A stretch of 60,606 bases of DNA from an uncultured Gemmatimonadota bacterium. Lineage in GTDB: Bacteria; SM23-81; DAOVCL01. The stretch covers positions 60,069 through 120,674 of the forward strand of contig CAZVGK010000005.1 of NCBI GenBank assembly GCA_964626665.1. Direction: 5' to 3'. The notes beneath the pieces are model-generated. The model made no database searches, was not told the origin of the DNA, and worked only from the letters and a program-made list of their open reading frames with translations. The translations under genes were made by a program, and so were the position numbers. Below are positions 1-60,606 of the stretch, in pieces; within the stretch, counting starts at the first letter, position 1, and every line of letters begins with the position of its first letter.

Positions 1-466
1 TGGTTTTTCCTGTAGTTCATTTTTAATTCTACATTCTCAATTCTTAATTTCCCGCGCAGCGGGATAGCTTCAATCCTTGTTTTAATGGATGTTCCTTACT
101 CACCAGAAAGAGAATTGAGAATTATGAATTGAGAATTAAGAATTATGTTGATTGAGTTTGATGGTTTTTCCTGTAGTTCATTTTTAATTCTACATTCTCA
201 ATTCTTAATTTCCCGCTGCAAGCGGGACAGTTTCAATCCTTGTTTTAATGGATGTTCCTCACGCACCCTCCTGTTATTTCTACAACTTTCTCCGGATTCC
301 TCACGTTTCAATCCTTGTTTTAATGGATGTTCCTCACGCACAGGAAAGAAAATTGAGAATTATGAATTGAGAATTATGTGACGCTTAGCTTACTTAATGG
401 TTTTCCCTGGCAGTTCATTTTTAATTCTACATTCTTAATTCTTAATTTCCCGCTGCAAGCGGGACA
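1..466. repeat. Three copies (1-66 partial, 104-229, 342-466) of a ~125-bp element with inverted AATTGAG/AATTATG/AATTAAG heptamer arms and a terminal TCCCGC-N-GCGGGA palindrome, located between CRISPR repeats
   Basis: 1-66 is nearly identical to 162-229, and 342-466 is a diverged copy. The left arm matches the reverse complement of the right arm (AATTCTACATTCTCAATTCTTAATT). Confidence 0.9.
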
Positions 467-2067
467 GCTTCAATCCTTGTTTTAATGGATGTTCCTCACG
501 CACTTTCCCGCAAAAATCTAGGCCCCTTACTGCGTTATATGGATGTTTCAATCCTTGTTTTAATGGATGTTCCTCACGCACCTCTACCTCTTTTCATCTG
601 GTAGAGAATACCTTTGTTTCAATCCTTGTTTTAATGGATGTTCCTCACGCACCTTGTCTCTGCTCTTAGAGACCGTGTCATCCCAAATATCCGTTTCAAT
701 CCTTGTTTTAATGGATGTTCCTCACGCACATCAACATTGATGAAGGCAAGAATAGCACCTTGGGCATGTTTCAATCCTTGTTTTAATGGATGTTCCTCAC
801 GCACATCAACATTGATGAAGGCAAGAATAGCACCTTGGGCATGTTTCAATCCTTGTTTTAATGGATGTTCCTCACGCACTATTGAGAAACTGGTTATGAA
901 GTTGAAAGTTGATGGTGTTTCAATCCTTGTTTTAATGGATGTTCCTCACGCACACCTCTAAAAAACCTAACCCACAGGTCAAGGAATTTCTGTTTCAATC
1001 CTTGTTTTAATGGATGTTCCTCACGCACTTGTGGCTTTCTACGGCAAGAATAATGCTACCGATTTATGTTTCAATCCTTGTTTTAATGGATGTTCCTCAC
1101 GCACTCCCTCTCTTCCACGGGATGGGATCATATTCCTTACGAAGTGTTTCAATCCTTGTTTTAATGGATGTTCCTCACGCACCTGACGGAATCCACATTT
1201 GGTGGGCACGGCGAAACAAGGTTTCAATCCTTGTTTTAATGGATGTTCCTCACGCACTTTAAGGATGGCATTTCAGTAGGGATTACCGATGAAGTTTCAA
1301 TCCTTGTTTTAATGGATGTTCCTCACGCACCTTCACTGGGATGACATCTTGGGCCGACATTACCCAGTTTCAATCCTTGTTTTAATGGATGTTCCTCACG
1401 CACTTTATTGGGCGCACTGTGATGATTTGGCCCTAATTTAGTTTCAATCCTTGTTTTAATGGATGTTCCTCACGCACTTATTGAAAGTAAAGGGAAATAG
1501 CCTATGCTTGCTAAAGTGTTTCAATCCTTGTTTTAATGGATGTTCCTCACGCACCTCAAGCGGCCTACAACACAGTGCTTGATTGTCGGTTTCAATCCTT
1601 GTTTTAATGGATGTTCCTCACGCACCCGTGGGGGTGGGGATTCTCGGCTGCAGATTTCGTGGTTTCAATCCTTGTTTTAATGGATGTTCCTCACGCACTC
1701 TTCATCGATGAGCCCACACAAAAGACTAACCAACGTTTCAATCCTTGTTTTAATGGATGTTCCTCACGCACCACATTGCCCCCAACGAGCCAGCAGGTAA
1801 GGTTGTAGGGTTTCAATCCTTGTTTTAATGGATGTTCCTCACGCACGTCAATATGGTCAAGGATGTATTTCACCTTACAGGGTTTCAATCCTTGTTTTAA
1901 TGGATGTTCCTCACGCACCTGCGATAATAATATGCTTTTGATCTGTCCTCGAAATAGTTTCAATCCTTGTTTTAATGGATGTTCCTCACGCACAATATTA
2001 GAGCTGGAGAGACAGATAGAGGTTTTACGGGTTTCAATCCTTGTTTTAATGGATGTTCCTCACGCAC
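67..2067 (-). CRISPR. CRISPR array: 25 repeats of 37 bp (plus strand GTTTCAATCCTTGTTTTAATGGATGTTCCTCACGCAC), 22 normal spacers of 34-41 bp and two ~125-bp atypical inserts; probably continues beyond the left edge
   Basis: Repeats start at 67 (degenerate), 230, 305, 467 (GC variant), 545, 616, 693, 768, 843, 917, 992, 1068, 1146, 1221, 1294, 1367, 1441, 1518, 1589, 1662, 1735, 1810, 1882, 1957 and 2031. The minus-strand repeat ends ATTGAAAC and degenerate repeats lie at the left end, so transcription is inferred right to left. Confidence 0.98.
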
Positions 2068-2241
2068 AGCTTTTTCGCTGTAACTTCAAAAAATATAGGG
2101 ACTTGATTCACCTTTCTCAACAGGTTAAATGGCCAATTTTCTGGGTCAAATGGGCCCAAATTACCCCCCTTTTGACTTCCCTTTACATATAATCTACCAA
2201 TGTAACTGATAACAATCCAAGTAGTTAACATTTCTCTGGCT
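2068..2241 (-). promoter_or_regulatory. CRISPR leader
   Basis: AT-rich non-coding stretch between the cas4 stop and the non-degenerate end of the array. Confidence 0.75.
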
Positions 2242-2826
2242 TCAAACACAGATATTTTTGTAACAGCAGTCTATACATTTCGCTCTGTTTCTGGTCTTCT
2301 TCGGATAATATCCATTTTGCACTATTTTTAATATTTCCTCAACTACCCTCAGGGCATTATCAAAATCAGAGGATTTGAACACAACTTCCCGCAAGAGGTT
2401 ATTAGAGCGGACATAGACTAAGAATCCTTTTTCTACTGACTTCCCATAATTCTCCTGAATTAGCAGAGCCTCTAAGGTCAACTGCGTCCTATGGGTTTTG
2501 AAAACATAGGGCCTATATTCAGCGAACTTATACTCTAATGGAGCCATTGTCCCATCAGAGAGGGATAGAACCTCATCTACTATTCCTCGGATTTTATGTT
2601 TAGGACTGGAGAGGTATACAGAAATTTCCTTGTCAATACATCCAATTTTCTTTCGCACATACTCCCGGTTAACCCTCGTTTTCCTTTCATGCACCTCTCT
2701 GCCTATAAGCACCTTGTAACGCAATTCTTGGTGTTCCGGAATCATCAGCACCTGCTCAAAGTAGATAAACCTTGGGCAGAAAAGATACTCTATAACCTCA
2801 GTTGGTGTGACAGAAACATTATTCAT
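2242..2826 (-). CDS. cas4: CRISPR-associated exonuclease Cas4
   Basis: N-terminal YLFCPR, RecB-type GIVD...PLEYK motif, C-terminal CxxCCYxxxC Fe-S cysteines. Confidence 0.95.
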   Translation of the reverse strand: MNNVSVTPTEVIEYLFCPRFIYFEQVLMIPEHQELRYKVLIGREVHERKTRVNREYVRKKIGCIDKEISVYLSSPKHKIRGIVDEVLSLSDGTMAPLEYKFAEYRPYVFKTHRTQLTLEALLIQENYGKSVEKGFLVYVRSNNLLREVVFKSSDFDNALRVVEEILKIVQNGYYPKKTRNRAKCIDCCYKNICV

Positions 2827-2827
2827 A

Positions 2828-2884
2828 AGGAAAAGTGATGAGCAAGGAGCAATGAGTAATGTGCAATGAGCGAAGAGTAGTGAG
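2828..2884. repeat. Heptamer tandem repeats (GAGCAAG/GAGCAAT/GAGTAAT/GAGCGAA), downstream arm of four-helix-bundle cassette 1
   Basis: Inverted relative to 3335-3393; about 49 nt align. Confidence 0.9.
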
Positions 2885-2931
2885 TTTAGGCTAATCTAGG
2901 TTCTGGATAAACGGCTAAATTAATTCCCTTC

Positions 2932-3348
2932 TCACTCCTTGTCTTTTACACCTCCCTTCCGAGATCGAATTAAACCAGAAAGCATTCGGCTGACCTCTGC
3001 TAAGTTCCCATTGAGTACCTCAAACTTTTTCTCATCAAAATAACCAAGCCGGCGACAGATCTCAAATTGTGTATCCAACTCACTCACCGAACCTCTGGCA
3101 ATAATCCAGAACTGCATCTTCTCCTTTGATGATCTTCGGGCACATCCCTCTGCGATATTACTCGGAATGGAAACCACGGCCCTTTGTATCTGTGAAATGA
3201 GGTTGTACTGCTCACTTTTTGGAAAGGTCTTCAGTGTCTTATAGACGTTTACAACCAGATCAACACTTTTTTGCCATATCACCAACCTTCGATGTGGCCT
3301 TTCCTCTGCTATTTGCCTACCCACAATTCTTTTTCCTTCGCTCATCAC
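2932..3348 (-). CDS. Four helix bundle protein (23S rRNA-intervening sequence protein family) #1
   Basis: L-x-x-WQKS...FPKSEQYNLISQIQRAVVSIPSNIAEG...ARGSVSELDTQ signature. Confidence 0.93.
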   Translation of the reverse strand: MMSEGKRIVGRQIAEERPHRRLVIWQKSVDLVVNVYKTLKTFPKSEQYNLISQIQRAVVSIPSNIAEGCARRSSKEKMQFWIIARGSVSELDTQFEICRRLGYFDEKKFEVLNGNLAEVSRMLSGLIRSRKGGVKDKE

Positions 3349-3390
3349 TCCTTGCTCCTTGCTCCTTGCTCATTATTCTTCCCTCTTCGC

Positions 3391-3393
<3 letters not shown>
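3335..3393. repeat. Heptamer tandem repeats (CTTGCTC)n, upstream arm of cassette 1; contains the cas2 stop codon
   Basis: Minus strand reads TGAGCGAA GAGGGAA GAATAAT GAGCAAG GAGCAAG GAGCAAG GAGTGAT GAGCGAA. Confidence 0.9.
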
Positions 3394-4138
<745 letters not shown>

Positions 4139-4175
4139 CTCTTTTGTCTCTCGTTTTTCATCTCTCGTCTTTCCT
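4139..4175. repeat. Heptamer repeats (minus strand AAAGACG AGAGATG AAAAACG AGAGACA), upstream arm of cassette 2; encodes the last cas1 codons and stop
   Basis: cas1 ends AGG AAA GAC GAG AGA TGA within the repeats. Confidence 0.85.
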
Positions 4176-5138
4176 AAGAATTTCATTAGCAAGGCTGTGG
4201 CACTCAAATTGAATTGTGTCCTTTTGGAGGATGTTCCTTCTCCGATAACGCACCTTTGTCTCTAACCTTTTGTTGAAGGCCGAGATAAGGACCTTTTTCC
4301 CCTCCTGGTTTAGGGTGATCCCATTCTTAATCTGGTTGAAGTGTTGCCTTTTCACCTCCCCTTTGCTGAAGAGGTAGAAGGTCGTCTTCTCCCCTAAGAT
4401 GCGGAAGGGTTCAATCAGGTCGAAGACCAGGGATTTCTTGTTATAGTTGTCGGTGTGGAGAAAACCGATATAGGGGTCCAATCCGGCCAGAATACAGGCT
4501 TTTTCCACCATTGAATAGAGAATCCCATAGCTATAGTTCAGCATTGCATTGAAGCCATCCTTGGCTGGCCGTTTGCTGCGTCCCTTGAATTTCCAGGCCT
4601 TGGGAATGAGATACGCCAGCGCTGTAAAATAGCTGCGTCCGGCACTTCCTTCGATCCCCATCAGGTTTCCCCTCTTCTCCCCCAAAGTTCCAGAGAGCCC
4701 TTTGACCTTCTCCTGGGCCACTCTCAAGCTCTTCAGGTAGGTTTCTATCTTCTCCGCCTTGGGTTCCCGGTGGCGCTTGAGGTCTTCCAGAAGCTGAATC
4801 TGGTTTTCTATCTTTCTCTCAATCCAGTCTGTTACTAAACTTAAGCCTTCCTCAGTTTCGGAGATCTCCAGTTGTCGCCTTCTGATTCTGGTGGTGGAGC
4901 CAAGCTTGGACTGCCAGACCCTGCCATAAGGGTTGCCAAAGCGGTCCAAGAAGACCACATCTATGTTGTGGTTCATTGCCAGTTCGATGGCATCAGAGGA
5001 AAAAGCAGCATAGGTGGTCACCAGGATGGACTGAACCTTGTGGACGGAGACCAGGCTCTTCTCATCGCCTACCTTTACCTGAAAGCAATCACCAGACTTG
5101 GACAGGTAAGCCCCGGGGGTATTCAGGACAAGTTGCAT
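4158..5138 (-). CDS. cas1: CRISPR-associated integrase Cas1
   Basis: LMGIEGSAGRSYF, NAMLNYSYGILY, GLDPYIGFLH, SLVFDLIEPFR motifs. Confidence 0.97.
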   Translation of the reverse strand: MQLVLNTPGAYLSKSGDCFQVKVGDEKSLVSVHKVQSILVTTYAAFSSDAIELAMNHNIDVVFLDRFGNPYGRVWQSKLGSTTRIRRRQLEISETEEGLSLVTDWIERKIENQIQLLEDLKRHREPKAEKIETYLKSLRVAQEKVKGLSGTLGEKRGNLMGIEGSAGRSYFTALAYLIPKAWKFKGRSKRPAKDGFNAMLNYSYGILYSMVEKACILAGLDPYIGFLHTDNYNKKSLVFDLIEPFRILGEKTTFYLFSKGEVKRQHFNQIKNGITLNQEGKKVLISAFNKRLETKVRYRRRNILQKDTIQFECHSLANEILRKDER

Positions 5139-5338
5139 TTTATTCCAGGTTATGTGTTAAGAAACCACGAGATTTCACAAGATTATCACCAGATATTCAA
5201 AATAAAGAGCTTTCAAAAATTGAGTTTAACCCCCTTTTTCACCTAAGAGGAGATAAAAAACAAAAGAGAGATGAAGTAAACCGATTAGTTAAAAATCTTT
5301 AAACTTTGCGACTTTGCGGTGAATTCTTTAGTTTGGGT

Positions 5339-5890
5339 TTATTCCTTAAGCACTTTCATCAGTCTATTCCAGATGGCCATATCTTCAGCCTCATCCGATA
5401 TTTTCTGTGCCCAAGACTCCAAATACTTCCTATCTAACCTCCCCTTATGTCTTAAGGCTATCCCTTCAGCATCAATCAAATCCCTGGGGCGAGCGGGAAT
5501 TATCTTGAGTAGCAAAAGGTCTTCCTTAGAGGGGAGAAATACATCCTTATCAAAGATTTCTACCGAGACCTTTCTCTCTAAGGCGCTCCTTTCAAGTTCA
5601 GTGGAGGCAATCAAAAGGTCAAGATGAAGATCATCAAGAAAGAGTCTGAATACCCCTCTTTCCTTGGCCTCGGATAAGATCACCTTTCTATCAAAACTAA
5701 ATCCCATCTCTTCTGCTCTGGCGAGGAATGACCCCAGTTCGGGCTTCTTAATGAAGATTATAATATCAACATCCTGGGTGAATCTCGGTTCCCCAAAGAC
5801 ACCAACGGCGATTCCGCCGATAATTAAATACTCAACCTTGGCTTCCTCTATCAATTCAATGCAGCTTCTGAAATAATCCCTAAACTCCAT
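5339..5890 (-). CDS. Nucleotidyltransferase-fold protein (DUF6036/AbiEii-like)
   Basis: YLIIGGIAV...GEPRFTQDVDI motif; EDLLLLK...RPRDLID C-terminal motif. Confidence 0.8.
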   Translation of the reverse strand: MEFRDYFRSCIELIEEAKVEYLIIGGIAVGVFGEPRFTQDVDIIIFIKKPELGSFLARAEEMGFSFDRKVILSEAKERGVFRLFLDDLHLDLLIASTELERSALERKVSVEIFDKDVFLPSKEDLLLLKIIPARPRDLIDAEGIALRHKGRLDRKYLESWAQKISDEAEDMAIWNRLMKVLKE

Positions 5891-6062
5891 TCTTTGTAAA
5901 CTCCTTCTTTATTCTCCTAAATTCCCTATCCAATCCTGAATTGAGAAGAAACTCCATTATCTTTATGCCCTCTTCTATCTTCAACCTCTGCAAATGTTTT
6001 ACCCTTTCCGCCTCTAACCTCTCAAACCTGGTTTTATCCCACAAGCTAAAATCTTTTTTCAT
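5880..6062 (-). CDS. Small hypothetical protein, possible antitoxin-like partner of the nucleotidyltransferase
   Basis: 60 aa, GAGGGTG SD-like sequence, overlaps the start of the nucleotidyltransferase gene. Confidence 0.6.
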   Translation of the reverse strand: MKKDFSLWDKTRFERLEAERVKHLQRLKIEEGIKIMEFLLNSGLDREFRRIKKEFTKNGV

Positions 6063-6109
6063 CTTAACACCCTCTTTTGATTCCTTTTTCTGGAATCCGT
6101 GCTCTGGAT

Positions 6110-6160
6110 TAAAGACTGTTTAAGCCGTTCAAACAGGTAAAGCCGTTTAAACGGTTTAAG
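6110..6160. repeat. Nonamer repeats (CCGTTTAAA/CGGTTTAAG type), downstream arm of cassette 3
   Basis: Same self-complementary 9-mer family as 6609-6670. Confidence 0.8.
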
Positions 6161-6604
6161 TAGATTTTTTGGGTGGACTCTTCAACATCTCGGTTACCTC
6201 TTCTCTCATAGACTTATAGTGCTTTTTATACTTTTGGCCCTTGAATCTGCTCTTTTTCAAGTAATTGATGAAATTGTGTATGGTGATAGACAATTTCTTG
6301 AATGATTCGAGGAGCACATTGAACTCTTTTTCGGTTATCCCTGATCGTAGGCGATATGAAGTTGGCACCTGGCCTCACCATAGGAAGCTTTGGCAATGAA
6401 TAGAAACTGGATGAATTCCTGGTTTCCTCCCCGCTCAAATCCCTCAGCTATGTTGGACATAACCGAGACTGAAGCCCTTCTTATCTGGTCAACAAGGCCG
6501 AAGTCTTTGGAAAAGGCATCCTTACGGGTAAGGGAGTAAACTCTATTGGTAACTTCTCTGGCCAATTTCCAGATTTCCAAATCTTCAAAGTATTTGACAG
6601 TCAT
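6156..6604 (-). pseudogene. Four helix bundle protein #3, frameshifted at about 6337
   Basis: FEDLEIWKLAR...QIRRASVSVMSNIAEGFERGGNQEFIQFLFIAK...AYDQG stops at TAA 6335-6337; the expected continuation ITEKEF...FINYLKKS lies in the -1 frame (ORF 6156..6368). Confidence 0.85.
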
Positions 6605-6608
6605 CTCT

Positions 6609-6670
6609 TAACCGTTTAAACGGTTTAAACGGTTCAAACAGTTTAACCCGTTCAAGCGGTTTGAACGGTT
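6609..6670. repeat. Nonamer repeats (CGGTTTAAA/CGGTTCAAA type), upstream arm of cassette 3
   Basis: accgtttaaacggtttaaacggttcaaacagtttaacccgttcaagcggtttgaacggtt. Confidence 0.85.
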
Positions 6671-6925
6671 GGTTATTGGTTGATCTTTCAGAATTTCCAG
6701 AATGGATTGCTGTTCTTCTGTGAGGATGATTTCCTTTAGTTCATTTTGGCCTATGTGGCCAAATAACCTGCGGGTCGCCTCCAAAGAGCCATACTACAAA
6801 ATCCTCAGCTAATAAACTTCTTACTCCTGCCCTGGGAAAGATATTTGAAACTCGTTAGCCACCGAGAACAACTGAAATTCTAAGGTGCATTTTAAATTTT
6901 CGGTGTCATTCGGTGTTTTGTTGGA

Positions 6926-7363
6926 TTAGCTTCTCTTGAGCTGCTCCCTCAGCTCGCGGGCAAGCCTTTCGGCTTCTTTTGCACTTGGAGAGGGCCGCAT
7001 TTCCAATAGGCCATAAACGAGCTTCAACTCCTTTCCGCAGGCACCACATTTGGCAAACAGGGTCAGCCCGGCCATTTGTTTACTATCCACTTTCCCGCCG
7101 TATGCTCCAAGTAGATATTCGGTGGGGTCATCTATTTCAAGCGGTGGAGCCACTTTACCGCAGTAAGGACAGGTCAGGGCCGCCCAGGTCTCATCATCAT
7201 AGGCATGCTGAACCCCATCTTCTTCCAAGCTCATCTCGCCCAATCTTAAGGCTAAATCCCTCTTGGGAACTCCTAACTTTTTAGCCAACTTCGATAGTTC
7301 CGGCCCTGCTTCCATCTGGGCTTCCCATATCTCCTGGTCAGAATAATCATCTATCCTCTTCAT
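6926..7363 (-). CDS. Hypothetical protein with a possible N-terminal HTH and a zinc ribbon (CPYC...CGAC); start re-assigned to 7363
   Basis: TAAGGAGG SD upstream of ATG 7363; two CxxC pairs; LSKLAKKLGVPKRDLALRL is HTH-like. Confidence 0.7.
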   Translation of the reverse strand: MKRIDDYSDQEIWEAQMEAGPELSKLAKKLGVPKRDLALRLGEMSLEEDGVQHAYDDETWAALTCPYCGKVAPPLEIDDPTEYLLGAYGGKVDSKQMAGLTLFAKCGACGKELKLVYGLLEMRPSPSAKEAERLARELREQLKRS

Positions 7364-7475
7364 ACTCACAACCCTCCTTATTTTTAGCTTTTTTCCTCCC
7401 CTTTCGGCTTTGTTTTTGAGCTTTCCATCCTCACCACCGTCCCAAACCCGCGGGAGACAGATTTGACCAGATTGG

Positions 7476-9710
7476 CTAGATAAACCAAACACCTGAAGGG
7501 TTATTTTGTTTCAATCTTGCTCCAAATTGACTATCATATTCCACATCGCAAAAAAGAATGCCTTTTTCTTCTTCTTTGTTTTTGAGGACATACCAGAGAG
7601 GTAATTTAACCTCATACCATCGGCGTTCTGCTGGTTTCAATTTAAGGACCTCATCCTTAAAGCAGGTGGGAATTACAGAGGCCGTTTCGTATCTGACCTG
7701 TCGTGTGACTTCTTGTTTTTCTTCTGCTATTCGGCTGTCAAATATGGCCATTCGCTTCTTTTGACTTTTTGCATATTGGCTTATTGCCTCTTGATAACTT
7801 TCCAAATTTTCAATCGGGTATCCTTGATAGACCATTTCTGTCAAATTAATTAGGTCTTGCTCGGACATTTCCTTGGGTGCCTTATAAAATGCCTTAAAAG
7901 ATCGGTCAAGTAAATTAGGATCATTTATGGGATTATATATTTTGTTAGCTTTGTCCGAAGCCTTGAAAATGTAGACGCGACTATCCCTCTTTGGATCACG
8001 GTAACGATTTACCCGTCCAGCCCGTTGAGCAATAGCATCAGGTGGAGCACATTCCGTGAAGAGCCAATCAAAATCTATATCTAAGGATACCTCTAGTACC
8101 TGGGTAGCTACGGCAAAATGAGCCTTCTCAATCTCTTCCTCAATTGATTTTCGATCCTTCAGGATAAACCGACTATGATAGCAGATCGGCTCAAGATGAG
8201 AAAACTGCTCGGCCAGTTCCTGGCACTGCTCTACAGTGTTTACCACCACTAATACTCGCCTGCCCTCCTGAACTGCTCTTTCAATCTCATTAGTTGCTTC
8301 CCTAATCTGTCGAACCTCCACAAAATAGCGGCTGCGCTTTGCACTGAGCAAAGTTTCTTCTCGTACTACCTCGACCTCCTTCAACTCCTGTTGAAAAAGT
8401 CCTATCAGTGAGCTGGGCAAGGTAGCGCTCATAAGGAGAGATCGAGCACCTAAATGGACAAAGTGCCTGATGGATGAAACAATAAGTCCCAATGTCCAAC
8501 CATCGTAAGCGTGAATTTCATCCAATATGATCACGCTGTTGGCTGCATTTATCTCTTTAACCGCCCACCGGCCAGCATTAAAGCCTATTGTTAAGAGTTG
8601 ATCAACCGTGCCCACTGTAACAGGGTTGATAAATGATCGGTCAAAAAGGATTCCCCGACGATTTTCCCAGATATCTGCCTCATCTTCTAAAAACAGATTA
8701 GCAGTGGAATGGGTTAGGCCTACATTCCTTTTGCCAAACAAGTTACAGAGTCGCTTCCACATATTGTTAGCTGTGACCATAGTAGGCAAAAGATAGATGA
8801 TTTTTGCGCCACCCATCTGGTTAGCATTATTGATTGCCCAGAGGAGAGAAGCTTCTGTCTTGCCACTTCCTGTTGGAGCGACGGCGATCAAATGGCCCAA
8901 ATGGTCTCCTACGGTCTTTTGGAATGTTCGCAGTCCCGAAAAAGAAATCCTTCTTTCCTGGCACCGTCTCTTTAAATTTTCTACTACTGACTGAGGAGAT
9001 TCCTTTACTCGGTAATTAACTTGTGTCTTGCCCGAGCCGTGCCAGTCAGCGTAGTGCAAAATTCCCTTAAGAAGAGCATAGAGAATCCGAGTTCGCTCTA
9101 TATCTTCTTTCTCTAACAGCTTGCTAAGGGCACCATCCCAGCCAATCAGGCCTGACAATGAGCGGTAAGGGTCTTTTCTCTCTAATCCTTCTGGCAATTT
9201 GGGAAAGTTCCATTTCTCACGATGGAAGATACCCTCTGCCTCCCTTATAGCCTCCTTTAGTCCAGCAGGAATAAAATGCGGGGAATCAGCAAGACCCTCT
9301 CGCCCAAATGATCCCAGATCGGTATCCAGTGATTTATGATGTCCAACTACGGCTAAGGCCTCTAAGGGGATATTTGATAGAAAAGCTGATTGGTTTAGGA
9401 GATGCCATGCAGTAGCAGCAAAGACAAAAGAAGCCAATTCATGCCGATAGTTTCTTCGGAAATCAAACCTTTCGCCTTTGCGTTTTGCCTTCATCATTTG
9501 CTGAAAGGGTTCTATCATCTTGCCAATATCGTGCAAAGCAACCGTTAAAAGAGACCCTTGCAAGAATCTGTCTACAGAGAAGTTATACCTTTCCGCCAAT
9601 CTTTCAATAAGAGCCTTTTTGGCTATAACGGTCTCTTTCCAAGCAGCATATACAGCCTCAAGATGCTCATGATAGGTTTGATCTGGCTTGGCATAAAATA
9701 TCGCACTCAC
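7476..9710 (-). CDS. cas3: CRISPR-associated HD nuclease/helicase Cas3
   Basis: HDIGK HD domain, APTGSGKT Walker A, DEIH, SAT, QRAGRVNR motifs. Confidence 0.97.
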   Translation of the reverse strand: MSAIFYAKPDQTYHEHLEAVYAAWKETVIAKKALIERLAERYNFSVDRFLQGSLLTVALHDIGKMIEPFQQMMKAKRKGERFDFRRNYRHELASFVFAATAWHLLNQSAFLSNIPLEALAVVGHHKSLDTDLGSFGREGLADSPHFIPAGLKEAIREAEGIFHREKWNFPKLPEGLERKDPYRSLSGLIGWDGALSKLLEKEDIERTRILYALLKGILHYADWHGSGKTQVNYRVKESPQSVVENLKRRCQERRISFSGLRTFQKTVGDHLGHLIAVAPTGSGKTEASLLWAINNANQMGGAKIIYLLPTMVTANNMWKRLCNLFGKRNVGLTHSTANLFLEDEADIWENRRGILFDRSFINPVTVGTVDQLLTIGFNAGRWAVKEINAANSVIILDEIHAYDGWTLGLIVSSIRHFVHLGARSLLMSATLPSSLIGLFQQELKEVEVVREETLLSAKRSRYFVEVRQIREATNEIERAVQEGRRVLVVVNTVEQCQELAEQFSHLEPICYHSRFILKDRKSIEEEIEKAHFAVATQVLEVSLDIDFDWLFTECAPPDAIAQRAGRVNRYRDPKRDSRVYIFKASDKANKIYNPINDPNLLDRSFKAFYKAPKEMSEQDLINLTEMVYQGYPIENLESYQEAISQYAKSQKKRMAIFDSRIAEEKQEVTRQVRYETASVIPTCFKDEVLKLKPAERRWYEVKLPLWYVLKNKEEEKGILFCDVEYDSQFGARLKQNNPSGVWFI

Positions 9711-10420
9711 AGCAACACCATTGCCTCGCCCCCAATCTGAAAGGCAGATATTGGTTCCTTTAACCGTATGGGCGAGCCAACAAAGGTAAAATGCTCCCTT
9801 CGACTCACCCGCCTTTCCTTACCGATGAAACTAAAGGATGTTGGAAGCAGAAAAACTTGTGGGGCACGAATTGTCTCTGTAATTGGAACCTCTTTCAAAT
9901 CCAGTATTGGTTCATAGACACCCGTGTGATCGCCTGGCAAAACTGTATTTTGGAATTCTGAAAGTAGAGAATCTGTGAAAACCTCTATTTGCCCAATTTT
10001 ATATATCTTTACCAGGTCATCACTGTTACCGGCGGTCAGAGCGTAACAGGGGTTCAAGAGAGCCTCTTTTACTCGATTTGCAACCACTTTATCCTCTGAG
10101 CCAATAGCCAATTTCATCTTGAAGTCGGTTAAATATTCTCGAAGTAGGACATCAGAGATTATCTCGCCCATTTTTATCTTGTGATACTTCCAGAGATCCC
10201 GAATCTGACCGCTGTGTCTGCCTACTACACCAAGACGTAAACCATTCTCTTCTCGAAACCGCATTGCATCTTCAAAGCTTAAACCAAGGGCCGCCCCAAC
10301 AAGTCCGACCAAGGTAGTGATGGGTGGAAGGGGAAAGGTCTGGTGAAATGTATGATTTTCAGGTATCCGAAATGAGGCTGTATTAGCAATTCCCTCTACG
10401 GTAAAGAGATACATAGTCAC
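9707..10420 (-). CDS. cas5: CRISPR-associated protein Cas5
   Basis: TASFRIP...TFPLPPITTLVGLVGAALG N-terminal motif. Confidence 0.93.
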   Translation of the reverse strand: MTMYLFTVEGIANTASFRIPENHTFHQTFPLPPITTLVGLVGAALGLSFEDAMRFREENGLRLGVVGRHSGQIRDLWKYHKIKMGEIISDVLLREYLTDFKMKLAIGSEDKVVANRVKEALLNPCYALTAGNSDDLVKIYKIGQIEVFTDSLLSEFQNTVLPGDHTGVYEPILDLKEVPITETIRAPQVFLLPTSFSFIGKERRVSRREHFTFVGSPIRLKEPISAFQIGGEAMVLL

Positions 10421-10421
10421 C

Positions 10422-11309
10422 TCACTTGTAGCATTGGTCTACCCATTCCTGCATTCTCCTAAAGGCTTCACCTATGGTGACTGTATTTTCAGGTAGAACA
10501 GTAAAGAGTCCCTTTCTTGCCCCGAAGACATATGCCCTGATTTCGTCTGCAAAATCGGCTAAGGTTTCCGTAAGCAAATCAACATTTACACCCCCGTTAA
10601 CAGGCACCACGGACTCCAAGAAAATAGGGTTTTTTACACTGAGCAAAGCCACGGCCACAAACTTAGGGGAAATGTCTGCTAAGAAACGAGTTTGTCTGCC
10701 AGATGACCAAAGATTTTTGAAGGCTGAGAGGAGAGCGTTGACCCGTTTAGCTTTCTCCTCGGCTCTCAACCCATTTTTAAATCCATCGCCACAACCGACC
10801 CGGTCAAGCTCAATGAGTATTGTGCCCCGATAAGTGCCAGCGTGTATCTCAGTCTCAAAGATGTTAGGGTCACCACCGGCAGCAACACCCATATAATTGG
10901 TGCCAAAGTCCAAGTCTCCTTCATACTTATCCACTACTGAGATAAGCGGAGAAACCCTTATAGGTGATGTGCGTGTAATCGCTGCTCCCTTACCTACTCC
11001 CTTTCCTTTTTCTATGCCCATAAAGCCAAAGAGGTCATCATCGATGAATTTCTCAGGCTCCTGTTGTGTAGTTGCAGCCCCTTTGACAATTTGAGCGGCT
11101 ACTCCTTCTGATAACTCCCAGCCAAGGTTAGGTAGTTGGTCACGGAGCGCCCGCCGTACCGCTTGAGATGAAACATATGGATACTGCTCTGTCCCTCGAC
11201 TTAGTTTCTTGATACTTGAGATGTTCTCAGCCTCTTTATCAGAACCATTGAGGCTGGCAAAGGAGACAGGCGTAAGGTAGGTGATGGTTAAAGCTTTCGC
11301 GTCTTTCAT
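10422..11309 (-). CDS. cas7: Type I-B Cas7 (Cst2/DevR family)
   Basis: PYVSSQAVRRALR, DDDLFGFM, TRTSPIRVS, PNIFETEIH, ELDRVG motifs. Confidence 0.93.
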   Translation of the reverse strand: MKDAKALTITYLTPVSFASLNGSDKEAENISSIKKLSRGTEQYPYVSSQAVRRALRDQLPNLGWELSEGVAAQIVKGAATTQQEPEKFIDDDLFGFMGIEKGKGVGKGAAITRTSPIRVSPLISVVDKYEGDLDFGTNYMGVAAGGDPNIFETEIHAGTYRGTILIELDRVGCGDGFKNGLRAEEKAKRVNALLSAFKNLWSSGRQTRFLADISPKFVAVALLSVKNPIFLESVVPVNGGVNVDLLTETLADFADEIRAYVFGARKGLFTVLPENTVTIGEAFRRMQEWVDQCYK

Positions 11310-11620
11310 TTGTTTTCTCCTCCTTTAGTGGCGGCATTAAAACTATTGAGAGCCGCAATCATACAGAATTGTTTGAACTCTACGAAGTTGCTGTCAGTAA
11401 GTGCTCCCTCGTAAAGTTCTTTTGGCACAGTGAAGTCAGATCCGAGCTTAAACTGAAGCCGATTCAACTGCTCTAGGAAGTCTGTCTTCTTTCTTGCTTT
11501 TCGCAAGGCAAAAAGGTCTCCCTTTTTCCCACTCGTTCTACCTTGTTTATCTTTCTTGCCCACTGCCATGCCAACCCGTCGGCCTAAAGTCACAGCCACT
11601 TCTTGGTCTTCTTTGGTCAT
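11306..11620 (-). CDS. cas11: Putative internally translated small subunit Cas11 (104 aa, in frame within cas8)
   Basis: GAGGGGGGG SD-like run immediately before the in-frame ATG (RRGGA-MTKEDQE...). Confidence 0.6.
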   Translation of the reverse strand: MTKEDQEVAVTLGRRVGMAVGKKDKQGRTSGKKGDLFALRKARKKTDFLEQLNRLQFKLGSDFTVPKELYEGALTDSNFVEFKQFCMIAALNSFNAATKGGENK

Positions 11621-13021
11621 AGCCCCCCCTCTTCTTGTTATTTTCTCATAAAGAACGAGAAAGTTTAATAGCGGTTTGAAATAATCCAATTCTGCCCGAA
11701 ATACATGCATCTCCACGAGATCAAGGATGGTTTGTTTCTTTAAGATGCGTTCACAGATACGATTGCGAAGAAGTGTTTTGTTCTCGTTCTTTTTCTGAGA
11801 AAAGTCAACCAATAGTCGCATCACTTCCCGAATATTAATCTTCTCTTGTTTCAATTCGTTCATCAGCCGAAAGAAGTAAACAGTATCCCGAAAGGGCCAA
11901 ACCCTCTTCACCATTGTAGTTTGGCCTTTTGATTCTGCATCCAAGACAATAAACTCTAATGGCGATTTGTTAATGGTGAGGTCGAGCATTCTTTCCCAAT
12001 CCAGAACAGCGGTTGTTTCCTCTTTTTCTTCCTTTTGTTGAAGGAGAACCTTTTTGTAGAGCGTGAAGAGAAAGGCAAAGGTAACTTCAAATGATCGCTG
12101 AAAATATCCACCTAAAGGATGCTCAAAATTGCGAAATAGATTAGGATCAAGTTGCTCCGCCTCATGTAACGGTTTAAACACATCCAACATCTTCTCCAAA
12201 GAAACGGAATAAGGGAGGAAAATATACAAATGGTTTCCTTGTTGTAGATAGAAACCGTTAACAGGCACAAACTTTCCCAACAGAGAACACTTCCAACAAA
12301 CTTTTTCAGGGTCTCCTCCTTGTGGATTAAAAGAGAGAACACCACTCGTGCCAGTGATAAGTGGGAAGATGGTCTGGTTGGCATCTTCCAGGTTGGAAGC
12401 TTTCTCTCCGCACAGATAACATATTCCCTTTGGCTTCCCAGATTTGGTCTGTATTTTGATCTTGGGTCTAACAGCATTTGGGCCGTCTTTTAACAATCCA
12501 GCGGTTGTTACATCTAAACCATTCTTGTCTAAGAAAGAATCCAGTCTTTCTTGAAGATAGACATATGGAGTAGGCAATATTCCACGGGCCTTTCTCACCT
12601 TTTTGCCATCTATCTTGATTTCTCGTTTCTCTTTTCTTTCCCACTTGATGGATGAAGCCGTAGGTCGGGGGGCTTTGTCATATATTAATGCAGCGATACC
12701 GACTGCTTTCCGTTTGGGAAAAGCGACAAATTTGTCTTCTTGACTATCATAATAAAAATTATATCCAGAGGTATTATCTCGCTGTTTTTTGGTAGATAAA
12801 TTATAGTAACGTTCTGTCATCAGATTATAAGCGGATTCAAGCACTATCTGGATTGTTTTCTCTGATCCAGTTAGTTTCAAGCCTTCATCTGTAATAGCAA
12901 TTTTTACTTCATTATTGTTTACTTCCCTCAAAAATTGTATTAGTCCAACTAATCCTGAATCCAGCCAGAAATGCCCCAATTTGGGGAAAACTATCTCGAT
13001 AGAATCATTTACTCGATTCAA
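11306..13021 (-). CDS. cas8: Type I large subunit Cas8 (Cas8b1/Cst1-like, two CxxC)
   Basis: Lies between cas6 and cas7; N-terminal HFWLDSGLVG; CYLC and CWKC zinc ligands; helical C-terminal domain. Confidence 0.82.
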   Translation of the reverse strand: MNRVNDSIEIVFPKLGHFWLDSGLVGLIQFLREVNNNEVKIAITDEGLKLTGSEKTIQIVLESAYNLMTERYYNLSTKKQRDNTSGYNFYYDSQEDKFVAFPKRKAVGIAALIYDKAPRPTASSIKWERKEKREIKIDGKKVRKARGILPTPYVYLQERLDSFLDKNGLDVTTAGLLKDGPNAVRPKIKIQTKSGKPKGICYLCGEKASNLEDANQTIFPLITGTSGVLSFNPQGGDPEKVCWKCSLLGKFVPVNGFYLQQGNHLYIFLPYSVSLEKMLDVFKPLHEAEQLDPNLFRNFEHPLGGYFQRSFEVTFAFLFTLYKKVLLQQKEEKEETTAVLDWERMLDLTINKSPLEFIVLDAESKGQTTMVKRVWPFRDTVYFFRLMNELKQEKINIREVMRLLVDFSQKKNENKTLLRNRICERILKKQTILDLVEMHVFRAELDYFKPLLNFLVLYEKITRRGGAMTKEDQEVAVTLGRRVGMAVGKKDKQGRTSGKKGDLFALRKARKKTDFLEQLNRLQFKLGSDFTVPKELYEGALTDSNFVEFKQFCMIAALNSFNAATKGGENK

Positions 13022-13869
13022 AACACCTCCTCCTTCTTGATGGCGGTCCCAAAACCCCTGGCTGCAGACTTGCCAATGCCCCAGATACTTGGAAGGGCAA
13101 AGTTAACCTCAAACTCACCTTCAAAGCCCAACATTTTCAATCCCTGGTTTTGGTGTCCTGGTTTGATGGTAAACTCTCCGGCTAATTCCAGCTTCAGAGA
13201 TACCTGCAGGCGATCAGGCACAACGTAGTTGACTGCTTTAGAGAGAGAAAGCAAATTGCCAATCAGTATTTTGCATAATAGGGCATCCACTTTGCTTTGC
13301 TCTCTCTGTATCGTTTGAAACTCTCGGTAATTCTCGCTATTAAGTGGCAACCAGGGGGTTACAAAGCGGTATTGAATTGGTTTCTCTGTTATCCCAAAAG
13401 CTATTCTGTCTCGAATAAATTGGTGGTCGATTATTCGAATGTGCTGATGATGGATATACACCTCACTTGGGAGCTTCATAGCCAACAAGATAAACGCTCC
13501 TTCTTTCAAACCAGTAATCCATCCTGCACCGTTTAGGACCTTATATTGAATCAGGGGGTGTTGATAAACCAGGCCATTGGGAAGGTGATGATGAAACTCT
13601 GGGCGATTCCGATATTCGTGGCCAAAGAAACCCCGCAGTCGTCGAGCATCATCAAATACAAGCGGTTTTTCCATCTCCAATTTTATACTCACATTTTCCA
13701 ATATGTGTTTATCCGTTCCATAAATCCGCATCTTGATCACATCGTCTTCTGCCAGCCACAAAGCTATCCTCTTATATTCCACCTTTAACTCTGCCAACTT
13801 CCCCTCCAGAGCTGGAAGGTTCTTTTGAGGAACCCCTATTGCACCTGTACCGATATGCTTTCCATTCAA
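13018..13869 (-). CDS. cas6: CRISPR-associated endoribonuclease Cas6 (start uncertain)
   Basis: LRGFFG...FHHH...YQHPLIQYK, YRFVTPWLPLN, C-terminal G-loop GIGKSAARGFG. Confidence 0.9.
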   Translation of the reverse strand: MNGKHIGTGAIGVPQKNLPALEGKLAELKVEYKRIALWLAEDDVIKMRIYGTDKHILENVSIKLEMEKPLVFDDARRLRGFFGHEYRNRPEFHHHLPNGLVYQHPLIQYKVLNGAGWITGLKEGAFILLAMKLPSEVYIHHQHIRIIDHQFIRDRIAFGITEKPIQYRFVTPWLPLNSENYREFQTIQREQSKVDALLCKILIGNLLSLSKAVNYVVPDRLQVSLKLELAGEFTIKPGHQNQGLKMLGFEGEFEVNFALPSIWGIGKSAARGFGTAIKKEEVF

Positions 13870-13935
13870 ATTCTGAACTAACCCGATCTTTCGCCTTTAT
13901 ATGTTTTTCCTCTAACTTTTTAGGAGAAACCAAAG

Positions 13936-14772
13936 TTACGAACGAAACCTCCGGGCTAACCTATCCCGTAACCACCTGGCCGTGGGGTACACCTTTTCTG
14001 CCTCTTTTCTACTCAGGGGTCTATCCTGGCGACTTATTCGTAAGGCAACCCGTAAGCCAGGGATAAGATCCTTCTTGCCAAATTTTCTAAAGCCTTTCAG
14101 CACTTTATCCTTTGTCGTAGGGACAAAACCATGGAGTTCTGAAAATAGTATAGCAAAGTTTACGGTTGCCCGAGCCAGATAATCACCAACCTCACAAGTG
14201 CATCTTTTTTTACAGTACCTCTTGTGCCATCCTTTGTTTCTCCGTATGTCTCTCAGACCCATGCGGTAAAACCCTATCCAATGCTCAAACCATTTCCTCA
14301 TCCATTCTCGGTCGGGCAGTGTTATCTTTCGTTCGAGAAGCCTTGAGATGAAATCTCCCCTTTTATAAAGGACGATTCCATTCTTGATCGCATGGGCCAT
14401 AGTGGTCGAATTTCTGAAATGTTCCTCAAGTTGCCTTCTGGTGAACGGAATAAGCTGGATCCTTTTATCCAGTTTGTCTTCAAACTCATACAGTTTCCTA
14501 AACCTTAGTTTCCTGCTCTTAATCCAGACAATATCAACATCCGAGTCAGATTTGAAATTACCTTCGGCCACACTTCCAATCAGAACCAGACCTAAGGTAT
14601 CGGGATATGCCCCTGGTATTTTTCCCTTTACTTCCTGAATTGCCGTTTGAAAAATCGATGGGGCCTGCACCACAATCACCTGGCCATTACCCTTTTGCCC
14701 CGCCTTCAGTGTGCGGTGCAGTGTTGCCCACTGGCGCGTTGCGTCCTGCAAGATAAATAGTTTTGCCTTCAT
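13936..14772 (-). CDS. Pol-beta/minimal nucleotidyltransferase domain protein with helical (possibly HEPN-like) C-terminus
   Basis: LIGSVAEGNFKSDSDVDI motif; AAGGAGG SD upstream. Confidence 0.75.
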   Translation of the reverse strand: MKAKLFILQDATRQWATLHRTLKAGQKGNGQVIVVQAPSIFQTAIQEVKGKIPGAYPDTLGLVLIGSVAEGNFKSDSDVDIVWIKSRKLRFRKLYEFEDKLDKRIQLIPFTRRQLEEHFRNSTTMAHAIKNGIVLYKRGDFISRLLERKITLPDREWMRKWFEHWIGFYRMGLRDIRRNKGWHKRYCKKRCTCEVGDYLARATVNFAILFSELHGFVPTTKDKVLKGFRKFGKKDLIPGLRVALRISRQDRPLSRKEAEKVYPTARWLRDRLARRFRS

Positions 14773-15125
14773 CCATAATGACCTCCTTGATTCTAGGGAT
14801 CAATTCCTCCATGGTTTTGGCCTGGGTATAGCAACTCTTCAAAGGGGGAACGGTAGCTACCAGATAACCGTCTTCGTCTCGTTCTATCAAAACAGACAAT
14901 TTAATAGCATAGGAAATTCCTTTTTTGGACAGGATTGACAGGATGATCAGGATATACAACATTCATTAAATACCTAAAATCACTGAAATGATATGGAATT
15001 CTAATGTGTGTTCTAAATTTCCGGTGGTTTCGGTGTGGTTCGGTGTTTTTTTTTTGAAAGATCCAGTAAATCCTGTTCATCCTGTCAAAAAGCCCTCGGG
15101 GGCGGCTAAGCTCTATTTTTTTCAT
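14687..15125 (-). pseudogene. hicB: HicB-family antitoxin remnant split by a ~200-bp insertion
   Basis: KLSVLIERDEDGYLVATVPPLKSCYTQAKTMEELIPRIKEVI is HicB-like; SD plus ATG AAA AAA ATA GAG CTT at 15125 joins it in frame when 14905-15109 is removed. Confidence 0.7.
14905..15106. mobile_element. MITE-like element with subterminal inverted repeats (GACAGGATTGACAGGAT...ATCCTGTTCATCCTGTC), flanked by TAA direct repeats
   Basis: TAA at 14902-14904 and 15107-15109; related copies at about 15305-15360, 17390-17490 and 42785-42930. Confidence 0.65.
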
Positions 15126-15213
15126 CTTTTCTCCTCTTGTCTTTTTCTTGAAATGTTCTCCGAAACTTTCAGTTCTATCCTTACAAATTTTTAGGGATTT
15201 TTGGTTCTTCATA

Positions 15214-15242
15214 ATTATAGGTTACGAATTGTGGTTTGTAAA
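15214..15242 (-). promoter_or_regulatory. Sigma70-type promoter TTTACA-17-TATAAT facing the cas operon
   Basis: -35 at 15242-15237, -10 at 15219-15214. Confidence 0.65.
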
Positions 15243-15734
15243 GGGGAAATCTCTCTGGTAAGTCCACTTACTGTCAAGGTCACTAAATAGTTTACATTTT
15301 TGAACTTAGCTCCCTTCGGCAGAACTTTTTTGACAGGATTGACAGGATTCACATGATTTTTTCTCTGTGCAGGTAGGGCTCTTGCCCTGACGGAGTTCTG
15401 TAAGAAACCCTCGGCGATTCAAGATGTTACTTAGCATTGCGATGGCAGCCGCAACCTATGAGGTTGCGAAAGGATGCAGACTGAAGTCTGCGACTACCAG
15501 ATCTTATGCCTGTCACCCTCCTCAAATATTTAAAATCTTGACAATTTATGTTTACCTGTGTCCAAAATGGAAATTCTTATGCTATGAATTTAGCTTCAAG
15601 AGCTGTCAGAAGATAACTCCTGTCCGCAGGCTTTTGAAATTTCTTGGAGTAGTTCCCAAACAAAAAGGCCTCCTGAGCCACACCGGGATAGGGTGGGGAA
15701 GGAGGCCAGGTTTGGACTTGGAAAAAATTCTCAC

Positions 15735-16472
15735 TCAGAATCTAATCTTTACCGCCAGGCGAATATCCTTCCGTCCTATAGAGGGATGAATCTCCATCTC
15801 CACCTGGGAGAAGTTAAATCTCTTTCCCTTGTTGTAGTTTCTCACCTGTCTCACCGCATCGATGGAGCTTACTACTCTGTTGAGGAGGGCCAGGCCGAGC
15901 ATATAGATCGCCTTTTGGTAAGCAGTCTTGCTCCTGTCCCGAATTGATTTGAACTTCTTTCTAGCCTGAGGATTTTCCCATTCCCAGTAACAATCATCCC
16001 CATAGAGTTGGGCCTTTTCCCGTTCTCCCCAAAGTTGGTAGCGGTTGTATTCGTCTCGGGAGTCGTAGAAGGCCAAACTGCGGAAAAACTCGTTATCCTT
16101 TCCCCCCAGAGTCACCCCGGCGTGCTCGGCGGCATAGAGCTTGTAGTCATCCTGCAGCCATCCTCCATATTCTCTGAGACCAAAGAACCCAGCCCAAACA
16201 GCTGCCTCCACTCCTAAGAAGACAGCCGATCTCCCCTTGGATTGGGCATAAGCCTGGCCTGAGCCAGGGAGAAGGAATGAAAGAAGGAAACCAAGGTTAG
16301 TGGATTTGTATCCCGTCTCTTCTCCACCCCATTGGGCCAGTTGAGGAGTAGAGGTAACTCCTTCCTCCTGCCAGACCATCTTCTCCGGAGTCAGGAGCTT
16401 CTGCCCCCAGGCTGTTGAGAGAATGGGGGAGAGGAGAAGGAGCAATATGGCTATGGTTGCCCTTCTTAACAT
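15735..16472 (-). CDS. Exported/membrane hypothetical protein (SFLLPGSGQAY motif, DUF5683-like)
   Basis: Signal peptide, hydrophobic segments, C-terminal F; paralog of the adjacent gene. Confidence 0.7.
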   Translation of the reverse strand: MLRRATIAILLLLLSPILSTAWGQKLLTPEKMVWQEEGVTSTPQLAQWGGEETGYKSTNLGFLLSFLLPGSGQAYAQSKGRSAVFLGVEAAVWAGFFGLREYGGWLQDDYKLYAAEHAGVTLGGKDNEFFRSLAFYDSRDEYNRYQLWGEREKAQLYGDDCYWEWENPQARKKFKSIRDRSKTAYQKAIYMLGLALLNRVVSSIDAVRQVRNYNKGKRFNFSQVEMEIHPSIGRKDIRLAVKIRF

Positions 16473-16475
16473 TTT

Positions 16476-17357
16476 TTAGAACCTCTTAGTCAGGATTATT
16501 TGAGGAGTAGGCTCGCCGTAGTAATCTATCACTGTAGCTCGCAGGCTGAACCCCGAGAATCTGTCCGCTCTCTTGTTGTGGGATTTGGCCAGGAGGGCGG
16601 CATCAAAGGCGCTTAAGACCCTGTTCACCAGGGCGGCCCCTATCCCCCATTTGGCCCTCTTCAGGAACTTGTTGCTTAAATCCCTTTTGTCCTCGTAATC
16701 CTCGGCCTCGTTAGACTTCCAGAAGTAGAGGGTATCGCTGGGTTGAATGTTATCGTCCCAGCCAACCCCAAACTGATAATCATAGTATTTCCCGATCATC
16801 TCATAATACTGCTGCTTGTCATGTTTCCAGGCATCTATCACATCATGAATAAAAGAGGCAGGCAGATAGGTCTGGATGGAATCCCACTCCTCGGGGTTGT
16901 AGTTTTCAAGGGTATAATGGCCGTAATATCTTGTGTCAATTAGAAACTCATCGTTTACGAATTTGAGGTAATCGCTTAAGCTCCAGTGCTCATTGGCAAA
17001 ATCCCTGAATTCTACCTCCTTCACCTTCCCCTTGTGATGGTAGGTAAGATAGCCGGTCCAGGATAGAACCTCAATGCCCCCAAACAGGAGCATCCTGGCT
17101 TTGGAGCCCATATAATATTCCCCAGCTCCAGGCAGGATGGCCGAGAGAAGAAACGCCTTCTGGATGGATTTCCTCTCGCCGAGCGGCTGATCAGCTAAGG
17201 AAGTCTCCACCCTCTGTTTAAGGGAAGGGCTATTTTGGGACAGAAATTCCGCCTCTATTTTGCCCAATTCGGGGGCATTTGGACTAAGTCCCTGTCCCCA
17301 GGCTATCTGACCGAGGAGAAGGATAATAAGGGATGCAAAGTAAATTGCTGGTTTCAT
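16476..17357 (-). CDS. Exported/membrane hypothetical protein (SAILPGAGEYY motif, DUF5683-like)
   Basis: Signal peptide; NRVLSAFDA motif shared with 15735..16472; GGAGG SD. Confidence 0.7.
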   Translation of the reverse strand: MKPAIYFASLIILLLGQIAWGQGLSPNAPELGKIEAEFLSQNSPSLKQRVETSLADQPLGERKSIQKAFLLSAILPGAGEYYMGSKARMLLFGGIEVLSWTGYLTYHHKGKVKEVEFRDFANEHWSLSDYLKFVNDEFLIDTRYYGHYTLENYNPEEWDSIQTYLPASFIHDVIDAWKHDKQQYYEMIGKYYDYQFGVGWDDNIQPSDTLYFWKSNEAEDYEDKRDLSNKFLKRAKWGIGAALVNRVLSAFDAALLAKSHNKRADRFSGFSLRATVIDYYGEPTPQIILTKRF

Positions 17358-17553
17358 TTTTCCCTCCTTTTTAAATTTTTAGTTTAGAGATTCCTTTTTA
17401 TTAGACAGGATAGACAGGATGGTTGGGATAAATAAGAATCATGTAAATCCTGTTCATCCCGTTAAAAAAGTCTCCGCTGGAGGCGGCTAAGTTCAAAAAA
17501 TATCAGGGTTTATTCCGATCTCATCTGTGTCTATCCGTGTTCATCCGTGGTTC

Positions 17554-20529
17554 TTAAATAAACCCAAATAGTAGATGGAAGTATAACCTCCACCTCTCCT
17601 TTGGCTCTGGGTGGTCCATTCCATAAGCGGCCTGAAAACTCATCCTGGTTGGGTAGGAGTAGAAGGAGAATCCCTCCAATCTCAACTCCGCTCCCACATC
17701 CTTCCCGGAGGAGAGCGCTGACTCATCGCCTTTGTGCCAGGTCCTTCCATATTCGGTAAATAGACCCCCGTAGAGCCTGCTGAGGAAAACCTGACCGATC
17801 TGGCGGTTGATCCTCTTGAAGATGGGGAACCTATAGGTTAGGCTTCCCAAGAGCATATCCCTTCCCTCGATGTAATAGTAGGTGTAGCCCTTAAGCCCTT
17901 CCTGGCTTCCCAGTTGGAAGTAAAAGAAGTCATCAACTCTTCTGTCTATTATTCCCCCTTTTAACCTCAGAGCCAGGGAGTGACGCCCCCAGGGGAGGGC
18001 TCTGTATTCGGTCCAGTCTAACAGCAACTGGTTGTAGTAGTTTCGATTATACTTTGGAACCCAAGTGCCCTCTTTATTCTTCATCTCGCCAGAAGATAGC
18101 CTGTTCCACATTCGATCATAGCGAAAGAGCATCTCCCTCCCTCCACGAGGGTTTATCTCTCCATCTATGGCGGGGGGGATATTCTTGTAATAATAGGAGA
18201 CCATAAGGTCCTTGCCCCGGTAGTAGGTCCAACTGGCTTTTCCATAGGTTGCTCCTGTGCTATCCACCTTGGCTTTAAGGCCAATCCCGTACTTACTATA
18301 GATGAGGCTCAGGGTCAACTGTTTCTGGTAGAAGGAGGAAAGGGGGTTACAGAATTCAAACCTCGCCCCTACATCTGCTTCTAAGAGATCATATTTCAGG
18401 TCAAAGTCAAAGAGTCCGTAGTAACCGTCCTCCTTTAGCAGGAGCTGATCCTGATCCTGGGTGTGCCTTCTTAAGGCGTAGACCTCGGCGAACAGGGTGG
18501 GGAAGAGCTGTCTGTTCTCGTAAATACCATAGAGGTCGTAGTCGAAGTCCCTGCTCATCAAGCCCCCAAAGAATAGGGACTGTTTGTCCAAGATCTCATT
18601 GGAGGCCAAATAGAACCCGGCCTTGAGCTTCTTATCGTCCAGGGCCAAGCGGGGATAGATGAACATCTGGGAGAAGGTTAACCTATATGGATGGGAGGGA
18701 GGAGAGTTATTTAAGGAAAATTGATGATGGTTTTCCTCCTTAATTTGGGCAAATTCCCTTGATTCCACCTTCTTTCCCGCTTTCCTGGGAAGGAGATAAA
18801 TGGAATAGCCCTGGGAATCGTAAGAGGAGTAGGCTATGGACTTCCCATCCGGGGAGAGGGAAGGGAGGAAGCCGCCCCCTAAGAGGTTGGTCAACCTGCT
18901 GAGGCTTCCCTCATCCAGGGAGAGGGAGTAAAGGTTAAAAATACCCGTACGATCGGATGAAAAGATGATCCCCTTCCCATCGGGTGTCCAGCAGGGATCC
19001 CGGTCATCAAATGATGAACGGACCAGGTATTTGAATCCAGTGCCGTCGGTGGAGATTATGGCCACATTCCTATTTTCTCCCTGATTGCTCTGTCCCCGAA
19101 AGAGGCCAAAGAGGATCTTGTCCCCTTGGGGGGAGAATTGGGGCCTGTAGAGTTGAGTGAAGTCTTTATTATGGGTGAGGTATCTTATCCCACTGCCATC
19201 GGAGTTGGCTATGGCCAGGTTATTGGTCCCATCTTTGTTTACTATGAAGCAAAGGCTTTGGCCATCTGGTGACCAGGAGGGGTCCTTGGCCCGCAACCTA
19301 TGGGTTATCCGTTTCTCCTTTTTGCTCTTCAGGTCATAGGTATAGAGGTCCCAGAGGTGACAACCGTATCTTTTGTATTTCTTCCTTTTAGAGTAGGCAA
19401 GACTGTTTCCATTTGGAGACCAGGAGAAGGAGGAGCTTATCCCTCCGGTTATAGCCTCCGGTTCTTTTTTGGAGATGTCCATAGTATAAAGCGTCAATTG
19501 GTAGTAGTCCTTCCCTTTGTTGGAAAGGTAGGCGAGCTTTTGACCATCCGGGGACCAGGTGGGATAGAGATTCAGGAATCCCCCTTGGGTGAGTTTCTCC
19601 CCCTGCACCAGGCTGTCCCTGATACCCTTCGTCTCCGCTAAGTAATGCTGTTGTAGATGATCTCTCCACTTCCGGTAAAGCCCTTCCCCGGAAAGGTGTA
19701 TGGTCTTTTTTAATGCAGAGTTGATGTTTATCCTCCAGGGCTTCCCCATAGCCCTCATTAGCTTCTCTAAGGTCTCGCTTCCATATTGTTCGGAAATGTA
19801 TCTTACCAAGGAGAACCCCTGGTTATAAGTCATCTCAGCCTTCAGGGTGTTCTGGCCAAACACCCCCATCTCGGAGAAGGTTAAGAGGTTGTCTTCCAAG
19901 GTGGCCATTCTCAAGATCATATCCCGATGGGTATCCCAACTCTCATACCCCAAGCCCGGAGCCTGAAATTGAGCTGTCCCCTCGGCAAACCACATAGGGA
20001 TAACGCTTCCGGGAAAGGGATAGGAGATAAGCACATTGGGATAGCCAGAGAGGACATCGGGCCTCTTCTCCTTTTCATGTCCTATGTATTGAAAATAGAA
20101 GGAGGGAACCCGCCGAGTGAACTTGAAAGTTGTGCCCAGGGAGATGATATGGGTAAATTCATGGGTGACCACATTGTTCAGCCAGGTGTGGGTCCCGCGC
20201 AGTTCAAAGTCTAAGTTTGTAGCCCAGACTTCAATTTTGTCATCGTAATAGTAGGCAGCGCCATTGGAGAAATCCTCGTAATCCTTGATCAGGATCTGAA
20301 TTTTGCCCTTTGGTTGATAGTCATAGAGGGAGGTAATGGGGTCGTAAACCTCTTCCGCTATCTGGGCGGCCATCCCCGCTGTTCTCTCCTCACCCCGGTG
20401 GAACCGAACGGAGAAGTGGGGGGTTTCTATTGTCCTCCATTCAAGCTCAGGATGATTGTAAGCCCAGCTTACGGTGGAGAGGAGGAGAAATACTAATGAT
20501 GTAGCAAAAATTGTAGTTTTTCTTAGCAT
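17554..20529 (-). CDS. Secreted/outer-membrane protein: zinc-peptidase-like N-terminal domain, TolB/PD40 beta-propeller, C-terminal beta-strand-rich domain
   Basis: HEFTH and WFAEG motifs; repeated PxWSPDG motifs; aromatic-rich C-terminus. Confidence 0.8.
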   Translation of the reverse strand: MLRKTTIFATSLVFLLLSTVSWAYNHPELEWRTIETPHFSVRFHRGEERTAGMAAQIAEEVYDPITSLYDYQPKGKIQILIKDYEDFSNGAAYYYDDKIEVWATNLDFELRGTHTWLNNVVTHEFTHIISLGTTFKFTRRVPSFYFQYIGHEKEKRPDVLSGYPNVLISYPFPGSVIPMWFAEGTAQFQAPGLGYESWDTHRDMILRMATLEDNLLTFSEMGVFGQNTLKAEMTYNQGFSLVRYISEQYGSETLEKLMRAMGKPWRININSALKKTIHLSGEGLYRKWRDHLQQHYLAETKGIRDSLVQGEKLTQGGFLNLYPTWSPDGQKLAYLSNKGKDYYQLTLYTMDISKKEPEAITGGISSSFSWSPNGNSLAYSKRKKYKRYGCHLWDLYTYDLKSKKEKRITHRLRAKDPSWSPDGQSLCFIVNKDGTNNLAIANSDGSGIRYLTHNKDFTQLYRPQFSPQGDKILFGLFRGQSNQGENRNVAIISTDGTGFKYLVRSSFDDRDPCWTPDGKGIIFSSDRTGIFNLYSLSLDEGSLSRLTNLLGGGFLPSLSPDGKSIAYSSYDSQGYSIYLLPRKAGKKVESREFAQIKEENHHQFSLNNSPPSHPYRLTFSQMFIYPRLALDDKKLKAGFYLASNEILDKQSLFFGGLMSRDFDYDLYGIYENRQLFPTLFAEVYALRRHTQDQDQLLLKEDGYYGLFDFDLKYDLLEADVGARFEFCNPLSSFYQKQLTLSLIYSKYGIGLKAKVDSTGATYGKASWTYYRGKDLMVSYYYKNIPPAIDGEINPRGGREMLFRYDRMWNRLSSGEMKNKEGTWVPKYNRNYYNQLLLDWTEYRALPWGRHSLALRLKGGIIDRRVDDFFYFQLGSQEGLKGYTYYYIEGRDMLLGSLTYRFPIFKRINRQIGQVFLSRLYGGLFTEYGRTWHKGDESALSSGKDVGAELRLEGFSFYSYPTRMSFQAAYGMDHPEPKERWRLYFHLLFGFI

Positions 20530-20659
20530 AAGATTTGCCGATATGCCTTTATTTATAGATGTAGACGAACCATTGCTCGTCCCCTTTAGGTTCGTGCTGT
20601 CAAAGCTCCTGTCTCTAATCCACTCCGCTGGTAGCCGCAGACTTCAGTCTGCGCTTCCC

Positions 20660-20730
20660 GTCAGGGCAGAAGCCCTGACGGCACTTTCTACCGCACTTTA
20701 GTGCAGGGTTAGGGGCCCTTCAGGGCCCTC
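20660..20730. repeat. Composite REP-like palindromes (GTCAGGGC-N-GCCCTGAC plus CTACCGCACTTTAGTGC), left flank of hicAB
   Basis: Direct repeat of 21258-21344; partial copies at 34271, 41745-41781 (reverse) and 60482. Confidence 0.8.
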
Positions 20731-20745
20731 TACATATTTTTTGAA

Positions 20746-20991
20746 CTATGCAACTGCCAGTTTCTCTTCGTTTTGGACAATTATCTTAGGATTCGGGTTC
20801 CGCGGAGGGATGGGCAATCCCCTTTCTTTTAGTAAGCTAATATGTTCCTTCATTCCCCATTTTGCTTTATAGATACAGTCTTCAATGGAATGACCTATCC
20901 CTGAAAAACCTTCTAAATCGGGAGAATAGAAACCAAAAAAGTCAGGTTCCTTAGTTGCTTCAATGATTAATGAATATTCTAATTCAATCAT
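20746..20991 (-). CDS. hicB: HicB family antitoxin
   Basis: YSPDLEGFSGIGHSIEDCI...ERGLPIP motif; downstream of hicA. Confidence 0.85.
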   Translation of the reverse strand: MIELEYSLIIEATKEPDFFGFYSPDLEGFSGIGHSIEDCIYKAKWGMKEHISLLKERGLPIPPRNPNPKIIVQNEEKLAVA

Positions 20992-21192
20992 TTAAGTCCT
21001 CCCCTTATTTTTTATCCCTGCTGCTTTAAGTATAGCATAACATGTCCCTTTTGGTACTTCCTTTGAACCATGATAGTCAACACGAATTAACCTATCCCAT
21101 CCAGATTTCCCATAGTATCTTATCGAACCTTTTTCTTTTATAATTTTGAATCCACTGTTCTCAAGAAGTCTGACCAGTTCGCTGAATTTCAC
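20992..21192 (-). CDS. hicA: HicA family toxin (mRNA interferase)
   Basis: ELVRLLENSGF...KGS...HGSKEVPKGT...ILKAAGI; GTG start. Confidence 0.85.
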   Translation of the reverse strand: MKFSELVRLLENSGFKIIKEKGSIRYYGKSGWDRLIRVDYHGSKEVPKGTCYAILKAAGIKNKGRT

Positions 21193-21216
21193 TTATTTAT
21201 CTTTCTTTGGCATTTT

Positions 21217-21487
21217 GGCAGAACTGGGTTCTGCCACCTCAGGTTGTGAAGGGTGCTGTCAGGGCAGGAGCCCTGACGGCACCAAAGAGCACCAGCCAAC
21301 TTCTACCGCACTTTAGTGCAGGGTTATGACCCTTCAGATCCCCCTTATACGGGGCAAGGCCCCATTTGGAGAGGGTAAGCCCCCTGGGCTAAAGCCCAGA
21401 AGAGGTTACCCCGACTGAAGTCGGGTAGAAATGTTCGGGTCGCATTTATGCGACCCGAACAACGGGCTTGATGAATCAAGCCTCTAC
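21217..21487. repeat. Cluster of REP-like palindromes, right flank of hicAB
   Basis: GGCAGAAC-GTTCTGCC, GTCAGGGC-GCCCTGAC, GGGTCGCAT-ATGCGACCC and GGCTTGAT-ATCAAGCC hairpins, all recurring elsewhere in the window. Confidence 0.8.
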
Positions 21488-21490
21488 CTC

Positions 21491-24400
21491 TCATCTCACC
21501 AAAGCCATCTTTACGAAGGCTACCTTCTTCTGACTTCCCCTTTTGGCCTCTATCCGGCAGAGATAGACCCCACTGGTCACATCCTTGCCATGGCTGTTCT
21601 TGCCCCGCCACTCTACATCATTCCAAAAGAGATCATCATCCCCGGAAAATTGGTCAATTAGATTGCCCGCCAGGTCAAATATCTTGATGTTCACCTGAGC
21701 CTCTTCGCCCAGCCAATACCTGATATGGGTGTACTCGGAGAAGGGGTTGGGCCAGTTATAGGCCAATTTCGGGGAGAAGAATGGCTTTGTCGGTGGAGGG
21801 ATCTCTGGATAAATGCCCTGATACCAACTTGTATGGGCTACATCGTAGTCCCGCATTGGCCAGGGGATTACCTCCGGGTCATACTCTGGCGGTAGCCGCC
21901 ACATATACAGCCAGCCGTCATCGGAACCAACCATCACCTCTAAGCTATCGTCGTTGTCCACATCTAAGAAGGCCGGAGAGGAACTCACCGGACCTCCACA
22001 GGAGAGGGGCCACCCCTTGACTTCGCTTCCGTCTGAATGGAAGGCCAGAAGCTCCCTTTCCGGGGAGCCAACCACTATCTCTATTCTTCCATCTCCATCC
22101 ACATCGGCCAGGGCAGGGGAGGAGTTCAAGGGGCCTAGGGGCTGAGACCTGCTTATGGTAATGGGGAAGTTAGTCACCAGAGTTCCATTGTAGTTGAAGG
22201 CATAGACCTTGTTGGCTCCAGAGAGGACAATCTCTAAGTAGCCATCCCCATCGATGTCCCCTAAGGCAGGGGAGGAGAGGTATGGATCGCCAGTTAGGTA
22301 GAACCAATAGGCCGCTGAGTCCCCCAGGGCCTTTCCCGCAAATACCCCGCCATTAGAGGTTGTTCCCACAATATCTATTATCCCGTCCCTATTGATGTCA
22401 GCCGCGGCGAGATGGGTTACTATTTGATCTCTGTTGGTATGGATAGTTCCCTTTTCCCCTTCGTTTAGATCATAAACCAAAACCTGTCCTTCGGTTCCAT
22501 CATACAGTCCAGCGATTATCTCAGATGTTCCGTCGCTATCCACATCAGCAAAGGCAAGCTCTTGAGAATAAGTGACCCCTTTCACAGGTGGAGCAGCCGA
22601 GAGAATCTCCCCACCTGGAGTCAAGACAATTGGATATGAGGTCAGAGCGATTATCTCATTTCTTCCCTGGGGTGAGTCCACATCGGCAACGGAAATTGAC
22701 CGTATCTTGTTCACAAGGGAGACAGAGAAGAGAGTGTCTGCCCTGCCATCCCCATCTTCATCAGTTGGCTTCCAGGCATAAACCTTTCCCCTACCTGTGC
22801 CTGCTATAATCTCCAGATCGGGGTCTCTATTCAGATTGGCCAGAGCCGGGGGGCAGAAGATAGAGTCTTCAACCTCGGCAAATATAGCCGCTGACACCCA
22901 GGTGGTTTCGTTGCTTGCGCCTACTATGTATGTAGAATCGGAGTTGGGGATGACCTTTGTCCCATCCCACTTCCAGGCTAATATCTTCCCATCAATAGTG
23001 TGGGTAATCACCTCCTGATGGCCAACATCATATTTCAGATCTCCAAAGAGGGGGGAAGCATTCCCCATAGATCCACCAGTGTAATTTGGCCAGCCCGGTT
23101 GGCTGTAATCTATATGCACGTTGAAGCTCATCACCGAATCCCGAGGGCTGAAGTCCGTGATGTAGATGTGGCTGCAGGCTCCGGAGTTGCTGTTGGTGTT
23201 GGGTCTGGTCGAGGGGGTAAAGGTATTCCGATAGTTTTTCGATTTGTTGCCCTTGTAGAAGGCATCCTCTGGCATTCCATAGGTGATGTAGTAGCCTTCA
23301 ATTATATGCCCGATATCTTGGAAACCATCAGCCTCCTCTAAGTCAACCCCGCGGTGGAGAGGATCTGAGTTCACTAAGTTGTCGGCAAGTTTGGCCTCGA
23401 TGATGGTCTCGTCAATGTGCCAGATGAGGATGCCTGGGCCAGGAGTTATACTTGAGTCAGGAATTCCCCAGTCGTATTCGTCAACCGAGGTCAGAACACC
23501 ACCTTCCCAGACACAGACCGTATCATCGCCGTATACATCTCGCTGGCGGTTTTCAATGAGGAAGTATTCCTGAGAGTTTATGGGTACCTTGACCACCTCG
23601 GTTCTGCCACTTTTCAGGCCGGAGGCAGCTATCTTTACGCTGTCCTGATTAGAGACAACCAGAGGCTTTACCCATCCCAAGAAGACCTTGGACCAGGCAC
23701 AGGGCTGAGCGGGAATGAGGCCATCCACATTCCAGCACCCCATATCCATCAGCCCCCATTGGCCTATCCCTGAACTCCCATCTAAGGTGTTGTAGAGGTT
23801 GGGAAGGCCCAACTGATGGCCGAAGAGCTTGGCAAAGATCCCAGTAAGGCCAATCTCGTATCCCTCTTGATTCTCCGTCTCCGGAAGCCAGAGTCCCTCC
23901 TGGACATAGGTTGTCTCTCCATTCGGGGAAAGATCAACAGCTATTCCCTGATAATTTGGATTGCCTTCTCCCAGATATTTTCTCAGGTCCTCCAGGTTGA
24001 AGAAAGCAGAGGGGAGGTCCCTGGGAGTCGGGTCGTAGTAGAAGCTTACATCCCCTCCAACTCCGGCATGGAAGATGACGAAAGCATCGTAATCGGCGAA
24101 GTGAAGCGTAGTATCTGAAGTATCGGCCACGCTAATGGCGTCTCGGAAGAACTCGGCCAATTTTTTGTCGGTAGCCTCCTGGGAGGTAAGGGGATTGTAG
24201 TAAGCCATTGGGTGGGAAAGAAGATAGCTTGAATCCTCACCCTGAGGGAAAACTTCATAGGTAATGCTCAGGTTTCCCTTGGAGACGGTTTTGTAGTAAT
24301 TGGCCAGGGCCTTAAGCTGTCGGTCGAAATATGTGCTATCGTGGGGAGCGGGGTTTATCCTCTCCTCCTTTGAGTTGTCGCTCAGGTCAAACCAACCGTT

Positions 24401-24595
24401 TCCCGTGGTGTTAGGGTCGTCCGAATCCTCTCGTTGAAACCTTATCCTCAAAGCCAGAATGTGCATAGTCTTTTTGCGGGAATTCTCCTCTCCTCTTGCA
24501 GCCACCCCCCCAGGCCGGAGCTTAAATTGGAGAGCCAGCGAAGGTTGCGCAATTGAGAGGAGAAGTATGATGGAAAGTGCGAGTTTTTTGAACAA
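21491..24595 (-). CDS. Secreted M6 (immune inhibitor A)-like metalloprotease-fold protein with FG-GAP/VCBS repeats and a C-terminal sorting (FlgD-Ig-like) domain
   Basis: IFHAG, WGLMD, EYFLIENRQ, GILIWHIDE motifs; DxDGDGxxEIV repeats; YNWPNPF...SGVYL C-terminus. Confidence 0.82.
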   Translation of the reverse strand: MFKKLALSIILLLSIAQPSLALQFKLRPGGVAARGEENSRKKTMHILALRIRFQREDSDDPNTTGNGWFDLSDNSKEERINPAPHDSTYFDRQLKALANYYKTVSKGNLSITYEVFPQGEDSSYLLSHPMAYYNPLTSQEATDKKLAEFFRDAISVADTSDTTLHFADYDAFVIFHAGVGGDVSFYYDPTPRDLPSAFFNLEDLRKYLGEGNPNYQGIAVDLSPNGETTYVQEGLWLPETENQEGYEIGLTGIFAKLFGHQLGLPNLYNTLDGSSGIGQWGLMDMGCWNVDGLIPAQPCAWSKVFLGWVKPLVVSNQDSVKIAASGLKSGRTEVVKVPINSQEYFLIENRQRDVYGDDTVCVWEGGVLTSVDEYDWGIPDSSITPGPGILIWHIDETIIEAKLADNLVNSDPLHRGVDLEEADGFQDIGHIIEGYYITYGMPEDAFYKGNKSKNYRNTFTPSTRPNTNSNSGACSHIYITDFSPRDSVMSFNVHIDYSQPGWPNYTGGSMGNASPLFGDLKYDVGHQEVITHTIDGKILAWKWDGTKVIPNSDSTYIVGASNETTWVSAAIFAEVEDSIFCPPALANLNRDPDLEIIAGTGRGKVYAWKPTDEDGDGRADTLFSVSLVNKIRSISVADVDSPQGRNEIIALTSYPIVLTPGGEILSAAPPVKGVTYSQELAFADVDSDGTSEIIAGLYDGTEGQVLVYDLNEGEKGTIHTNRDQIVTHLAAADINRDGIIDIVGTTSNGGVFAGKALGDSAAYWFYLTGDPYLSSPALGDIDGDGYLEIVLSGANKVYAFNYNGTLVTNFPITISRSQPLGPLNSSPALADVDGDGRIEIVVGSPERELLAFHSDGSEVKGWPLSCGGPVSSSPAFLDVDNDDSLEVMVGSDDGWLYMWRLPPEYDPEVIPWPMRDYDVAHTSWYQGIYPEIPPPTKPFFSPKLAYNWPNPFSEYTHIRYWLGEEAQVNIKIFDLAGNLIDQFSGDDDLFWNDVEWRGKNSHGKDVTSGVYLCRIEAKRGSQKKVAFVKMALVR

Positions 24596-24607
24596 TGTTT
24601 TTCTCCC

Positions 24608-26872
24608 TTAAAATTTTACAGTGAGGGAGAACCTCATCTGATCGGAGAGGGGGTGTCCCTCCTCGGCGGCCACATATCCGAAGTCAAACCGGTAGTTGCT
24701 GTATTGGAGCCCAGCTCCAAATGTCGGAGCCTTTATATCCCCTTCCTGGTCGTAGAGATAACCAGCTCTGAGGCCAACATAGGTTCCATACCAATACTCC
24801 ATCCCGGCATTGCCAATCACCTCCCTTAGCTCCTGACGCAGGGGATCATCCATCCCGATGAGCTCTTTGTTCAGATCAAGGGTAAAGAGGAGGTGGTTGT
24901 AGTCATCATCAATGGCCTTGAAACCGGTTCCCACCTTGAGGTTAAACGGAATAGGGTCCGCCTGGGAGGCGTCGATATAGGTCATCTTGGGGCCCAGGTT
25001 CTGCAGGGCGGCTCCCAACTTAAGGAACTTATAGGGCTGATAGAGAAGGCCTGCATCAACAGCAAAAGTCGTTCCTATTCCCTTCCCCCTCTCCCTGGCT
25101 GCCCCTACATCGGAGAGGCGAGAGTGGATTATTTTCAGATTCAAGCCGACTCCCAAGTTCTCCCGCACCTTAGTTCCATAAGAGAGAGCCAAAGCCACCT
25201 CAAAAGGGTTTATCTCTCCGGTGGTTCTTCCCGTCGCATCTGTTGTGGGAATGGTGCCATAGGAGAGGAAGGTTATGTTGCCCCCTACAGTTCCCCATCC
25301 AGGGGCATGCTGGAGATAAGAGGTGAAGTCATAATACATATCGTTTAGGCCCAAACCGGGAAGCCAGTTGGCGTGCATAGCGGTAACCTCCCTCTTGGTA
25401 TGGGCCCTGACCAGAGCCTCGTTCCCAGTGGCAAACCAAATTTCCTTGTCCTTCTGGATGATGATGCCAGAGGGCTTTTTCTCCAGGTCTTGATAGTAGT
25501 AGTCGCCCCACTTGTATCCATCATACCAGATCGTCCCTTCATCTGTTCCCACATAGACCTTATTCCCCTGAGTGGCGATGGAGGTAACCTTTGCGGCGGC
25601 GGGGTTTACCGGAACATAGATGCTCTCCCCCGCAGGAAGCTGTGGATTGCCAAACCCGTTATGTGCCACTATCCTCTCCTCCAACATCTGGATGGAAGAG
25701 TCATCCTTGTAGCGAGAATACTCTGCGGCGATCTCGTGTAGGGTCTCTCCCTCCTTAACCAGATGTGGCCGGTGGCCAAAGAGCATCCACTGACCATTCC
25801 CGTAAACTAGGGCTCCGTATTGGGTGCCTGCCCAGAGGTTGCCATCACCATCTAAGGCCAGGGCGGTGTATTCGACCCCCTGGTTGTTGTTGAACATCTC
25901 CTGATTGGGTATCTGGCTCCATTTTTTGCCATCGTAATGGGCGAGCTTTCCCTCCGTCCCTATCCATACCCTTTTTCTTTTGCCAAAAGCCATACTGGCA
26001 ATGGGGCCGGTCAGCAGGCCCCCTGATTTCTCTATCGTCCACTTCCCACCTTTTTGTCGGATTAAGCCATTTGCGGTTCCCACCCAAAGCGTTCCATAGT
26101 CATCAACCCCAAGGCAGGTGATGGTGTCTGAGGCCAAACCGTCTTTGGTAGTATAGGCCTTCCAGTTGAGCCCATTGTAGAGATAGAGGCCTTGATCCGT
26201 CCCCGCCCAGAGGTTATCACCATCTGCCTTCAGTGCAGTGATCTTCCCATTGAGCCTTAATTTGTAAGGGATCTTTAAGGGAACTCCCACGGAGGTATCA
26301 GTTGCCGATAGGTTATAGTCCACCCAATCTTTGCCGTTATATCTCTTTATCTCACTAGTGAGGGGGTCCAGGGCAAAATGGTTAAACCGGGCAATCCTTT
26401 TGGTTAACTCTTTAAGTTGGTCATCATCAGTGATTCCGGTGTAACGGGAGGCGATCTCCTCTAAGGTTTTCTTCCCTTTGGGGTGATATATCTCATAGTT
26501 CTGCCATCTCTTTCCATCCCATCTGTAGAGATCACTTTTGGTTGCCACCCAGATGTCATATCTTTTGTAGTTGAACTCTGGCATCCCGTTGTCCTGGAGA
26601 GCCATAGCGATTATCCTCTCACCAGGTTTCAACTTAATTTCGTGTTTTATCCACTCCACGCTTAAGGGATAGAAGCCCAACCCTCCGGGGTTCCAATAGG
26701 TGGCCGTAGCATCATCTGCCACTGCGGCGAAGGACTCCCCCATCCCTGCGGCCCGCGCCCCGGGGGCTATTCTCAGGAATAGGCAGGTAGCCGCACTGAC
26801 ATCGGCCTTAGAGGCCGAGCTTAAGCCCAATATAAGGGCCAAAACAATGAGTAAGGTTGTTAACTTTTTCAT
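24608..26872 (-). CDS. PorV/PorQ-family T9SS-like outer-membrane protein with inserted beta-propeller and LysM-like domains
   Basis: FLRIAPGARAAGMG...DDATATYWNPGGL N-terminus; barrel resumes at HANWLP and ends RFSLTVKF. Confidence 0.8.
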   Translation of the reverse strand: MKKLTTLLIVLALILGLSSASKADVSAATCLFLRIAPGARAAGMGESFAAVADDATATYWNPGGLGFYPLSVEWIKHEIKLKPGERIIAMALQDNGMPEFNYKRYDIWVATKSDLYRWDGKRWQNYEIYHPKGKKTLEEIASRYTGITDDDQLKELTKRIARFNHFALDPLTSEIKRYNGKDWVDYNLSATDTSVGVPLKIPYKLRLNGKITALKADGDNLWAGTDQGLYLYNGLNWKAYTTKDGLASDTITCLGVDDYGTLWVGTANGLIRQKGGKWTIEKSGGLLTGPIASMAFGKRKRVWIGTEGKLAHYDGKKWSQIPNQEMFNNNQGVEYTALALDGDGNLWAGTQYGALVYGNGQWMLFGHRPHLVKEGETLHEIAAEYSRYKDDSSIQMLEERIVAHNGFGNPQLPAGESIYVPVNPAAAKVTSIATQGNKVYVGTDEGTIWYDGYKWGDYYYQDLEKKPSGIIIQKDKEIWFATGNEALVRAHTKREVTAMHANWLPGLGLNDMYYDFTSYLQHAPGWGTVGGNITFLSYGTIPTTDATGRTTGEINPFEVALALSYGTKVRENLGVGLNLKIIHSRLSDVGAARERGKGIGTTFAVDAGLLYQPYKFLKLGAALQNLGPKMTYIDASQADPIPFNLKVGTGFKAIDDDYNHLLFTLDLNKELIGMDDPLRQELREVIGNAGMEYWYGTYVGLRAGYLYDQEGDIKAPTFGAGLQYSNYRFDFGYVAAEEGHPLSDQMRFSLTVKF

Positions 26873-27004
26873 CTTTCCCTCCTGTTTGGTTTAATTTATC
26901 CCTGTGGAGTCAGCCCCGTTCCGACGGGATTCCTGATAAAAGTAGCTCCTAACCGCACAGTATCTTTTACTGACAACTGACCTCTGACTGCTGGTCCCTG
27001 TTAT

Positions 27005-30000
27005 CTATTTCATCACCACTGCCTTGCCGTAGGCACCGGCTTTTAAGCTATTGCCTGAGGAGCCAGTGCTTCTGGCTACTACCTTATAAATATAAACCCC
27101 ATTGGCTATTCTGTCCCCGTCCCCATCCAACCCATCCCAGGGTTGGAGATTGTAACCAGGCTTGCCAGAGGCGTTCTTGATGGTTTTGATCAGCCTTCCA
27201 GCCAGGGTGAATATCTCGATATTTACCTGAGAGGGAAGGCTTAGTTGGTAGGAGAAGTAAGTCTTTTTCTTGAAGGGATTGGGATAGTTCATAAGTTCAG
27301 TTATTAGTAGCCGGTCGGAGGAGACTACCGTGAACTCCACCCTCTTTTCTGTGGGGTTGTTGTAGCTGTCCCAGGCCCTAAAAGTTATGGTATGTTTCCC
27401 AGCACTGAGAGCGGGGAGGGTATACTCCAGAGAACCTCCTTTTGGGCTATTCAAATCATATTGGAAATTGTCGGTGAGGTCAATAAGATCCTGACTCTCA
27501 TCCACCTGTAGGGTTATCCCATGTCCTACCACTTTTGTGAGGTTGATCCCGTGCTCGTCGTAGATATGGGCCTTGAGGGTTGGCTGGCTCACCACTAAGT
27601 CCCCACTCTGAAAGGTCTGGCCAGCGAATTCTATGTTTATGGTGGGGCCAGTGGTATCATCCTCCACACCTGTAGCCGTCCCGGCTACCTTAATGTTATC
27701 TAAGGCTCCTGCACCGTCAACTTGGTCATTATAGATATATGTGCTTATTCGGGCCAAATCCCCCTGATAGCTTATATCTTTGGGGACAAAGAAGCTCATC
27801 TGAAACTTTCCTTCCTTCACCTCCGCCTCTCCTCGAAAGATGGCCCTACCAGGGAGGAGGTAGGATACAACCTCGTCAGTAGAGGCTACTGTATGGCTGC
27901 CCTCATATTTGGAGTCATAAACTGTTAGATGAACGATGCCATCAAAATCACTTTGAAAGTGGTCTGCTCTATCAAAGACCTTTCCCTTTATTTTCATCTC
28001 TGAGAGGGCACAGAGGGAATCCGGAGAGGCAGTAAGGCTGTCCACATTGAGTTGGGGGCCCAATCTCAATGCCGGATCACCGAGAATCAGATAAAGGCTG
28101 CTATTGTGACCAAAATCCTGATACTCTACTTTAGCTGCCCAAAGAGCCTGCCCCATGGTATTCATTGAGGAATTAAGTAAATGCTTAAAAAATCTCCAGT
28201 TTAAATTAAAATTTTGATCTCCATAACTAGCTCTAGTAGCGGAGATAGACGCGATAGCCCCTTTTCCTTCTACTCTGACCAGTCTCTCTGAGATACATTC
28301 GTTGCCGGTATGATCAAAAAATCCCACCTGACAGGAAGCTGAATAGACTAAAGGGAGTTTAACTCCATTATGTAGTTTAGGGATGTCTCTAAATGAATCG
28401 AATACTGATTCGTGGGCCCAGACGCGATAATTACCATGTCCTATATAATCAATGATAAGGGCACCCTGGTTATAGGCGTCTATCAATGCCTCTTGTGCTT
28501 CAGGAACACTACGACCTATCCTCCTATAATTCATTAGATAAATCTTTTCAGTGTCAAATATCTTTTTAGGGACTCTATTTTTCATTAGGCTTTCCATATC
28601 TACAGTATGTGTTGTCTCCGAATTACCAGACCCAAACTCATCATCTGCCACTCCCACTATCACTTTTCTCCAGGGGCCGAAGGTGGATGAGTTTTCATAA
28701 TTTATGATTTTGTTCACTACTATTTCCGTTTCCCTCCAGGAACGAACTGGTAACCTTCCAGGAATCATATCTATATCACCTGAAGTAAAGTAGACATAGT
28801 TGTCATCTGTGCATCTTGTTGTGGTGGAGTGCTCCCAAGGCGGAATATACTGCGGAGGGGCAGACCTGGTGTTGTTCTTGTAATCATAGTTTCCATCCCC
28901 GACCAGGAGGACATATTCCGGAGTGTGGGATTGATTCCAATGCAGGAACGCATATCTCAAAAAATCCCTTATGGCTGTGGGGTCAAAAAGTCCCCAGGAG
29001 AATTCATTATAGACATCGGATACCTTTACAATCTTGACATATAAGCTATCTTCCTCTTTCTCTTCTCTTAAGTCCTTCAAAGGCTTAACCTGGTCATAGA
29101 AATCATCGTAGGTGATGATGATGTAATTAGCCAAGTTTGTATTGTCTCTGAGTCCAGGGATTTCTACCCTCTCCAATCTGCTTACCTTTTTCAGATTTCC
29201 TTCTGAGGCAAGATAATATAGGTCCCTGGTGGTGTCTGAGGCAGTAGTTTCAAAGGTCAATCTGTTGGCAGAAAACGAGGGGTTTACTATCCTTTTCACC
29301 CTGAAAAGGTTGGAGATGTCAAAAATATAAGTAGTCTGAGAGAAACCAGAGACAGAATATTTGATAGAGCCGGTTGTATTAGGGGCGGGAAATTTTAATA
29401 TTCCATCCTTGGCCTCAAATCTGCGGCTATACTCAATTTCATAATAGTTAATGTATTGAGGGCTACTAAAATTGAACTCAAAGTGATTTAGGCCATCTTT
29501 CAAGTTGTCGGTTTTAAATTGGGATGCATATTTGCCGTTAACCTTAACTGAGTTGCTTTCAGGATCTGATTTAATATCTGCCGTATCCCCAGTTACTACT
29601 CCACTGAGGTTGATATAGTCCTCTAAGAAGGAATCTTTTTTCCAATACCAGGAGTAGAGATTGTAATCGTAAATATCAATGCTCTTATTAATCTTATCCA
29701 TCTCCCGATGTATCCTGTCTCGGAAGCTCTTCGGTTCATAGGGGTTAGAAGCTTGAGGAGAACCATTTATGGTGTCCATTCTCGCTGGATTTCCTGGGAT
29801 AGAATTTTCCCCATAGGTGAACCAGTATACATTCTCATCGGTAAAGAGATTGGTGTCATGGCTAAATTCTCCTGTGTATCTGTCAAACCTCCAGCCGGTG
29901 GTGGGTAGGGCATAGAAGAGGATAAGGTCGGAATCGTCAAAGATTCCATCCGATTCACCTTTGATATAAATGGCTACCTCTTCTAAAGTGGGGGGTAGAT

Positions 30001-30919
30001 CAGATACCCCCCGAAGCAACATCTTTCCGCAACTACTGGCGGTGAATATGCGGATGGTGCTGGGGTCGACCCCATCGAGGCCGGCCTTGCGCAGGGTTGA
30101 TTTGTCAATCTTATAGATTCCCTCTTCCTTTATCTCCATCTTATACCAGTCGGAGGAGAGGTAAAATGGGTTCTCGGTGGTCAATTTGGGTGAGATTTTA
30201 AACAGGGGATTTCCCCTCCAGGCTTTAGAGAGTTGGTAATTGAGGATAACTGCTTTGTAGGCAGATTCAAAACCGTCTTTATAATTGAACCTGGTAAATT
30301 CGCTCTTTACTTTGGGGAAAGAGAGACTGACCTTCACCTCTTTGTTAAACATAACTTCCCTTCTCTGAGGGTTGAACTGAAATGGATATATGTAGACCCT
30401 CACCGTCTTTTGATGTCGCAGAAATCCTGGATCATCCCATTTCACGGGTTGAGAAGGGAAAAGGAGGTCTTTTCCATAAACTTCTTTCAGAGGTTCATAG
30501 CTCAGCCTGTAACCGACCTCTGAATCTTTGTCCTTCAAGATCTTAGGGACAGGGGCTATCCGGACATCCTTTATAGTAGAGCTTTGCAAAATTTGAGTAT
30601 GGACTTTTACTCCAGCATCTAAGGGTATGCCTATCAGTATGACTTTAACTGGCAAACCTGGTTTCCCGGTCTCCTCAGTAGCCCCACATTTGGGAAGGGT
30701 AACCCTGTCAAATACTCCATTTTCCGTGCTTAGCTTCTCCCAGTTTGGCTCTGGAGCCTGATAGATAAAGCTAATACCTTTAGAGTTTGAGGTTAGAACC
30801 TTTGTGTGGGGATGGGTATTAAAGGCAGATGCTCCAGAAAAGGAGAACAGAGAGAGGATTAACCCCAGCAGTAAATATAAATTTTTGCCTGACGACAACG
30901 TGTACCCCCTGAAAAACAT
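27005..30919 (-). CDS. porU: Type IX secretion sortase PorU-like C25 (gingipain-family) cysteine peptidase with propeptide
   Basis: Propeptide GKPGLPVK, YVLLVGDG, GRLPV, YIGHG (His), SASCQVGFFD (Cys), LGDPA, FFVPKDISY, AWDSYNN, NYPNPF C-terminus; adjacent to a porV-like gene. Confidence 0.85.
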   Translation of the reverse strand: MFFRGYTLSSGKNLYLLLGLILSLFSFSGASAFNTHPHTKVLTSNSKGISFIYQAPEPNWEKLSTENGVFDRVTLPKCGATEETGKPGLPVKVILIGIPLDAGVKVHTQILQSSTIKDVRIAPVPKILKDKDSEVGYRLSYEPLKEVYGKDLLFPSQPVKWDDPGFLRHQKTVRVYIYPFQFNPQRREVMFNKEVKVSLSFPKVKSEFTRFNYKDGFESAYKAVILNYQLSKAWRGNPLFKISPKLTTENPFYLSSDWYKMEIKEEGIYKIDKSTLRKAGLDGVDPSTIRIFTASSCGKMLLRGVSDLPPTLEEVAIYIKGESDGIFDDSDLILFYALPTTGWRFDRYTGEFSHDTNLFTDENVYWFTYGENSIPGNPARMDTINGSPQASNPYEPKSFRDRIHREMDKINKSIDIYDYNLYSWYWKKDSFLEDYINLSGVVTGDTADIKSDPESNSVKVNGKYASQFKTDNLKDGLNHFEFNFSSPQYINYYEIEYSRRFEAKDGILKFPAPNTTGSIKYSVSGFSQTTYIFDISNLFRVKRIVNPSFSANRLTFETTASDTTRDLYYLASEGNLKKVSRLERVEIPGLRDNTNLANYIIITYDDFYDQVKPLKDLREEKEEDSLYVKIVKVSDVYNEFSWGLFDPTAIRDFLRYAFLHWNQSHTPEYVLLVGDGNYDYKNNTRSAPPQYIPPWEHSTTTRCTDDNYVYFTSGDIDMIPGRLPVRSWRETEIVVNKIINYENSSTFGPWRKVIVGVADDEFGSGNSETTHTVDMESLMKNRVPKKIFDTEKIYLMNYRRIGRSVPEAQEALIDAYNQGALIIDYIGHGNYRVWAHESVFDSFRDIPKLHNGVKLPLVYSASCQVGFFDHTGNECISERLVRVEGKGAIASISATRASYGDQNFNLNWRFFKHLLNSSMNTMGQALWAAKVEYQDFGHNSSLYLILGDPALRLGPQLNVDSLTASPDSLCALSEMKIKGKVFDRADHFQSDFDGIVHLTVYDSKYEGSHTVASTDEVVSYLLPGRAIFRGEAEVKEGKFQMSFFVPKDISYQGDLARISTYIYNDQVDGAGALDNIKVAGTATGVEDDTTGPTINIEFAGQTFQSGDLVVSQPTLKAHIYDEHGINLTKVVGHGITLQVDESQDLIDLTDNFQYDLNSPKGGSLEYTLPALSAGKHTITFRAWDSYNNPTEKRVEFTVVSSDRLLITELMNYPNPFKKKTYFSYQLSLPSQVNIEIFTLAGRLIKTIKNASGKPGYNLQPWDGLDGDGDRIANGVYIYKVVARSTGSSGNSLKAGAYGKAVVMK

Positions 30920-31080
30920 AACACTTTACCACGGAACCTCACGGAACCAGAGAATGAAAAATTATACAATAATCAATTAACAATTAGCAAGTTAAAATTA
31001 GGATAAAGACAGAAAATCCTGAGATACCGTTTTCTATTGATAATTGCTCATTTCCTTATCGGTCCGTGGTTATTCGTTAC

Positions 31081-31114
31081 AAAAAAACTGGGTTATGATA
31101 GTTCCTTAACCCAG
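31081..31114 (-). terminator. Intrinsic terminator in the porU leader (CTGGGTTA-N11-TAACCCAG plus T7)
   Basis: Perfect 8-bp stem followed by a U tract on the minus strand. Confidence 0.7.
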
Positions 31115-31266
31115 TTAGTAGTTACTCGCTAATCCCTATTCAAAAACTGTGAGTGCTAAGGAACTATCAGTTAAAAGGTAAGGAATGACAATAATATTCG
31201 CCTAATTTTGAAACTTACCCCGTCCTTTTAACAGTTCCCTATATACACTCCTCCTTAGTTTCTTAT

Positions 31267-31295
31267 AAAATAAGGAAAGAAAAAAACCTTGTCAA
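31267..31295 (-). promoter_or_regulatory. Sigma70-type promoter TTGACA-17-TATTTT facing porU
   Basis: -35 at 31295-31290, -10 at 31272-31267. Confidence 0.6.
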
Positions 31296-31642
31296 GCTTT
31301 TTTTTATTATTAGGCCAGAAAAGTTTAAAGAGCACTATTTGGTGATTAAACGGATAGGTTTCTCTGGATGTGCATCTTCGATAGAGACGCCATTCTCAAC
31401 CTGGATGTTTTTTTTGGGGGGGGAGGGGGGGAGAAACCTCTTCTGCCCCAGTGGGATTTCAAGGGCTGTCAGCCCCGTTCCGACGGGATTCCTGGCGGAA
31501 GAGGTTTCTCCTGACAGCACGCTTTTGAACCGCTCGGTCAACTGACTGCCGATCCCTGTAAACTGTCACCTTCATTTTACATTAGAACCTTCAGCAAAAA
31601 AGATTTGATTTGGGGAGGAATATTTGTTATTATGCCCAAGAC

Positions 31643-32389
31643 ATGGCTATCTACTTTATCTCTGATGCCCATTTAGGTGATGATGAGGAGAGAGAAAGGA
31701 AACTGATCTCCTTCCTGGATGGGATCAAAGGATGTGAGTTGCTTTACATCTTAGGGGATCTCTTCGACTTCTGGTTTGAATACCGCACTGTAATCCCCAG
31801 CCAGTATATAAGGACGATCTGTAAATTACTGGAATTAACCCAAACGGGAACCAAAATCGTCTATTTGGCAGGTAACCATGATTTCTGGCTGGGAAAATTC
31901 TTGAGTTCCCGGATAGGAATTCAAGTGGAACCTGGTCCTCTCCAAGTGGAACATCAGGGTCTGAGGATGTATCTCTCCCATGGGGATGGCATCGTCAAGG
32001 GAGAGGTAGGCTACCGATTTCTGAGGAGGATGTTGAGGAATCCTTTTAACATTGCCCTCTTTCGCCTCCTCCATCCTGATCTTGCTTTCTCTTTGGCCAA
32101 GGGGATTTCTAAGCTTAGCCGTGGTTCTACCCAAGGTAAAGGGGAGAAGCTTCTTAAGGATTATGAGAAGTTTGCCTCAGAGTTGATCCAGGAAGGAATG
32201 GATGCCGCGATCTTGGCCCACATCCACTGGCCAGTCTACAAAAAGCTGGCTGGGGGAGTCTATATTAACTTGGGCGATTGGATCACCCACTACACATTTG
32301 GGAAGTTAGAGAAAGGGATTTTGAGCCTGGAGAGGTGGGAGACTCCTGGATCCAACCGTTTTCCAGCCCCGCAAAATCCAGGGCCATAA
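31643..32389 (+). CDS. lpxH: UDP-2,3-diacylglucosamine diphosphatase (LpxH-like metallophosphoesterase)
   Basis: FISDAHLG, LGDLFDFWFEY, GNHD, HGDG, HIH motifs; ATG 31643 preferred as start. Confidence 0.85.
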   Translation: MAIYFISDAHLGDDEERERKLISFLDGIKGCELLYILGDLFDFWFEYRTVIPSQYIRTICKLLELTQTGTKIVYLAGNHDFWLGKFLSSRIGIQVEPGPLQVEHQGLRMYLSHGDGIVKGEVGYRFLRRMLRNPFNIALFRLLHPDLAFSLAKGISKLSRGSTQGKGEKLLKDYEKFASELIQEGMDAAILAHIHWPVYKKLAGGVYINLGDWITHYTFGKLEKGILSLERWETPGSNRFPAPQNPGP

Positions 32390-33251
32390 AGGCCTGCTTG
32401 AGCTCCTCAGGGGTAATTTCCCTCCCCAACAACGGATGGCCTTTTGCCTTCCAGAGCGGTAGGTATTGACTCATTAGGCTGACGGAGATAGAAGGGGAGA
32501 GTTCCTGGGCGATGAAGAAAAGGATCTTCTCGGCCCCAAAAAGGTTGCCAGGGAGGAGGAGATGACGGATGATTAGCCCTCGTTTGGCGATTCCATTCTG
32601 ATCAGTTAAGAGGTCCCCCACCTGGCGATACATCTCCTTTATTGCCCTTTTGGCCACTTGCGGGTAATCCGGAACCTGAGAGTATCTCATTCCTGTCTCT
32701 GCCTTAAAATATTTGAAATCCGAGAGATATATGTCCACCACTCCATCTATGAGTCTCAAAGTCTGTAGGCTCTCGTATCCACTTGTGTTATAGACGAGGG
32801 GCAGGTGGAATCCTTTATCTACGGCAAGCGTGAGGGCAGAGAGGATTTGAGGAACGAAATGGGTGGGAGTGACCAGATTTAGATTGTGGCAACCCATTTT
32901 TTGGAGATAGAGCATCATATGGGAGAGGAGCTGGGGAGAGATTTCCCTCCCTTTTCCCTGCTGGCTAAAAGGGTAATTCTGGCAGTAGAGGCATTTTAGA
33001 GGACAACCCGAGAAGAAGATCACCCCTGATCCTCTCCATCCACTAATGGGAGGTTCCTCTCCAAAGTGGATTTTAAATTTATAAACCTTTGCCTTCTTTC
33101 CTGCTCCGCAAAGGCCCCTTTGATCTTGAAGCCTGTCTACTTCACATTTTCGGGGGCAGAGGGAGCAGGTTTGGAGTAATTTGTATGCCTCCTCTGCCTT
33201 TTCCCTCAGTTCGCCCTTTTGGGCGAGCTCTAAATAGGCTGGATAGCTCAT
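32283..33251 (-). CDS. Radical SAM protein, PflX-like
   Basis: CSLCPRKC, HFGEEPPISG, CPLKCLYCQN (CxxxCxxC), IIRHLLLP. Confidence 0.9.
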   Translation of the reverse strand: MSYPAYLELAQKGELREKAEEAYKLLQTCSLCPRKCEVDRLQDQRGLCGAGKKAKVYKFKIHFGEEPPISGWRGSGVIFFSGCPLKCLYCQNYPFSQQGKGREISPQLLSHMMLYLQKMGCHNLNLVTPTHFVPQILSALTLAVDKGFHLPLVYNTSGYESLQTLRLIDGVVDIYLSDFKYFKAETGMRYSQVPDYPQVAKRAIKEMYRQVGDLLTDQNGIAKRGLIIRHLLLPGNLFGAEKILFFIAQELSPSISVSLMSQYLPLWKAKGHPLLGREITPEELKQAFMALDFAGLENGWIQESPTSPGSKSLSLTSQMCSG

Positions 33252-33407
33252 ATCAGATTATGCATTAAACATTGAAAAGCACCGAAAAACACCAAGATAA
33301 CAAGAAATCCGAAAAAAATTTCACCTAAAAAATGTCCTGATAATTCGGAGGTTATAATTCTCTCGGTAGTTTCAGTGTCATTCGGTGTTTCGACGCATGA
33401 TTTAGGC

Positions 33408-34070
33408 TTATCTCTGTCCCCTCAAGGAGTCTATGGCCTCCTTATAATCCGCGGACTTGAATATGGCAGTTCCAGCGTCTAATATAATTGCCCCAGCCTC
33501 AATGATTTCAACGGCATTCTGAGGGCCCACTCCTCCATCAACGGCGATCTCCAGTTGGATATCCCTCCGGCTTATCCATTGGGCAGCCTCCTTGATTTTC
33601 TCCAACACTACAGGAATAAACTCCTGGCCACCAAAGCCAGGGTTTACTGACATCAGAAGGAGAAGGTCTATCTTTTTCAAAAAGGGGATTATAGAGCTAA
33701 AGGGGGTCTGAGGATTTAGGGCTACCCCCACCTTGGCCTCCAGATTCCTTATCTGCCTAATCACCTCCACAAGGTCGGAACAGACCTCGAGGTGCACGGT
33801 AAGGTAGTCGGCTCCGCTTTTCCGGAAGGCCTCCAGATACCTCTCCGGCCTCTCTATCATCAGGTGGACATCAAGGGGAAGATGGGTCAACCGATCAATG
33901 GCCTTTACTATTAGGGGACCAAAGGATATGTTGGGGACAAAATGTCCATCCATTATATCCAGATGGAGTAGATCTGCCCCAACCTCTTCCACTCTTTTTA
34001 TCTCCTCCCTCAAACAGGAGAAATCTGCTGCCAGTATGGAGGGGGCGATCTTTATCTTTCGCTTATTCAA
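33408..34070 (-). CDS. rpe: Ribulose-phosphate 3-epimerase
   Basis: IAPSILAADF, HLDIMDGHFVPN, DVHLMI, MSVNPGFGGQ, VDGGV. Confidence 0.97.
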   Translation of the reverse strand: MNKRKIKIAPSILAADFSCLREEIKRVEEVGADLLHLDIMDGHFVPNISFGPLIVKAIDRLTHLPLDVHLMIERPERYLEAFRKSGADYLTVHLEVCSDLVEVIRQIRNLEAKVGVALNPQTPFSSIIPFLKKIDLLLLMSVNPGFGGQEFIPVVLEKIKEAAQWISRRDIQLEIAVDGGVGPQNAVEIIEAGAIILDAGTAIFKSADYKEAIDSLRGQR

Positions 34071-34139
34071 TTGGTCTGTGCCTCTCCATAAACTTTCAGT
34101 GGTCTGGAGGTCTGTCCGCTCTCACTTCTCCCAACCTTG

Positions 34140-34530
34140 AGGTGGCATCCCGATTTATGGGGATGCCACGGTCAGATCAGGGGATCTGACCGCTCGGTTT
34201 TTATCTGTACTAGAATCTTGTAAGATCTTGTTTTTTCAACAAAATTTTTTCAGGCTGCTTTGAGTAGAAGACTTCTACCACACTTTAGTGCGGGTTCTTG
34301 GGGTTGAGTCCAGTGAACGGGCTACCCGTCCCGACCCAGAACGGGTAGGAAAGCCGGGTAGAAAAACTGAAAACAATGGGAGGGTGGCAGAATCGGGGTT
34401 CTGCCACCTCGGTGATTCATATTCGTGTAAATTCGTCTATTCGTGTCATTCGTGTTCCAGAGATTCAGTGAAATCTGTGGCCCTCGTTTGGTTGCGGTTT
34501 TGCCGCGCTGGGCAATTCCGTGGTGAACTG
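34140..34530. repeat. Intergenic mosaic of REP-like palindromes and ATTCGTGTC-type nonamer repeats
   Basis: Shares units with 41900-42145, 55597-55670, 57990-58160 and 60420-60525. Confidence 0.75.
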
Positions 34531-34563
34531 TTAAGCCAATTTTCACCTGTTATTCCCCCGTTT

Positions 34564-35310
34564 CTACTCCACCTTACTCACTACCAGGTCAACCCTGGCT
34601 CCCCGGGGGACCGCCTCACCCATTTCCAGGGACTGTTCGATTACCGTCTCTGGTAGCACACTCCTGTCTGCCCTATAGCTGATATTCCCCACCATTATTC
34701 CAGAAGCCCGGGCCAGCTCCTCTGCCTCCTCTATGCTCTTGCCCAAGAAGCTGGGGACCGAGACCGTCTCAGAGCGGGATCCACTGCTCACTATTAGGTC
34801 GATAAGGGATTCTCTTAGGATAGTTGATTTGGCAGGAGGATGGGACTCTATGATCACTCCTTGGGGAATTTGGTCGGAGCTTTTCCAGCTTACATTGCCC
34901 ACCATTAGATGGGCTCTGTGCAGAATAATCTCTGCCTGTCTCAAGGAGAACCCCCTAAGCTCCGGCACTAAAACATCTTCACTGCCTTTGCTGATTATTA
35001 CTCTGATCCCCCTGCCCTTCTTTACCCCTGCCCCTGGGGATGGATCCTGTTGCAAAACAAAGCCCTCGGGGACCAGGTCATCGAACTCTGGGGAGCCTTC
35101 AACCATCCTTAACCCTTTCCTTTGCAGTATCCTGCGGACCTCTTCTTGGTTAAGGTTGGATATATTTGGCACCTTGACCACCCTTTTGGAGCCGACGGTT
35201 AAGGGCATAATTAGTTTGTCCAAGATGAGGATTCCTAAGAGGATGATAAGAATGGAGAGGAAGAGGTAGGTGAACAATTTTGAGAAAAGCCTGCCTATCC
35301 TTTTCATCAT
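34564..35310 (-). CDS. Membrane-anchored PASTA domain protein (3 PASTA repeats)
   Basis: N-terminal TM helix; VPNISN / VPELRG / VPSFLG repeat starts; rsmB-PASTA-rpe context. Confidence 0.9.
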   Translation of the reverse strand: MMKRIGRLFSKLFTYLFLSILIILLGILILDKLIMPLTVGSKRVVKVPNISNLNQEEVRRILQRKGLRMVEGSPEFDDLVPEGFVLQQDPSPGAGVKKGRGIRVIISKGSEDVLVPELRGFSLRQAEIILHRAHLMVGNVSWKSSDQIPQGVIIESHPPAKSTILRESLIDLIVSSGSRSETVSVPSFLGKSIEEAEELARASGIMVGNISYRADRSVLPETVIEQSLEMGEAVPRGARVDLVVSKVE

Positions 35311-36653
35311 CCCACTTTTTTCAAACCAGCGGCAAAGGTGCCGTCGATGTGGTGAATATGAGGATAGGTGATGACGAAACCATCCCGATCGATGAAATTC
35401 TTGGGGATGGCCCTACTTGGCCTTGACAATTTGAACCTCCTGTTCCTGTGGAGAAAATCCTCCACCATAAGTTGGTTTTCCTCTGGCTCTATGGTGCAGG
35501 TGCTATAGACCAGAAAGCCTCCTGCCTTTAAGAGGTCAGCTCCATTTTGTAAAAGATCTCTTTGGAGAACGGCCAATTTTTTTATCCGCTGAGGGGTCAT
35601 CTTCCATCTGAGATCGGCTCTTTTCTTTAAAGCCCCCAGGCCGCTACAGGGAGTATCAATCAGCACCCTGTCCACTGTTGATCTGATACGCACATATCGG
35701 CCATCGCCCCTGCAGAGGAGGACTGAACCTATCCCCAACCTCTGACAGTTTTGCCTTACCATAAGTAACCTTTTACCGCTTATATCCACCCCAATGATCT
35801 TTGCCTCCCCGCGGGTGAGCTGAGCTATGGAGCAGAGTTTCCCCCCGGGGGCAGCACAGAGGTCAATTATCTTCTCGCCGGCCTGGGGCCCTAAGAGCAA
35901 AACCGCCAACCCAGCACTTTGATCTTGTACCTGAAATAACCCGGCAGAAAAAGCTTTGATCTGGAGGGGATTCCCCTTTTCTATCTCATAGAAAGCCCCT
36001 AAATATCTTCCCCTTTCAAATTTTATCCCCTCGGCCCGGAGTTCCCTCTCCAATTCCTCCCCTTTGAACTTAAGGGTGTTTAGTCTTATGCTTATTTTGG
36101 GCCTCTGGTTGTTCCACTCACAGAGTGAGATTGTCTCCTCTAACCCGAATCTTTTTAACCACCTTTTTACCATCCATTCGGGATGGGAGTAATAGATGGA
36201 GATGTGGGGGAGGGGGTCTTCTTTATTTAGGGGGGGATAGGGGAGATTTTCCCTGTCCCTGATGATATTTCTCAGCACCCCATTGACTAAGTTTGCCCAT
36301 CTCTGCCCCTGATGAACCTTGGCCAAGTTTACCGTCTGATCTACAGCGGCAAAGTCCGGTATCCTTTCCGAGAAGATTATCTGATAGCTTCCCAGGCGGA
36401 GCAGGGAGAGAATCTGAGAATTGAGGCTTTTCACCCCTTTGGGGAGGAAAAGGTTTAAAATCCAATCCAGTCTTTTCTTGAACTTTACGCTCCCATTGAC
36501 CAAATCGGTTACCAGGGCCCGGTCTAAGGGGGAGAGTTCAGATGAGCTGAGGAGCCCATCAAGAAGGGGGTCCAGAAGCATATTCCCCTTTTCCCATTTC
36601 CACAAGGCCCGGAAGGCCAGTTCCCGGCTGCGGGTTATACACTGCACGGGCAT
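35307..36653 (-). CDS. rsmB: 16S rRNA m5C967 methyltransferase RsmB/Sun
   Basis: NusB-like N-terminus, SHPEW, VQDQSA, DLCAAPGGK, DTPCSGLG, YSTCTI. Confidence 0.93.
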   Translation of the reverse strand: MPVQCITRSRELAFRALWKWEKGNMLLDPLLDGLLSSSELSPLDRALVTDLVNGSVKFKKRLDWILNLFLPKGVKSLNSQILSLLRLGSYQIIFSERIPDFAAVDQTVNLAKVHQGQRWANLVNGVLRNIIRDRENLPYPPLNKEDPLPHISIYYSHPEWMVKRWLKRFGLEETISLCEWNNQRPKISIRLNTLKFKGEELERELRAEGIKFERGRYLGAFYEIEKGNPLQIKAFSAGLFQVQDQSAGLAVLLLGPQAGEKIIDLCAAPGGKLCSIAQLTRGEAKIIGVDISGKRLLMVRQNCQRLGIGSVLLCRGDGRYVRIRSTVDRVLIDTPCSGLGALKKRADLRWKMTPQRIKKLAVLQRDLLQNGADLLKAGGFLVYSTCTIEPEENQLMVEDFLHRNRRFKLSRPSRAIPKNFIDRDGFVITYPHIHHIDGTFAAGLKKVG

Positions 36654-36666
36654 AAATGGCGTTTCT

Positions 36667-36752
36667 TAACCGCAAAGTTCGCAAAGAAGACACAAAGGTA
36701 GGAAAGGAAAATCTTTGCGAACTCTGCGCCACCTTTGTGTTCTTTGCGGTTG
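36667..36752. repeat. Inverted-repeat hairpin (AACCGCAAAG...CTTTGCGGTT) with short internal tandem repeats
   Basis: Matching ends; half-copy at about 5300-5322. Confidence 0.7.
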
Positions 36753-36782
36753 TTTTTTCTCTCCGAAAAATGACCCTATTTT

Positions 36783-37469
36783 CTATTCCCTGCTCCCCCT
36801 TAACAGAAGGAGCCTGACCAATTGCATAATGGCCATAGTGGCTGCGGCCACATAGGTCCAGGCGGCAGCATTGAGCATAGATTTGGCTGAGGATACCTCT
36901 TGGTCGCTGAGATAACCACCCTGGCCTAAGAGGGCTAATGCCCTTTGGCTGGCATTAAACTCCACCGGCAGAGTAACTATATGGAAGAGAACGGCCAGGG
37001 AGAAGAAGATTATACCCACATCCATCAGGATGGGAAAGCGAAAGAGAAAACCGATGAGGAAGAGGGGAAAGGCCAGGCTGGAACCGAAATTGGCCACCGG
37101 CACAAAACTGGAGCGAAGTTTCAAAGGAAGATAGCTGAGCTTGTGCTGGATGGCATGGCCCGTTTCATGAGCAGCCACCCCTACCGCGGCAATGGAGTCA
37201 GATCTATAAACCCCGGAGGAGAGTCGCAGGACCCTCTTTAGGGGATCATAGTGGTCGGTGAGGGTTCCTCGCCTCTCCTCGATCTTTATCCCTTGAAGGC
37301 CATTGGTATCTAAAAGGGATCTGGCCACCTGGGCCCCAGTCAGCCCGCGCATACTTCGTATCTTACTGAACTTAGCATAGGCTCCCCTGACCTTGCTCTG
37401 GGCATAGATGGCCAGAATCAAGGCGGGGATAAGCAAGCCAATTGTGCGATCAAAGAAGAAAGGAAACAT
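36783..37469 (-). CDS. Neutral zinc metallopeptidase (YugP/Zn_peptidase_2 family)
   Basis: LTDHYDP, AAHETGHAIQH, TLPVEFNAS, AAAWTYVAA. Confidence 0.92.
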   Translation of the reverse strand: MFPFFFDRTIGLLIPALILAIYAQSKVRGAYAKFSKIRSMRGLTGAQVARSLLDTNGLQGIKIEERRGTLTDHYDPLKRVLRLSSGVYRSDSIAAVGVAAHETGHAIQHKLSYLPLKLRSSFVPVANFGSSLAFPLFLIGFLFRFPILMDVGIIFFSLAVLFHIVTLPVEFNASQRALALLGQGGYLSDQEVSSAKSMLNAAAWTYVAAATMAIMQLVRLLLLRGSRE

Positions 37470-37615
37470 CTTTTTAACACCTCCTTAATGCAGCCGCTAA
37501 TGCAGCACAGCGACTTCTTTAATTACCTTAGCGGTTAATTGATGAACCTCTCGGTTGCCTTGTCGGATTTCCAGGGGAAAAGGGAGGCTTTCCTATCACG
37601 TTTTCTAGCCAAAGC

Positions 37616-39190
37616 TCAAATAATGTTTATTTTATGGTAGAAATCTTTGGTGACCTCCTCAAAGTTCTCCCGATAAGTCTTGAGGGCCAAAGGGAGATAA
37701 TTCATTATGTCCTCTGCAGTAATCCCATCTTCTCCTTTATCCTTGGCGGCCAGATCTCCAGAAAATCCGTGCATAAAGACCCCCATCCTCACACTGTCTT
37801 GCAGGGATAGTCCCAGACCAAACATAGCGGCGATGGTGCCAGTCAGGACATCCCCTGATCCGGCTGTGGCCATACCCGAATTCCCGCTAAGATTGATGGA
37901 GACCCTCTCATCTGGATAGCCGATAAGTGAATGAGCCCCCTTTAAGCAAATAACTGCACTCAAATCCCTTGCTGTCTTCTGCAGGATTTCTATTTTATTC
38001 TTAGATATCTGGCTTATGCTTTTCCCGGTAATCCGGGACATCTCACCCAAGTGAGGGGTTAAAATTAGCTCTGCCTTTCTTCCCTTGATTATCTCTAAAT
38101 CCTTGGAAATAGCGGTAATTCCATCTCCATCAATGAGCAAAGGCTTTTTTATCTCTCTGGTCAGCTCCCGCACCAATTCCTGAGTGGTCTCATTTAATGA
38201 GAGGCCAGGACCCAGCACAACCATATCTACCCTCTTGGCGATCTCCAGGAGATGGCCTTTGTTTACTGGGGAGATGCTTCCAGAGGGCGTCTCCTCTTGA
38301 GGGAGAAGGACTATCTCACTGCCTCTGCTGGCCAAGAATGAGGAAACGGACCTGGGAGTGGCCAACTGGGAGTATCCCCCTCCCGCCTTCAGAAAGGATA
38401 GGGCAGAGAAGTAAGGTGCACCTAAGTAATTAGAGGCGCCGGCAATGAAGAGGACATCACCAAAATCCCCCTTATGGCCAGCCGGGGATCTCTCCGGAAG
38501 CCTGAGCGGATCATTTGTCTCTATTTTTACTGAAGCAGAGCTATAGAGCAATGGGGGGAATGATATATGAGAAACCCAGAGCTTTCCACCCATTTCATAC
38601 CCTGGATAGAGAAGGTTCCCTCGCTTAGGAAGGCCAAAGGTTATGGTATGGTCGGCTTTTACGGCTATACCCATTATCTCCCCCGTGTTGCCATTTATAC
38701 CGGAGGGGATGTCAATGCTGAAAACCTTCTTTCCGCTTCCATTTATCGCTTGGATAACGGCCTTATATAAACCTGTAACCTCCCTCTCTAAGCCTGTTCC
38801 TAAGATGGCATCTATAATCGCATCAGCTTGCGAGAGGTCGGAGGAAATAGATTCCGCTGATTTTATATGGAGCACCTCTATGGGGAGCTTGGAGATAATC
38901 TTAAAGTTTCTTTCGGCTGCTCCCTTGAATTTCACCTCATCGCCCAACAGGAGAACTGTAACTTTACCCCCGTTAGAGTGGATCTTGCGGGCTACAACCA
39001 ATCCATCCCCACCATTGTTTCCAGTTCCACAAAATACGACGAAGTTGTGGTCTTTAATGCCCATCTCGTTTAAGATGACGAAATAGGCAGCTTGCCCCGC
39101 GTTTTCCATCAATATCTCATCGGGGATGCCGAATTCCGTTATTGCCTTATGGTCCAGATTCCTCATCTGGCTAACACTGCTTACCTTCAT
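37616..39190 (-). CDS. nnr: Bifunctional NAD(P)H-hydrate epimerase/dehydratase
   Basis: LMENAG, GNNGGDG, DIPSG, HKGDFG, GPGL, LTPHLGEM, MATAGSGDVLTG. Confidence 0.95.
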   Translation of the reverse strand: MKVSSVSQMRNLDHKAITEFGIPDEILMENAGQAAYFVILNEMGIKDHNFVVFCGTGNNGGDGLVVARKIHSNGGKVTVLLLGDEVKFKGAAERNFKIISKLPIEVLHIKSAESISSDLSQADAIIDAILGTGLEREVTGLYKAVIQAINGSGKKVFSIDIPSGINGNTGEIMGIAVKADHTITFGLPKRGNLLYPGYEMGGKLWVSHISFPPLLYSSASVKIETNDPLRLPERSPAGHKGDFGDVLFIAGASNYLGAPYFSALSFLKAGGGYSQLATPRSVSSFLASRGSEIVLLPQEETPSGSISPVNKGHLLEIAKRVDMVVLGPGLSLNETTQELVRELTREIKKPLLIDGDGITAISKDLEIIKGRKAELILTPHLGEMSRITGKSISQISKNKIEILQKTARDLSAVICLKGAHSLIGYPDERVSINLSGNSGMATAGSGDVLTGTIAAMFGLGLSLQDSVRMGVFMHGFSGDLAAKDKGEDGITAEDIMNYLPLALKTYRENFEEVTKDFYHKINII

Positions 39191-39276
39191 TCCTCGCTCC
39201 TTTCAATTCCCTGTGGTGTCAGTCCCGTTCCGACGGGATTCCTGGCGGAAGAGTTACCTCCTGACACCATACTGGT

Positions 39277-40395
39277 TCATAGTTTGGTCTCATATATGCG
39301 GTATCTCTTGTATACCTTGACTCCCAGATACTCTAATGCCCTATTCATAAGCAAGTTGTCCTCTAAGATCCAGGAGAGTTCTCCTCTTTTATAACCCTTT
39401 CCCACCCCTCTGTCAAAGGTCTCTAAATAGAAGATGAGATCAATTCCCCTTTTTTGATACTTGTGCACCACGCCCATTGTGAGCACCCTGATGGCATCGA
39501 TCCTTTTGGCCCACCAGAGGAGCTTAAAGAGCCCCCAGGGAAAGAGCTTTCCATTTACCTTCTTGAGGGCCTGATTGTAATCGGGTAAGGCCATAGAGAA
39601 CCCCGCCGGTTCACCGTTTACCTCGGCGATAAGGATCAATTCAGGGACAGCCAACCTTTTCAGTTCGTTTGCTAAGTGATCAAATTCTTCATCCGTCATG
39701 GGGACAAATCCCCAGTTCTTGCTCCAAGCCTGGTTGTAAATCTGCTTGATTAGCTTGACCTCCTCCTCAAACCTTTTCAGGTTGACCTGACGAATATGGA
39801 GGTCTTCCTTTTCTTTCACCTTCTTGGCTACCCTTCTCATCCTTTCCGGAGGCTGTTGGCTGTGGTCTATAAGATAGGCGTAGAGGTCCTTAGTTTTCTT
39901 TAAACCAAATTTCTCCAAAAATTCCATATAGTAGGGGGGATTATAGGGCATCATAATCATTGGGCTGAGGTCAAATCCGTCGATCAATAGCCCACATTCA
40001 TCATTGGTGGAGAAGTTCATTGGTCCCCTCATAATCTCCATTCCCTTCTCCTTTAACCAGGAACGAGCTTGCTCTAAGAGCTTTTGGGCTATGGAATATT
40101 GAGGCTGGACTTCCCAGAAGCCGAAGAAGCCGGTCTTTTCCTTATGGAAGTTGTTGTGATTGTGATTGATCAAAGCGGCGATCCTTCCCACCGGCTTCCC
40201 CTCCTGAAGGGCCAAGAAGAGCTGCACCTGCGAATGCTGATAGAAGGGGTTCTTTTGGGGGTTAAAATAGTCTTTTCTCTCTTTAATCAGGGGGGGGACC
40301 CAAAGGGGATCACCTCCATATACCCTCCAGGGAAGCTTGATGAAATCCTTCAAGGCTCTTTTCCCCTCTACTTTTTGGATTTGAATGTTATTCAT
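39277..40395 (-). CDS. GNAT-fold N-acetyltransferase (YghO-like)
   Basis: FIKLPW...WVPPL, GRIAA, GPMNFSTN, PYNPPYY, ELSWILEDN. Confidence 0.85.
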   Translation of the reverse strand: MNNIQIQKVEGKRALKDFIKLPWRVYGGDPLWVPPLIKERKDYFNPQKNPFYQHSQVQLFLALQEGKPVGRIAALINHNHNNFHKEKTGFFGFWEVQPQYSIAQKLLEQARSWLKEKGMEIMRGPMNFSTNDECGLLIDGFDLSPMIMMPYNPPYYMEFLEKFGLKKTKDLYAYLIDHSQQPPERMRRVAKKVKEKEDLHIRQVNLKRFEEEVKLIKQIYNQAWSKNWGFVPMTDEEFDHLANELKRLAVPELILIAEVNGEPAGFSMALPDYNQALKKVNGKLFPWGLFKLLWWAKRIDAIRVLTMGVVHKYQKRGIDLIFYLETFDRGVGKGYKRGELSWILEDNLLMNRALEYLGVKVYKRYRIYETKL

Positions 40396-40455
40396 AAATT
40401 TCCCTTGAATTCGTTCAATTTTAGTAGTATCATTGGCTGAGGTTTAAATTACATA

Positions 40456-41472
40456 ATGGTTTTAACTATGTCAACTAAATTTTCCTCAAATGGTTTCCCT
40501 CCCACTGCTCTGGTTACAGGAGGGAATGGCTTTTTGGGCAGTCACCTGATTGAGGCTCTGCTCCAGAGGGGTTACCGGGTGAGATGCCTGGTGAGAAAGA
40601 CAAGTGATTTGAAATGGATTAAGGAGCTGAAGATAGACTTCTTCATAGGGGATTTGAGTGATCCCTCATCTCTGCACCAGGCAGTTAGGGGGGTGGATTA
40701 CATCTATCACCTGGCTGGGGTGACCAAAGCCATTAAGCCAGAGCTTTATTATGAAGCAAACCGGAACGGGACAAAGAACTTGCTGGATGTCTGCTCAGCA
40801 AATGGGGAAGAGTTACAAAAGTTCGTCTATGTCAGCTCCCTGGCTGCCGCCGGGCCAAGCTGGGATGGGACTCCAATTAAGGAAACCAGCCCCCTCCGAC
40901 CGATAACTGACTATGGAAAAAGCAAGTTGGAGGGGGAGCGGGAGGTTTGGAGATATAAAAGTAGAATTCCCGTAACTATCATCCGACCTCCGGTCATCTA
41001 TGGGCCCCGGGATAGGCAACTTCTGAGCTTTTTTCAGACAGTTAAAAGGGGAATTATCCCTATTTTGTCGATGAAGTTGAGTTTGGCCTATGTGAGGGAT
41101 GTAGTGGCCACCTTGCTCTTAGCCGGAGAGAAAGAGGAATCCAGGGGGGAAGCCTATTTCGTTTGCGGCCCAAAGGTTTCCTCCTGGGGGGAAATTGGTG
41201 GGTTGGCTAGTGAGATTATGGGAGTAAGGGGCTTGAGGTTTCGCCTTCCTGCCTTTTCCCCCTATCCAGTAGCATTTTTCTGTGAGGCTCTTTCCTTTCT
41301 TACTACGAAACCAACCGTTTTGAACCTGCAGAAGGCCAGGGAGATGAGCCAAAGATACTGGGTATGTGATCCCAAAAAGGCCTGGGAAGAGCTGGGTTTT
41401 CGTCCCCAATATCCCCTCAGACTGGGGTTGAGGGAGACGATAGATTGGTATAAAGGGCAAGGGTGGCTTTAA
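40456..41472 (+). CDS. NAD-dependent epimerase/dehydratase (extended SDR)
   Basis: TGGNGFLG, HLAG, YGKSK, RPPVIYGP. Confidence 0.92.
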   Translation: MVLTMSTKFSSNGFPPTALVTGGNGFLGSHLIEALLQRGYRVRCLVRKTSDLKWIKELKIDFFIGDLSDPSSLHQAVRGVDYIYHLAGVTKAIKPELYYEANRNGTKNLLDVCSANGEELQKFVYVSSLAAAGPSWDGTPIKETSPLRPITDYGKSKLEGEREVWRYKSRIPVTIIRPPVIYGPRDRQLLSFFQTVKRGIIPILSMKLSLAYVRDVVATLLLAGEKEESRGEAYFVCGPKVSSWGEIGGLASEIMGVRGLRFRLPAFSPYPVAFFCEALSFLTTKPTVLNLQKAREMSQRYWVCDPKKAWEELGFRPQYPLRLGLRETIDWYKGQGWL

Positions 41473-41479
41473 GTTGGGT

Positions 41480-42145
41480 TAGGCATTGAACGCCGAAAAT
41501 CACTGAAACGATGAGAAATCCAGAGAGAGGATTTCACTGATGGGGGAAAAACTCCTATCGTAGATCGTCGCTGGTCATCCACCGCGGTAGGGGCTTGATT
41601 TATCAAGCCCGTTCGGGTCGCATAAATGCGACCCCTACATTTCTACCCGGCTTTAGCCGGGGTCGATAGGGCTTTAGCCCGTTTGGAGTGCTGTGACTCC
41701 TGTCACAGCTTACGTCAACAGGAGTTACCACACTCCATAGTGGCCCTAAAGGGGCCCAACCAACACTAAAGTGCGGTAGAATATTTTCTCATCTCCGTCA
41801 GGGCAGGAGTCCTACCAGCACAGAATCCTGAGGATTTGCGTTAATCTGTGTCCCATAGAGTCCGCCCGCAGGGCGTTAAGTTTGGATAATCATTCACAAT
41901 ACGACTGAGCGGTCAGATGCCCTCATCTGACCGTCCCCTCGACGAGCCGTTAAGTGCACTCACCTGCGGGCAAAAGGGAAGGGTGGCAGAATGGGGTTTC
42001 TGCCACCTCGCTTTTGAGCATAAATTTCATTTTTAACTCTTAATTCTCAATTCATGATTGCTTTTCCCTGTGTCATTCCGTGAATTTCCGTGGTAAACTT
42101 ATTTATTCGTGTAGATTCGTTTATTCGTGTCATTCGTGTTCTGTC
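41480..42145. repeat. Long intergenic mosaic of REP-like palindromes and heptamer/nonamer repeats
   Basis: GTAGGGGCTTGATTTATCAAGCCC, GGGTCGCATAAATGCGACCC, GGTGGCAGAA-TTCTGCCACC; heptamer arm at about 42025-42055 of the same family as the CRISPR inserts. Confidence 0.75.
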
Positions 42146-42162
42146 AGTGGAAGGGTAAGATT

Positions 42163-42765
42163 ATGCTAAATAAGGTTGCAATAGGGGAGAGGCTCTTTCG
42201 GCGGAGGTATCTCATTTGGCCCACCCTGGGGCTATTTGCCCTCTTTTGTGGTTGGGGAAAGTGGGAAAATGAGCTTATCCTCTGGCCTTTGGGATTTCTT
42301 CTCCTGGGCATAGGGGTATGGTTGAGGGCCCGGTCGATTCGCTACATCGGCGGTGGGGCTCGGCTCAAGAGCAGGAAGGCTCAAAAGCTAATAGTCTCTG
42401 GTCCCTATGCCTATGTCCGCAATCCGATATATATCGCCAACTTCTTGGTCTTCTCGGGATTTATCCTCCTCTGTGAACTTCCCTGGTTTCTCCCTTTTGC
42501 CTTGGGGTTTCTTTTTATTCAATACTCCCTCATCGTTTCCTTTGAGGAGGATCTCCTCAAAGGTAAATTTGGTTTGCCCTATCTCGATTATCTCCAGAGG
42601 ATCCCCCGTTGGATTCCCAGGCTAAGAGTAGGATATGACCCTTCAGAATTGCCACCGAGTTCCCTGCGCAGGGTGTTGAGGGTAGAAAGGGGGGGGATCT
42701 TGAATTTAATCTTAATGATTGGACTGGCTATCCTTAAAGAGGTGACGCACTTTCACCTTTTCTAA
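42163..42765 (+). CDS. Isoprenylcysteine carboxyl methyltransferase/PEMT-family membrane protein
   Basis: LIVSGPYAYVRNPIYIAN, EEDLL..KFG..YLDY..RIPRWIP. Confidence 0.88.
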   Translation: MLNKVAIGERLFRRRYLIWPTLGLFALFCGWGKWENELILWPLGFLLLGIGVWLRARSIRYIGGGARLKSRKAQKLIVSGPYAYVRNPIYIANFLVFSGFILLCELPWFLPFALGFLFIQYSLIVSFEEDLLKGKFGLPYLDYLQRIPRWIPRLRVGYDPSELPPSSLRRVLRVERGGILNLILMIGLAILKEVTHFHLF

Positions 42766-42983
42766 AAATATACGAATCATTATTTTTAGACAGGATTGAC
42801 AGGATGATCAGGATAAATAAAACTCGTCCACAGTGTGCCGTCAGGAGTTACCTCCTGACGGCTCTTACAAATAGACGGGATGGACAGGATGAATAAAAAT
42901 CCAGTAAATCCTGTTTATCCCGTCAGAAAAGCTGGCACCGTAGGTGTGTGCTAAGGGAAGAAATGGTACTGGGAAAAAAGAGC

Positions 42984-43012
42984 TTGACAAGGGAGAAGTA
43001 ATTGATTATTAT
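42984..43012 (+). promoter_or_regulatory. Sigma70-type promoter TTGACA-17-TATTAT upstream of the giant protein gene
   Basis: -35 at 42984-42989, -10 at 43007-43012. Confidence 0.65.
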
Positions 43013-43141
43013 TAAGGTACATTGCTATGATGAAAAATAAGACCCTTCTCACAGAACGAGGTGAGGTAAGAGATGGCTGGCGGATACAAAACCTTGGGGT
43101 GCAAGCATATACTCCGAACTCGAGTTTAATAGCCTTAGGAT

Positions 43142-43189
43142 AGCCGGGCTGCTGTAGGATAAAGCTAAAGCAGGCCGGTTTTTCTTTTC
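43142..43189 (+). terminator. Terminator-like hairpin 1 in the 5' leader
   Basis: AGCCGGGCTGCT...AGCAGGCCGGT followed by TTTTCTTTT. Confidence 0.55.
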
Positions 43190-43405
43190 AAACCTTTTGT
43201 AGAGACTGAAGACAATTACGCTAAAAGCTGAAGAAGACCTTCAAGAGCAGATGAGATAAAATGAAGAGTTGATGAGGAGTATAAGCTTGGAGGTCATCTG
43301 CCGATGAATAATTGGTTAAGACCAATAATAATGGTGTGGGTTGTCTTGTCGTGCAGAGCTTGTCCTGAAGAGCTTAGCTCTGAAGGAACCAGGGTCTGTA
43401 AGTCG

Positions 43406-43460
43406 AAGGCACAATCGGGTGCTCTCTTCTTAAGGAGAGGGAGTGCGGTTGTGCCTTTTT
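43406..43460 (+). terminator. Terminator-like hairpin 2 in the 5' leader
   Basis: AAGGCACAATCG...CGGTTGTGCCTT plus TTT, with a long internal stem. Confidence 0.65.
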
Positions 43461-43630
43461 ATCTGGAGGTAAGGAGGACGGAGAAGAACGATAATGAGGG
43501 AGGACTCGGCGCTGTTCAATAAGAGTTAGGTTAGGGTTTGGATATGATCGTTTTTTCGGTAGATAAATGAGATTCTAATAATTCAAGAGGCATTGTGAAT
43601 GATATGAATCCTTAAGGAAGGAGGAGTCCA

Positions 43631-46600
43631 ATGAGAATCGCTCTGAAGGTTGTTACATTAGCCTTTACCCTGGTGGGGTTGTTCTGGGCAGGTGCGAATT
43701 CGGCAATCATCTATGTCCCCACTGATCAGCCTACGATTCAGGCTGGCATAAATGCCGCCGGTTCCGGTGACACTGTCATTGTTGAACCGGGGACATACAC
43801 CGGTGCAGGTAACAGAGATCTTTCAACTTCCGGGAAAACTCTCTTACTAATGGGACAGTTTGGGGCGGACAGCACCATTACTTATTACCACCAATACTCT
43901 TCCCCAAATTATGCAATTAACGTAGATGGCATTGATGACTTCATCGAAGTACCTCATCATAGCAGTTTTGATTGGGATATGCAGCTAACAATGGAATTCT
44001 GGGTTAGAATATTTGATAATAGTTTTGGAATAATTTTTAATAAGTGCAGAGACAGCGTTGAAGATAAACAGGTCGGTCTTTACGATCCAGGCAAAATCTA
44101 CTTTTACTTGTATGGATTAAGTCATTCGGGTCAGCCAACTGTCTCAAATTCAGTAGTCAACCTTAATCAATGGTATCATATAACCTGTACTACAGATGGT
44201 GATTCACTATATATCTATATCAATGGGTATATAGATACTAGTATGGCTGCATCTGGGAATCCGATTGGCAATTCCACATACCCCGCCAGAATAGGTGCAC
44301 ATTTTTACCATTGGCCAACATATGTGCCTATAAATGGGGAGATCGATGAGTTGAGGATATGGAACATTTATAAGACTCCAGAAGATATTCAAGCCTTGAT
44401 GTATCATGAAGCATCAGGAAATGAGCCAAGCCTTGTTGCAGTCTGGCACTTTAATGAAGGCCAGGGGCAGACAGCACATGATTCCTCTCCTAATCAAAAC
44501 AATGGCAGGCTGGGAAGCTCAATTGGTGAGGATCCTGAGGATCCTCAATGGGTAATTTCGTCCGCCCCAATTGGGGGATCATTGCCTCCAGAGCCAAATA
44601 CTTTTGTGTCAACAGGACCTTCGCAAGGTGCCCACATAGACACGAATCGTGTCTCGTTCACTTGGACCGGCATCGACGACTCAACTGGTGCCGATGAATT
44701 GCTGTTCTCATACAGCCTCGACTCGGCTACCTTCAGCCCATTTAGCTACGATACTATGCATACGTTTACTGGGTTAGATGAAGGCTGGCACACGTTTATG
44801 GTGAGGGCGATGGATGAAGACCAGAATATAGATCCTACTCCTGCGACTCGCCACTTCGCCATAGATTTGACCTCTCCCAATACCGAAATTGTATCGGGTC
44901 CCTCAGAAGGAGAATGGGTTTCCAGTTCAACGGTAACTTTCGAGTGGACGGGGAGTGATAATCTGACTGAGGTGGAAAGTCTCCTTTTCTCATATAAGAT
45001 GGACGATGATCCGTTCAGTGATTTTACCCTCCAAACCAGCCACACATACAATGACCTGTCAGAAGGTCCACACACCTTTCTTGTCAAAGCCAAAGACAAG
45101 GCGGGGAATGTTGATGATACGCCCGCCCAGAGGAACTTCTCGATTGGCCTGTTAGACCTCCAGCCAGTGGACATCGTAGCTCCTGATTCCGCATTCTGTA
45201 ACCGGAAGATTGAGCTTTCCTGGACTGTCACCAATAATGGGATCGGACCTGCCGTGGGAACCTGGATGGACAAGATCTATCTTTCCGATGATGACCAGAT
45301 AGGCTCAGATACCTTACTGGGCAGCTTCCCGCATACGGATAGCCTTGACCCTGGCCAGAGCTATGGGGTGACAGATTCCGTTTTGCTACCGGACGGTATA
45401 CAGGAGGGCTATTGGATTGTGATGGGTTCAGAAGGAGGCAACTTCCTGATAGACGATGACTCAATAAGTGTATCCATCCCTCCCCATCCAGACCTTCAGG
45501 TTACCGATATTCAGGTGCCCGAGGATGGCTGGACAGGGCAGGCAATCGCAGTCCAATGGACCATAACCAACTCGGGCGATACCTCCGCTGAAATCAGTTG
45601 GAAAGAACATATTTACCTTTCCACCGATAGCATTGTCGGCTCAGATTCCTTAGTGACTACCTTCACCTATACCGAAGGATTAGAAGCCGGCTCAACCTAT
45701 ACGCACATCCACCCCGTACCTATCCCGCAAGATGCCCCTGGGGAGTACTGGATTGTAGTGCAGACTGACGGGCAAGACCAGGTTGGCGAATATGAGTCGG
45801 AAAACAACAACATTAGCATTTCGGATAGCTCGGTAACGATCCATCAAAGCCCTTATCCTGATCTGCGGACAGCTTCGGTGGAATGTGTGGACTCGGCCAC
45901 CAGTGGGCAGACCATTCCGGTAAGCTGGACGATCACCAACGACGGCGCAGGTGCTACCGATGCCCCGGTATGGTATGACCTGGTTTACCTCTCCCAAGAT
46001 ACCATCCTTGGTACTGGAGACTTCCCTTTGGGCAGTTTTCAGAATTTCAGCTACCTGGGGCCGGGTGACAGCTATCAGCAAACGAAGGAAGTTGTCTTGC
46101 CCTGGCAGTTAGCAGGGCCATATTATGTCTTGGTTTTTGCAGATGGCACCAATCGAGTCTCGGAGCATGTAGATGAGGGGAATAATGTAGGATCGAGTAC
46201 CACGCCAATCTTTATTACCTATGCTCAAGAGCCGGCTCCCGATCTGGAGGTAGTCCTTGACCAGGCCCCGGCGAATGGGTGGGCGGGTGCACAGATTACC
46301 GTGGAATGGACTGTCACAAACATCGGCAATGCCCCCGCAACCGGACATTGGCTTGTCGACTGGGTGATGCTATCCACGGATAGCATACCTCAAAGCGGAG
46401 ACCTGCACATTGGCCCCTATTATACCGGGGATGCTTTAGAGCCCGATTCCAGTTACTCCAGAACTGGCACTTTCAATCTGCCCAATGATTTGAATGGCAA
46501 CTACTACCTTTTCGTCTGGACCGATGTGCGGCTGGAATATCCCGATCCTGACCTGGGTAATAACTTCAGCGCCCCTGTTCCAATTTCTATTCTGCCAATT

Positions 46601-49600
46601 GTAGCAGACCTGGAGGTTACTGAAGTCTCCCTTTCAGACACAGCGGTTAACTCAGGAGATAAACTTGCCGTCGATTATACTGTCATTAATAACGGCCCAA
46701 CACCAACTGGGCCCTCATCATGGACTGACGCCATCTACATCTCCGAGGACGACACACTTGACCTCCAGGCGGACCTACTTTTAGGGAGCCATGGTTACAC
46801 GGGCAATCTTGAACTGGACAGCACGTACTGGCGTAGTGATACGGTGAGCATTCCGAATCAACTCTCAGGTTCCTATTACATTTTTGTCTACACCGATGTC
46901 AATGACAACGTGGAAGAGGGAGAGTGGGAAGGTAACAACGATACTCGCGCACTCGCGCCAGTGGAGGTCACATTTACCGCTCCGGACCTGCAAGTCACTG
47001 GCATCGCTCCCCCTTCCAGTGCCTGGTCTGGTCAGTTGGCTGATGTGGAGTGGACTGTAACGAATTTGGGACCGGGGCGCACGGCAGTGGAATCCTGGCA
47101 TGACAGGATATATCTCTCAGCAGATGACACACTCGAATTTGAGGAGGATTCATTACTTTATGACTACACCCGAACCGCAGCACTCGAACCGACTGGAGAC
47201 TACTATGCGGAAACTGTCGGTGTGGTAATGCCTGACGGCTTTTCCGGGGAATACTATCTTTTTGTGGTTACAGACGCAGATGACGCGGTTTTTGAAGACA
47301 CACTTGAAGATAACAATTCCGCCTTCGATTATGTTTCAATCACTTTGACACCGCCCCCGGACCTACAGGTGACGCAGTTTATCGTACCGGATTCGGGCCT
47401 AGCAGGATTTCCGATAAACATCCAGTGGGGGGTAGGTAACTTCGGCGAAGGCACAACAGGTGCCGGGTCATGGAAAGAACAAGTTTTCCTGTCGACCGAT
47501 ACAACCCATGATGTCTCAGGAGACACATTGCTTTATAGTCTCTTACACACGGAATCGTTGGCGGTCGGGGAAAGCTATATCGAGAGCCGGGATGTTATGT
47601 TACCGGATGACGACTCGGGCAGCTTTTATCTTAAAATCGTGACTGATGCTGAGGACGATGTCTACGAGCATCTTTACGAGTCAAACAACATCTCTGTGGA
47701 GCCGCTTCACCTGGCACTCCCCGATTCAAACGATCTACAGTTAGCCAATCTTACCTTGTCTGATTTTCAAGCCTCCGACTCTATTGTTGCTGGAGACACT
47801 TTTTCGGCCAACTGGACTGTAACTAACACCCGCCAGTTTCCGACCCCATCCTCCGTGAGATACTGGCTGGATGCCGTGTACCTGTCAGAGGATGCTGTGC
47901 TTGATATCGTGGAAGATTCTATGCTGGCTCAGTTCAGCCATTTTGGAGTTCTGGAGCCAGATAGCAGCTATAGCCGGGCGGAGATTGTGACTTGTCCCGA
48001 CGGCTTGATCGGCCAGTACTATCTGTTCATGGTTACGGACAGAACTGACTTAGTTGAAGAGACTAACGAGTCGGATAATTATACAGGTTTCAATACCGCC
48101 ATTGATTTACAGCCGCCAGATTTACTGGTGACTTCGGTGACCGCTCCCGATTCAACTGATGCCGGGCAACCGATCAGCCTCGGCTGGTCGGTGGCAAACC
48201 AGGGTATTGGTGCAACCAAAGTTTCATCCTGGTACGACGCTGTTCATCTTTCCACTGACCAGATCCTGGATGAAACTGACCATAACATCGGCTACTTGCA
48301 TCACGATGGGATTCTGGAGGCAGATTCTTCCTATAGTGCTAACCTTACTGGCGAAATCCCACCGGGATTATCGGGGCCATACTATGTGATAGTGAAGACT
48401 GACAAGAACGATGATGTTTACGAGCATAACAATGAGGGTAACAACTATACCCGGGCCCAGGATGCAGTTCAGATAGTATTGCCTGATCCGGCCAATCTAA
48501 TCGTTATGGAGATTACTGCTCCTGACAGCGCTATTGCCGGGGAAGAGCTCACCATAGGCTGGACGGTGAGGAACGAAGGCGCAAACGATGTAACCGGACA
48601 GTGGACGGATGCAGTTTATCTCTCCGCCGATACCGTATGGCAATACGATGACCCGTTAATCGGGACTCACCTGCACACAGGAACGCTCCTTGCCGGTGAG
48701 AGTCGCACTAAGGCAATTTCGCTATTTATTGAGGATTTCTTTGGCACCCTTGATGGCAATCTACCTGGAGTTGTCCTCGGTGACTACCATGTGATTGTCC
48801 GTACCGACATTCACAATAACATAAACGAGACTGACGAGATAGACAATTTGACTTGTTCGGATGACACGCTCATTGTCGATGTAAAAGAGCTTACATTGGG
48901 TGTGCCCGATACTTCGCAATTAAGCCATGGTGATGAGAACTACTACCGCGTTAATATTGGAGAAGATAATGACTTGAAATTGACTATCAACCCCCAGGAC
49001 CTGGACGATGTCTTCCGGGTTTACGTTCGTTTGGGTGACGTCCCCAACCAAATTGACTACGACTTCACCTACGAAGCAGACTCTTATCAAGCGACAGTAG
49101 TTCCGTGCAGGAGCCAGGAGATATGCTACCTATTGATACGGGGAGAATATGTGACTGGCTCCGGCGAATACATCCTTCTTGCCGACTCCGTATCATTCCA
49201 AATCCTTGAGGTAAATCCAGCGACAATAGGTAACGACGGGCAGGTAACAATAACCGTAGATGGCGCCGCATTCGATGACAGTGCTTCCTTGTCCTTAGAA
49301 GGACCTGACACCTTGGCGCCAAGTATCATGATCGTGGATAACAGCTCACAGATTACTGCGCTGTTCCGGCTGGATTCAGTAACCTTGGGGAACTATGATG
49401 TTGTGGTAACTAATGAGGACTCATGCAGCGCCTCGCTAGTCGATGGAATCATGATCGAAACACGGTCAGAACTGGATCCCATTCTAACGGTTGAGGGTCC
49501 AACCGCATTCAGGGTCAGTGATCAGCCAACCTACAATTGCACGATATACAATCCTAACAATGTTGACATTGAGTATCTGCGAATCTTTGTTTCCGTTGGT

Positions 49601-52339
49601 GATGAGAATGCCTTGGTAGACATTCCCGATAGTCCTTTTCCGCGAGTCTACTTTGATGGCGTATACGAAGACAATACAATCCTCGTTGAATCGAATGTTG
49701 TAAGGTCTGAGCTTCTCCTCTCCTTCCCGGCTGGTGGCAGCTTCAATTACCATGTGAGGATCAGCGGCTTTGGAGCCGATCCTTTTGGGATTGAGTTTCA
49801 GTGCATTGTAATCGATCCCGACACTCTTATTAACCGGTATAGTGCTTTCTCGGAGGAGCTACGGAGCGTAATGCTGACTTCGCCTGATTTTCTGAGTGCT
49901 TTGACGGCGGAAGAACGAGCGATCCTTGAGAATGAGGGCGATTGGAAACAACACTATGCGGGAATACTTGTTGCGCTCGGACTCCTCAATTCACAGGATG
50001 AGATGAAAGCCGCAGATGTCAACATGGGGAAAGATGTACGGTGTAAGAGTTCCTCATCGGACAAGCAGGTCCCTGATACCTACTGCAAGGTGCAATATGA
50101 GCACAAGGTTACTCAATGTTTGGTAAACCTTCTTGAGGATTTGCCCCATTACGTAATCGCTTGCTTCAGAGGCTTCTCTGATTGTATCGAAATGGAGTGG
50201 GAACTCGACAACGCTGGAGCCAAAGCTGCAAAAGATCTTGAAAAGGCAAGAACAGAGTACGTGGAGTGCATCAAGAAAGAATGCTGGACATCCATTTCTA
50301 GCGAACCCGACCGATGGTGTCTTGAAAGCCCATTACCTCCTGGCGATCCGGGATGGGGATATATAGAATGTCAGGACTATGTGGGAGATTATTACTCTGA
50401 TTCGTATTGCGCCCAACCTATGCGGAGTCGAGATCCAAATGAAAAGATTGGACCCACTGGATCGGACGAGGACAACTTAATAACCCTGCAACAGGCCTTG
50501 CCCTATACCATCTACTTTGAGAATCTCCCTGATGCAACCGCTCCAGCGGTTGACGTAAGCATAACCGACCAACTTGACTTAGACCTAGATTGGAGAAAAT
50601 TCAGGCTGGGTGAAATTACTTTTGGCGATACCGCGATTATTGTACCTGATAATCGCAGTTACTGGCACACAACTATCGATTTGGATCCCCTTGATCTTGT
50701 GCTTGAAATCGACGCCGGAATCAATGCTTTCGCAGGGGAAGCGCACTGGTATTTTAACACAATCGATCCTAACACCGGTCAACCACCGCTCGATCCATTC
50801 GCCGGATTCTTGCTGCCCAATGACACCACTGGACGTGGGGAGGGCCACGTGACCTTTACAATAAAAGCTAAAGGCGATCTCGTCGAGGGAACTGAAATCA
50901 CCAATAGCGCTACCATTGTCTTCGATACTAATGACCCGATTGAAACCAATGAAGTTGTGAATGTAATTTACACTCTGTTGCCCGATCTCTTGGTAGCTTC
51001 CGTGGGTATGCAATCCAGCGATTCCACCTTGATTCAAGGGAAGGAAGTTACCTTTAACTCAACTATTCAAAACCAAAGTGGAATAGAGTGTGGAACTTTC
51101 AATGTTTCCCTCTTTGATGCTCATCCCGATTCCGGTGGAGCTCAAATCGCCGGGCCAGAGGAAGTTCAGAGTATTCCCCCTAGTGGCACCCGAGAGATAG
51201 AGTTGACCTGGGCTCCGGCTCCCCCCTTTGGTGAGAGAACCCTCTATGTAGGAGTCGACCCCGAGAAGGCAGTTGAGGAAGCAAACGAAGTGAATAACAC
51301 TCGAAGTATAGATGTATTCGTCAGTGCCGACAGCATCGCTCCTTCTGTGCCAAGTCTTATCGCACCTTCAGATAGTGCTTGGCTGAATGATACGACAGTC
51401 ATCTTTAGCTGGGGCACAGTAACAAAGCTACCAGAAGGCCGTAAGAAGCGTCGTCGAGCTCTAGGTATACTCTCAGGGAGACAAAGCAACCCGATGGCGC
51501 CGATCAAATTGGAGGGATCTGAGAAAAACTCCTCTCCTGACGGTAAGGGGTCACCAGTAGAGTATGTTCTTCAGATTGACACCACAGATAACTTTACAAA
51601 TCCGTTGGTTGTTGATACTATCTCATCAGCCGTGGACACAGTCAATCTTATGGAAAATGAATATTACTGGCGAGTCCAGGCCTACGATTTGGCAGGTAAT
51701 GAGAGTGAATTTTCAGAGATATGGAGTTTTGAGGTTGATATAACTCCCCCTTCCATACCCCAAGGGCTTATGGCTGTTTCAGGGGATACCTGTGTAAACC
51801 TGTCTTGGAATGCTATCCCGGACGAAGACTTCAGCTATTATGCCATTTATAAAAGCAATACAAGCGGTTTCGACCCAGATACCTTAAACCCTCTGGGGAC
51901 GACCACAGACACAGTCTACAGCGATACTGCGGTCATCATTGGTACCACTTATTATTACCGTATTTCTGCCTCTGACTTCGCCGGCAATGAGAGCGAGTAT
52001 TCGAATGAGTCCGGTTGCCAGTATGTGGGTATCTACGGCATCACGGAGATGGAATTGCCCAAAACCTTCTCCCTCTCCCAAAATTACCCGAACCCCTTCA
52101 ACCCTGTCACCGTGATCAAGTATGCTTTGCCTAAAGATTGTTATGTAAAGCTCACCATCTACAATATCCTCGGACAAATGGTGGCGACTTTAGTTAATAG
52201 AAAGCAGGTTGCAGGCTACAAGTCAATCAGCTGGGATTCCAGAAACCAATCTGGCAATGAGGTAGCCAGCGGGATCTACTTTTATAGACTTAGGGCTGGA
52301 GATTTTGTGAAGACGAGGAAGATGATTCTGTTGAGATAG
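43631..52339 (+). CDS. Giant secreted protein (2902 aa): signal peptide, LamG, Ig-like, about 11 CARDB repeats, Cys-rich segment, DPNEK domain, FN3, C-terminal sorting domain
   Basis: GGAGG SD; GEIDELRIWN (LamG); repeated PDLxV...WTVTNxG...YLSxD units; QNYPNPFNP...ASGIYFYRL C-terminus. Confidence 0.9.
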   Translation: MRIALKVVTLAFTLVGLFWAGANSAIIYVPTDQPTIQAGINAAGSGDTVIVEPGTYTGAGNRDLSTSGKTLLLMGQFGADSTITYYHQYSSPNYAINVDGIDDFIEVPHHSSFDWDMQLTMEFWVRIFDNSFGIIFNKCRDSVEDKQVGLYDPGKIYFYLYGLSHSGQPTVSNSVVNLNQWYHITCTTDGDSLYIYINGYIDTSMAASGNPIGNSTYPARIGAHFYHWPTYVPINGEIDELRIWNIYKTPEDIQALMYHEASGNEPSLVAVWHFNEGQGQTAHDSSPNQNNGRLGSSIGEDPEDPQWVISSAPIGGSLPPEPNTFVSTGPSQGAHIDTNRVSFTWTGIDDSTGADELLFSYSLDSATFSPFSYDTMHTFTGLDEGWHTFMVRAMDEDQNIDPTPATRHFAIDLTSPNTEIVSGPSEGEWVSSSTVTFEWTGSDNLTEVESLLFSYKMDDDPFSDFTLQTSHTYNDLSEGPHTFLVKAKDKAGNVDDTPAQRNFSIGLLDLQPVDIVAPDSAFCNRKIELSWTVTNNGIGPAVGTWMDKIYLSDDDQIGSDTLLGSFPHTDSLDPGQSYGVTDSVLLPDGIQEGYWIVMGSEGGNFLIDDDSISVSIPPHPDLQVTDIQVPEDGWTGQAIAVQWTITNSGDTSAEISWKEHIYLSTDSIVGSDSLVTTFTYTEGLEAGSTYTHIHPVPIPQDAPGEYWIVVQTDGQDQVGEYESENNNISISDSSVTIHQSPYPDLRTASVECVDSATSGQTIPVSWTITNDGAGATDAPVWYDLVYLSQDTILGTGDFPLGSFQNFSYLGPGDSYQQTKEVVLPWQLAGPYYVLVFADGTNRVSEHVDEGNNVGSSTTPIFITYAQEPAPDLEVVLDQAPANGWAGAQITVEWTVTNIGNAPATGHWLVDWVMLSTDSIPQSGDLHIGPYYTGDALEPDSSYSRTGTFNLPNDLNGNYYLFVWTDVRLEYPDPDLGNNFSAPVPISILPIVADLEVTEVSLSDTAVNSGDKLAVDYTVINNGPTPTGPSSWTDAIYISEDDTLDLQADLLLGSHGYTGNLELDSTYWRSDTVSIPNQLSGSYYIFVYTDVNDNVEEGEWEGNNDTRALAPVEVTFTAPDLQVTGIAPPSSAWSGQLADVEWTVTNLGPGRTAVESWHDRIYLSADDTLEFEEDSLLYDYTRTAALEPTGDYYAETVGVVMPDGFSGEYYLFVVTDADDAVFEDTLEDNNSAFDYVSITLTPPPDLQVTQFIVPDSGLAGFPINIQWGVGNFGEGTTGAGSWKEQVFLSTDTTHDVSGDTLLYSLLHTESLAVGESYIESRDVMLPDDDSGSFYLKIVTDAEDDVYEHLYESNNISVEPLHLALPDSNDLQLANLTLSDFQASDSIVAGDTFSANWTVTNTRQFPTPSSVRYWLDAVYLSEDAVLDIVEDSMLAQFSHFGVLEPDSSYSRAEIVTCPDGLIGQYYLFMVTDRTDLVEETNESDNYTGFNTAIDLQPPDLLVTSVTAPDSTDAGQPISLGWSVANQGIGATKVSSWYDAVHLSTDQILDETDHNIGYLHHDGILEADSSYSANLTGEIPPGLSGPYYVIVKTDKNDDVYEHNNEGNNYTRAQDAVQIVLPDPANLIVMEITAPDSAIAGEELTIGWTVRNEGANDVTGQWTDAVYLSADTVWQYDDPLIGTHLHTGTLLAGESRTKAISLFIEDFFGTLDGNLPGVVLGDYHVIVRTDIHNNINETDEIDNLTCSDDTLIVDVKELTLGVPDTSQLSHGDENYYRVNIGEDNDLKLTINPQDLDDVFRVYVRLGDVPNQIDYDFTYEADSYQATVVPCRSQEICYLLIRGEYVTGSGEYILLADSVSFQILEVNPATIGNDGQVTITVDGAAFDDSASLSLEGPDTLAPSIMIVDNSSQITALFRLDSVTLGNYDVVVTNEDSCSASLVDGIMIETRSELDPILTVEGPTAFRVSDQPTYNCTIYNPNNVDIEYLRIFVSVGDENALVDIPDSPFPRVYFDGVYEDNTILVESNVVRSELLLSFPAGGSFNYHVRISGFGADPFGIEFQCIVIDPDTLINRYSAFSEELRSVMLTSPDFLSALTAEERAILENEGDWKQHYAGILVALGLLNSQDEMKAADVNMGKDVRCKSSSSDKQVPDTYCKVQYEHKVTQCLVNLLEDLPHYVIACFRGFSDCIEMEWELDNAGAKAAKDLEKARTEYVECIKKECWTSISSEPDRWCLESPLPPGDPGWGYIECQDYVGDYYSDSYCAQPMRSRDPNEKIGPTGSDEDNLITLQQALPYTIYFENLPDATAPAVDVSITDQLDLDLDWRKFRLGEITFGDTAIIVPDNRSYWHTTIDLDPLDLVLEIDAGINAFAGEAHWYFNTIDPNTGQPPLDPFAGFLLPNDTTGRGEGHVTFTIKAKGDLVEGTEITNSATIVFDTNDPIETNEVVNVIYTLLPDLLVASVGMQSSDSTLIQGKEVTFNSTIQNQSGIECGTFNVSLFDAHPDSGGAQIAGPEEVQSIPPSGTREIELTWAPAPPFGERTLYVGVDPEKAVEEANEVNNTRSIDVFVSADSIAPSVPSLIAPSDSAWLNDTTVIFSWGTVTKLPEGRKKRRRALGILSGRQSNPMAPIKLEGSEKNSSPDGKGSPVEYVLQIDTTDNFTNPLVVDTISSAVDTVNLMENEYYWRVQAYDLAGNESEFSEIWSFEVDITPPSIPQGLMAVSGDTCVNLSWNAIPDEDFSYYAIYKSNTSGFDPDTLNPLGTTTDTVYSDTAVIIGTTYYYRISASDFAGNESEYSNESGCQYVGIYGITEMELPKTFSLSQNYPNPFNPVTVIKYALPKDCYVKLTIYNILGQMVATLVNRKQVAGYKSISWDSRNQSGNEVASGIYFYRLRAGDFVKTRKMILLR

Positions 52340-52370
52340 TTCGGCTTGTAAAGCAGAGGTTGGAGGTGCT

Positions 52371-52408
52371 AAACTGCCGAAGGGTAACCTCTTCGGCAGT
52401 TTTTTTTT
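52371..52408 (+). terminator. Intrinsic terminator after the giant protein gene
   Basis: AACTGCCGAAG...CTTCGGCAGTT plus long T tract. Confidence 0.85.
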
Positions 52409-52741
52409 ATGGCTACCTTTTCTTGGGGGTGCATGTCCTTACTGCCTTTAATCTTCCCCTTCAAATTATGATGATAATCTGTGGGGACTTCTGGAGGGTG
52501 GTAACCTTAGGGGTTCTCAGTCAACTTTTCGTGTGAAATCCCTTGACTTTTTCCCTATCCTTTTATACTTTCGGAAGGCATCTATTTGAGGGGTGTAGGG
52601 GTTCAATTTATTGAATCTGTTTCCGAGCTTGATGAATCAAGCCCCTACAAAGGGAAACCCAATTTTAGGCGGTAGGACTTCACAGAACCAAAGAAGATAA
52701 TAGTGTGCTGTCAGGAGTTACCTCCTGACAGCCTTTGAGCT

Positions 52742-53389
52742 ATGCCACTGAGGAAAAAGGGGTTGCTTGGCAGAGAGGAGGGAATCTTTTTCTGCACAAC
52801 AGGCTTCCATAAACAGAGGAGATTGCTTTTAGGTGACAAGTATTATCGCATAATCCTGAAAAGCTTAGGATTCCTCAAACAGAAATATAACTTTGGGGTT
52901 ATAGCTTATGTTATAATGAGTTCACATGTGCACTTGATACTATTTGTGCAGAAGGGAACTACATTATCAGATATTATGCGCGATTTCAAGAAATTTACTG
53001 CTTACAAAATCAGAAAGCAGTTAGAAGAGGATAAAGAATTTGCCCTATTAAACTCACTAAGAATTGAAAGCTGTCAGGAGGTAACTCCTGACACCACAGG
53101 GAAGGAGGTAACTCCTGACACCACACAATCCTCTGTGCCGTGGGGAGTTACCTCCTGACGGAAGGAACAAAAATTTAAAATATGGGAAGACAGATTTGAT
53201 GATTTATATCTGAACCAAGAAAAAACTTTCTGGGTGAAGTTCAACTATATCCACAATAATCCAGTCAAGGCAGGGCTTGTTAAGCGACCTGAGGACTATC
53301 CATACTCTTCTGCCAGGAACTATTTTCTGAGGACAAGGGAAGGTGTTTTAGAAGTGGACATAGATTTTGTGTCAGGAGGTAACTCCTGA
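52742..53389 (+). mobile_element. REP-associated tyrosine transposase (RAYT, Y1 HUH family) interrupted by an in-frame TGA inside an internal REP hairpin
   Basis: AYVIMSSHVHL (HUH) and RDFKKFTA before the stop; in the same frame after TGA 53156-53158: IWEDRFDD...NYIHNNPVKAGLV..PEDYPYSSA. GTCAGGAGTTACCTCCTGAC-type palindromes at about 52710, 53073-53160 and 53371. Confidence 0.88.
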
Positions 53390-53453
53390 CACCACAGGGA
53401 AATGTCCGTGAATTCCCTTTTTTGTAGACCGGGTGAAAAAATAAGGAGGGGAG

Positions 53454-55478
53454 ATGCCTATAGTCGATTCCAAAACGGGAAAGGTAAGGAAAAATTATTC
53501 GGTTGAGGAGTTGAAGGAAGCTGCCAATCTAATGAGGGGGGTGAACCTGATTGCCCTTTGTGCGGCTGGATCTGGTCACTCTGGAGGAACCCTCTCGGTA
53601 ATGGATGTTACCGCTGCCCTTTACCTGAAGGTAGCTAATCATGATCCGCAAGATCCCTTCTGGGATGAGAGGGACAGGATAATCTGGTCCACTGGCCACA
53701 AGGCCCCCTCCCTCTATTTGGGTCTGGGTATAGCGGGTTATTTCGATGTGGAGGAGGTGGTAAAGCTACGCAAACTCTGGGCTCCCTTTCAGGGCCATCC
53801 CCATTGGCTGAAGCTCCCCGGAGTGGAGGCCTCTACCGGCTCATTGGGACAGGGATTGAGCATTGCAGTGGGGATTGCCCTGGCCGGAAAGCTAAATAAT
53901 AATGATTATACCGTTTATGCCCTTACAGGAGATGGGGAACACCAGGAGGGGCAGATCTGGGAAGCAATTATGGAGGCGGGGGACTATAAGTTCGACAATT
54001 TGATCAACATACTGGATAAGAATAGGCTCCAGATAGACGGTTGGGTAAAGGATGTGATGGATATAGAGCCCATAGCAGAGAAGTATAGAAGCTTCAAGTG
54101 GAATGTGATTGAAATCGACGGACACAAGATGGAGGAAATTCTCCAGGCATTAGAGGAGGCCAAATCCTTTAAGGGCAAGCCTACAGTGATCATCGCCCAT
54201 ACGGTAAAGGGCAAAGGCGTTGATTTTATGGAGGATGTTGCCGGCTGGCATGGCAAGGCCCCCAGCTATGAGCAGATGCTCAGCGGGTTGGAACAGCTTG
54301 GTTTAAAGGATAAGCTTGATGTGGAGAGGCTCCTGCAGAAGGCTGCAGACTACCAGAGCCAGGTAGATAAGAAATTAGCTGCCAAACAGCCCAAGTTCAG
54401 TAGGGATTATTTCTGGAACAAGGCCCCCAAGATGAAGGTGCAGATGGATCCCACCCGCAGGGGATTTGGGCGCGCCCTCGCGGAGAAGGGCGATGATGAG
54501 AGGGTTGTCTGTCTGGGCGCTGACATCTCAGGGTCTATAACCATTAGCCAATTCTATGAGGACCATCCAGCGAGGAGGGGCAGGTTCCTTAGTATGGGGA
54601 TTGCCGAACAGAGTGGGACTGGAGTGGCTGCTGGCCTAGCCAAGGAGGGAAAGATAGCCGTTTTTGGCACCTACGCTGTTTTTTCTGCTGGGAGGAATCT
54701 GGACCAACTGAGGACCACTGTCTGCTATGGGAACTTCAATGTGCTTATTGCCGGTGCTCATGGAGGGGTCTCTGTGGGCCCTGATGGGGCCACCCATCAG
54801 GCCTTAGAGGATCTGTTCCAGATTTGTGGGCTTCCCAATATGAAGGTTGTAGTCCCCTGCGATTCCATTGAGACAAAGAAGGCCACCGAATATCTGCTCT
54901 TTGAGATCAAGGCGCCAAAGTATATTAGGTTCGCCCGAGAGGCTACTCCAATTGTCACCCGGGAGGATACTCCCTTTGTTTTTGGCCAGGCCAATGTGAT
55001 CAGATACAGGGGGGAGAAGGAGAACTTCCTTGATGCCTTCCAGACCGTTTTGGCCTCGGAGTATTCCTCTGAGGGGGAGGATTTAAGCATAATTGCCTGT
55101 GGGCCGGAGGTTCCCGAAGCGATGAGAGCCGCTTACATCCTTAAGGAGGATTTTAATATAGAGACCAGGGTGATAGATATGCATACCCTCAAACCCCTGG
55201 ATAAGGAGACTATAGTAAAGGCAGCACTCGATACCGGGGTGATAGTGACAGCAGAGGAACATCAGGTAGGTGGTTTTGGTAACCTCATTGGTGCAGTGGT
55301 TTCTCAATCGCCTGAAGTTTACCAGAAAGGAGGGGCAATTGTGGGGATGATTGGAGTTAAGGATCGTTTCGGAGAATCAGGTCAGCCTTGGGAGCTGATC
55401 AAGGAGTTTGAGATCTCCGGTGAACACATTGCCCAGATGGCCAAAAAGCTGTTCGACGAAAAGAAAAGCCGCAGGTAA
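53454..55478 (+). CDS. tkt: Transketolase (single-chain fusion of N- and C-terminal halves)
   Basis: SGHSGG, QGHP, STGSLGQGLS, GDGEHQEG (TPP motif), GIAEQ, GPDGATHQ, EEHQ. Confidence 0.92.
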   Translation: MPIVDSKTGKVRKNYSVEELKEAANLMRGVNLIALCAAGSGHSGGTLSVMDVTAALYLKVANHDPQDPFWDERDRIIWSTGHKAPSLYLGLGIAGYFDVEEVVKLRKLWAPFQGHPHWLKLPGVEASTGSLGQGLSIAVGIALAGKLNNNDYTVYALTGDGEHQEGQIWEAIMEAGDYKFDNLINILDKNRLQIDGWVKDVMDIEPIAEKYRSFKWNVIEIDGHKMEEILQALEEAKSFKGKPTVIIAHTVKGKGVDFMEDVAGWHGKAPSYEQMLSGLEQLGLKDKLDVERLLQKAADYQSQVDKKLAAKQPKFSRDYFWNKAPKMKVQMDPTRRGFGRALAEKGDDERVVCLGADISGSITISQFYEDHPARRGRFLSMGIAEQSGTGVAAGLAKEGKIAVFGTYAVFSAGRNLDQLRTTVCYGNFNVLIAGAHGGVSVGPDGATHQALEDLFQICGLPNMKVVVPCDSIETKKATEYLLFEIKAPKYIRFAREATPIVTREDTPFVFGQANVIRYRGEKENFLDAFQTVLASEYSSEGEDLSIIACGPEVPEAMRAAYILKEDFNIETRVIDMHTLKPLDKETIVKAALDTGVIVTAEEHQVGGFGNLIGAVVSQSPEVYQKGGAIVGMIGVKDRFGESGQPWELIKEFEISGEHIAQMAKKLFDEKKSRR

Positions 55479-55746
55479 GAATCCCCTGGTTGCCTGGCGG
55501 CTCTTATAGTGGTGCTCAAAATAACAACCTCCCGCAGATTTGAGATCTGTGGGAGGTTTAATATTGCCCATTAGGGCGGAAACAACTCATTAACAACTGA
55601 GCGGTCAGATGCCCTCATCTACCAGCAAAGGAAAAGGGTGGCAGAATCGGGGTTCTGCCAGCTCGCTTTTGGGAAGTGGCAACTTAGGCTGGCCGGTGGG
55701 TTTGCAATTTATGAATAAATCGGGCTAAGTTCGGTTAAAAAAAGGT

Positions 55747-56694
55747 TTACCCCTCCTTTCTCTCCTCGAGCGTATACTTAATAATCTCTTCCATCCTGGC
55801 GGTGGCTACGCAGAGGTAGGTATCGGCGGCACCATAATAGAGTTTTACTTCACCATCTGGCTCAACAAGTGCCCCGCAGGCGAAGACCACATTGTTTACA
55901 TCGCCAATGCGTTCATAATCCTCTCGCGGGGAGAGTAGAGGAACATGGCAACGGCTAATCACCAATGAGGGATTTTTCAAGTCAAGGAGAACCGTTCCCA
56001 CCCGGTAGACCGGTCCTGAAACGGTTAGCTTGACACCATGATAGATTTCCAGCCAACCCTGCTCAGTCTTAATGGGGGGAGCTGAAGCCCCAACTCGGTA
56101 AGAATCCCAATATCTCTTGCGGGGGGAGACCAGCACTTTGGAGTGCCCCCAACTCTGCAGGTCGTTGGAATAGGAGATCCAAATGCTCCCCACATCCAGA
56201 CCAATTGGCCGGTCCAGCCGCACATATTGGTTATTGATCTTCTCAGGGAACAAGACCCCATCCTTGTTCCCGGGTTCAGAGATGAGGGCAATCCGTTCAA
56301 AGTGATGGAAATCATCTGTTTTAGCCAGGGCAATCCGAGATCCATAATCAGAGGTAGCTGTATACATAACATACCAGGACCCATCGATAAATGTTGCCCT
56401 AGGATCCTCAATGCCCCTTGTCTCATACACTCCGAAGATACCTTCCTTGGCAGGTAGGAGAACTGGTTGCTCTTCAACCTCGAAATGGAAACCGTCACTG
56501 CTTCTGGCCAGGGCAAAGAAGGAATATCCCTGTTGCCCTTCAACCCTGAGAAGCAGAAGGTATTCATCCCCTAACTTGACTGGCGTTCCGTTGAAGACCG
56601 TGTTACAGCGGAACGGTATGTCCTTTAAGGTTAAGCAAGGGTTTCCTTCCCAGCGATGAAATACATCTCGGCCAATTCTCTTTCTCATTGTCAA
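55747..56694 (-). CDS. GH130-family glycoside phosphorylase/hydrolase
   Basis: VFNG, GIEDPR, NKDGVLFPEKI, GWLEIYHG, GDVNNVVFACG, YYGAADT. Confidence 0.9.
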   Translation of the reverse strand: MTMRKRIGRDVFHRWEGNPCLTLKDIPFRCNTVFNGTPVKLGDEYLLLLRVEGQQGYSFFALARSSDGFHFEVEEQPVLLPAKEGIFGVYETRGIEDPRATFIDGSWYVMYTATSDYGSRIALAKTDDFHHFERIALISEPGNKDGVLFPEKINNQYVRLDRPIGLDVGSIWISYSNDLQSWGHSKVLVSPRKRYWDSYRVGASAPPIKTEQGWLEIYHGVKLTVSGPVYRVGTVLLDLKNPSLVISRCHVPLLSPREDYERIGDVNNVVFACGALVEPDGEVKLYYGAADTYLCVATARMEEIIKYTLEERKEG

Positions 56695-57629
56695 AACTCC
56701 TTTTCGCTTTCCATATATGCCTCTATAATCTTCTCTATTTTAGTTGTTCCCAGGGAGATGCAGGAGTTAGCTGCTCCATAGTAGATTTTTACCTCACCAG
56801 TGGGCTCGATAATTGCCCCACAGGAGAAGACCAGGTTGTTCACATCACCTATTCGCTCATATTCCTCGCGCGGCGAGAGGATGGGGACATTTGTTCTTCC
56901 CACAACATTTTGAGGATTTTCCATATCGAGAACTGCCGCCCCAAGCCTAATGAGCGGTCCGGAGGAGGTTTGCTTAATCCCATAGTAGATAATAAGCCAA
57001 CCTTGCTCGATTTCTAACGGGGGCGTAGCAACACCTATACGATTACTGTCCCAAAATCCAGCTCTCGGGGTCATTACTACCTCCGACCATCCCCAGTACT
57101 CCAAATCCTCTGAGAAGCTAATCCAAATGTTGTTCCCGACCCAAGGACGTTCCAAGCGGGCATATTTCCCCTTGATCTTCTTAGGGAAGAGCGCTCCGGC
57201 CTTAGTGTCTGGCTCCGAAATAAGGCCCATCTTCTCGACGGATTTAAAATCTTGGGTGCGGGCAAGCCCCAAGCGGTAGCCAGGGAGTCCAAAGGCATCG
57301 TAAAAGATATAATATGTACCTTCCAATAAGCTAATTCTGGGATCGAGAACACCCAGTTCCTCGTAGATGGCAAATGGCCCCCTTTCGGAAGGAGCCAAAA
57401 TGGGTTGATCCTCTACCTCAAAATAATATCCATCCGCACTGCGGGCAGGATAGATAGAGAAAAATCCCTCTAAACTTTCTATGGTCACCAACAGGATGTA
57501 CTCTTGGCCTACCTTGACCGCGCCCGCATTGCGGATGTCACCGCACCTAAAGGAGAGGTCATCAATTGTGATGATAGGATTTCCCTCCCAGCGGTGAACA
57601 ACGTCTGGACCGTATCTTCTTCTACGCAT
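56691..57629 (-). CDS. GH130-family glycoside phosphorylase/hydrolase paralog
   Basis: GVLDPRI, LFPKKIKG, GWLIIYYG, GDVNNLVFSCG, YYGAANS. Confidence 0.88.
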   Translation of the reverse strand: MRRRRYGPDVVHRWEGNPIITIDDLSFRCGDIRNAGAVKVGQEYILLVTIESLEGFFSIYPARSADGYYFEVEDQPILAPSERGPFAIYEELGVLDPRISLLEGTYYIFYDAFGLPGYRLGLARTQDFKSVEKMGLISEPDTKAGALFPKKIKGKYARLERPWVGNNIWISFSEDLEYWGWSEVVMTPRAGFWDSNRIGVATPPLEIEQGWLIIYYGIKQTSSGPLIRLGAAVLDMENPQNVVGRTNVPILSPREEYERIGDVNNLVFSCGAIIEPTGEVKIYYGAANSCISLGTTKIEKIIEAYMESEKEF

Positions 57630-58280
57630 AGCAACTCCTTGCTGAGGAAGGCGCCGTTTTGGGGAGAATGTTTATCAAGGTTCTTATTTTAGTCATCTTT
57701 TTCCTCCTTTTTTAAGAAAACCTATCAGAATACCCCGTTCTGTGAACAAGGATGAATGACATCCTGATAGTTCCCTCTGCCCTGGTGGGGGAGGGTTGGG
57801 GTGAGGGGGGAATCGGAGATAATTCTCACCCTCTCCTTGGTCCTTCCCCATCAAGGAAGTTCACCAACTATCATCAATTTGTGAATAATGCAGGCTAAGG
57901 CCCCCCTCCATTCAGCGCAGAAAGATAGTTTGCCTTCTGACATTTGGCAAGAAATATTTGGGGAGAGACCATTAGCCAGAATTATTCATAGTGCAGCAAA
58001 GCCGCGAACAAACAACAGCCACGGATTACACGGATTTCACTGAATCTTTTTTTGAGGTGGCAGAACTCCGATTCTGCCACAGTCAGGTTAGGTAAATCCC
58101 TTGGTTCCTTGTAGGGGCTCCGATGAATCGGAGCCCGTGCGGGTCATATAAATGCGACCCTCAAGGCTCTTGCAAGATTGTAGTACAAATTCACAGGTGA
58201 TGTCTCAAATCGCCCTAGGCTTTTTAAGGATAGAAGATATGTGGCGATCAGAGATGGGCTACAACCGCTTCAATTCCAGG

Positions 58281-59624
58281 TCACCTTTTTTCCAGCAGGG
58301 CCACGGATTCTATATGAGGGGTGTGCGGGAACATATCCAGGGGATGGACCTCCCTTAACTCATATCCCTGCCCGGAGATATCGGCCAAGTCCCGGGCCAA
58401 AGTAGTGGGGTTACAGGAAACATAGATCATTCGGGGAGGGGAAACCTCCAACAGGGCTCGTAGGGCTTTGGGATGCATTCCTGCCCTGGGGGGATCTAAC
58501 ACTACTAAATCGGGTTCCACCTCCATTTGAGGAAGAATATTCCTTACCTCCCCTTGGATAAAGCGGCAGTTGCTTATCCCATTTAACTCTGCATTACGGC
58601 GGGCATCTATAACTGCCTCCTCCTGGGATTCAATCCCGGTTACCTTACGGGCCGATTTGGCTAAAAAGATACCAATGCTTCCCGTTCCAGAATAGAGATC
58701 GAGGACTGATTCAGTGCCCTCTAAATGGGAGAGATCTCTCACCAGTTGATAGAGCCTTTCCGCCTGATAGGAGTTTGTCTGGAAAAAGGAGTTAGGGGAG
58801 ATGGAGAAGTTGTACCCATCAATTTTCTCGGTTATCGCCGGCTTCCCCCAGAAGAGCTTGGCTTTCCCTGAGGCGATGGAGGCCTTTTGGGGGTTTACGA
58901 TCTGAAAGATGGAGGCAATCTGAGGGAATTCCCCAGCTAAGGTCTGCGCCAGCTCGCTCATCTCCAGGAACCTCTCATCTGAGGTGACCAAGGAAACCAT
59001 CACCTCGCCGGTTCGCTTTCCCTCCCTGATGGTTAAAAATCGCAGCAGTCCCCTGTGTCCTTTGAGGTCATATACCGAAATCCCCCGACGACGGACAAAC
59101 CCTCTCACCAGAGCTATAATCTCATTGGAAAGCTCTGACTGCAAGAGGCACCTTTTTAGGTCAAGTACCTGGCTAAAACTCCCCGACTTGTGTAAGCCTA
59201 AGATTGGCTGACCATCTTGGGTGGAAAAGGTAAACTCCATCTTGTTTCGATAAAAGAAGGTTCGCTCGGAGCCCTTGATCTCCTGCACAGGGGGGTCAAG
59301 AAAACCTCCAATCCTTTGCAGGTGGGTTTTAACCTGCTTCTCTTTATAGGAAAGCTGGATAGCATAGTCTAAATCCTGGAGTTTGCATCCTCCACATACA
59401 GTGAAGTGGGGACAGGCGGGGGCAATCCGCTGAGGGGATGGTTGGAGAAGCATAAGCACTTGGGCCTCAGAATAACTGCTTTTTACCTTGACTATCCGTG
59501 CTTCCACCAGATCACCGGGCAGCCCCCCTCTGACGAAGATCACCTTACCCTCCCTCCGTGCTATTCCCCTCCCTCCATAGGCTAGGTCCTCTATCTTTAG
59601 CTGAAGGACTTCGCCCTTTTTCAT
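58281..59624 (-). CDS. rlmD: 23S rRNA m5U1939 methyltransferase RlmD (TrmA family)
   Basis: TRAM domain, CPHFTVCGGC, YRNKMEF, SFFQTN, DLYSGTG, DPPRAG, YVSCNP, DMFPHT. Confidence 0.93.
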   Translation of the reverse strand: MKKGEVLQLKIEDLAYGGRGIARREGKVIFVRGGLPGDLVEARIVKVKSSYSEAQVLMLLQPSPQRIAPACPHFTVCGGCKLQDLDYAIQLSYKEKQVKTHLQRIGGFLDPPVQEIKGSERTFFYRNKMEFTFSTQDGQPILGLHKSGSFSQVLDLKRCLLQSELSNEIIALVRGFVRRRGISVYDLKGHRGLLRFLTIREGKRTGEVMVSLVTSDERFLEMSELAQTLAGEFPQIASIFQIVNPQKASIASGKAKLFWGKPAITEKIDGYNFSISPNSFFQTNSYQAERLYQLVRDLSHLEGTESVLDLYSGTGSIGIFLAKSARKVTGIESQEEAVIDARRNAELNGISNCRFIQGEVRNILPQMEVEPDLVVLDPPRAGMHPKALRALLEVSPPRMIYVSCNPTTLARDLADISGQGYELREVHPLDMFPHTPHIESVALLEKR

Positions 59625-60283
59625 CCCTTTGGCCCTTTACAGGCTTTTACACAGAGGCCACAGATATATTGTCCCACATAACCAAATTTGCGGAATTGCC
59701 TTAGTTTCTCAAAGCATTTTATGTGGTCGAAATCCTCTTGGTTTTCCTTTATGGCGCCCACGGGACAGGTTGAGAGACAATCCCGGCAACTTCCACAACT
59801 TCCCGCGGAGGGGCTATCAGGGGGAAGGGGCATATCGGTGAGGATGGTCACCAGTCTCACCCTGGCCCCGTATTGGGGTGTTACCAGAAGGTTGCTTCTT
59901 CCTATCCAGCCCAATCCCGCCCTTTGGGCCACCTTCTTGTGGGAGAGATGCCCCAATTGCCGTTCCCAATCTATCGTTTGGGAAGCGGGGATGGGGATGG
60001 TCCTCCAACCCTCATTCTGGATATGGGAGGAGAGGATTAAGGCTAAACGATCCAAAAAGTAGTTTGCCTGTTTGTAATGGTGATAATAAAGCAAGGTAGG
60101 CCTATCCTCAAGCTCTTCAATTATGGGATCGGACAGTCTGAAGGCCAAGGAGATGGCCAAGGGGAAGAGCCCCCTTGATGGAAGGTAAAAATCCTTTCTC
60201 AGAGGGGTTATATCGGCCACCCCGAATAGGGATGCCCCATTGTCCATCGCCAGATCCTTAAGTCTCTGGTAGTTTGTCTTCAT
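59621..60283 (-). CDS. Epoxyqueuosine reductase/reductive dehalogenase-like 4Fe-4S protein
   Basis: SHKKVAQRAGLGWIGRSNLLVTPQYGARVRL, CGSCRDCLSTCP, CGLCVKAC. Confidence 0.8.
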   Translation of the reverse strand: MKTNYQRLKDLAMDNGASLFGVADITPLRKDFYLPSRGLFPLAISLAFRLSDPIIEELEDRPTLLYYHHYKQANYFLDRLALILSSHIQNEGWRTIPIPASQTIDWERQLGHLSHKKVAQRAGLGWIGRSNLLVTPQYGARVRLVTILTDMPLPPDSPSAGSCGSCRDCLSTCPVGAIKENQEDFDHIKCFEKLRQFRKFGYVGQYICGLCVKACKGPKG

Positions 60284-60606
60284 TCCAGATTATGCAGTAA
60301 GAAACCACAAGATTATCACAAGATATACAAAATAAGGGTACTTACAGGAATTGAATTCAAAACCTGTTTTTCACTTAAAAGATGAAACCCACTATTCTTG
60401 AAGATTCCTATATAATCTGCACTATAATCTTGCAAGATCTTGTTTTTTTGACAAAGTGTTTCAGGTTGCCTTGAGTCAAAGACTTCTACCGCACTTCAGT
60501 GCGGGTTAAGGGCCTTTAGGCCCCCTTTTACAGGGGTAAAAATCCGTTCTGATTGTAGATTTCCTAAGTTGAGTCAAGCCGTTTTTTGGAAAAAATCGTT
60601 CTTTGA

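What the first reader, a model, noticed from the sequence alone, without database searches (positions are those of the whole stretch)
1..503. ~125-bp heptamer-hairpin elements occupy spacer slots at the trailer end of the CRISPR array
Seen: the intervals 104-229 (126 bp) and 342-466 (125 bp), plus partial 1-66, are about three times normal spacer length and homologous to each other, with a normal 38-bp spacer (267-304) between two of them. In transcribed orientation each reads: repeat, small GC hairpin (TCCCGC/GCGGGA), AATTAAG-type arm, variable ~30-nt loop, complementary arm, pyrimidine-rich tail, repeat. They look like cargo-less versions of the four-helix-bundle cassettes. Inference: Cas6 cleavage would release ~160-nt structured RNAs, or the hairpin plus U-rich tail terminates array transcription. 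Either a mobile hairpin parasitises or amplifies with CRISPR repeats, or the array serves as an expression platform for a non-guide RNA.
Basis: partly seen in the sequence, partly recalled or inferred. Interest (0 to 1): 0.85.

Follow-up and report, generated by a model that had tools for sequence, protein, structure and literature searches.

The report
Empty gene cassettes inside CRISPR array
Several over-long "spacers" at the old end of a CRISPR array are gene-less copies of a small hairpin-flanked cassette that normally carries a four-helix-bundle gene, and they were most likely copied along with the CRISPR repeats rather than captured from viruses.

Summary
Window 104-229 and 342-466, plus partial 1-66, are 125-126-bp homologous units (85% alike) that sit exactly between 37-nt repeats of a type I-B array transcribed on the minus strand. 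More units lie left of the window.

They are not spacers. Each is a GC hairpin plus two inverted arms of about five AATTNAG-type heptamers. It matches the two ends of a neighbouring cassette that carries a PF05635 (23S-rRNA-IVS / S23p, four-helix-bundle) gene.

That cassette, hairpin included, directly follows the trailer-most repeat in both other genomes of the genus and in one metagenome contig. Its gene is under purifying selection (dN/dS 0.04-0.22).

The empty units were seen only in this lineage. There a 161-bp unit (variant repeat + empty cassette) is tandemly repeated about four times. The best explanation is ORF loss followed by repeat-mediated tandem amplification.

Cas6b release of ~160-nt structured RNAs is plausible but untested, because no RNA run was listed. 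A terminator role is not supported.

Inverted heptamer arms flank PF05635 genes across many phyla (69 of 77 loci). The closest analogue is therefore the rRNA intervening sequence, here in a new host site.

The parts
1..66 (-). Right-hand part of a further empty cassette unit (arm + GC hairpin at 50-64). The window starts just after a 100-N gap in the assembly.
   Evidence: window 1-55 is identical to 162-216. The 55 nt before the gap equal the 55 nt after it.
67..103 (-). Variant CRISPR repeat (3 substitutions, GCTTCAAT...TTACTCAC on the + strand) that is co-amplified with the element.
   Evidence: the same variant also stands at C5:59658 and 59819. CRISPR-DR7, 39.3 bits.
104..229 (-). Empty cassette unit E2 (126 bp): GC hairpin (211-227), 5' heptamer arm, remnant of the ORF start and end, 3' heptamer arm, pyrimidine tail.
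230..266 (-). Canonical CRISPR repeat.
267..304 (-). Ordinary 38-nt spacer between two element-filled slots.
305..341 (-). Canonical CRISPR repeat.
342..466 (-). Empty cassette unit E1 (125 bp): same hairpin (448-464) and arms, but a unique centre of about 25 nt.
   Evidence: the centre matches nothing else held; an identical unitig is in 4 of 4 runs.
467..503 (-). CRISPR repeat with one substitution (3' handle GAAGC instead of GAAAC).
504..2067 (-). Rest of the array: 21 ordinary spacers of 34-41 nt, including one exact spacer duplication (730-767 = 805-842).
2068..2241 (-). Leader with a promoter-like site (TTGAGA-17-TATATT, 2120 to 2092).
   Evidence: The leader is conserved in relative G001.
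2242..13869 (-). Type I-B cas operon: cas6b, cas8b-like, cas7, cas5, cas3, cas1, cas2, cas4. It is interrupted by three further PF05635 cassettes (2932-3348, 3773-4207, 6335-6604).

Best explanation
The ~125-bp units are ORF-less copies of a heptamer-inverted-repeat gene cassette of the 23S-rRNA-IVS / S23p kind. In such a cassette a PF05635 four-helix-bundle gene lies between two arms of about five tandem heptamers that are reverse complements of each other.

One such cassette, headed by a 7-bp GC hairpin, sits directly behind the trailer-most repeat of the type I-B array in this genus.

In this lineage a copy lost its ORF. The unit keeps the hairpin, both arms, about 20 nt of the ORF start and about 13 nt of its end. 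The unit 'variant CRISPR repeat + empty cassette' (161 bp) was then multiplied in tandem by recombination or slippage between the flanking CRISPR repeats. That gave about four E2-type copies plus the older, diverged E1.

The units are therefore array passengers, not spacers acquired by Cas1-Cas2.

Shown: the anatomy, the homology to the gene-bearing cassette, the co-amplified variant repeat, confinement to this locus, and conservation of the repeat-hairpin-cassette junction in relatives.

Inferred: the deletion path, the recombination mechanism, and what happens at the RNA level. My RNA-level reading is that read-through from the leader promoter is cut by Cas6b in each repeat into ~160-nt RNAs with an 8-nt handle. 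Their AU-rich stem of about 26 bp would be an RNase III substrate as in rRNA IVSs, and they would have no guide function.
For: Homology to the gene-bearing cassette:
- The alignment of five units with the neighbouring cassette puts their two ends on the cassette ends.
- Identity is 55 of 56 nt at the left end and 43 of 46 nt at the right end (printout).
- The cassette ORF is PF05635, E 4.4e-21.

Tandem amplification:
- Units C5:59658-59818 and 59819-59968 are identical at 150 of 150 nt, including three diagnostic repeat substitutions.
- Contig L012 shows four E2-type units of 138, 124, 124 and 126 bp in a row.
- Unitig depths inside E2-type units are 3.7-4.3 times that of the E1 unitig in 4 of 4 runs. 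The tool warns that depth is a rough measure.
- The same array holds an exact duplication of an ordinary repeat-spacer unit, window 693-767 = 768-842. Repeat-mediated duplication therefore happens in this array.

Locus confinement:
- The hairpin motif has 8 matches in the genome, 7 of them in C5:58995-60532, each beside a repeat or repeat remnant.

Relatives:
- G001 has leader, one repeat, hairpin, PF05635 cassette.
- G002 has two tandem cassettes separated by the same truncated repeat plus hairpin.
- L021 has the cassette, the hairpin, the terminal repeat and then at least 7 repeats with ordinary spacers.
- None of these shows an empty unit between full repeats.

The kind of element:
- 11 of 14 PF05635 genes of this genome have their own inverted heptamer arms, against 13 of 182 non-cognate pairs.
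- 69 of 77 homologue loci from many phyla do as well. A period-7 signal is present in 50 upstream and 53 downstream flanks, and none is present for periods 5, 6, 8 or 9.
- The Coxiella 23S IVS has tandem heptamers before its S23p ORF, an RNase III site at the first repeat, and a strain with a 176-bp ORF deletion (PMC4990558, passages read).
- Other ORF-less heptamer hairpins exist in this genome.

Processing enzymes: Cas6b and RNase III genes are present.
Against: - E1 is separated from the E2 block by an ordinary spacer. Its centre of about 25 nt matches nothing else held. Simple tandem duplication does not explain this without extra steps.
- The ORF-deletion path is read from an alignment and a short shared AAAATCA motif. 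It is not demonstrated.
- The junction is always the same, with only a 2-nt variable linker between repeat and hairpin. A site-specific insertion would give the same picture.
- The hairpin stem is kept across genomes despite loop and stem-length changes. The neighbouring gene is under purifying selection. The module as a whole is therefore not junk, and the empty units might share a function.
- Read contigs show extra joints (153 to 408; 447 back to 414) at single-copy depth in 4 of 4 runs. These hint at further variant units that I could not place.
- No expression data exist.
Confidence: 0.65

Rival explanations
1. The CRISPR leader and Cas6b processing serve as an expression platform. The repeats in front of each cassette are kept so that Cas6b frees defined RNAs: the four-helix-bundle mRNA with a protective 5' hairpin, and structured ~160-nt non-guide RNAs from the empty units. 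These RNAs have a function of their own, for example regulation or titration of Cas6, Cascade or RNase III.
For: - The repeat-hairpin-cassette junction is conserved in 2 of 2 other genomes of the genus and in L021, while synonymous sites diverged (dS 0.2-0.62) and the gene stayed under purifying selection (dN/dS 0.04-0.22).
- In G001 the leader is followed by a single repeat and then directly by the cassette.
- The cassette genes lie on the crRNA strand with no terminator-like site between them and the array.
- The hairpin stem is preserved despite loop changes.
- 4 of the genome's 16 PF05635 matches lie in 7.6 kb of this CRISPR-cas locus (post hoc Poisson P about 8e-8).
- 23S_rRNA_IVP genes have been reported in 18 cas loci (PMC3936711, passage read).
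Against: - There are no RNA data.
- Empty units were seen only in this lineage.
- The E2-type copies are near-identical, so they are recent rather than long maintained.
- Across 80 homologue loci from other taxa only 1 has a CRISPR array within 2.5 kb, and none matched this window's Cas proteins by tblastn. The family is therefore not generally tied to CRISPR.
Confidence: 0.13
2. A small non-autonomous mobile hairpin (MITE-like) inserts site-specifically next to the 3' end of CRISPR repeats, so that each unit is an independent insertion.
For: - E1 and the E2 block are separated by a normal spacer, and their centres differ.
- The junction is constant, with a 2-nt variable linker.
- The genome holds other dispersed ORF-less heptamer hairpin families.
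- A PF05635 cassette between cas2 and cas4 is present here, but only a ~35-nt heptamer tract is there in G001 (read by eye). This shows presence/absence polymorphism.
Against: - The GC-hairpin form is found nowhere else in the genome.
- There was no exact match in the viral collection (0 and 0).
- Only 2 of 17 metagenome hits carry it, and both are this lineage.
- The variant repeat is copied together with the element, which points to unit duplication.
- I found no transposase or target-site duplication.
Confidence: 0.12
3. The hairpins act as a transcription stop or insulator at the end of the array.
For: The units lie at the trailer end. They have strong predicted stems followed by a pyrimidine-rich tail.
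Against: - The consensus scan finds no terminator-like site in or beside the units on either strand.
- The GC hairpin is followed by AAAUUAAG, not by a U run.
- Genes on the same strand follow downstream.
Confidence: 0.05
4. The units are an assembly artefact of a repeat-rich region.
For: A 100-N gap lies inside the tandem block just left of the window. The copy number is therefore not fixed by this assembly.
Against: - Identical unitigs spanning repeat-to-element junctions are present in 4 of 4 runs.
- An ungapped contig L012 has the same order.
- The junction is conserved in relatives.
Confidence: 0.03

Closest known systems
Intervening sequences (IVS) of bacterial 23S rRNA with an S23p / four-helix-bundle ORF (Leptospira, Coxiella and others). 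Source: PMC4990558, passages read. Ralph & McClelland 1993 was seen only as a reference in PMC3936711.
   Same: - The full cassette carries a PF05635 ORF.
- Tandem heptamers stand directly before the start codon.
- The ends are complementary and form a long stem.
- ORF-deleted or ORF-less variants exist.
- The element is lodged inside a gene for a processed non-coding RNA.
- There is no known transposition machinery.
   Different: - The host site is a CRISPR spacer slot or array trailer, not helix 9, 25 or 45 of 23S rRNA.
- The 23S gene of this genome shows no heptamer IVS.
- The units are flanked by CRISPR repeats and have an extra GC hairpin.
- They are tandemly amplified.
- RNase III excision is not tested.
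MITE / REPIN-like small hairpin repeats (non-autonomous derivatives of larger elements). Papers were seen as search listing only, e.g. PMC3116915.
   Same: The units are about 125 bp, have terminal inverted arms, are an ORF-less derivative of a larger cassette, and occur in several copies.
   Different: The copies of this form are confined to one locus. I found no target-site duplication and no transposase. Their multiplication is explained by CRISPR-repeat recombination.
CRISPR-repeat-flanked non-guide RNAs such as CreA of CreTA in type I-B systems.
   Same: Non-spacer content sits between CRISPR(-like) repeats of a type I-B locus. This raises the idea of Cas6-processed RNAs with another role.
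   Different: - The content is about 125 nt and structured, not a spacer-sized pseudo-spacer.
- It lies at the trailer, not inside the cas operon.
- No toxin partner or promoter complementarity was looked for or seen.
Insertion-sequence or transposon insertions into CRISPR arrays and cas genes (PMC10359306, search listing only).
   Same: Foreign, non-spacer DNA interrupts a CRISPR-cas locus.
   Different: There is no transposase. The units fill complete spacer slots with intact repeats on both sides. The array upstream stays regular.
Short tandem heptamer repeats (STRR) and small dispersed repeats of cyanobacteria. This is recalled, and no paper was retrieved.
   Same: The genome is rich in tandem heptamers of several families (135 tracts).
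   Different: Here the heptamers form cognate inverted arms around a specific gene family.

Membership tests
CRISPR array, type I-B | Regular direct repeats matching a CRISPR repeat family | tested here: met
   There are 25 CRISPR-DR7 hits on the minus strand in window 1-2400 and 28 copies in the contig.
CRISPR array, type I-B | Adjacent cas genes of the subtype | tested here: met
   Cas6b, Cas7 (DevR/Csa2), Cas5, Cas3, Cas1, Cas2 and Cas4 all match by Pfam. The large subunit has only a weak hit.
CRISPR spacer (for the 125-bp units) | Length within the array's spacer range | tested here: not met
   The units are 124-138 bp, against 34-41 bp for all 22 ordinary spacers.
CRISPR spacer (for the 125-bp units) | Unique sequence of foreign origin | tested here: not met
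   The units are 85-98% alike and homologous to the neighbouring chromosomal cassette. There were 0 exact viral matches, which is a weak test.
23S rRNA intervening sequence (IVS) | Inserted in a 23S rRNA helix | tested here: not met
   The units lie in a CRISPR array. The 23S gene (C22:51863-54919) has no heptamer hairpin.
23S rRNA intervening sequence (IVS) | Complementary ends forming a long stem | tested here: met
   A consensus stem of about 26 bp is found in 5 copies, with 1 compensatory pair. z-scores are -6.3 and -2.7.
23S rRNA intervening sequence (IVS) | S23p / PF05635 ORF, with heptamers before the start codon, in ORF-bearing members | tested here: met
   The neighbouring full cassette has both. 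The units in the window have lost the ORF.
23S rRNA intervening sequence (IVS) | Excision from the precursor RNA by RNase III | not testable with these tools
   An RNase III gene is present. No RNA run was listed.
MITE-like mobile element | Terminal inverted repeats | tested here: met
   The heptamer arms are inverted.
MITE-like mobile element | Dispersed copies with target-site duplications | tested here: not met
   The hairpin-bearing form occurs only at this locus. The flanks are CRISPR repeats, and no duplication was seen.
Intrinsic terminator | GC-rich stem followed by a U tract | tested here: not met
   No site lies in the units on either strand.
CreTA-like RNA toxin-antitoxin | Pseudo-spacer with partial complementarity to a toxin promoter, plus a small toxic RNA | not tested
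   This was considered only from memory. Size and position differ.

The most novel reading that the evidence does not exclude
IVS-type four-helix-bundle cassettes have taken a CRISPR array as their host RNA gene, in place of 23S rRNA. The leader promoter and Cas6b cleavage at the retained repeats would express and liberate the cassette RNAs, and the GC hairpin right behind the 8-nt handle would act as a 5' stabiliser. The empty units would yield abundant structured non-guide RNAs that interact with Cas6b, Cascade or RNase III. More widely, PF05635 genes with cognate inverted heptamer arms (about 5 heptamers per arm, for a protein reported to be pentameric) would be a widespread, undescribed class of RNA-processed selfish or regulatory cassette.
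Probability: 0.15. Interest if true: 0.85.

Novelty: new variant of a known kind. Interest (0 to 1): 0.6.

Why it matters
It shows that long "spacers" in arrays can be resident hairpin cassettes multiplied by repeat recombination. This matters for spacer catalogues and for array-evolution models.

It links two topics that have stayed apart: the unexplained 23S-rRNA IVS / S23p elements, and CRISPR loci, where 23S_rRNA_IVP genes had only been noted as neighbours of cas genes.

In one genus the cassette is fixed to the terminal CRISPR repeat and its gene is under selection. That gives a concrete system in which to ask whether a CRISPR transcript and Cas6 are used to express non-guide cargo.

The side result is that inverted heptamer arms flank PF05635 genes in 69 of 77 loci across phyla. 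This offers a handle on how this very common family of unknown function is processed or moves.

Tried and rejected
- Rfam at permissive threshold on window 1-2400: nothing for the units (best hit MIR8643, E 0.99, which is noise).
- Terminator reading: no terminator-like site.
- Own promoter in the arms: promoter-like sites are no more frequent than in shuffles (7 found against 4.6 +/- 2.7 expected).
- Expression: no RNA holder was listed among the 24 runs. This says nothing either way.
- Junction pattern in metagenome contigs: 17 loci were returned. Of these, 15 are ordinary arrays with related repeats whose spacer happens to end in the pattern.
- Exact viral matches to the unit centre and to hairpin + arm: 0 and 0.
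- IVS in this genome's own 23S rRNA: none seen.
- RNA duplex energies of cognate against non-cognate arms: supportive (-46.5 against -33.4 kcal/mol) but noisy. A 6-mer test was too unspecific and was replaced by 8- and 9-mers.
- Origin of the E1 centre: no match anywhere held.
- General link of the family to CRISPR: only 1 of 80 homologue loci has an array within 2.5 kb. There were no tblastn hits of this window's Cas proteins at E 1e-4, which is a low-sensitivity test.
- Literature: searches found no paper that describes IVS-type or PF05635 cassettes in CRISPR spacer slots. One search was swamped by an unrelated acronym. Supplements are closed, so tables of cas-locus neighbours (e.g. in PMC3936711) could not be checked.
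Full report
**Observation**

The window is G000:C5:60069-120674. A 37-nt repeat occurs 25 times in window 67-2067. It matches Rfam CRISPR-DR7 on the minus strand and occurs nowhere else in the 3.17-Mb genome (28 copies with up to 6 substitutions, all in C5:59483-62135).

The cas genes lie on the minus strand to the right of the array. They are cas6b, a cas8b-like gene, cas7, cas5, cas3, cas1, cas2 and cas4. A leader follows at 2068-2241 with a promoter-like site at 2120 to 2092. The array is therefore read right to left, and window position 1 lies at the trailer end.

All 22 ordinary spacers are 34-41 nt. Three slots differ. Slots 104-229 (126 bp) and 342-466 (125 bp) are separated by a normal 38-nt spacer at 267-304, and 1-66 is a partial unit. 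The two full units are 85% identical (110 of 129).

On the transcribed strand each unit folds into a 7-bp GC hairpin right after the repeat, then an imperfect AU-rich stem of about 26 bp made by two heptamer arms. The free energies are -32.3 and -27.9 kcal/mol, z -6.3 and -2.7, and 0 of 200 shuffles fold as well. The consensus structure of five copies agrees.

**Extension to the left**

The window starts directly after a 100-N gap. Left of the gap the same 161-bp unit continues. The unit is a variant repeat with three substitutions plus a 124-bp element. Copies stand at C5:59819-59968 (cut by the gap), C5:59658-59818, and one copy with two extra heptamers (138 bp).

Next comes a full cassette with the same hairpin and arms around a 116-aa ORF (C5:59073-59423, minus strand; PF05635, E 4.4e-21). 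After it come the following features:
- A repeat truncated to its last 22 nt.
- The hairpin again.
- A remnant of the four-helix-bundle ORF start fused to a transglutaminase-like gene (PF01841, E 1.9e-20).
- A degenerate repeat.
- A degenerate empty unit (C5:57222-57345).
- The convergent neighbour gene.

A public metagenome contig of nearly the same sequence (L012) has no gap. It shows four E2-type units (138, 124, 124 and 126 bp), the 38-nt spacer and E1. The 55 nt before the gap equal the 55 nt after it, so the gapped assembly is compatible with four copies.

Logan unitigs of four salt-marsh metagenome runs hold an identical 153-nt piece over window 314-466 in 4 of 4 runs, at depth 115-187. 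Pieces inside the E2-type unit have depth 493-820, a ratio of 3.7-4.3. The tool warns that depth is a poor copy measure, so I use it only as agreement with L012. The same call shows joints (153 to 408; 447 back to 414) at single-copy depth in all four runs. I could not place these, and further variant units may exist.

**What the units are**

Aligned with the neighbouring gene-bearing cassette, a unit matches 55 of the first 56 nt (hairpin and 5' arm). About 20 nt resemble the ORF start (15 of 22). The last 46 nt (ORF end and 3' arm) match at 43 of 46. The units are thus the cassette without its ORF.

A short AAAATCA motif occurs near both ORF ends and could have mediated the deletion. That is inference only.

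The hairpin motif TCCCGC-N3-6-GCGGGA has 8 matches in the genome. Seven lie in C5:58995-60532, each next to a repeat or repeat remnant.

The AATTNAG-type heptamers, in contrast, are common. 135 period-7 tracts of several families are spread over the contigs. The 'half-copy' at 42025-42055 is one of these, attached to another dispersed repeat.

**The kind of cassette**

The genome has 16 PF05635 matches. I tested 14 of them, leaving out two at contig ends. Of these 14, 11 share at least two 8-mers between the upstream flank and the reverse complement of the downstream flank, against 13 of 182 non-cognate pairs. Each gene has its own heptamer (or 9-mer) sequence, but its two arms match.

The same holds far beyond this organism. 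Among the 80 best homologue loci from many phyla, 77 have both flanks. Of those 77, 69 share at least two 8-mers, against 27% of non-cognate pairs. That background is high because many arms use similar AT-rich heptamers. A period-7 signal is present in 50 upstream and 53 downstream flanks, and none is present at periods 5, 6, 8 or 9. Arms have a median of 32 nt, about 4.6 heptamers.

The only description of this I found is for the Coxiella 23S rRNA IVS. It has three tandem heptamers before the S23p ORF, an RNase III site at the first repeat, copy-number variation of the heptamers, and a strain with a 176-bp ORF deletion (PMC4990558, passages read). The closest known kind is therefore the IVS, although this genome's own 23S gene carries none.

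ORF-less heptamer hairpins of other families also occur in this genome, for example a family with a conserved loop at four loci. In another organism a 5' arm module is amplified at least ten-fold in tandem without any CRISPR repeat (L074). Such modules seem prone to duplication.

**Relatives**

Forty other genomes were searched with window 67-503. Only the two of the same genus carry the arm-hairpin-repeat junction.
- G001 has the conserved leader, one repeat, the hairpin (a shorter stem with another loop), the PF05635 cassette, a deacetylase-like gene, a degenerate repeat, and again a hairpin and arm.
- G002 has two tandem cassettes separated by the same truncated repeat plus hairpin. A deacetylase-like gene in two frames follows, and then an empty-like remnant that keeps the ORF's last codons.
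- The metagenome contig L021 has the cassette, the hairpin and the terminal repeat, followed by at least seven repeats with ordinary spacers.

The four cassette genes differ by dS 0.20-0.62 with dN/dS 0.04-0.22. The repeat-hairpin-cassette junction is therefore old and its gene is maintained. Empty units between full repeats were seen only in the G000 lineage.

**Mechanism**

I conclude with about 65% confidence that a cassette copy lost its ORF, and that the unit 'repeat + empty cassette' was then multiplied by recombination or slippage between CRISPR repeats.
- The three diagnostic substitutions of the repeat travel with the element. Two units are identical at 150 of 150 nt.
- The same array also contains an exact duplication of an ordinary repeat-spacer unit (window 693-767 = 768-842).

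E1, with its unique centre and a normal spacer between it and the block, needs an older or separate event. This is the main weakness, and it keeps a site-specific insertion model alive (12%).

At the RNA level nothing is shown. From established knowledge of Cas6-type processing (recalled), cleavage 8 nt before each repeat's 3' end would release ~160-nt RNAs. Their long stem resembles RNase III substrates of IVSs, and the genome encodes RNase III and Cas6b. A terminator role is not supported.

The bolder reading is that leader and Cas6b serve to express the cassette. It draws on three points:
- The conserved junction.
- G001's 'leader, one repeat, cassette' layout.
- The strong local excess of PF05635 genes. 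Four of the genome's 16 matches lie in 7.6 kb of this locus (post hoc P about 8e-8).

Against it, there is no general CRISPR association. Only 1 of 80 loci has an array nearby (L039, where a cassette sits just upstream of a leader), and no cas matches were found.

**Literature and limits**

Zhang, Doak and Ye noted 18 23S_rRNA_IVP genes within cas loci of types I-B, I-E, II-A and III-B (PMC3936711, passage read). They did not mention arrays or heptamers in the passages I saw.

Searches returned no report of such cassettes in spacer slots. Supplements were closed.

**Verdict**

This is a real and unusual feature: an IVS-type cassette family resident at, and amplified within, the trailer of a CRISPR array. 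It is most likely a passenger, but it sits in a conserved gene-bearing context that makes a functional link to CRISPR transcription and processing worth testing.

Noticed in passing
L029-L108 (80 loci from many phyla); G000 loci listed: PF05635 (23S rRNA IVS protein / four-helix-bundle) genes are almost always flanked by cognate inverted arms of tandem heptamers: 69 of 77 loci, period 7 only. Each gene has its own heptamer sequence. I found this described only for the Coxiella IVS.
   Followed up: partly
window 2932-3348, 3773-4207, 6335-6604: Three further PF05635 cassettes interrupt the cas operon (cas2/cas4, cas1/cas2, cas3/cas1 intervals), each with its own arms. The third has 9-nt-period arms at 6115-6175 and 6602-6671. 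With the trailer copy, 4 of the genome's 16 matches lie in 7.6 kb.
   Followed up: partly
L009 about 2735-2800 (G001) against window 2826-3391: G001 has only a ~35-nt heptamer tract between cas2 and cas4, where this genome has a complete four-helix-bundle cassette. This is a presence/absence polymorphism, read by eye.
   Followed up: no
window 693-767 and 768-842: An ordinary repeat-spacer unit is duplicated exactly (spacer ATCAACATTG...), which shows repeat-mediated duplication in this array.
   Followed up: yes
G000 C1:22511-22616, C12:51914-52011, C2:119818-119921, C62:3157-3256: A dispersed family of ORF-less hairpins of about 100-130 nt, with CAATTAG/CAATGAT-type heptamer arms and a conserved loop. 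It looks MITE-like.
   Followed up: partly
window 42020-42100 and at least 15 other G000 loci: AATTNAG-type heptamer tracts are joined to a dispersed motif (CCACGGAAATTCACGGAA...). A second class is joined to GCGAAGCTTCG. Their nature is unknown.
   Followed up: no
L074:1800-2400: In a deltaproteobacterial MAG the 5' heptamer arm module upstream of a PF05635 gene is tandemly amplified at least ten times, and the gene's 3' end plus arm is duplicated. No CRISPR repeats are involved.
   Followed up: no
L039:2400-4230: In a Thermodesulfovibrionia MAG a PF05635 cassette with heptamer arms lies about 190 nt upstream of an 18-repeat CRISPR array, on the leader side.
   Followed up: partly
G000 C5:57534-58979; L009:424-1467; L010:546-1642: The gene behind the trailer cassette differs between relatives. 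It is transglutaminase-like here, fused behind a remnant of a four-helix-bundle ORF start. It is deacetylase-like in G001 and G002, and in G002 it is split over two frames.
   Followed up: partly
window 5339-5890 and 6926-7492: A DUF6036 nucleotidyltransferase-like ORF and a 188-aa ORF without a Pfam match lie inside the cas operon between cas3 and cas1.
   Followed up: no
L029-L108 flanks: Heptamer arms have a median of 32 nt (about 4.6 units, mode 4-5). The family's solved member is reported as a homopentamer (cited in PMC4990558). One heptamer per subunit is a speculation worth testing.
   Followed up: no

Follow-up and report, generated by a model that had tools for sequence, protein, structure and literature searches.

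A gene for a REP-associated tyrosine transposase (RAYT) in an uncultured Gemmatimonadota bacterium carries, in frame, a segment derived from its own REP hairpins, and it is closed early, within that segment, by a TGA codon where relatives have CGA. The gene lies in the 60,606-nucleotide stretch of DNA analysed here (the window). Our account, which we judge probable as a whole, is that of an old, translated, in-frame REP insert, followed by a point nonsense change that left a recent pseudogene. An earlier note on this DNA had taken the REP hairpin itself for the interruption, and had proposed either a recent self-inactivation or an autoregulatory switch relieved by DNA excision, RNA processing, readthrough or ribosomal bypass.

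The RAYT gene and its REP family

The gene is a single frame of 216 codons, counting the internal and the final TGA, and the internal TGA is its sole in-frame stop before the final one (Table 1). The read-through product matches the NCBIfam model NF047646 (REP_Tyr_transpos, 'REP-associated tyrosine transposase') with 106 bits at a cut-off of 80, and the IS200 model NF033573 with 31 bits, under its cut-off of 55; the Pfam match to Y1_Tnp (PF01797) corresponds to the N half of the gene. A search of the PDB with a profile of 46 homologues gave 4er8, the TnpA-REP of E. coli, as its sole match (E 2.6e-16). The fold was checked on the protein of an intact relative (G001, from a genome of the same genus), not on the broken gene of the window: the AlphaFold model (pLDDT 82.5) has 4er8_A as its top Foldseek match (E 1.2e-9, TMt 0.73), and IS200/IS605 transposases rank after it. 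The columns of H62/H64 and of Y169 are invariant or nearly so among the homologues and both align to 4er8, the YIHNNP of the window with the DYIYINP segment of the E. coli protein, in which Y115 is the catalytic residue and H59/H61 are the HUH histidines (PMC3479197). Judged by these sequence and fold matches, the gene is a RAYT (TnpA-REP, HUH/Y1), as had been proposed from the letters of the window, with its HUH motif before the internal stop and its catalytic-Tyr region after it. The genome of the host (3.17 Mb, 63 contigs) holds no close paralogue, its other Y1-type matches being at most 41% identical.

Table 1. Features of the RAYT locus (window coordinates)
Feature	Position	Strand	Basis
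REP hairpin on the 5' side of the gene, exact core; 12 nt separate it from the ATG	52710..52729	-	core match
Whole RAYT frame, 216 codons	52742..53389	+	ORF and NCBIfam NF047646 match of the read-through product
Truncated ORF, 138 aa, closed by the internal TGA	52742..53158	+	Pfam Y1_Tnp PF01797 match
HUH motif codons H62-V63-H64, upstream of the internal stop	52925..52933	+	sequence and homologue alignment
REP-derived in-frame segment, codons 110-139	53069..53158	+	missing in distant RAYTs; equivalent to 53071-53160
Internal REP 1, exact core	53073..53092	+	core match
Second internal REP, partial, with 2 mismatches; later copy of an in-frame tandem duplication of 27 nt	53100..53119	+	core match, spacing 27
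Inverted REP inside the gene, 2 mismatches; TGA in its 3' arm	53140..53159	-	core match
3' half, 76 codons, same frame, without further stop or frameshift	53159..53386	+	read-through frame
Catalytic Tyr169 codon in YIHNNP, downstream of the internal stop	53246-53248	+	read-through frame
3' flanking REP, exact core; codes for the last residues SGGNS and the final TGA (53387-53389)	53371..53390	+	core match

The repeat was followed through its 20-nt core, as the earlier note had named it. A scan of the window on both strands, with up to 2 mismatches, gave 10 strand-matches, against none in 100 shuffles, and in the genome the core is present in 33 exact copies and in 46 at 3 mismatches or fewer. 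The locus is thus a REPtron, a single-copy RAYT gene between inverted copies of a hairpin repeat dispersed in the genome, and the final stop of the gene does lie within a REP, as claimed. The usual genomic context of the repeat is ..CT[core]AGCACAC.. (consensus flanks ..gagCT[core]AGCACAC..), and neither a GTAG nor a GTGG tetranucleotide at the foot of the hairpin is found in the consensus flanks of the genomic copies. The lack of a GTAG foot does not exclude the gene from the RAYT superfamily, since tnpA-REP subclasses with atypical structures are described by Quentin et al. (2018, PMC6006769). None of 43 REP positions in the genome (up to 2 mismatches, internal RAYT copies included) falls within an open span that reaches 150 aa; among the spans holding a REP, the longest (139 aa) is the RAYT fragment itself.

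Several features of the repeat and its surroundings were observed along the way. About a dozen genomic REPs are nested in a conserved element of ~75 nt, ..gaggtctcc[a/t]gacctttcaagagct[core]agcacacttttgatcggcatcaggagatgc.. (for example at C7:23587, C26:15186 and C3:56040), whose outer parts are partly complementary, suggesting a nested, composite palindromic element. On one contig, three REPs (C18:41046, 41450 and 41771) have an identical 25-nt left flank and are spaced by 404 and 321 nt, and this sharing of flank and spacing suggests a tandem repeat unit that contains the REP. In the window, a further exact REP copy (42840-42859) precedes an ORF of 2902 aa (43631-52339, + strand), which lies immediately upstream of the REPtron and is followed at 52371-52402 by a terminator-like structure, made up of an inverted repeat with perfect 12-bp arms around a loop of 8 nt, and a T run. 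Finally, RAYTs merely 38-61% identical to that of the window (P0010, P0015, P0017, P0044 and P0045, and also P0024, P0040 and P0085) end in REP-encoded SGGNS or its variants, and the C-terminal tail of P0040 looks like the REP read in its other frame (RCQEQTPDT); from such endings in diverged proteins, the hairpin core seems to be kept across the RAYTs of many metagenomes.

A REP-derived segment kept in frame by relatives

The segment between the HUH and Tyr motifs is about 30 codons long when compared with an insert-less homologue (P0010), that is, 90 nt. The earlier description of it as exactly 90 nt, in frame and containing a stop holds for the length, the frame and the TGA (53156-53158), but the exact borders cannot be fixed, because 53069-53158 and 53071-53160 give an identical joined protein. 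Its outer REPs pair through arms of 27 nt (53073-53099 and 53133-53159, 85% complementary, with 33 nt between them) and enclose a third, partial REP (53100-53119), in agreement with what had first been noticed. The folding energy of this 100-nt stretch is -57 kcal/mol for RNA (z -7.2) and -27.8 kcal/mol for DNA (z -6.0), well below that of shuffles. The 27-nt duplication was seen by self-comparison alone, Tandem Repeats Finder giving no rows for 52950-53300.

The two flanks of the gene provide the closest counterparts of the two outer REPs. Positions 53072-53103 are identical at 32 of 32 letters to 53370-53401, which span the 3' flanking REP, the ACCACAGGGAA tail included; this tail is private to internal REP 1 and the 3' flank, and the other listed genomic copies have a tail of AGCAC type or a different one. 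The internal inverted REP, in turn, resembles the 5' flanking REP (88% identity over 26 nt). We infer that the insert consists of the 3'-flank REP, a spacer and the 5'-flank REP, a BIME/REPIN-like doublet from the gene's own REPtron. No empty-site allele of the segment was found.

A search of 5.8 billion proteins for homologues, together with the genome of G001, showed that the segment is not confined to the window. Five proteins (P0002-P0006; 205-229 aa, 69-86% identical, 96-100% coverage) and the 229-aa open frame of G001, which has no stop and 87-92% identity, carry the insert at the corresponding site, open and without loss of frame (69-92% identity over the six intact relatives). In these relatives it begins with a REP-encoded peptide of the CQEVTPDTT type and ends with PSGVTSRRK (PSGGNSRRK in P0004). 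A survey of RAYT homologues for in-frame REP inserts at this loop, which had been suggested as a check, thus has a positive outcome; the intact relatives came from a search of predicted proteins, which biases the sample toward open copies. The insert is absent from P0010 (~60% identical), from other aligned RAYTs (38-48%) and from G002, the 180-aa RAYT of a second genome of the genus. In a maximum-likelihood tree the window falls in a subclade of six rows, with P0002, P0003, P0004, G001 and L017 (support 94/98), while P0005 and P0006, which also bear the insert, branch outside it and P0010 lies further out. As six relatives carry the insert in an open state and the tree nests the window among them, the insert would be older than the stop.

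The length of the insert varies by in-frame repeat units: 27 nt in the window, 18 nt repeated five times in G001 and, from the protein alignment, ~8 residues per unit in P0005 and P0006. Since these lineage-specific units are all in frame, the reading frame has been preserved. In the G001 model, the insert (residues ~108-158) has a pLDDT of ~48-65 and no secondary structure, compared with more than 90 in the core, and it is flanked by a short helix and by the strand with the conserved W. On this model the insert is a disordered loop between the HUH and Tyr motifs, variable in length among relatives.

Searches at the level of DNA added few close copies. A scan of whole-genome contigs gave three loci, namely G001, a shortened copy (L014) and one 38% relative; a scan of metagenome contigs gave at least 80 loci, and among the matches listed the close ones are only L016, which is the window's own contig, and L017. 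A search with the insert only (residues 106-146), of low sensitivity, gave 5 candidates and 2 matches, P0007 (the window's own) and P0009. Among the close relatives listed, none has an insert-free allele.

Two further observations concern the relatives. The neighbours of the RAYT gene in G001 differ from those of the window copy (52339-53454), whereas L017 shares the downstream gene of the window, and the differing neighbours suggest that the REPtron or its surroundings moved within the genus. A 44% identical RAYT (P0033, 287 aa) has an insert of ~100 residues near the same loop, with CHEPLHD at both ends, which may be an independent in-frame repeat insertion.

The internal stop and the state of the gene

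The codon at 53156-53158 is TGA in the window and CGA (Arg) in G001, in L017 and in a contig of a relative from metagenome run X21, and by parsimony on these sequences Arg would be the ancestral state. The codons of the two arms read TCG ... CGA in G001 and L017, against TGG ... TGA in the window, the inverted REP of the two relatives having 8-nt arms that are perfectly complementary (GTCGGGAG / CTCCCGAC). The arms of the genomic consensus are GTCAGGAG / CTCCTGAC; compared with them, the relatives lose the stop by a T-to-C change, and the opposite arm has a corresponding A-to-G change that is silent in its Ser codon (TCA to TCG). This covariation, seen in 3 sequences and one contig, is probably a single event common by descent, and quasi-palindrome correction could have produced the compensatory pair without selection. 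At these two codons the window differs from the relatives, C-to-T giving a stop in place of Arg and C-to-G giving Trp in place of Ser, and the changes specific to its insert are CGA to TGA, TCG to TGG and AGG to AGC (R139stop, S134W and R110S). From this comparison the lesion is a single C-to-T nonsense change, not the REP insertion. The T at 53156 is also the base of the REP consensus, which in the frame used here spells TGA.

The history that we propose begins in the ancestor of the clade, where a doublet of the gene's own 3'- and 5'-flank REP variants would have joined the coding sequence. The doublet would have stayed in frame in the loop between HUH and Tyr, to be translated as in the relatives; the TGA that the REP brought along would have been lost (TGA to CGA), the change of TCA to TCG in the other arm preserving the pairing; and in the lineage of the window a single C-to-T would have made CGA a TGA again. 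Translation would now stop after residue 138 and yield a product without the last core beta-strand and the helix of Tyr169, which makes the enzyme most probably inactive.

Two other ways of reading the frame were discarded. An altered genetic code is ruled out by the use of TGA at the end of 437 of 1224 long open frames in the genome, where it is the commonest stop, which indicates the standard code. A split gene with a restart was rejected, as the only ATG close by (53182-53184) belongs to another frame, which is 6 codons long, and the in-frame GTG at 53234 comes only after the W motif.

The TGA allele is real and dominant in the natural population in at least two metagenome runs. Twenty-four runs are listed with the locus, 19 of them with at least half of its words and all in the form of contigs, and the contigs of four runs were compared with the window, rare variants dropping out of contigs. 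In X1 (depth ~120-130) and X16 (~28-29) the contigs over 52704-53101 and 53074-53399 are identical to the window, and the depth of any other letter at 53156 is zero. Given the equal depths and the 32-nt direct repeat between the pieces, the assembled order (N half, repeat, C half, repeat, flank) would be the only one to use each piece once. Contig L016 is likewise identical to the window at the locus. The relative's contig of X21 has 26 differences, among them T>C at 53156, G>C at 53142 and C>A at 53139.

As for the age of the lesion, a comparison of three sequences assigns to the branch of the window 8 replacement and 11 silent codon changes in the N half, and 2 replacements (both K to R, conservative) and 3 silent changes in the C half, with no indel. 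The downstream half has no further stop, frameshift or indel, as had been stated, and for this reason the inactivation looks recent. The crude branch ratios are ~0.19 (N half) and ~0.17 (C half), from small counts; the corresponding values are ~0.05 and ~0.08 in G001, whose gene is intact, and ~0.2 in L017, whose gene is frameshifted. A dN/dS of the 3' half had been put forward as a check, and the value obtained is consistent with recency; the intact 3' half and the branch ratios fit continued function via readthrough equally. The idea of a recent self-inactivation is in this way retained in its timing and lost in its cause, the REP insert being open in six relatives. The REP family shows no decay, with 33 of 46 copies exact; G001, with its intact gene, has 20 exact copies and 25 at 1 mismatch or fewer. 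Taken together, the gene is most probably a recent pseudogene with an inactive enzyme.

Other copies of the gene are broken as well. L017, which is syntenic with the window (the shared downstream gene starts with MPIVDSKTGKV, as read by eye), has lost 2 nt from its N half. L014 (680-1210) retains the N half and the insert, has a TAA directly after the REP unit and has lost the C half, an unrelated gene coming next, a structure that would fit a deletion running from the internal REP to the one on the 3' flank. P0008, P0009 and P0011 are partial copies. The gene upstream of L014 ends in REP-encoded SGVTS and a stop supplied by the REP, and the MAG of L014 is labelled Candidatus Stahlbacteria, a phylum label unlike those of the other relatives.

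Of the alternatives, a leaky stop deserves the most attention, though we consider it unlikely. Near-cognate readthrough of UGA-C with insertion of Trp would provide some full-length RAYT, and the gene would be attenuated rather than dead. The nucleotide after the internal stop is indeed C, and UGA-C terminates weakly in E. coli; the stop lies within a strong mRNA hairpin (-57 kcal/mol), the genome has one tRNA-Trp (cca), the REP copies are undecayed, and the 3' half keeps the same frame with no second lesion and conservative replacements. Recency by itself explains the intact 3' half, however, and the same TGA-C closes the gene normally, also in the relatives, TGA being moreover the commonest stop of long frames. 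The relatives have Arg, not Trp, at the codon, and a readthrough signal is neither known nor visible. Relief of the stop by readthrough, as first suggested, keeps a small probability, at a low level.

It is very unlikely that the truncated 138-aa product has a use of its own, for instance in binding REPs in the absence of nuclease activity. Its allele is dominant in at least two runs and it retains HUH along with the first three strands and helices, but it is without the last strand of the central sheet (E167-170 in the model) and the helix 174-190, which makes a stable fold doubtful, and among the listed proteins of the clade only P0007, the window's own, ends at this TGA.

We regard as highly improbable the switch of the earlier note, in which an uninterrupted enzyme would be restored by loss of the 90-nt REP doublet, either from DNA, through the RAYT or recombination, or from RNA, or else by ribosomal bypass. 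The doublet can fold on itself, its removal keeps the frame, and RAYTs cut at REPs in vitro (PMC3333891). Against this, the relatives retain and translate the segment, so that its removal is unnecessary for the enzyme, which argues against bypass too; a truncated enzyme without its Tyr would be unable to excise its own block; and, as already mentioned, the close relatives listed include no insert-free allele. The precise 90-nt deletion, proposed as a test, was sought in the contigs of the four runs, which cannot show rare variants, and neither a contig without the 90 nt nor a joint across them was present, leaving excision, RNA processing and bypass without support.

The chance that the TGA is a selenocysteine codon or an assembly error is negligible: aragorn reports a tRNA-SeC (tca) gene in the genome and assemblies break at the 32-nt repeat, but there is no SECIS-like fold (-6.9 kcal/mol for the 70 nt from the UGA onward, z -1.4), the relatives have Arg and not Cys, and the allele is found in error-free contigs at depths of ~130 and ~29 as well as in L016. 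The tRNA-SeC gene, at 4326-4426 of a genome contig, indicates that the genome probably uses selenocysteine somewhere; no tmRNA gene was reported by aragorn in the genome.

Known systems and meaning of the finding

The preferred account, an old translated insert later hit by a nonsense change, can be placed beside several published systems. The nearest in layout is subclass 2.4 of tnpA-REP (Bertels group 4), in which Quentin et al. (2018, BMC Genomics 19:475, PMC6006769) describe REPs inserted within the tnpA-REP genes. As in that description, the REPs of the window both flank the gene and lie inside it, in frame between HuH and Y and with variable length, a region that is modelled there as a peripheral extension. 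Of the signature given for the subclass (NH[IFV]H / WQ / YIxNNP), one of the three motifs fits the window (SHVH / WE / YIHNNP), and YIHNNP also fits the signature given for subclass 2.6. The window further differs from subclass 2.4, as presented in that paper, in having no GT[AG]G foot and in carrying a stop within the insert.

The E. coli TnpA-REP and its REPtron (4ER8; PMC3479197, PMC3333891) are the best match in sequence and fold, with an HUH motif and a single Tyr on helix alpha-D, and share with the window a single-copy gene, REP flanks and a dispersed REP family. Unlike the window, the E. coli REPtron of these accounts has no intragenic REP; its REPs are imperfect and GTAG-footed, BIMEs are present, and its protein is shorter, at 165 aa. 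That protein also has a C-terminal autoinhibitory tail with E161.

REPs inside coding sequences have been reported by Di Nocera et al. (2013, PMC3733652), whose account of 'REP-decorated proteins' also takes in the Rickettsia palindromic elements. As in those proteins, where in-frame REP dimers of ~20-30 residues in loops are judged neutral, the insert of the window is in frame; there too the ends of REPs often supply stops, and REPs overlap the ends of RAYT genes. The decorated genes that we found named there are repair, replication and RNA genes, not RAYT itself. For broken RAYTs, the closest case is that of Neisseria, with premature stops in the RAYTs and decay of REPINs after RAYT loss (Bertels-group preprint, bioRxiv 10.1101/2021.07.10.451892). 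According to that preprint the two cases share a single-copy RAYT, a small inactivating lesion and a repeat family that is still present, but in Neisseria the lesions are frameshifts and repeat decay is reported, whereas the window has a nonsense change in a REP-derived loop and no decay visible yet. In the article texts searched, we found no description of a stop inside an in-frame REP insert or of a compensatory arm pair.

The layout, a RAYT bearing its own REPs in frame, is therefore already published; the gene of the window shows it in a new host and is most likely a recently broken copy, and it opens no new mechanism. It adds an uncultured salt-marsh bacterium to the published class of such RAYTs. 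For annotation, the 138-aa ORF and the unannotated 3' half are to be treated as one RAYT pseudogene, not as a 'REP-disrupted' gene.

The clade would also present, at the level of single bases, a solution to a repeat that spells a stop: one change removes the stop and a silent change keeps the hairpin, an arrangement that is easily undone. A bolder reading, to which we give very little credence, is that the window shows the 'off' state of a fuse, in which a return to the REP consensus, by repair, gene conversion or RAYT-templated correction, spells TGA and stops the transposase, and the TCG...CGA pair restores it while keeping the hairpin recognised by the enzyme; if true, this would be a recurrent, reversible and self-limiting switch on the proliferation of REPs. 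As a gene that looks recently inactivated, among copies of its own repeat, the locus may provide a dated, natural starting point for the question of whether a REP family decays once its transposase dies.
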